Below, piece by piece: positions 1 to 27,321 of a DNA stretch of 27,321 nucleotides; position 1 is the first letter of the stretch; each line of letters opens with the position of its first letter. The DNA is taken from assembly GCA_010093815.1 (NCBI GenBank), contig ML996566.1; one strand, given 5' to 3'. This DNA comes from Pseudovirgaria hyperparasitica (taxonomy: Eukaryota). The notes under the pieces were generated by a model, which was not told where the DNA came from, did not search any database, and was given only the letters and a program-made list of their open reading frames with translations. A program made the translations under genes and the position numbers.

Positions 1-2
1 AT

Positions 3-3000
3 TTCGCGGTAGTTAGCCCGGCCCTTATAGCGGACGTAGCTAAGTCGTGTATCTCGGTCCTACGTCGTTAAGTGGCTCTCGCCGCTAATAGAGTATTAGG
101 ACCGGAGATCACGGAAGTCGTTACTATCTAGTATAATATCGCGGGGTAGCGATAACGCCTTACTATCTATATAGTACCTAGGCTAGACCGGGATCTTATC
201 CTCGGGAGCCTATAGCTCTACTAGGCTAGCGCCGTTATCGATATACGCGTAGATAAAATTACGCTTTACTACGCCTACGGCCTTATAGCCCGGGATATTA
301 ATACCTATAGGCGCCTAATAAGCATCCGGGTCCTTACCGAGAAGGGCTATATTCCTAGAGGTCTAGAGACGGCTTACCGCCGTAGGCGAGTAGTCGCTAC
401 TAGTATCCGCGACGTTACCCGCCTCCTATAACTTATACTCCCCTAGTTACCTCCGGTACCCAACCGGGACGCGACCGAGCTTATAGAGGATAGGCGCCCG
501 CTCCCGTTAACGCTATACGCCTACCGCGATCTCTTTAATAAGGAAAAGACGTCGGCGCTACCTCCCTATAGAGGGAACACCGACTACTATATCTATATTA
601 AGTCTATACCGGCGGGAACCCCTATAAACCTCCCCTAGGGACCACTCTACGCTATATCTTAGAAATAACTCGTAGAGCTCCGTCGCTAGCTTACGGATCT
701 TATAGATAAGAGATAGATACGGGCTAGCTCCTTAGCGGCTAGGGCGCTAGTACTCCTTATCCCTAAGCCGGGAGGGAAGTAGCGGCTATATATCGACTAT
801 AGGGCCCTTAATAGTATTACTAAATAGGACCGATACCCGCTACTACTTATACGCGAGACCCTATATACCATTAGTAATATATTATGGTTTAGTAAGGTGG
901 ACATCTAGGCGGCATTTTATAAACTACGGGTCGCCGCCGGGGACGAATATAAGACGGCCTTCTATACCCGGTTCGGCCTCTTTAAATAGATAGTTCTCCC
1001 TTTCGGTCTCTCTAGCGCCTCTATCTCCTTCTAGCGCTATATTAATAGGGTACTAAGTAGGGTCCTCGGGGTTACCTATATAGCGTATCTTAATAATATC
1101 CTTATATATACCCCGGGCACGTTAGAAGACTACTAGGCCGCCGTAAAAACTATCCTATCTCTTCTTATAAAGGCGGACCTTTACTATAACCTTACTAAAT
1201 GCCGTTTCGCTACTAAGGAGGTCCGGTACCTAGGTTATATTATTACCGCTAGGGAGTCGATCCGCCCTAACCCGGAGAAGATTACCGCTATCTAGGACTA
1301 GGAGCCCCCGACTACGGTCCGGGGCGTCTAGCGGTTTATTAGGTTTATAAACTTCTACCGTAACTTCCTCCCTAACTTCTCTACTATAGCGGCCCCGCTC
1401 TACGCCCTTACTAAGGCCGGGATAGCCTTCTACTAGGGCCCGGCTAAGAACCGCGCGTTTAATACGCTAAAGAACGCTTTTATTACTAGGCTAATCCTCT
1501 AGTCCTAGAACGAGATACACGATATAATAGTTAAGGCGGATTACTCTAGATACGCGACGGGTGGATACCTATCCTAAAAGGTTCGGGGTATTTAGTACCC
1601 GGTAGCCTACTATTCCGCGGCCCTTACGGCCGCTTAGCGGAACTATACGATCTATAATAAGGAGCTCCTTATAGTAGTTTAGTACCTCTAGGCGTGGGAA
1701 CCTAAGCTCCGAAGCGTCTACCGCCCCTTTACGGTCTATATAGACTATAAAAACCTCGAGTACTTTACTAAGTCTTACCTTCTTATCCCACGGTAGTAAT
1801 AATAGTCTAACTAGCTTATACTATTTAACTATAACCTCGTATACCGGCCGGGATCCTAGACGGCCCGTCTAGATACCCTAAGCCGCCGTAACTAGGACTT
1901 ATCTAAAAAGTCCCTTCTAAGGGGACGGCTTATAACTCTACGGGCCATTAGAATGGCACTAGTAAGTACCCGCTCCGGGGAGTCCTATCTCCCCTAGGGA
2001 CGAAGTATCTTTACCGACCCCCACCTCTAGGAGCTCTAGAACTAGGCTATTTAGTTAGTCCCGGTATACCGGGCCTACCACGGGGCCGTAGTAGACGGGG
2101 CACGCCTCTTCCTACTAGAGGCGCTTACTACTAAATAGATTATAGACTACGCCATATCGGTATACGGAATACTAATATAGTAGAGGGTTATTTAGGTGCC
2201 CGAGTGGGAACCCCTTACTATAACTATTATCTAGAAGTTCTATACCTCCCCCCTCGCGGGCCATCCCGGTAAGAATAAGACTTATATAGCCATTTAGTAG
2301 GAGTACTACTAGAAGTAGATATAGGCTAATATCCGGTAGTTCATACGAAACTATAACTACTATAGAGTCTACGTAAACCGACGTAAGGCCCCTAGCCTCC
2401 TCTAGCCTCTTCCGACGCTAGACCAGTTCTAGTCCTAAATTTCTATGGATTTTATAACTAACCTCCCCTAATCGGACCCGTCCCGGCCCTAATATCTTCT
2501 TATTATCACGGACCGGCTCTTAAAGTTTATTTAGCTAGAGGCGATAACCTCTATAGTAGCTAAGGACTACGCTACGCGGTTCCGCGACACGTGGTAGCGT
2601 TTCTAGAGGTTCCCCTAGTTAATAATTATAGACCGGGGCTCGGACTAGCTTAGGTAGTTCTAGATAACCCTCTACTCTATAATAGGTATACGCTAGAACC
2701 TCTCTACGGTCTACCACCCGTAGACGGATAGCGGTACTAAGCGTGCGAACTAGGAGGTGTAGGCCGTACTACGCGTTATAGTAACTTTTAAGTAAACTAA
2801 CTAGCCGGAATATCTCCTAGTATGTTAGCTCGCCCTTAATAACCGTACCTCGTTAGTAACTAGTATAGTACTAAACTTACTCCTAAACGGATACTACGTT
2901 AAACTATTACCATAGTAGCTACTCTTTAACGCCTCTACGACCTTAGCGAAAGGTTAGACTATGAATTTCCTTAAATATCTTTAGGACGGTACTACCTTAG

Positions 3001-3536
3001 CTTAAGCGGCTATTACCTAGGCCGAGTAGCGCTCCTAAGACTCGGTAAACCGGTTATAACGCCCGGCTAAGCGTTTTAAGATCAACAATATAGTATAGTT
3101 CTCTCTCCGGAACGTAAAGACTAACTACCCGAGCCGGAAGCTTGACTAGCTATAGGTAAAATACCGGGTTATAGCCTAACCCACCCCCTTAATAGTAACC
3201 CTTAACCTCCCCGGAGACCTTTATAAAACGGTCTATATAAGTCTTATTAAGCGCGCCGTAGAGGACCCCCTACCTAGCTAAGAGTGGCTCGATACCCGCC
3301 CGGGCCCGGCGCTCGAGCTTAACGAAGTAGACGAGGACATTACGAAGTATAAGGTTAAGAATATTCTATATATAAAAAATACACGGGGGCGGAATAAGTG
3401 ATAGGTACTTATAAAGTAGAAAGGTTAGTTATAACTAATATAGATTCTACTTAAGGACGTAGAAGATACTAAGGCGCTAGACTAGTTCGAGTCTAGATAT
3501 AGCGACGCTCGATTATATAACGGCCTACGACTCTAA
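3..3536 (+). pseudogene. pol: Gypsy pol of element A (protease C-half, RT, RNase H, integrase, chromodomain)
   Basis: Frame +3, RIP-reversed: DLILGSPWL (~190-220); PWGPLYAMS (633); WRLCVDYRALN...DRYPLPLI (~780-850); YLDD seen as TAT CTT AAT AAT at 1086-1097; RNase H EADCSGYA and HDKELL; integrase GHPGKNKT, ISMDFITDLP, TDRGS, YHPQTDGGTERANQ; chromodomain YEVENIL...VLVKWKGW from 3348. The true stop is uncertain. Confidence 0.93.
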
Positions 3537-3780
3537 CATATCCCTAAGTAGTAATATTACTCTACTATTATAGGCCTATAGCGGCCCTAATAACCTAATA
3601 TAAGAGTAGAGATTTTAGGAAAGAAAGAAATAAACGCCGAACGCTAGTACCTAGTATAACCTAATAATAAACTAATACCCGCCTTAAGACATGAAAAGGT
3701 TATTTACCTAGCTCTACCCTAGGTTTACACGGCGCTAGGGCCGGTGCCGTCCTTATCCGTAAATCCTAACATAAGGTTAG

Positions 3781-5367
3781 TTACCTAGTCCTCCCCTAGG
3801 CCGTCTTCTAATAACGGCGGCGGCTATTAATCTAGGCGGGTAGCGAGGGCGAGTTATACTCGTCTATAGGAGGGTTATAGCGGGGGCGGGCCGGCGACTA
3901 ATAGCGGTACGACGCTTAACGATCCTCATAGAAATAATACTAACGGCTACCTAAGTAACGGTAACGGTCGTACGACCGGTCCTAATAGTTATACGACCGG
4001 TTATAATAGCGGGGAGACTAATTACGGCGGGTGGAGGACTGGCTACGACGCTTATAGGACTAGAAGCGGTCACGGTAGCGAGGAGGGGTCTAGAGCTAAT
4101 AATAAGGTAGCGAGGACTCACGAGGAGGGACGGTGATAGGGAGCTAGGGGGGCCTAATAGGGCGATGGCGAGAGCTCCGAGTCGGCGACTCCCTATAGCC
4201 TATAGGCTAGGGTCGGCGCGAGCGGCTACTACCTAATAAGGGCTCCTTATCCTCTATAACTATCTAAGTAATAAGGCGGTAAGATAGTAGCTCCGCTAGG
4301 CGGGCTAACCCGGACACGACTTACTATATAGTACTCTACGTCACGCGTTAGAATAGATATTTAGACTTATAAAGCTTATATATCTATAAGATACCGATAC
4401 TAGTACGTAGCTTATCTATCTAGGCCTCGTTATAGAACACGTACTAATTTATCTAGTAAATTACGCTACTAATCTAGCTATGGTTACTACTACCGTGATA
4501 CGGCGGCTTAAATAACGTTATAGCGCCACGATAAGATATTACGGGAGCCTAACTAATAATACTAGCGTTACGTCGCGCGACGTAGGTAATCTCTAAGTTA
4601 GACTTATAGTCCTTATATAGGCGGTAGAACTTAGAGTTTATACACGGCTACTTACCGGATAAAGGCTTTATCGGGTCTAGGCCGCGACTACCATGATCCG
4701 TTATATGGCTAAAGTTATTATTAACCGACTCGTGTATAAACTTTTTAAGACAACTCTACGCCTTATATAAGGCCGGGTACGTAGCGAGCTCCTTAGTATT
4801 CTATAAGTAGGTCCCCTTTAATATATAGTACTTTATATAGTTAGTACCGCGGCTAGGCTTATAGCTACGCTCTAAGATTAGTAGGCGCCGCCACGGCGTA
4901 GAGACGGCACATACCTAAGTACCCTAGTTTTCTCTAGGGCCTTTATATATATACGATATACGAAGTACACGGACTCGGTACGCTCGTCTTCTAACGAGTC
5001 ACCCTCTATAATATATAGCTCTATACGGTAAATAGACTTAGCCTATTAGGGTACGGTAGAAGGAATAGTCTATCTAGTTAGTATAAGGAACGGCGTAGGG
5101 ATAGGACCTACTTACGGTGCGATCGGCTAGTTTCTAGCGCCTAGGCGCGCGACGATCGTTAGGGTCTTAACCTCTAGTACCTATAGCTACTACTAAGACG
5201 GCGCCGGCTTCTATAATAGGACTATTTAGGCCTAGAGCACTTATAATAATAGTATAGAAGCTGCGAGGTAGTATACGAGTTTACTAATATTATAGTAGCT
5301 ACTACGCGGTATCGAGATAGTAGGCGTGAGAGTAGTTAAGGAAGAAGAAAGTTACTAGGCGTGGGAC
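3781..5367 (-). pseudogene. Antisense spliced accessory gene of element A; Zn(II)2Cys6-like Cys cluster plus Arg/Ser/Pro-rich C-terminus
   Basis: Minus-strand introns: 5115-5070 (GTAAGT..ACTAAC..TAG), 4914-4865 (GTATGT..ACTAAT..TAG), 4655-4593 (GTAAGT..CTAAC..TAG), 4383-4336 (mutated donor ATATAT..CTAAC..TAG), and a further acceptor at 5368. Splicing keeps one frame with only TAA/TAG stops. Start and stop are approximate. Confidence 0.7.
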
Positions 5368-5399
5368 CTATATACTCGCGTTAGGGAAAATCGTGTAGA

Positions 5400-5741
5400 C
5401 CGGGGTAGAGCCGGTCCTAAAATAGATGATAATAATAATAAACGCAGGTCGTGCGTAAGCTACCCTACTACTACTATATGACCCCTAGCCCGGAGAGTAG
5501 CCGGTTCTAAAATAAATAATAATAAAATAGGACGCGCGGTTCGTGCGTAGGCTACCCTACCTTTATATAACCCGACGCGGTACGCTATAATATAAGAAGC
5601 CTACCTCCGCCATATAACCGCCACGATATAACTATAGAATTCTACTACCTTATAATTATATAACCTACGACGCTATAATATAAGGAACTAACCTCCGCCA
5701 CGTAACCGCTAGGATGCTACCATAAAAAGCTACCACCTTAC
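5400..5741. repeat. Two pairs of degenerate ~88-92 bp tandem duplications in the 3' non-coding region of element A
   Basis: GCCGGT(C/T)CTAAAATA at 5410 and 5500, TCGTGCGTA(A/G)GCTACCCTAC at 5449 and 5541; CGCTATAATATAAG...ACCTCCGCCA at 5583 and 5671. Confidence 0.8.
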
Positions 5742-5874
5742 TAGAAGGAATATATAGCCCTACGGTTATTATATAGTACGATATAAAGACCGTAAACCTA
5801 AGACCTAACCGAGCCGGTTATTATTATATAAAATACTAAGCCGGTCCCTAGGACGATCCTAGAGAATAAGGGTA

Positions 5875-6076
5875 TATTATAGACTTCGGCTTTACCTTAT
5901 CTCTAGTATTATATAACGGAGCCGGGATAGATAGAGACTAGTATAGAGGTATTACGTAACCTCGCTTAAGACTATACTTAAAGCTATAACTATACGGCTT
6001 ATCCCTATTCTCTCTAAGTTAAATTATAATATATCTTAATTACCATTGTAGCAACACCTTAGTTATATCCATTATA
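5875..6076 (+). repeat. Putative 3' LTR of element A (~202 bp), preceded by PPT-like AGAGAATAAGGG (5861-5872)
   Basis: Starts TATTATAG and ends CATTATA (TG...CA after RIP reversal). Its end coincides with the break in element B's RT. The partner LTR is not in the window. Confidence 0.6.
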
Positions 6077-6881
6077 GTATCTAGCCTCTTTCGAGATATT
6101 CTTTAATATATTTATAAAGAACTTCGAGTTCTAGTCTCGAAAGTAGGTAAAGTAGGCTATAAGGGACGTCTACTCTCTCTTTAAGCTCGATCTTTAGCTT
6201 ATACGGCCCGTGATTAGGGAGAAGTAACGCATCTTCTACCGAAAACACATCCGTATACTACGAATATATATCGGGTAGCGTGTCTTCGCCCTGATTATTA
6301 CTATTATCCTTATCTTTATTAATGATTAATAAGGATATAAGATAGATTAGTAACGATTAGGTCCGTATAGCGAGGTTCTATGCCTCCTTACTAATAGTTA
6401 CGACTTACTAGTATAATTTACCATAGTATTATCGGAACGTTAATATCTCCTTCTAAAAATTAAGAATAGGGTTTAGGCGTCTAAGCTAAGGTATCCCTAG
6501 AATCATATTCTATTAGCTAATATTAGCCATGATGAATTTATTAGATATCTACTATTTTATTATCTTCGAGTCATGAACTTCGTAATTCGTTATAGCTTTA
6601 CCTAAAGTTCTAACTTTATATCTATTAACTACGATAGTTCGGCTAACTTTACTAAGATCGTACGATAATCTATACTCCTTTATAAGAATCGACGAAATAT
6701 AGTTATCTTCTATACTAGTGTCTACGAGGGCCTATATAGTTTTATTACTATTTACTATGGGTAACGATACTTTTAGTAATATTAGGTCTTTACTCGCCGG
6801 AAGGCGCTACGGCTCCTCCTAAGTATATATAATTTAGCTAAGAACATAGTTAGGTCTCGTGTACTAGCCTATTCTTTTTTC
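6077..6881 (-). pseudogene. pol: pol of element B (protease and first RT residues), -1 frame relative to gag
   Basis: QALVDTGAEDNYIS (D codon 6722-6720; G seen as AGT); IELKEGADVPYGPLYPLSRLELEVL..YLERGWI, then an abrupt break. G AAA AAA at 6881-6875 lies just before the gag stop. Confidence 0.88.
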
Positions 6882-8137
6882 GGATTCTTATAGTTAGGTG
6901 AAATATATCCTATTTCTCTATACTTATAGTAACGAAGTATACTATAATCCTACTATTTTACGATAGATGTTATATTTAAGCCTATGCCTTATCCTTTTCC
7001 GCGTTAAGAAGCACCGCCTCGATTATTTTAGTATCCTCTTAACGCGTTTCTACCCCGATTTATACTCTTCTAGTACTAATCGCGGTAAGGTTACTCTTAA
7101 TTAAACGTATTCGATCGACCTCGTTTCTAACCCGTATAGGGTTCGTCGGTTTTACCTAGAGAGCCGCGTTCCTTAAGGATGCGGTAGTATTTATTAGCTT
7201 TCTCCTCTAATTCGTGTAGATAGTTAAAACTTAATAATACTATTCCTAGTCTTTCGTGGATTAATAGAAGTAGTACTTCGCGAAACTAGAATATACGAAA
7301 ATTTTTCTATAGCGTAGGGATATTATCCTATAGGTTTTAGAGGTATTATAGTAGTTAAGTAGGTGTCTAGTTCGGTCGTTATACTACGCTTCTTAACTTA
7401 GATAGTGCCTTTCTTTCACGTTCTCTATCCGTTCCGAGGGTATTTAGTATAAATATAGCTAAATATTCCTAGGTTATCGCAGATAGTAGCTATACTTCCT
7501 TCTATCTATCCTATTAATCGCGGGATTATAAGTCTAGGTATCGTTCTCCGAACGAAATACGTTATACTTTAGTAGAAAAGAGTAGAGGGTTATCGAGGAA
7601 GTACTTTTCGTAGTCTCTCTTCTAGTCTTTCTACTCCTTTTAGTTCTTCCCTATAAATATAGTCGGGTCTTTAGATTTCGGTATACCTAGGGAAGAAGTA
7701 GAGTAAATCGGTAATAAAGCGGCCGGGTATACGGTGGATTATTGCAACTCTAATGGTAGGTAAACTAATTCCGCCTAAATTAGTATAGGAAGTCGTCCAC
7801 CTACTATCGTTTAGCGTAGTTCTTTAAGAGACTCCTTAAGTTCTCGTCTCTTTACGAGGAGTTTCGCGCGTTCTACCTATTCTTTAAGGGTTTGAATCTC
7901 TCGAGTCTAATTCGCGACGTATTCCTAAAGTTCAGTGATGGTTTATTATAATACCTTACATGGCTCCGCCACGACTCGTTATCCGGCTTTATATTATTAG
8001 AAGTTACTTGGTGTATCTACTATTTCTTCGTCTAAAAGCTCCGTGATTTAGTCTAATATTTCCACTTCTTAGTTAGAAACGGCCGGGATTAATGCCGATT
8101 ATAGAGGATCCCTATTATTTAATATAGTATTACTTAT
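6869..8137 (-). pseudogene. gag: gag of element B
   Basis: 1269-nt frame from ATA (inferred ATG) at 8137 to TAG at 6869; PKSKDPTVFTG motif; C-terminal knuckle CYKCGEMGHISPNC after RIP reversal (~6890-6935). Confidence 0.8.
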
Positions 8138-8216
8138 CCCTATAGTGGATCGTGTCGACCTTCTTAGTTCTAGTTAGACTATCTTAACTATAGTACTATA
8201 TAGATAGTAATTCGAA

Positions 8217-8444
8217 TATAAGAATAGAGTTATTAGATAGTAGTATAGTTAGATAGAATAATAGGGTGTATTCTATTATAGAACGAATTACTACCGAACC
8301 CTTTTAGTAGGAATCCGAGAGTATATATATAAAGGGACGCCGATCTATCTAGCACGTGACTATTTACCGCCCTTCACGTTACCTCCTAACCCTGTTAGCT
8401 AAGGTACATGTAGGTCGGGTCCTACCTAAGGCTAAGTCCTAATA
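8217..8444 (-). repeat. 5' LTR of element B (228 bp)
   Basis: Minus strand begins TATTAGG and ends CTTATA, like the termini of element C's LTRs; TATA-like run at 8322-8331; followed by a self-complementary PBS. Confidence 0.75.
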
Positions 8445-8789
8445 ATTTAGATATATATTCCTTATATAAGGAATATTATATATCTATTTATACCTGCCCT
8501 TTTCATAGGTTATAAGCCCGGAGGCTTATAGCTTATATTCGATACTTTATCTTAGGAACTTCTTTTACATCCCCAAGAGGCTAACTTGGTCTATTCGGGG
8601 TAATACAGCGAGATACATACCTTAATTAATAGAGTATACCGAGTACACTAACTACTACTATACGCACGTACGTATAGCGTTAAAACCAAGACGTTATCGC
8701 CGTGTAAAGATATATATATACCCTCTTAAAATCCTCACGGAGATAGAGGCACGGACCACGCTACTAGAACGCCGATATGCCGACCCCCT

Positions 8790-8822
8790 TTTATTAGTTA
8801 AGGGCAGCCCTTAACTAATAAA
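8790..8822. repeat. Palindrome TTATTAGTTAAGGGC-A-GCCCTTAACTAATAA, copy 1
   Basis: Perfect 16-bp arms with a 1-nt centre, immediately before the inferred ORF1 start. Confidence 0.95.
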
Positions 8823-8823
8823 T

Positions 8824-10287
8824 ATAGCGGCCTTAGGCACTGATATACCCCGGTATATACCGGATATACCCCTACCGGTACGATAGAAAAGGCTATATAG
8901 CGATATTACTAAGGGTAACTATACACCTATCTAAAACGTAGAATATACCTAAAGGCGTACACCGCTATAGATAGACGGAATAAAGGGGACCCCGAGAGGG
9001 GAAACCCTCCTAGATTATATTAACTACTAGGTAGTATATATAGAGAAGGAAGCCGGAGAGGGCTAGAAGACCCTCCTATATATATTCTAGAACCTTATCT
9101 AGAATCTAAAGGGAATTACGGAGGAGAAGAAGAAGATATAACTAGAAGGACCGGAGGGTAGGCTCGACTAAATAGAGGCTAGTCTACGTAGAATCTAGGA
9201 GGAACTTACTTAAGGTAAGCGCCCTAGTATATAGGTATAAATAGTAGTAACACCGGAGGCTATACTACGGGCCCCCCGGACCGGCGATATGGTATATAGT
9301 ATACGCGTTATAATCTAGGATAAGGATACCCTAGTATAGGTCTAGTAAGTATCTCTAAAGGATATAGTAAGTAAGATTAACGAATAAAAGAGAATATAGT
9401 TAAACGTTATCGCCGCTAAACTTACGCTAGGAGGAGTAGTACTTACTATAATAATAAATATTACGTAGTAGACTATCTCGCGCGATCCGAACGCGATTAG
9501 TAGTATCTTCCTAGGCGCCTCTATTAGAGCGGCCATATACCTAATATAGGTATACTCTATACCCGTAAGCGGATAGGTTATTAGAGAAGAGGATATTACG
9601 CGGATAGAATAGTTAAACGAGCGAAAATACCTAGAGATTAAGATCGTAAGAGCATGGTAGAAGAATATATAAGGGATTAAAACTAGATTAAAGGTATACT
9701 CCACTATAATAGTAGAGCTTAAGGACCCCGCCCTCGCGTATTAAATTATATAAGAGGGATTCCTAGCGGAAGGGGAGCTTCTTATAGCGGAACCATAGGA
9801 TAGAGCATAGGCGATAATATAGTGGTTTAACTATTAGGGATACGGGTATACGGTATAGCGGTACTCCTAAAAGACTAGGTATAGGTAGTATTAATAAGAA
9901 TATAGTACCTAGGAGTACCCCTATAGGACACGAGGAGAGGGCTAGAGAGATAGGGACACGGCGAAGTACTCTAACTACGACGGTAAGTACCCGTCGTAGT
10001 CGGCTACGTGCGCGAAACGTAAATAGGTTACCGAATATATCTACTTAATCCGGATAAAGGGAGTAAGGTAGCTATAAACGATATAACCTACTACCATTCC
10101 TCTCTTTACTATAATACTACTACTATAGACTACCTCCTTACGAGGAAGCGATTAGAAATAGTAAACCGTTCCGAGAAAGCCAATAATAGAACGGCCCTAA
10201 GGAATTACTAAGGCCGCCGCCGTATAAGGATAGTCGCGTCTTAGAGGAACGAATATATAGGCCTATATATTCCCTAGTACCTAATAA
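8824..10287 (+). pseudogene. LINE copy 1 ORF1 (gag-like, three CCHC knuckles)
   Basis: Frame +1; RIP-reversed FNCQGYGHTAQRC, CGQCQQEHSTWEC, CSNCDGKHPSWSATC at ~9820-10010; ends FPSTQ*. Start codon inferred (ATA GCG GCC). Confidence 0.85.
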
Positions 10288-13200
10288 GAGACTAAGATAC
10301 ACTCCTAATTATATAGATAAATATATAGTATAAACGTAAGAACTAGGTAACACTCCTTAAGGAGACCGGAGCTATAATACTCGCTATATAGGAGCTATAT
10401 AAACACTACCAGACGAACAAACCAATAACATACCTAGGATATTATATAATACACCCCCTAGGACCGGAGAGGAGAGTCCTCTTCTATATCTATAAGTCTA
10501 TTCTACTCTTATTATGGTCGTATACTAAACGGGATAACCTCCGGATAATACTATACCTCTAGACGAATATCGGACCCCTCCATATACATAATATATATAA
10601 TTAGAACTAATCGCTTTAGGCGGATAACATGCTTAAGGGCACTACCGAGCTAGGATAACACATCCTCCTAGGAGACTTTAACCTCTATTATAGCTAGTAG
10701 GGTAGACTAACTATTACCCGCGAAGAGCTTCGAGCTAGAGAACTACGCACCTAATACTATGGCTTCCTATACCTTCTTATACTAGTAGAATAGATTACCT
10801 GGCGAAAACATAAATAAGATAAGGGCGGATCCACACTCGACCTCACCCTAGCCACTAGACATATTTATAATAGGACTTAATACTACCGCCTAAGCCTTAT
10901 ATAGATAGACTCTAACCACGAATATATAGAGACCATAATAGACGTATCCACCCCTTAAGACTAACGAGGGCGATAGCTATAGAAGGATACTAACTAGGAA
11001 AAGTATCTAAAGGACCTAGAATCGACGATCCTAGACCCGTCTATAGTCGACGTATCTAATGGCCCGGCCATTAACCAGGCCGTGAATATACTCCTATAGG
11101 CGTACTAGGGAGTAAGAGATAAACACGTGCCGTACCGAATATATAGACCCCTAGACCCGAAAAGCATACCTTAAGTGCGAGAGCATAGGCGAGAAGTCCG
11201 GAGATTATATATACGCGTATACTATAACCGTATACCTAAAGCGTAGGATGAATAGAGAGAGACGAGAAGATAATAAGATAAGGTCCTCCGCAACGAGCGA
11301 CGTAAATAGTAGCGTATAGTTACGGATAGATATACACGTAATACTACTAGACTATAGTATATAGTAAAATAGGCTAAAAGTACCGCCTCCCCGATATCTA
11401 TACCACTTATACCCCCCCTTATATATTAAGAAAAGACGTACTCCACGAGCCTCGAGAAAATAGAGATCCTATAAGAGGTTATATTCCCTCTCCTAGAACC
11501 TATAGATCTATTAGATATTAACGGCACGGAATACCTAGAAGCTATAAGTATCCCTAGGGAAATCACGGACGACGATATACTTAGCGCTATTAAGACACTC
11601 CCGAATAATAAAGCGCCCGGGCTAGACGGAATTCTAAATCGATGCCTTAAGAGAACTATATAGGCGACCTTACTAATTATAGGCTATATATTCCGAGCGT
11701 ACGCCCGTATAGAATACCACCTATAGAGCTTCCGAACTATATATATGGTTATACTTCTAAAACTAGGGAAGAGCCTAAACACGCCGAAGGGATAGAGGCC
11801 GATCGCCCTTCTCTTCTACCTTAGCAAGGTACTAGAAGCCACGATTACTAAGAAGATAAGTATAGTAGTATAGGTACACGGCCTTCTCCTAGTAAACCAG
11901 AAGGTAAAGGTAGGAAGCTCCCTAATTATAGCTATTTAACACATCCTCGAGGTTATCTAGACTATATAGAAATAAGGACGAGTCGTTACGCTACTCTCCC
12001 TAGACATAGTAGGGGCGTTTAATAAGGTAAACTATATAAGACTTATCCATAACCTCCGGATAAGGCGAATACCTAAGTGGATTATACGATTTATATAGTC
12101 CTTCCTCGCGTAAAGGACTACTTAAATATATATCCCCGGATACCGAAGCGAATATAAGGAGACGGTATACGGCATCCCATAAGGGAGCACCATCTCCCCG
12201 ATTCTCTTCCTCTTCTTTATAGTAGACCTCCTTTAGAGAATAGAATATATAGAGGTAGTTAGATACGCGGACGATATATACCTCCTCACGGTCGATAGTA
12301 GTACTAGTAGAATATATACACGACTCGAACGAGACCACGAGAAATACGTCTAGTGGGTAAAGTACCACGGAGTAAAATTCGCACCTGAAAAATACTAGCT
12401 TATATACTTTATTAACCGCCGTAGAGGATAGGCTACTAGGGAGGGGGCACGTCGCCCCTAAATCGACGCCTTTATAGAACTACCAGTATAGAGTATACGA
12501 GCACTCGGCGTTATAATCGATAATAAGCTAAAATAGGGACTATAGGTGGCATACGCCGTCTCTAGAGCCCTCTAGATAGAAACCACTATACGCTAGATTA
12601 CGGCATCCATATAGGGAACAGCCTAGAATAAGGCGAGATAGCTATACGTCTCCCTAGCACGCCTAGCCTTTATATATGGACACGAGTACTAGTATACGGC
12701 CCTTATATAAGCTTAGCGGGTAAAGCTTAAGTCTATATAAAACCGTATACTCCGCCTTATCTCCGGCGTATATAAAGCTACTAATATAATACTTCTCTAA
12801 CGCGAGATAAACGTAACGAGTATATAGAACTTCTACTAGATATAGAGACTTATATACTTTACTAAATAATAAGTATAAGAACGTGGAGGAGATAGGGTAT
12901 ATACCTTCGCTATACTACGCACACGTATCCGCGCGTATTACTAGGCCCTCCCTACTATAGAATAAACTCGAGTATAATATAAATACTATATAGAGGTAGA
13001 CTCGAGCTAGACCGTATAGAAGGTTCGAAATAACCCGGATACCGTTCTAAGCTAATAGAGCCCTAAGAAGCTTAGCCGCGTTATACGGTTATAGATCTAG
13101 AATAAATAGAGGGAGATACTTAAAGCCTAGTAGGCCTCCTAATAGGATAGGTATCTAGAATAGATCCGAGGGCCTTAGAAGGAACCGAGTAAATAGATAT

Positions 13201-13474
13201 ATAAAGGGCTTACGAAGGCCTAAGTATCCATACTCCTCTAAGCCCGAATAGGCGCTATAGGTCTTCTATATTACCTCTACTAGAGAGGCGTCCTAGATAT
13301 ATCTCCCTAGTACGAGGACTACGGCCGGAGAGATATAATACGCCACTACCTCGCGACGTGCTCTAGCCTCTATACCCTAAGATAAGCCCTCGTCCGTATA
13401 ATAAGAACCTCCGATATCACGCGATAGCTTAATAAGTACCCTAAGGACGTCGCCCGATAGATACTTATATATCA
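10284..13474 (+). pseudogene. LINE copy 1 ORF2 (AP endonuclease, RT, C-terminal Cys/His knuckle; no RNase H recognised)
   Basis: Frame +3: AIQEP, LLGDFNLHH, STLDLT, DSDH; KAPGPDGIPN, WRPIALLSCLGKVLE, LDMAGAFDKV, GIPQGSTISPILF; intact YADD at 12264-12275; CxxC...H...C near 13310-13362. Confidence 0.93.
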
Positions 13475-13974
13475 TTATAGCTTATATTCGACCGTTTATT
13501 ACGAATTATACGGCTTATCTCTATTAAGTTATCTTAATAGAAAGAGATCTACTAGCGTATAGTCCCTACTAGCTAGGCCTCTAGTAATAGAGATTACCTA
13601 GTATCTAAGGTATAACTTCTATCCTACTATATACTCTAGACCTTTATATATATATATTTACCTCTATCTATATATATATATATATAAAGGGAACCTTTTA
13701 ATTATTATATTAAAGGGGACTCTATTATTTATTATAGAAAAGAACTTCTTATACCCTAACGGACCAAACTAGTCAATTCGGGGTAAAACAGCGATTTACA
13801 TACATTAAATAATAGAGTACACCGAGTATAACAACCTCCGACATACGTGCGTACGTGTAGTATATAATACGCGATAATACCGACGTATAGAGATACTATA
13901 TATATATACTCGAAGACTCTTCGATAATATAAGTATAGACTATATCTAATAAACGCCGATACGCCGACCCCCTT

Positions 13975-14005
13975 TTATTAGTTAAGGGCTACCCTTAACT
14001 AATAA
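13975..14005. repeat. 31-bp palindrome, copy 2 (centre CTA)
   Basis: TTATTAGTTAAGGG-CTA-CCCTTAACTAATAA. Confidence 0.95.
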
Positions 14006-14007
14006 CT

Positions 14008-14274
14008 ATAGCGGCCTTAGGTATTATAATACCCTAGTATACGCCGGATATACCCCTACTAGTACGGTAGAAACGGCTATATAGTAATATTAATATGGAT
14101 AGCCAGACACCTATCTAAAATATAGGAACTAACTAAGGGTGCGAAGCGCCATAGATAATCTAGACTAAGGGGACCCCGAGAGGGGAGACCCTCCTAGATA
14201 AAATTAAATACTAGGTAACACGTATAGAGAGGGACGCCGAGAAGGGAAAGAAGACCCTCCTTTATATATTCCGG
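14008..14274 (+). pseudogene. LINE copy 2 ORF1, 5' fragment
   Basis: Homologous to 8824-9090; joins in frame with 22291-23475 (267+1185 nt = 484 codons). Confidence 0.8.
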
Positions 14275-14514
14275 TATTAGGGTTAATACTAGGATAGACT
14301 CAACTAGACCACTATGGTCCAGTACGGTCCGTGACAGGTGGACCCAGGGTAAGCCAGCTAGAATAAGCGAGACCACTATATAAGTAGGCCGCATATACTT
14401 GATTCCTACTCTTTAGGAATTAACCTCGTTAGAAGAGTAGACTACCCTTCTAAATATATTCCCGAATCCTCCTATGACCTATTAGACTACTATCCTACGT
14501 CTATAATCCTTATA
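14275..14514 (+). repeat. 5' LTR of element C
   Basis: Matches 22046-22285 with 10 transitions by manual count; TATATAA at 14377-14383. Confidence 0.97.
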
Positions 14515-14516
14515 TT

Positions 14517-14525
14517 TTAATTCCT
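14517..14525 (+). promoter_or_regulatory. Putative self-priming PBS of element C
   Basis: TTAATTCCT is the exact reverse complement of AGGAATTAA at 14415-14423 in the LTR. Confidence 0.65.
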
Positions 14526-14555
14526 CTTTATATAGCACGACGGTAGTTTATAGGA

Positions 14556-15938
14556 ATGGCTCTAACCACTTATTATAACACTCGTGGCACCGCCTCTTAT
14601 GGTAGACCTTCTCCCAACCTAAACAAGGAGAATAGTCTACCTATAACTACCCCTACTAATAACTACATCTTATAGGCTATCGTACCGATAACTCGCACGA
14701 TATTCCGTGTAACTATAGAAGATGTTATAGAATACGAGGATGGAGTCTATTATACTCTATCTCGGTCTAGTTCGAACTATACTAGACCTAACCTTAATAT
14801 AAGGCTAGACCTTATTAACGTTAACGAGTTAATCCATTAGAATCGCCTAACGTTAACTACACCTTATAATAACGTGTATACTAGACTACACGAAGAGAGG
14901 TAACGACAGGTTTAACTCGAGTAATAACTACGCGAACTCGACGAAGCTCGAGGACGCACTACGAGACTTAAAGCTATATTACGCGCTTTAGTTCTAGTAA
15001 CGACTAATCTATATTTATATAGACCTATACCAACTAAAACGATCTATCCTAGTCTACTACTATCCCAATTACCCCGACCTAAGAAACCACCTTACTTCGA
15101 TGGTAAAAGTAGAAAGAGTTTCCACGTATAGGCTTACTAATATAGCCGATTCTTCCATCTATTCACGAACGATAGCGATAAAATTAGATTCGCCTAGAAC
15201 TACCTCGACCCGACGCCTTTAGAACGTTAGATGGTACACCGAATCGAATATTCTAAGGATGCCTATAACTAGGACACGTTTACCGAATTTCTCCTCTAAT
15301 ATTTTAGCGATAGGGCTAAACGACGCGACTAGGCCTAGAGCCATATCTTCGAGACTCGATAACGAGATAATTAGTTACCGTTATAACTCCTTAAATACCT
15401 TCGGCCCCTCTAGAGAGAAGCCGAAGAAGATCATATAATTTAATAGTACGACGACTTTAAACGGTCCCTCGCCCTAAATATAAAGAACCGTCTCGACCTT
15501 ATAACAATAATCCCTATAGACCTCTAAGCTCTTATAAATCTCGTGGAGCGATACTAGCGCATAATGAATAATTAACGCCGCGCTAGTGCACGACTATCCC
15601 TAACGATCCAATCTAACGTAAAATCGTCTAACTAAAACTAATTTAGTAATAGATCTCGCGGGACGTCACGAGGCTACTACTACGCCTCGAATTTAAAACC
15701 ACGCGGATCGTATCGTGGATCTCTCTACCAATTAATACATCGAGATACGAGGACCGACTCGCATAAATAATCTAAAGTTACTTACTATACCTATAGTAGA
15801 ATAGGCTATATAGTACCTAAGTGCCGTTTAGGGAAGCTACCGAGTGCTAATATAACTAACTAACTAGTTATATACTATAAGTGCTAGTAGCTAGGACACA
15901 TCGCGCCTAACTATCTAGTATAGAATATAAAAAACTAA
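14556..15938 (+). pseudogene. gag: gag of element C (two CCHC knuckles)
   Basis: ATG 14556 in frame with TAA 15936-15938; PKKPPYFDGKS; RIP-reversed CYTCGRMGHIAPEC and CYKCQQPGHIAPNC. Confidence 0.88.
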
Positions 15939-15990
15939 TAGCCTACGAGAAACCCTCGCGACTTATAGGCGCGACTATAATAGAGGGGTA
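15929..15990 (+). promoter_or_regulatory. -1 ribosomal frameshift signal of element C
   Basis: In-phase A AAA AAC (15929-15935) directly before the gag stop, 5-nt spacer, stem GCCTACGAG/CTTATAGGC; pol is in the -1 frame. Confidence 0.75.
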
Positions 15991-18900
15991 ATCCGCTAAA
16001 TAGTATATCGAACTATAGGCTAGACCCATTAAGGTCCCTCGTGGATAATATTAGACTATAATACTTAATAGTGGGTCGGCCACTAACGTTATATTAACCT
16101 AACGAGCACGAGAACTTAACGCTAATATCTAAGCTCCAATAGGTGCTATGTTCCATGGTATCGACGGTCCCATTAAGTTATACGGTACCTATACCATTAA
16201 ATACGGCATCTGGGATAGCGGAGGGAAATGGAAACTCTACTACTTAACCTTCATTGTGGTAGATAGTCCCTTCGATATAATCCTAGGTATGCTATGGCTT
16301 AAGAAATATAACCTAAAACTAGACTTCCTTAAGAAGATAGCTGGCTGGCGTATAAATCTACCTTAATAGGAACTAGTGTAGCTTGTCAACGACGAACAAT
16401 TCTAGAAAGATTACGAGAAGGCGATCTCTACTATCTACGTACTCTTACTCACGTAAAATAGCGAGCTTAGTATTAAAGCGGACGAAAACCTACTATATTA
16501 GTATAAAATATACTAACATGTCGCGTCAGCGATCGATTCCTCCGAACTACCTTAATACTAACCTACCGACCTTGCTATTGATCTCGAAGACGGCTAGTAA
16601 CCTCTATATAGACCTATCTACCCTCTTTTAGAACCTGAGTTATAAGCCCTTCAAGAATATATTAAAAAGAACCTTACGTAAGGATAGATTAGGCCTAGTA
16701 TATCTCTAGCCGGAGCTCTAATCCTCTTTATAAAGAAGAAGGATAGGAGCCTCCGTCTGTGTGTTAACTACCGTGGCCTAAATAATATCACGCGAAAGAA
16801 TCGTTATCTACTACCTCTTATCTCCGAGTCTATTAATAGACTAGAACGCGTAAAGATCTTTACTAAGCTCGATCTACATGACGCCTACTATCGCCTTCGC
16901 ATTAAGGAAGGCGACGAATAGAAAACGGCTTTTAGGACCTATTATAGATACTTTAAGTATACCGTGGTCCCTTTTAGACTAACTAACGCGCTAGGTACCT
17001 TCTAAGCATATATTAATAACGCGCTAGCAGGCCTACTCGACACGACATGTATCGTGTACCTAGATAATATCCTTATCTTCTTAGATAACGAGGAGGAGTA
17101 TATCTAGTACGTACATACAGTCCTAGATAGGCTAGAAAAGTATAAGCTATATATTAAGCTATCTAAATGCGAGTTCCATTAGGACCATGTTAACTTTCTT
17201 AGCTTCGTTATTACTAATCAAGGTATAACCATAGAGAGAGATAGAGTTACTACTATTATGGACTGGTCTAAACCAAAATCCGTTCGAGATATACGTGTCT
17301 TTATTAGCTTCGCTAACTACTACCGAAAATTTATTAAACACTTCTTCCGTTTAGCCGCACCACTTAATGCGCGTACTACTACTACCGACTTATCTATTAT
17401 GGTCCGTGGTGGATAGAAACAGCGTAATATCAAATCATAACCTATTAAATTAACTAAGGTTAAAAGAACATCCTTCGAGAAGATTAAAGAAGCATTCCTA
17501 ACCGCCCTATTACTAGTATACTTCGACCTAACTAAACCTATTCGCGTCGAAACTAATGTATTAGGATTTATAATCTCGGATATACTCTCCTAGCCTAGAC
17601 TAATAGAGTCTAAAAAGGTCTAATAGTATCTAGTTGCGTTTTTCTCGCGCAAGATAGCCGACGTCGAGACTAGATATACTATTTATAACTAAGAGCTACT
17701 AGTAATAGTAGAGTCGTTTAAGTAGTGGTAATATTATCTTAAAGGTACTATATATAACGTTAAGTTACTAACTAATTACTATAACTTAAAGGGGTTTATG
17801 AGCATGACGGTTTTAAATCGTCGATAGATTTAATAGGCTAAGTAGCTTATAAATTTCTACTTTATAATCTACTATCGACCTAGAAGTATAAACCTAGCTA
17901 ATAGAATATTAAGAAGACCTAACTATGAAGAAGGCGCCTAGGATTATAGTAGCTATAGGGTCCTAGAGTAGCTATAGACCCAACTCTTAAGGATAAGGTT
18001 AGATAATGAGTTATCCGACGATTAGCGAGATGCTAACGCCGATGCCGGTAATTAAATTTATGAGACCGAAGCCGGTAACTAAAGACGCGGTACCGAAGTC
18101 CCTAGCGAGCCATTTATCGGCGCTATTAGAGAGGGCGATAGTGCCCGGCGTGTATATTAAGTAGACCTCGCCTAGTTAATCGTGGATCTATAAAAGATAG
18201 ACCCGACAGTTTTAAAGTTACGTAAAATATAGTAAGATAGGTTATTACGGACTAAAGTAGACTATAAGTGGACCTTCGTGGACGGCTTACTCTACTACGA
18301 TGGAAAGTACTATATACCGATAGGCAACGCACGATTTACCGTAGTTAGCCGATACCATAACGCTAACCTAGTAGGACATTTCGGGTATATACGCACCCTA
18401 AGCTCGATTTATTAGTACTATTTTTAGGAAGATATACCTAAGTATATCGAAGAATAGATAGCTACTTATCCGATTTATTAAAGAATAAAGGCACCTAGGC
18501 ATAAGCCATATAGGAACTTACAGCCTCTACTAGTCCCCCTCTTTATATAGGAAGATATTACTATAGATTTTATAGTTAACTTACCTCTAAGCGAGATGCT
18601 TAGGATAAGTTATAATTTAATTCTTATTATCGTGGATAGACTTATAAAGATATCTAGGTACGTCCCTATGTAGAAGACGATTACATTAAAAGAACTAGCA
18701 CAAGTATTCTAGAATAAGATTATTAAGGTCCATGGTATACTAAAAAGGATCGTTACGGACCGAGGGAGTACATTCACGTCCAAATTCTAGACGTTATTCT
18801 GCGAAATGGCCGGCATAAATAGAAATATATTAATAGTATTCCATCTATAAACAGATGGTTAGATAGAGCGATAGAACCAAATGCTCGAGGCCTACCTTCG

Positions 18901-19795
18901 TGCATTCTACAATTTCGAATAAGATAACTAGGCCTCTCTACTAAGCATAGTAGAATTCGCGTATAATAATAGTCGTTATAGTATAATAGGTGTCACGCCC
19001 TTCTAGGCAAACCTAGGACGTAGTCTAAGGACAGGTTTCGAACCTTACACGGTCTAGTTCGACCGAACGATAGATGTTAACGTCCACGCGCAGGAACTAG
19101 CGATTAAAATCTTTAAAACCGCACGCAACTATCGCGTAATAATCTAGTAAGCGAATAAGTCGTATATAAAGTACTATAATAGATTAGTTAAAGATTAAGC
19201 GTACGAGGAGAGAGACGAAGTCCTCCTTAACGTCTATAATATACGAACGTTAAGAGTGAATAAAAAGCTCGATTATAAAATGGCTAGTCCCTTCCGAATC
19301 AAACGTTACATCGGCATAAGAGCCTACGAGCTCGACCTAGGAAACGACATGAAAGTCTATAATGTATTCTACGTCTTATTACTTAAAAGGTTTCGATCTA
19401 ACGTGTATAAACGCACGAACGTGTAATTACACTCTATTATGCCCTAAGATAGACTAGACGTGTACGAAGTGGACTATATTATCGAACATAGGCTCGATAA
19501 GAACGGTGTCTAAAAGTATCGAATCTATTGGAAGAACTACACCGAGGATAAGGACACCTAGGAACCTACGGTGTATATCTTAAGTGCCGCGATAGCTATA
19601 TATAAATAGAGGTTATAGGATAACACGTTACTACCATAAACCTAGCGCCGTTAGGGCCGTCGTAAAAAGAAGAAGGATGCCGTAGAGAACGAAGTGTTAA
19701 ATCACGAATCCTAAACGCACACTAGGAAAACTCTATAAGGCAGCCCTATAATTTAAGCGATGCACGGTTACCAAACGCGAAGAAAACGTAAATAA
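15929..19795 (+). pseudogene. pol: pol of element C (protease, RT, RNase H, integrase, chromodomain)
   Basis: Frame +2: LDSGSATNV; ORF 16148-16366 is the protease C-half (FDIILGM.WL); SLRLCVDYRGLN; YLDD seen as TAC CTA GAT AAT at 17057-17068; VETDASGF; GHFG, ITMDF, IVTDRG, FHPQTDGQTERQN; GPF; chromodomain VYEVDYII...HWKNY...DTWEP (~19460-19570); ends RRKRK*. Confidence 0.95.
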
Positions 19796-19952
19796 CCGTT
19801 ATAGACACGCGACGCGATATATTATAATAGAATAACATGGAGAAGTCTAGAATGGACTAATATAGACTATTACACACGAGAAGAACATAGAACTAAGAAA
19901 CTAAAAAGGTACCCTACTACGGAATTAAACTCGTAATATATAACATAAAAGG

Positions 19953-20002
19953 TTAGAGTACCCGAACCGATAACCACTAGGCCACTGGTTCGGGTACTCT
20001 AA
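19953..20002. repeat. Inverted repeat with 16-bp perfect arms between the pol end and the antisense gene end
   Basis: TTAGAGTACCCGAACC (19953-19968), 18-nt loop, GGTTCGGGTACTCTAA (19987-20002). Confidence 0.9.
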
Positions 20003-20253
20003 TATAATTTAGAGAGATAAACTAATTTATATACGATGCCCACACTTAAGTAACTCAAAGGAAATTAGAATCTAAAATTCAATAGTTATAGAATAAATAA
20101 GAACGCATATAATATCATTAAGTTAAGAATTAAATTACTAGAAAACTAGTAGATAGGTATCTAAACGGTCTAAAAAGGACTAAAACGGACAGAAACCAGG
20201 TAGATAGAGCCAACACACACCATATAGAAACCCTAGTAAACAGAGCCATAGAG

Positions 20254-21558
20254 CTACTCCTCTATCTTATTATTACTCTTAGAGCGTAGTAAACGAACTA
20301 ACCGAGTAATAGAGCGACGGAGGTTAGAGACCTTATCCTCTAGAGTAACCACGCGCTCGGTTAGAGCCTAGTAAGACGACGACTAAGCGCTAGAGCGGAG
20401 CGACTAGACCTAAAGTTAGCTAACACGGTCTAGAATAATCTAGAATAGAATATATACCCTCTTACGAGGTAACTTAGAAGGAGAACTAGTAGATCTCTTA
20501 CGAGACCCGTTAGTAGCACGAGGTAGGCGGGAAGGAATAGCACGAATCTCTTCTGCGGCCTTAGTAGCCAAAACCGACTCCCTAGAATAGGTAGCCTAAG
20601 CGCTAGGAATCTCGCGGCGACTGAAAATTATAAGCTAAGGCTAATAATAATTAACGGTTTCTAAACTTACACTTTAATAACCTCTAGAAAGAGCTTATAG
20701 CGCTCCCTAAACTCCCTACGCATAGAAGCTAGGTAACCGCTAGAACCGCCGAGAGTCTCGCGGACGCGAAGATCGTTATATATATCTTATACACGAATAG
20801 GAACCTAAAAACGTATTAGCATGGATGACTTTAGATTACCCTAGACTAAAATAGCCTAATAGACTTATCTAAAGACAAACTTTACCGAGGACGGTATAGC
20901 GGCGGTAGCGGGTAGGGAGCTTAAAGATTAGGTATATAGGCCCGTCGCGGTTAGTAGAGTAGTAGCTAATACTAGAGTTAGAGCGGAAGAGATATTTAGA
21001 GCTGGTGGCGTGAGCCTTAATATACTTAAAGTATATCGAACCGTAGTTCGCCGTTTTCCTATGGCGTAAACCGCGACCACGTTTAGTATCTTCGGCGACC
21101 TAGGCCTTATTATTACTAGGGCTAGGTTTAGAGCGAATATTAAGGTCCTAAAAGGACCTAGAGTAACTAAGTCGGTCTATGTTAGACCGAAAAGAGGAAC
21201 GGCGTTTAGAGCGAGGCGGCGAAGGCGTGAACTCTCGATTATCGTCTACGACGAGATCTTCTTTATCCTCTAAAGAAGGTAGAGTAGATAGGCGGCGCGA
21301 GTAGGTGTAGGTAGGCTTTATAGCTACCTCTTCCGTAATACTAGTACTAGGATTACCTAGATTAGAGCGACCAGTGGCCACGTTAGTAGTAATAGTAGTA
21401 GTAGCCTTAGCTACCTTCTTCTCTAACTTAGAGCGTGCCTTTATACCACTATAATAAGTGGATTTTTTGGCCGGTGTAGCCGGGGTAGAGGCAATCCCTT
21501 TAGAGCGAGTCTTGCGAGAGGAGGAGGTAGGCTTAGGAATAGAACTAGTATTAGATAT
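20254..21558 (-). pseudogene. Antisense 4-exon accessory gene of element C (~380 aa): basic/Ser-rich N-terminus, Zn(II)2Cys6-like cluster, C-terminal coiled coil
   Basis: Exons 21558-20869, 20804-20671, 20620-20458, 20409-20254 (690+134+163+156 nt = 381 codons). Introns of 64 nt (donor seen as ATAAGT, GCTAAT, TAG), 50 nt (GTAAGT..CAG) and 48 nt (GTATAT, GCTAAC, TAG). ORF-track hit 21148-21381 is part of exon 1. Confidence 0.78.
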
Positions 21559-22028
21559 CTATACACACACGTTAGCTAGAGATCTAAGAGTAGAATACTC
21601 GTTCAGTCTTAAAGGCGATTAAAAAAGCTAAATCAGTAACCGTAATAACGCGAATAGATTACATAGGACCAGCTCTAACGAAAATAGACCACTCTAGACC
21701 CGAACGGATCTAAACTAAAGGAGATAGTATACGAATTAACGACTTACCTTAAGAGTAAGGTAGATATACTAGAGAAGAAAATTCAGAATAAGAGAACTAA
21801 ATATAAGCTTAGTTAATATAGCGGTTACATGACCCGCGGAGCTACCTCTAAGGCAGTAGCTATGAAGTAAGGGATGAGCGCGTATATAAATAAAAGTAAA
21901 CTAGAGCTCGAGTTTACCGATATAAAGACTATCAATAATATTATATAGATTCAATTAGATGCGCGTATAAACATAACGCTTATAGAATTACGGATTTATA
22001 TATAGCTAAGTACTTCGGGGCGAAGCAT

Positions 22029-22042
22029 AAAAAGAAGAAGGA
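22029..22042 (+). promoter_or_regulatory. Polypurine tract of element C
   Basis: AAAAAGAAGAAGGA, 3 nt before the 3' LTR. Confidence 0.85.
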
Positions 22043-22045
22043 TAT

Positions 22046-22285
22046 TATTAGGGTTAACACTAGGATAGACTTAACTAGACCACTATGGTCTAGTACGGTC
22101 CGTGATAGGTGGACCCAGGGTAAGCTAGCTAGAATAAGCGAGACCACTATATAAGTAGGCCGCACATACTTAATTCCTACTCTTTAGGAATCAACCTCGT
22201 TAGGAGAGTAGACTACCCTTCTAAATATATTCCCGAATCCTCCTATGACCTGTTAGACTACTATCCTACGTCTATAATCCTTATA
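22046..22285 (+). repeat. 3' LTR of element C
   Basis: Direct repeat of 14275-14514, followed by the TSD TCCGG. Confidence 0.97.
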
Positions 22286-22290
22286 TCCGG

Positions 22291-23475
22291 GACCTTATCT
22301 AGAACCTAAGAGGAATTATAGAGGAAGAAAGGAAGTCGCCACGAGAGGAACCTAGTAGTAGGCTCGACCGAATAGAAGCCAGTCTACGGAGAATCTAGAA
22401 AGAGCTATCCTAAGGTAAGCGCCCTAACACGTAGGCTTAGATTATAGTAATACCCGGAGCCACCATACTAAGGACTACTAGGACCATAGATAGAGTATAT
22501 AGTATACGTATTATAATCTAGAATAAGGACACGCTAGCGTAGGTCTAACGGGCATCCCTAAAGGAAATTATAAATAAGATTAATGAATAGAAAGGAATAT
22601 GGTCGAGCGTTATAGCTACTAAAGTTACGCTAGGTAGGGTAGTACTTACTACTATAATAAATACTACGTAGTAAAATATCTTACGAGATCCGAACGCGAT
22701 AGGTAGTATCTTCCCCAGCGCGTCTATTAGAGTAGCTATATACCCGATTATAGTATATATAGTACCCGTATAGGGATAGGCTATCGGAGCGGAGGATATT
22801 ACGTGTATAGAATAATCTAACACGCGAAAATACCTAGGGATTAAGATCGTAAAAGCGTGGTAGAAGAACCTATAGGCGATTAAGACGACGGCGAAAAAAC
22901 ACTCTACTATAATTATAGAGCTCCGAGACCCCGCCCTTATATAACGCATTATATAGGAGGGATTCCTAATAGAAGAAGAGCTCCTTATAGCCGAGCTATA
23001 GGATAGGGCATAGGTAATAATATAGTGCTTTAACTATTAAGGGTATAGATATACTATATAAAGGTGCTTATAGAAGACTAAGTACGGATAGTACCGTGGG
23101 GACCATACTACCTAGGAGTGCCCTTATAAACCGCGAGGAGACGGACTAAGAAATAGGGACATAGTATAGTATTTAAACTACGACGGGAAACACCCGTCGT
23201 AGTCGTTAACGTGCATAAAATATAAATAGGTTATAGAATACATTCGCATAATAAAAGCGAGAGACGCAAGATAGTTATAGAATATAACACCTACTACGAG
23301 CCCTTCCTTTATAACACCCCTAATCTCCCCTCCGGAAGATAGTTAGGCGGGATAGTAGACTATCCCGAAGACGATAGGACGACTAAAAGGCATAGTTAAA
23401 GCCGCTACCGCGCGAGGATAGTCGCGCCTCCGAGGAATAAGTATATAGGTATATATACTTTCTAGTACCTAATAA
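22291..23475 (+). pseudogene. LINE copy 2 ORF1, 3' part
   Basis: Homologous to ~9091-10287; QCFNCQGYGH and two further CCHC knuckles at ~23020-23215. Confidence 0.87.
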
Positions 23476-26400
23476 GGGACTAGAATATACTCTAAATTAT
23501 ATAGGTAAACATATAATATAAAAGAGAGAACTAGGCGACGCTCCTCGAAGAGACTAGGGCTATAATACTCGCCATCTAGGAACCCTATAAATACTACTAG
23601 ACGAGTAAACCAACCACACACCCCGGATACTATACTATACACCCTCTAGGACTAGAAAGACGAGTTCTCTTCCACATTTATAGGTTAATACTACTCTTAT
23701 TATGGTCGTATACTAAGCGCGATAACCTTAGGATAACACTACACCTATAAATAGATATAGGCCCCCTATATATATATAACATATATAACTAATAACGTAT
23801 ACTTATACTAGACGAGATACTCGAGGGTACTACGGAACTAGAGTAATATATCCTCCTAGGAGACTTTAACCTCTACTACTAATAGTAGAGAGGCCTAGCT
23901 ATAGTTAGGGAAGAACTTAGAGTAAGGGAACTACGCACCCACTACCACGACTTCCTATACCTACTCACACCTATAGAATAAGTTATATAGAAAAAACATA
24001 AATAGGACGAAGACGGGTCCACGCTTAACCTTACCTTCGCCACGGAGTATATTAGTTACCGGATCTAATACTACCACCTAGGCTAGGTATAGACGGATTC
24101 CGACCACGAATACATAGAAACCGTAATAAATATATATACCCTAAATAAATAACGGGGACGATAGATATAGAAGGACACCGACTAGGAAAAGTACCTAAAG
24201 GACCTAGAATCGGCGATTCTAGATCTCTCTATAGTCGATATATCTAATGACCTAGCTATAGACTAGGCCGTATAGATACTCCTATAAATATACTAGAATA
24301 TAAGAAATAAACACGTACTATACCGAATATACCGGCCCCCGGAAGTAAAGGGGATTCCTTAAGTATAGGAAAGTAGATAAGACGCCTAAAGGCTATATAG
24401 ACGCGTATACTATACGAGAACACCCGAGTCGTAGAAAGAATAGAAGGAAGCGATATAATAACGCGATAAAGTCCTCTATAACGAAAGGCGTAAATAGTAG
24501 CGTATAATTACTAGTTAATAGATATAATACGTAATAGGGCTATAGCGTATAGCGAAATAGGCCAAGGGCGTAGACACTCCGACACCCCCGCTACTTATGC
24601 CTCCCCTAATATATTAGAGGAGAACATACTCTACGGGCCTTAAGAAAACTAAGGCCCTACGGGAGGCTATATTCCCTCTCCCGGAACTAGTAGATCTATT
24701 AGACGTTCACGGCGCCGAATATCTATATATGGTAGATATCCCCGAAGAAGTTACGGAGGAGGATAGACTTAATATTATTAAGATACTCCTAAATGATAAA
24801 GTACCCGGACTAGATGGAATTCTAAATCGATGCCTAAAAAGTACTATAAAAGCGACCCTACCACTTATTACTCGTATATTCTAAGTATATATCACGTAGG
24901 GGTACCACCCCTAGAGCTTCCGAGTCGTCTATACTATTATACTCCTAAAGCTAGGAAAGAGCCCTAACTCCCTAAAGGGATAGAGACTAATCGCCCTTCT
25001 CTTCTACCTAGGTAAGATACTAGAGACTATAATAGCAAAGAAGATAAGTACCGCAGTATAGGAATATAATCTCCTCCCTCCGAACTAGAAGGTAAAGGTA
25101 GATAGCTCCCTAATAATAGCTATCTAATATATTATTAAAGTCGTCTAGGCCGTATAGAAATAGGGACGGGTAGTATCGCTTCTCTCCCTCGATATGGCCG
25201 GAGCGTTTAATAAGGTAAACCATATAAGACTTATTCATAACCTCCGGATAAGACGAATACTAGAATAGATTATACGCTTTATATAGTTATTCCTTATAGG
25301 AAGAATAACTTAGATATATATCCCTAGGTACTAGAGTAAATATAAAGAGACGGTATACGGCATCCTATAAGGGAGCACCATCTCTCCGATCCTATTCCTC
25401 TTCTTTATAGTAGACCTTCTTTAAGGAATAAAGTATATAGAGGTAGTTAGATACGCCGATAATATATACCTCCTAGCTATTAATAATAATACTAACCGAA
25501 CGTATAGACGACTAGAATAGAACTACGAGAGGTGCCTCTAGTAGGTAAAACGCTATAGAATAAAGTTCGCCCCGGAGAAATACTAGCTCATACACTTTAT
25601 TAATCGTTAAGGAAAATAGATAACTAGGGAAGGCGAACGACGCCCCCGAATCGACGTATTTAATAAACTACTAGTATAAAGCATACGCGCGCTCGGAGTT
25701 ATACTAGATAGTAAGCTTAAATAGGGACCATAAGTGGTATACGCCGTCTCTAGGGCCCTCTAGATAGAAGCCGCTATATAACGGATTATAGCCTCCACGT
25801 AGGGAACCGCCCGGGATAAGGCACGCTAGCTATATATATCTATAGTACGACCCGCCTTTACGTACGGACACGAGTACTAATATACAGCCCTTATATAGAC
25901 TAGGCGAATAAAGCTTAAATCTATATAGAACCGTATACTCCGTCTTATATTAGGCGTATATAAAGCTACTAATATAGTACTACTACGACGCGAGATAGAC
26001 GTTATAAGTATATATAACTTCTACTAGATATAGAGGGTGGTATACTTTACTAAATAATAAGTATAGGAACGTATAGGAAACGTAGAATATACTTTCGCCG
26101 CGCTACGCGCATGAATTAGTATATATTACCGTGTACTCCTATATATAGGCCGGAATCGAATATAGTATAGGTGCTTAATAGAAGCCGACTCTAGCTAAGT
26201 AGTATAAGAAGTCCAAGATAACCCGGACGCTCTCCTAGACTAGTAGAGCCTTTAAGAACTTATAAAAAATATACGGTCGTGGACTTAAGATAAGTAGAAA
26301 GAGGCACTCTATACCTACTAGACCTCCTAGTAGAATAGGTACCTAGAGTGGATTCGAGGGCCATAGAAGGAACTAAGTAAATAGATATATAAAGGGCTAA

Positions 26401-26795
26401 TAAAAGCCTAAGCATCTATACTCATCTAAGCCCGAATGGGCGCTATAGAACTCCTATACTATATCTATAAGAGAGGCGTTCCCGATACCTCCCTATAGTA
26501 TAAGGCGTATAGCCGGAGAGGTATAATACGCCACTATCTAGCTATATACCCTAACCTCTATATATAACGGTAATAGCTTATCTACGTTACGAAGACTTTA
26601 GATATCGTATAATAGCTTAATAAGTACCCTAAGGATGTCTCCTAATAGATACTTATATATCTACTACTCCTCTAGTACTAGTAGACCTAGAAAGATATAC
26701 TAGAAGAGACCCGGTATACGCCGGTAGTAACCCGATATATACCGGAAGAACCCCGGGAGAACCCCGATTATTAGTTAAGGGCAGCCCTTAACTAA
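23472..26795 (+). pseudogene. LINE copy 2 ORF2 (AP endonuclease, RT, Cys/His knuckle)
   Basis: Same motifs as copy 1; YADD seen as TAC GCC GAT AAT at 25452-25463; the frame runs into the third palindrome copy, so the stop position is inferred. Confidence 0.92.
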
Positions 26796-26798
26796 TAA
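26768..26798. repeat. 31-bp palindrome, copy 3
   Basis: TTATTAGTTAAGGGCAGCCCTTAACTAATAA, identical to 8791-8821. Confidence 0.95.
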
Positions 26799-27018
26799 CC
26801 TCCGTACCTATACGTGCTACCTAAGGGTAAAATAATAGTAATATAGACTATAGGCTAATAGGCGTACCCTATAGCTATATACTTAAGACGAAATAGAGGT
26901 TTAACGAGATGTAGTTATAGATATAAGGAAGTTTTTCCCTATAGGGTTTCTTCTTATATAGTGGCTTAGACTAGAGGAGGCATAGGTCTATAGAGTACTA
27001 CTCTACCTAGTTATATAA

Positions 27019-27048
<30 letters not shown>
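27019..27048 (+). repeat. (TAT)10 tail at the 3' end of LINE copy 2
   Basis: Trinucleotide run whose last two units overlap the TSD. Confidence 0.85.
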
Positions 27049-27049
<1 letters not shown>

Positions 27050-27321
27050 TATTATAGGGATATATTCTATCTCTATAATATTTATATAGTATACTTAGAG
27101 TTTCTAGGCCCTAGAACCCTTAGAAAATTATCTAGTATACTTATAGCTAGCGAGAATATCTATTTTATAGAGTTTATTATAATAGATATAATATATAAAA
27201 AATAGTTTATACTATTACTTTATATATTCTATTATATAAGACTTCTAGAGTAAAGGGAAACTCTAGAAGAACTCTATAAAAAGTATTCTAGAGAAGATAG
27301 ATCTATTAAATAGACGAACGA

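Follow-up and report, generated by a model that had tools for sequence, protein, structure and literature searches.

Antisense genes located between pol and the 3' LTR are already known from fungal Gypsy retrotransposons. The gene brtn occupies this position in the Boty-like elements of Botrytis cinerea and Sclerotinia (Zhao et al. 2011, Virology 417:248, as cited in PMC8365987, PMC7264820, PMC4227169 and PMC5987419), and the passages that mention it in these four articles describe it as an antisense gene of unknown function. Antisense open reading frames (ORFs) are also reported, in the part of PMC7264820 that deals with them, for the plant LTR retrotransposons Grande1, RIRE2, Retand and PvRetro13, as conserved within families and of unknown function. 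The element studied here (element A) resembles the hosts of brtn, as these are portrayed in the citing passages, in being a fungal Gypsy retrotransposon with a chromodomain and, in the region from pol to the 3' LTR, an extra, here putative, gene in antisense orientation; the two are likened by position and orientation, from the descriptions of brtn alone. The plant ORFs, as summarized there, are also alike in position and orientation, and their hosts belong to plant lineages other than chromoviruses. Since an antisense gene in this position is already known, the idea is not wholly new. A first-pass annotation of this DNA, which proposed such a gene with introns and six cysteines, knew of no description of it, without excluding one. 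This was partly borne out: in the full-text literature, outside which most subscription journals lie, we found no link between a zinc-cluster protein and an antisense gene in LTR retrotransposons of fungi and no description of the intact antisense genes presented below, but brtn, as far as the citing passages go, is a published antisense precedent.

The window, i.e. the whole stretch of 27,321 nucleotides of Pseudovirgaria hyperparasitica DNA that was analysed, is strongly RIP-mutated over its entire length, as judged against the usual thresholds for RIP indices. From 1 to 6000, TpA/ApT amounted to 1.9-2.6 and (CpA+TpG)/(ApC+GpT) to 0.08-0.18; beyond 6000 the latter index was 0.2-0.4. Element A begins with a RIP-degraded pol on the plus strand (3..3450), truncated by the window start, in which Pfam and relatives reveal the order protease, RT, RNase H, integrase and chromodomain. 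A single plus frame matched RVT_1 (3e-24), RT_RNaseH_2 (3.6e-16) and Integrase_H2C2 (2e-4), so that RT, RNase H and integrase stand in order on one strand, as in Ty3/Gypsy chromoviruses. When this pol was used in a protein search, 7,999 candidates were scored, and 920 of them were relatives with E ≤ 1e-10; identity reached 51% in the best case. These 920 proteins carry the domain set of element A, and the nearest of them, P0005-P0008 with 48-51% identity, are encoded on contigs of 4.9-8.1 kb. The fact that a RIP-mutated pol still matches 920 proteins indicates that RIP has not blinded protein searches. The chromodomain-like stretch that closes pol at about 3450 can be read by eye against the consensus of alignment A1; PF00385, which many relatives carry, was absent from the Pfam matches on the RIP-mutated frame. 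In the relatives, the pol protein stops about 20 residues past the chromodomain.

Pol is followed by a spacer of 2.4 kb (3451..5880), and the segment to which the annotation had assigned the antisense gene, 3781-5370, lies inside it, between the end of the chromodomain and the LTR side of element A. Contigs from two DNA runs of one sample were mapped on the window, more than 3,800 contig pieces coming from run X1. Their depth over 3740-5880 was similar in magnitude to that over pol, apart from a dip at 3874-4141, where contigs skipped 152, 71 and 83 nt. Since the spacer is covered at a pol-like depth, it is part of a multi-copy family and not a private insertion; it is found between pol and the 3' LTR in the copies of the family, as is typical of brtn or of aORF-3R. 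The variants listed from these contigs represent 40 of the 538 variant positions, none of which falls in the six codons discussed below, and runs X3 and X4 contained no match over 2400-6076 at 80% likeness. Upstream of the putative antisense gene, the interval 5400..5740 harbours two ~90-nt direct-repeat pairs, D1 (5582-5652/5670-5740, 77%) and D6 (5434-5468/5526-5560, 80%), which may mark a promoter or be repeats proximal to the LTR.

The minus strand of the spacer contains four intron-like segments of 46, 50, 63 and 48 nt, just as the first-pass annotation had reported, three with standard fungal signals and the fourth with a mutated donor. Segment 1 (5115-5070, 46 nt) reads GTAAGT..TACTAAC..TAG, and most other copies have a G at 5113, turning the donor into GTGAGT and thus keeping it within GTRAGT. 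Segment 2 (4914-4865, 50 nt; GTATGT..TACTAAT..AG) has an alternative acceptor at 4872 and lacks one base at 4874 in a single contig; its removal is required to assemble the six-Tyr motif discussed below. Segment 3 (4655-4593, 63 nt) reads GTAAGT..TCTAAC..TAG. These three segments display the features of fungal introns, namely a GT donor, a CTRAY branch point near a YAG and a length of about 40-90 nt. Segment 4 (4370-4323, 48 nt) is weak and falls outside them, its donor being ATAAGT and not GT; it also passed neither of the two intron grammars that were applied. The stricter grammar (GT[AG][AT]GT, CTAA[CT] and YAG, 40-75 nt) returned five sites on the minus strand and none on the plus strand, and three of the five lie within 600 nt. 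Clusters of at least three strict sites arose in 1 of 200 first-order Markov simulations (0.5%) and in none of 200 third-order ones. With the looser grammar, the whole window contained 15 sites versus a simulated mean of 20, i.e. no enrichment. The intron-like cluster is the sole feature at this locus that exceeds chance. Segments 1 and 2 have a similar stretch of 25 nt in common, and so have segments 3 and 4; the clustered segments may therefore not be independent events. That one frame is kept across the four segments, as had been claimed, is correct, but for the 63- and 48-nt segments it holds without splicing too: as both are multiples of 3, a single frame extends from 4863 to 3781 whether they are spliced or not, and the frame shifts only with the 46- and 50-nt segments.

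The annotation had placed six former Cys codons around segment 2. We confirmed that all six are currently Tyr codons (TAT at 4958, 4949, 4863 and 4839; TAC at 4830 and 4809) and that removal of the 50-nt segment spaces them X2, X11, X7, X2, X6. Together with two further Tyr codons they form a stretch (4807..4969, minus strand, from the codon table) that is enriched in Tyr, with 8 per 40 residues. In all frames Tyr accounts for about 8% of the codons, with a range of 5-16%, and Cys has almost vanished through the conversion of TGY to TAY; under RIP, a present Tyr codon may go back to Tyr, His or Cys. Unspliced matches to a relaxed six-[Y/C] pattern numbered nine over the window's six frames, versus a simulated mean of 5.9, and the exact spacing proposed for the motif occurred nowhere unspliced. 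Where Zn(2)-Cys(6) domains are expected to have X6, this motif has X11, and the pattern CX2CX6CX5-12CX2CX6-8C, with [Y/C] at the Cys positions, had no match in the tail of A or in that of element C (a second Gypsy element, described below), spliced or unspliced. The claim of a former Cys6 motif was not supported, as it is built wholly from Tyr codons, departs from the canonical Zn2Cys6 spacing and lacks similarity to Cys-cluster families. A six-cysteine reading of element A is unproven and not demonstrable from one saturated copy.

Stop codons were also counted. The true pol frame contains 92 stops in 1,149 codons (0.080 per codon), which is like the other frames, so that stop density cannot pick the coding frame in this DNA. 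The set of exon frames proposed by the annotation has 10 stops in 195 codons versus 15 and 26 for the alternatives, a weak preference. A codon model restricted to purine/pyrimidine classes, on which RIP has no effect, lacked power and ranked the true frame best in 3 of 17 windows of pol A. Downstream in the putative gene, the interval 3781..4322 is of low complexity and variable length, and is fairly open on both strands, rich in R/S/Y/P on the minus strand and in G/S/R/T/N on the plus strand in the phase of pol. The composition of the proposed R/S/P/Y-rich tail is real (R 18%, S 13%, Y 12% and P 11% in the minus reading 4320-3781), but 15 of the 180 codons of its frame are stops, the background level; the plus frame in pol phase has 9-11 in about 180.

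Relatives of the putative product were sought with several methods. Neither phmmer against 1.84 billion representatives nor a word search returned a single match for the 211-residue read of 4863-4231, with X at the stops. Pfam detected no family at E ≤ 1, PF00172 included, on the three minus frames of the window.

Element C extends from 14275 to 22286, with 241-nt LTRs that are 96% alike and a pol that ends near 19640. It interrupts the second member of a pair of Tad-like LINE copies; the first 300 nt of that second copy are found at 13952-14251. The two LINE copies (8768-14251 and 22292-27321) are RIP-mutated and 71-85% alike. The tail of C, read on the minus strand (20869-21558), is free of stops for 136 codons and has two stops in 230 codons, the local mean being 0.085 stops per codon; it is S/T/K/P-rich, then Tyr-rich, with a retained Cys at its end. 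A 229-residue read of this tail gave no match in a word search, and Pfam found nothing relevant on its minus frames. When the tails of A and C were compared with each other, tblastn and a BLOSUM tile scan both remained empty, in agreement with the annotation, which had seen no nucleotide similarity between the two genes.

Intact antisense genes were found in chromoviruses from metagenomes. An alignment of 16 pol relatives led to 79 metagenomic loci and to 2 loci from a viral collection, the latter without tails. An antisense gene lies directly after pol in 10 of the 79 un-RIPed metagenomic loci, a figure that is a lower bound (49 loci extend at least 600 nt past pol). Six of these loci constitute family i (L030, L046, L061, L063, L067 and L071) and three constitute family ii/iii (L011, L031 and L023), in which the six Cys are invariant and spaced CX2CX6CX8CX2CX6C. 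The tenth, L078, is a self-overlapping unit of 7.5 kb with an antisense ORF about 700 nt past pol that reads C-X2-C-X11-C-X8-C-X2-C-X6-C. The ORFs of family i begin 145-420 nt past pol, and those of L023 and L031 overlap the end of pol. Six ORFs contained the strict Zn2Cys6 pattern, all of them on the minus strand; a looser cluster pattern was present in five plus-strand ORFs and in three further minus-strand ones (L019, L063, where it is a simple repeat, and L078). The dN/dS ratio of the antisense frame was 0.15 for L046-L030, 0.21 for L031-L011 and 0.30 for L046-L071; of the remaining five frames, the opposite one that is codon-aligned yielded 0.44-0.63 and the four others values around or above 1. 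These antisense genes are under purifying selection. At least four loci, L046 (57 nt), L030 (57 nt), L061 (70 nt) and L063 (54 nt), share a conserved, T-rich antisense intron (GT, GCTRAC, YAG) that immediately precedes the Cys cluster. As a side observation, nine contigs (L001, L002, L003, L012, L016, L023, L039, L056 and L078) end in a copy of 100-370 nt of their own start; this identifies them as wrap-around assemblies of LTR elements, in which sequence downstream of pol may appear at the start of the contig.

The intact genes resemble Zn(2)-Cys(6) domains (PF00172; Gal4, Put3, Leu3, Hap1 and Pho7) in having CX2CX6CX8-11CX2CX6C followed by a long helix, whereas element A does not show the canonical pattern. 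Their Pfam Zn_clus matches were all below the gathering score, with E values of 0.006-0.4. The AlphaFold model of the L031 protein, computed from an alignment of three sequences, has a mean pLDDT of 65 and consists of two short helix pairs around the Cys, then a helix of 58 residues. With this model, Foldseek returned no hit at E ≤ 0.001, and most of its 27 weak rows were Zn2Cys6 domains (Leu3, Put3, Gal4, Pho7 and Hap1). In the ESM Atlas, the protein adjoins clusters of 'hypothetical proteins' of about 200 residues, mostly from Ascomycota, with a score of 0.94. A sequence search of the PDB with the L031 ORF yielded nothing relevant.

The metagenomic antisense genes and the putative gene of A are alike in position, in orientation and in having an antisense intron, and the spacing of L078 (X11, X8) came out close to that inferred beforehand for A (X11, X7). 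They differ in that no sequence or profile similarity links them to A or to C, and that their families belong to other pol clades than A. A profile built from five members of family i found nothing relevant in the six frames of the window with hmmsearch --max, and the tails of A and C had no match among the 79 metagenomic loci. There was also no match to either tail after the 79 loci had been mutated in silico in RIP fashion, a treatment that did not raise the score of the control (218 versus 242 bits). RIP-aware Smith-Waterman alignment of L078 with spliced A scored 49, which is not significant against a null 95th percentile of 52; the N-terminus of L078 scored 60 against a tile of C, also not significant (tile mean 37.7, sd 8.6, maximum 75).

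A tree of RT-RNase H (82 rows, quick search, SH-aLRT support only) placed family i in a single clade of 8 (support 99) and family ii/iii in a single clade of 3 (support 91). Element C paired with L078 (support 94) and element A fell in a clade of 8 with L001-L005, L007 and L025 (support 100), though A and C are long branches of odd composition, which makes the placement of both unsure. Alignment of the family ii/iii and family i profiles with hhalign reached an E value of 0.052 over 18 columns, and did not show kinship. In the clade of A, L001, L002 and L003 are self-closing and compact (about 5.4-6.4 kb). None of its seven loci shows a comparable minus-strand Cys-cluster gene, L001 having been read fully and four of the contigs holding an incomplete element. 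The evidence points to the intact antisense genes being separate families in separate pol clades rather than one inherited module. The conserved third-gene module put forward by the first-pass annotation is thus upheld insofar as antisense genes between chromodomain and 3' LTR exist (in the 10 loci and, going by the passages on it, as brtn), but not as regards vertical inheritance, given the separate pol clades and the unlike profiles. As for A, its putative gene was apparently gained in the lineage of A itself and not inherited from a common chromovirus ancestor.

It is quite possible, although we give it a less than even chance, that the spacer is devoid of coding sequence and constitutes a partly hypervariable 3' untranslated or regulatory region, and that the intron-like motifs and the Tyr pattern are by-products of short repeats and of the TA-rich sequence left by RIP. 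Such an origin would explain why no coding signal and no relatives were detected, why the Tyr patterns remained at chance level and why the looser intron grammar was not enriched in the window as a whole; it also fits with the similar stretches common to segments 1/2 and 3/4, and with a length at 3874-4141 that varies between copies by non-multiples of 3. Yet, by-products of composition would hardly be expected to yield the strict three-site cluster, given its frequency in the simulations, nor five strict sites out of five on the minus strand, and intact elements do house antisense spliced genes at this very position. The length variation is also one of the reasons why we regard as highly improbable that 3781-4320 was coding on the plus strand, as a Gly/Ser/Asn-rich extension or an extra sense ORF in the phase of pol, of which the minus tail would be the mirror image. 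The lower number of stops in the plus frame than in the minus tail frame would be accounted for in this way, but the pol of the relatives stops shortly after the chromodomain, and about 110 stop-rich codons separate the chromodomain from this stretch.

We also considered that the antisense gene might be real but that its product was no cysteine-cluster protein, the six codons having been Tyr or His and the likeness to C and to Zn2Cys6 being coincidental, as would be the case for a one-off captured fragment of a host gene. This we deem unlikely. It draws on the ambiguous origin of Tyr codons under RIP, on the non-canonical spacing and on the lack of similarity to any Cys-cluster family; furthermore, no coiled coil follows the cluster in A, unlike in the intact families, and the pol clade of A shows no comparable gene. 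These arguments have to be set against a spacing near that of L078 and against the enrichment of Tyr in the stretch.

Our preferred reading, to which we would accord a probability approaching but not attaining one half, is that the spacer segment 3781-5370 is the RIP-dead remnant of an antisense, intron-bearing accessory gene of family A. It is favoured by the RIP indices, the presence of the spacer in the copies of the family, the cluster of three intron-like segments, the kept GTRAGT donor, the precedent of brtn and the intact analogues; it is disfavoured by the lack of a frame that stands out, by the fact that no protein, Pfam or profile relatives were found, by Tyr patterns attributable to chance and by a clade of A without such a gene. 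According to this antisense-gene reading, the spacer of a multi-copy Ty3/Gypsy chromovirus family destroyed by RIP would preserve the ruins of an accessory gene that was encoded opposite to pol and interrupted by three or more short spliceosomal introns. By an established logic, such introns would survive retrotransposition, since antisense introns go unrecognised in the genomic RNA, which is of sense polarity. The promoter of the gene may have been located in the spacer towards the LTR and, by analogy with the intact elements, the product may have been a small protein of the nucleus that carried a cluster of cysteines at its N-terminus and acted on the DNA or chromatin of the element itself, most probably as a regulator that binds DNA. 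We infer in this way that the exons were coding, that the Tyr codons were formerly Cys and that the product had any function; nothing in this copy can be functional.

A broader generalization, which we consider rather doubtful, would be that separate clades of fungal chromoviruses carry, in the spacer between pol and LTR, antisense intron-bearing genes for small coiled-coil DNA-binding proteins of the Zn2Cys6 type, i.e. a transposon-encoded transcription-factor module that was gained repeatedly or diverges fast, A and C being RIP-killed representatives of an X11-loop subtype like L078. If the wreck in A is a true member, antisense spliced genes occur in fungal Gypsy elements of four pol clades or more, and the intact cases encode cysteine-cluster proteins of the type that fungi use as transcription factors. 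LTR retrotransposons could then regulate their own transcription or that of their host, or steer chromatin, and the long spacers between pol and LTR would be explained. The dead locus in the window cannot settle this question; its value is that of a lead, which exposed the intact families.

The sequence next to the spacer of element A behaved differently from it in the DNA runs. Depth rose about 10-fold from 5884, and many contigs broke at the repeat boundary 6076/6077. The repeat at 5884-6400 is about 10 times commoner than element A in these runs, and the version of 6077-6347 found in two other runs with the same species label looks less mutated.

Follow-up and report, generated by a model that had tools for sequence, protein, structure and literature searches.

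Does the extra DNA that follows pol in a fungal chromovirus carry a gene of its own on the opposite strand, and if so, of what kind? The question is raised by one element in a 27,321-nt stretch of Pseudovirgaria hyperparasitica DNA (assembly GCA_010093815.1, contig ML996566.1; hereafter the window, with its first letter as position 1). Element A, as we call it, spans 14275-22286 and is a full-length, RIP-mutated chromovirus with extra DNA 3′ of pol. Its LTRs, 5-bp target duplication and PPT were all found. The two LTRs agree at 231 of 241 positions (96%), all ten differences being transitions, and the sequence of element B, the host of element A, resumes across the target-site duplication. The gag-pol frame contains 129 stops in 1761 codons. 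Pfam matches fall in a single plus-strand frame and include RVT_1 (1.7e-23), RT_RNaseH_2 (2.1e-15) and Integrase_H2C2 (1.3e-5), followed in the C-terminal part of the same pol frame by SH3_Tf2-1 (1.6e-10) and Chromo (9.9e-6). Reverse transcriptase, RNase H, integrase and a C-terminal chromodomain in one frame, together with the LTRs, target duplication and PPT, are the marks of a chromovirus. The one-frame domains, the LTR pair and the target duplication bear out the original prediction of a complete chromovirus with extra 3′ DNA. The pol stop, which had been put at 19795, has to be moved, as the first stop past the basic tail of pol is at 19712-19714. The pol-to-PPT interval is ~2.3 kb. The parts of the element are as follows.

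14270-14274, no strand: target-site duplication TCCGG, left copy; same 5-mer at 22287-22291.
14275-14515, plus strand: 5′ LTR of element A; 241 nt, repeated directly at 22046-22286.
14516-19714, plus strand: gag-pol region, RIP-degraded, with RT, RNase H, integrase and chromodomain, from Pfam and stop counts.
19663-19678, plus strand: internal exact copy of the PPT, TAAAAAGAAGAAGGAT, within the K-rich C-terminal tail of pol; left border of the module; 16-nt direct repeat with 22028-22043.
22028-22043, plus strand: PPT in working position, adjoining the 3′ LTR and marking the module's right border; repeat of 19663-19678.
22046-22286, plus strand: 3′ LTR of element A; direct repeat of 14275-14515.
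22287-22291, no strand: target-site duplication TCCGG, right copy; same 5-mer at 14270-14274.

The duplicated PPT frames the extra DNA. In 300 simulations of 19600-22100 with a first-order Markov model, no exact repeat reached 16 nt, and the segment between the two copies, 19679-22043, measures 2,365 bp. From the sequence, the antisense unit described below looks like a module of this length gained between the ancestral PPT and the LTR. The intact target duplication and LTR pair speak for mobility of the element together with its module. Neither blastn nor tblastx found similarity between 19700-22045 and the rest of the window, so the region is no fragment of element B, C or D. Toward its left end lies a perfect inverted repeat whose RNA fold has an energy of -36.3 kcal/mol (z -8.7; equalled by 0 of 200 shuffles), a possible 3′-end or terminator element of the antisense unit. 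A tRNA identity for its hairpin loop was considered and dropped, as a tRNA scan of the window returned 0 genes.

On the minus strand of this segment one frame stands out. Between 21558 and 20872 it has 2 stops in 229 codons, compared with 10 and 36 in the other two frames of that strand and 7, 13 and 45 in those of the plus strand. It is the unique minimum among 53,264 equal windows taken in six frames over the whole window (mean 19.4 stops). The region is RIPed as strongly as the rest of the element (TpA/ApT 1.8-3.2), and its antisense frame is less broken by RIP than the pol frame of element A (2/229 versus 129/1761 stops). We thus find a coding frame opposite gag-pol, between pol and the 3′ LTR. 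It can be followed through four proposed exons.

21748-22027, minus strand: presumed, from position alone, to hold the 5′ exon and the promoter of the antisense unit.
21559-21747, minus strand: proposed 5′-UTR intron of 189 nt, from donor GTAAGT (21747) through branch GCTAAC (21576) to acceptor TAG (21559-21561).
20881-21558, minus strand: exon 1, coding part, from translation and stop counts; first codon ATA, RIP-compatible with ATG.
20805-20880, minus strand: proposed intron 1, with two alternative donors that both preserve the frame, GTTTGT at 20880 (length 76 nt) and ATAAGT at 20868 (length 64 nt); branch GCTAAT at 20820, acceptor TTTTAG; 2 stops in 25 codons.
20671-20804, minus strand: exon 2, from translation; 1 stop in 44 codons.
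20621-20670, minus strand: proposed intron 2, 50 nt from donor GTAAGT to acceptor TTTCAG; 3 of its 17 codons are stops.
20458-20620, minus strand: exon 3, basic and Ser-rich, from translation; 1 stop in 54 codons.
20404-20457, minus strand: proposed intron 3, 54 nt from donor GTATAT through branch GCTAAC (20420) to acceptor TAG; 4 stops in 18 in-frame codons.
20254-20403, minus strand: exon 4, from translation, with stop TAG at 20254-20256 and a heptad-like C-terminus; 2 stops in 49 codons.
19953-20002, no strand: inverted repeat with perfect 16-bp arms around a loop of 18 nt; the antisense stop is ~250 nt upstream of it.

Without 20880-20805, 20670-20621 and 20457-20404, the spliced frame has 374 codons and 6 stops, each of them TAA or TAG. 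Read in the incoming frame, the removed segments contain stops at 9 of 60 codons versus 6 of 374 in the exons (Fisher p = 2.7e-5). Exons 2-4 alone are moderately open, with 4 stops in 147 codons versus 12 expected (p = 0.008, uncorrected for frame choice). These stop counts and the exon-intron contrast back the original prediction of a formerly open, intron-split antisense frame. It was also right that the four exons form a single frame and that the breaks are TAA or TAG; its length of 381 codons becomes 374 with the GTTTGT donor at 20880 or 378 with the ATAAGT donor at 20868. The splice signals lie exactly where they had been placed: GTAAGT at 21747 and 20670, GCTAAC at 21576 and 20420, GCTAAT at 20820 and GTATAT at 20457. 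GCTAAC or GCTAAT occurs 12 times on the minus strand of the window, and the three occurrences inside the gene are all 10-17 nt upstream of proposed acceptors. TTTCAG and GTTTGT are each found twice on that strand, with one of each at a proposed splice site. Proposed intron 2 has no canonical CTRAY branch, and the donor of proposed intron 1 is weak. In two of the three coding introns an in-frame TAG stop is the acceptor, and because TAG is very common in RIPed DNA, these two acceptors come nearly free.

This copy of the gene is dead. Its start reads ATA, six or seven codons are TAA or TAG, and there is no Gln or Trp codon. Residue counts in the 374-codon model are Gln 0, Trp 0, Cys 0, His 2 and Tyr 19, beside the six TAA/TAG codons; such stops combined with absent Gln and Trp codons are the pattern of RIP converting CAA, CAG and TGG. 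The predicted protein has 78 K+R versus 30 D+E in 374 aa. Exon 1 encodes a basic, Ser/Thr-rich stretch of ~150 aa and then one dense in Tyr and His (11 in 58 aa), a density that shuffling the protein reproduced in 10 of 5000 trials. A heptad-like pattern is apparent in the translated C-terminus, encoded by exon 4.

The best explanation, and on the sequence evidence a fairly probable one, is that this high-copy fungal chromovirus carries an accessory gene on its antisense strand, here in a copy that RIP has killed. The ancestor of the family would have gained a whole transcription unit, with promoter, introns and 3′ end, between PPT and LTR, and duplication of the PPT on acquisition would have preserved plus-strand priming beside the LTR. 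Antisense introns stay in the sense genomic RNA and so survive retrotransposition. With its introns and 3′-end signals unseen on the genomic RNA, the unit would be copied whole in each round. The gene would be transcribed toward pol from its own promoter and then spliced, and its product would have been strongly basic, Ser/Thr-rich and mostly disordered, with a module once dense in Cys, His and Tyr and a C-terminal heptad helix. By analogy, the most likely function would be that of a nuclear nucleic-acid-binding regulator of the element's expression or silencing. The locus would then be a fungal example of an intron-split extra gene, which is stable only in antisense orientation. The PPT duplication would be a clear footprint of a module inserted without killing the element, a PPT copy being kept beside the LTR. 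Extra antisense genes are one of few routes to new functions for LTR retrotransposons. To our knowledge, no role has been demonstrated for any of them outside retroviruses. As the window copy is RIP-dead and its protein has no recognisable relatives, it alone cannot tell what such genes do.

The antisense layout itself is already known from other retrotransposons, to which the window's gene would add an intron-split fungal case. In Botrytis cinerea and Sclerotinia, Boty-like Ty3/gypsy elements carry the antisense gene brtn (Zhao et al. 2011, Virology 417:248, as described in passages of PMC7264820, PMC8365987, PMC4227169 and PMC5987419). Compared by position and orientation, brtn is like the window's gene in being an extra, antisense gene in the pol-to-3′ LTR interval, and Boty is like element A a fungal Ty3/gypsy element with a chromodomain (a passage of PMC4227169). 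In plants, antisense extra ORFs occupy this interval in maize Grande, in rice RIRE2 and in Silene and other Retand elements (TRP28 domain), according to passages of PMC7264820 and PMC11963269. They share with the window's gene their position, orientation, presence in most copies and long pol-to-LTR interval, and a nuclear or DNA-binding regulatory role has been proposed for them. However, they belong to plant non-chromovirus lineages and encode other proteins, and TRP28 (PF04195) was not found by Pfam in the antisense exons. Unlike the plant cases, the window's gene has proposed spliceosomal-type introns, and its interval is bordered by a PPT duplicate. Deltaretroviruses also carry antisense genes, such as HBZ of HTLV-1 (a passage of PMC11963269). 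HBZ is like the window's gene in lying antisense to gag-pol near the 3′ LTR, and it is a regulator with a helical dimerisation-type C-terminal region. It is a spliced bZIP protein. It differs in belonging to a vertebrate retrovirus and is unrelated in sequence.

RIP reduces the power of all homology searches with the antisense gene, and these weakened searches found no conservation of it in other elements or species among 79 related loci or in protein libraries. Pfam returned nothing meaningful for the four exons at E <= 10. With exon 1 (X at stops), a word-based search scored 421 candidates, none at E <= 1, and the ESM Atlas yielded no usable match to a stop-free stretch of 76 aa. The best tblastn match of the spliced protein and exon pieces to the 79 related metagenome loci had E = 0.77. 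RIP-aware pairwise alignment against 91 antisense ORFs, a test of low power in which the null scores high, reached z = 2.09 at most, a value that 3 of 116 decoys equalled. The sole match of exon 1 in an exhaustive HMMER search of 1.84 billion representatives (E = 7e-5, 6 stretches) was P0121, an internally repetitive protein of 1016 aa, and was judged spurious.

Related chromoviruses do carry antisense genes, including a family, A3, of ~170-aa ORFs with a Zn2Cys6-like part and a coiled coil that abut the 3′ end of pol. Its host chromoviruses come from metagenome contigs and from the genomes of Dothideomycetes and Lecanoromycetes. An antisense Gal4-like ORF abuts pol in 6 of the 79 related metagenome loci, and at E <= 0.01 the family has 278 proteins. 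Weak Zn_clus matches are present in 9 of 30 members, Leu3, Ppr1 and Lac9 are among the best matches to PDB sequences (E 0.06-1.1), and the first 13 places in the Foldseek ranking are taken up entirely by Zn2Cys6 DNA-binding domains (E 0.2-2.6). These proteins suggest the idea of element-encoded DNA-binding regulators. The host elements resemble element A in pol, 33-40% identical when read through RIP, and in having an antisense gene between pol and LTR; a Cys-rich module plus helix is a possible common theme. However, A3 is a single ORF without introns and half the size, and in the six cases with pol upstream it lies -22 to +38 nt from the end of the pol match, whereas the window's antisense stop at 20254 is ~540 nt from the pol stop at 19714. 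Against the window's gene as read, the A3 profile found a best local score of 12.7 bits, on the helix only. A RIP-aware test placed the best alignment in a low-complexity region, and the Zn part scored 19.7 versus a null of 18.7 +/- 4.2 (maximum 36.1). With the Cys-candidate stretch, hhalign gave a probability of 0.09%. Profile scores within the null, the interrupted gene and the distance from pol speak against membership of A3. It is a long shot that the gene instead belongs, as a strongly diverged member with introns and an N-terminal extension, to a wider, undescribed class of antisense Cys-cluster and coiled-coil DNA-binding regulators in fungal chromoviruses, of which A3 would be the clear case. 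Such proteins might bind the LTR to tune transcription or counter silencing and might have been repeatedly acquired or replaced at the PPT-LTR junction.

The original prediction had gone further and proposed a Zn(II)2Cys6-like identity for the protein, for which we find no support. A Gal4-type regulator would have this binuclear cluster, then a dimerising coiled coil, and would bind DNA such as the element's LTR. RIP turns both Cys (TGY) and His (CAY) into Tyr, so the Tyr/His cluster could be the remnant of such a module; the heptad-like C-terminus and the existence of A3 point the same way. We nevertheless consider this reading very improbable. The six proposed Cys positions comprise one Cys codon and five Tyr codons, and the first loop has 29 residues versus the 6 of the canonical C-X2-C-X6-C-X5-12-C-X2-C-X6-8-C, to which the sequence does not conform. 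Zn_clus (PF00172) was not found by Pfam in the four exons even at E <= 10. Allowing any RIP-reversible Cys codon (TGY or TAY), the spacing of the second half of the cluster occurs 130 times in the 54,638 codon positions of the window, a six-position pattern of the predicted type is found in 38 places, and the full canonical pattern in 3 places elsewhere. Because TGY/TAY patterns are this frequent in RIPed DNA, the proposed spacing is no more than chance. The comparison with the Zn part of A3, within the null, also counts against it, as does the heptad-like stretch, which is ~150 residues downstream of the putative cluster and not adjacent. What is shared with fungal Gal4-type factors is only the spacing of the last four putative Cys and a heptad-like stretch somewhere downstream, the defining six-Cys spacing and profile match being absent. 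Among the titles returned by literature searches, none dealt with a Zn-cluster antisense gene in fungal retrotransposons. That there is no gene at all, and that TA-rich RIPed DNA produced the open frame and its introns through its composition or through an old feature of the sense strand, is quite improbable too. Minus-strand signals are indeed frequent (GTATAT 2.0/kb, CTAAT 2.0/kb, TTTTAG 1.0/kb), and there are 0.6-0.8 intron-like units per kb that have a strong donor. The mirror frame on the plus strand is fairly open, at 7 stops in 229 codons, and no search found a homologue or an RNA run that contains the stretch. However, composition would have to account for a frame that is the unique minimum of 53,264 windows, a strong periodicity of three bases (the minus frames have 2, 10 and 36 stops), the stop contrast between exons and introns, and branch positions for 3 of 3 GCTAAY motifs in the gene.

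The remaining alternative, which we regard as unlikely, grants the gene and denies it a role: a transduced host gene, or part of one, may have hitch-hiked as passenger DNA and may have been a pseudogene before the family amplified. Sharp borders at the duplicated 16-nt PPT and a whole intron-bearing unit are what captured cellular DNA would leave, and the product has no retroelement-type domain and no relative in the 79 related elements. Transduction is one named source of extra ORFs (a passage of PMC11963269). Yet the frame is more open than pol after RIP, every one of its six breaks is a TAA or TAG, and Gln and Trp codons have vanished altogether, which indicates that the ORF was intact until RIP. 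Transduced ORFs are also typically found in one or a few copies, whereas family-wide ones are regarded as functional (a passage of the same source). In the organism's own DNA runs, 9,499 contigs in run X1 and 3,679 in run X2 match 18500-22300, each run covering 30 of 30 bins; the contigs are short, their summed depth is not a copy number, and the runs may be the window's own source and hence not independent. In the X1 contigs, 280 of 291 difference places are transitions. Among the difference places listed (40 of 313), variant letters within the gene are each carried by 6-43 contigs, one compensating indel pair is seen (21012/21014), and there are no joints and no frame-restoring indels in the RIP-variant contigs over the region. 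The original prediction had counted absence of the region from other copies as evidence against itself; colinear RIP-variant contigs cover all 30 bins in both DNA runs. As judged from these short contigs, with no joints among the places listed, the region is present in most copies of the family and not in one transduced copy.

Two minor observations concern these and further runs. Run X3 gave one contig, of 193 nt and 89% likeness, on 20191-20343, and run X4 gave none. Contigs from other copies extend past 22286 into sequence that partly matches that 3′ of the 5′ LTR.

The entire window is fungal DNA altered by repeat-induced point mutation (RIP), with TpA/ApT at 1.4-3.2 throughout the 27 kb, (CpA+TpG)/(ApC+GpT) mostly below 0.5, and 2,344 TAA+TAG against 52 TGA among plus-strand trinucleotides. 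It consists of retroelements nested in one another. Beside the chromovirus, element A, these are:

1-8767, plus strand: second Ty3/gypsy pol at the left end, running off the edge, with Pfam matches to RT, RNase H and Integrase_H2C2
8768-14251 and 13952 onwards: tandem copies of LTR element B (LTR-internal-LTR-internal array; flanks 22287-27321), internal parts 71-85% alike

Rightward within 1-8767, minus-strand translations resemble gag and aspartic protease by eye, with no Pfam match. Element B, in which a Pfam search of every minus frame over 9068-13950 found no domain, could be non-autonomous and carry an ORF of unrecognised type. Element A is inserted inside the second B copy, about 23 nt into the second internal part, and B sequence resumes across the 5-bp TCCGG duplication that borders element A. 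The original prediction of a complete chromovirus is borne out by this duplication, by LTRs (14275-14515 and 22046-22286) with 10 differences in 241 positions, every one a transition, and by a single plus-strand frame with Pfam matches to RVT_1, RNase H, Integrase_H2C2, a Tf2-type SH3 and a chromodomain. The pol is degraded, with 129 stops in 1761 codons, barely below the other frames. Read through RIP, it shares 33-50% identity with its nearest proteins in a large protein library, most of them encoded on 5-13 kb metagenome contigs. Between the pol end and the PPT, the 16-nt tract beside the 3' LTR, the extra DNA that had been reported measures about 2.3 kb.

The minus strand of this interval probably carries a real, now dead accessory gene of the chromovirus family, most likely intron-containing. 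From 21558 to 20872 there are 2 stops in 229 codons, compared with 10 and 36 in the two remaining minus frames. Among 53,264 windows of 229 codons in six frames (mean, 19.4 stops), it is the sole one with 2; the next-lowest are stretches of element B (3 stops) and the pol of element A (4). A stretch of one minus frame of element B, at 10964-12121, has just 3 stops in 229 codons. The RIP load at 21558-20872 equals that of the surroundings, and the openness therefore stems from encoded content, not RIP sparing. Acting on an intact ORF, RIP turns CAA/CAG and TGG into TAA/TAG, CAY and TGY into TAY, and ATG into ATA. The joined antisense frame of 374 codons begins with ATA and contains no Gln, Trp or Cys, 2 His and 19 Tyr, the pattern expected from such a history. 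Its 6 stops are all TAA/TAG, as had been claimed.

The proposed division into four exons by three introns stands in part. The frame is interrupted thrice, by 76 (or 64), 50 and 54 nt, and resumes in the same or a different frame. Donors are GTTTGT (or ATAAGT), GTAAGT and GTATAT, the third being RIP-compatible with GTATGT; acceptors are TTTTAG, TTTCAG and TCTAG. In the incoming frame, the segments hold 9 stops in 60 codons versus 6 in 374 for the exons (Fisher p = 2.7e-5). GCTAAC/GCTAAT occurs 12 times on the window's minus strand, and all 3 occurrences within the gene lie 10-17 nt upstream of proposed acceptors, those of the 5'-UTR intron, intron 1 and intron 3. However, intron 2 lacks a canonical branch motif. 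Two of the three acceptors coincide with in-frame TAG stops, so that acceptors of this type are nearly free in RIPed DNA. TA-rich donors are frequent there as well (GTATAT, 2 per kb), and intron-like units with a strong donor have a background rate of 0.6-0.8 per kb. Exons 2-4 taken alone are moderately open, with 4 stops in 147 codons versus 12 expected. Because splice-type signals come cheaply in RIPed DNA, the intron model, read from sequence, is likely but short of proven.

As the original prediction entailed, the region is present family-wide. Short contigs from X1 and X2, two DNA runs of the source organism, were placed on 18500-22300 at a likeness of at least 80%. They number 9,499 and 3,679, respectively, and cover 30 of 30 bins in each run; both runs possibly share the window's source, and summed contig depth is not copy number. 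Of 291 difference places in X1, 280 are transitions. Given full coverage and RIP-type variants, the 3' region is part of a high-copy, RIP-diversified family, like pol and LTR. Among the difference places listed, variant letters within the antisense gene occur in 6-43 contigs apiece, and one compensating indel pair (21012/21014) is present. No joints, and no intron-less or module-less form, were found among the X1 and X2 contigs over 18500-22300. The frame changes of the antisense gene are not private indels of the window copy. In X3, a run from another study under the same species label, a single 193-nt contig (depth 4.2) lies on 20191-20343, confined to the antisense gene's 3' end, with 17 of 153 letters different.

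The PPT, TAAAAAGAAGAAGGAT (22028-22043), recurs once, exactly, at 19663-19678, coding there for pol's Lys-rich tail. In 300 Markov simulations of this region, exact repeats reached at most 15 nt, never 16. P0001 and P0002, two close pol relatives, end in a comparable basic tail, and a flanking repeat lies 82-598 nt past the pol match in 10 of 17 related loci with a repeat; some of these repeats may be assembly wrap-arounds. We infer that a 2,365-bp module (19679-22043) was acquired at the PPT-LTR junction in element A's family. The ancestral order would have been pol, PPT, LTR, and the module would have entered between PPT and LTR, duplicating the PPT and leaving a primer site adjoining the LTR. 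Its contents (upstream region, 5'-UTR intron, coding exons and a 3' region with a hairpin) would amount to the whole antisense unit, consistent with capture of a whole cellular-type gene. Introns and 3'-end signals survive passage through genomic RNA only in antisense orientation, which may have let the captured gene keep both. The hairpin is:

19953-20002: 16-bp inverted repeat, perfect although the DNA around it is RIP-degraded, enclosing an 18-nt loop

Its RNA fold has -36.3 kcal/mol (z -8.7); a tRNA scan ruled out a tRNA. Pol and the antisense gene converge on it from either side, and from this position it could serve as a 3'-end element.

The encoded protein, as read, is very basic (78 K+R versus 30 D+E), and Ser/Thr make up 90 of its 374 residues; it has a long, low-complexity N-terminal half and a C-terminal stretch of hydrophobic residues spaced 3-4. 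Word-based, HMMER, Pfam and ESM Atlas searches returned no recognisable relatives or domains. One stretch has 11 Tyr/His in 58 residues, a density equalled in 10 of 5000 shuffles. This stretch may reasonably be guessed to have been a metal-binding module rich in Cys/His, although RIP renders Cys, His and Tyr indistinguishable here. The original prediction went further, to a Gal4-type Zn(II)2Cys6 cluster, which we consider very unlikely. Pfam gives no Zn_clus match, five of the six proposed Cys positions are Tyr codons and one a true Cys codon, and the first loop has 29 residues versus 6 in the family. The second-half spacing said to fit is at chance level: with TGY/TAY read as Cys, it occurs 130 times in the window's 54,638 codon positions, or about 0.9 expected per gene of this length. 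On the same reading there are 38 occurrences of the predicted type of six-position pattern and, elsewhere in the window, 3 of the full canonical spacing. Against the Zn part of family A3, Gal4-like antisense ORFs of related chromoviruses, the protein scores 19.7 (null, 18.7 +/- 4.2), and hhalign of A3 with the Cys-candidate stretch gives a probability of 0.09%.

Aligning 13 pol relatives led to 79 chromovirus loci from metagenome contigs. By tblastn and RIP-aware alignment, nothing in them resembles the window antisense protein. Several have long pol-to-LTR intervals with antisense Cys-rich ORFs. Family A3, an ORF of about 170 aa tail to tail with pol (-22 to +38 nt from the pol-match end), occurs in 6 of the 79:

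L069:4586-5134, minus strand, A3 ORF
L061:1311-1844, minus strand, A3 ORF
L056:5608-6129, minus strand, A3 ORF
L035:5638-6159, minus strand, A3 ORF
L037:2839-3411, minus strand, A3 ORF
L078:173-736 and 6626-7174, minus strand, A3 ORFs

A search with its profile recovers 278 proteins at E<=0.01, with named sources including Sporormia, Macroventuria, Periconia, Boeremia and Xanthoria (Dothideomycete and Lecanoromycete genomes); UniRef names the Periconia member a Zn(2)-C6 fungal-type domain protein. Six Cys, spaced exactly as in Zn2Cys6 clusters, are invariant across the 30 aligned members, as is one Trp; a long helix and an SP..W motif are likewise shared. Zn_clus matches weakly in 9 of 30 (best E = 0.002), and a PDB sequence search places Leu3, Ppr1 and Lac9 among the best matches (E 0.06-1.1). 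In the AlphaFold model (mean pLDDT 77.8), a small domain at the N-terminus is accompanied by a helix of 56 residues. The top 13 Foldseek matches of this model are without exception Zn2Cys6 DNA-binding domains (Ppr1, Pho7, Put3, Hap1, Gal4, Lac9), although only at E 0.2-2.6. Judged by sequence and model, a predicted Gal4-like antisense protein does occur in nature in related chromoviruses, so the idea first put forward for the window appears realised in related elements. Family A3 shows no detectable similarity to the window gene, however, and its size, position and exon structure are different; it merits separate study. The titles listed by literature searches included none on an antisense Zn-cluster gene of a fungal retrotransposon and none describing family A3.

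Further antisense Cys-rich (CxxC...CxxC) ORFs, some split over two frames, lie in related chromoviruses with about 2 kb from pol to LTR:

L001:6066-7012, minus strand
L017:7101-7868, minus strand
L032:6901-7778, minus strand
L028:14087-15283, minus strand
L074:4625-5766, minus strand
L058:3077-4282, minus strand

These six have no Pfam match and no similarity to the window gene or family A3; among themselves, only the pairs L017/L032 and L074/L058 are similar. Chromoviruses may have gained antisense Cys-rich genes repeatedly.

Published examples of extra antisense ORFs lying between pol and the 3' LTR include those of maize Grande, rice RIRE2, Retand and Phaseolus PvRetro13 (PMC7264820, PMC11963269), and brtn is such a gene in Boty of Botrytis and Sclerotinia (PMC7264820, PMC8365987, PMC4227169, PMC5987419). 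As Boty also possesses a chromodomain (PMC4227169), the layout is already known in a fungal chromovirus. From those descriptions, rather than from sequence, brtn and the window gene are alike in position and strand. A function for the window gene would be inferred by analogy. The window gene adds a further case of the known layout.
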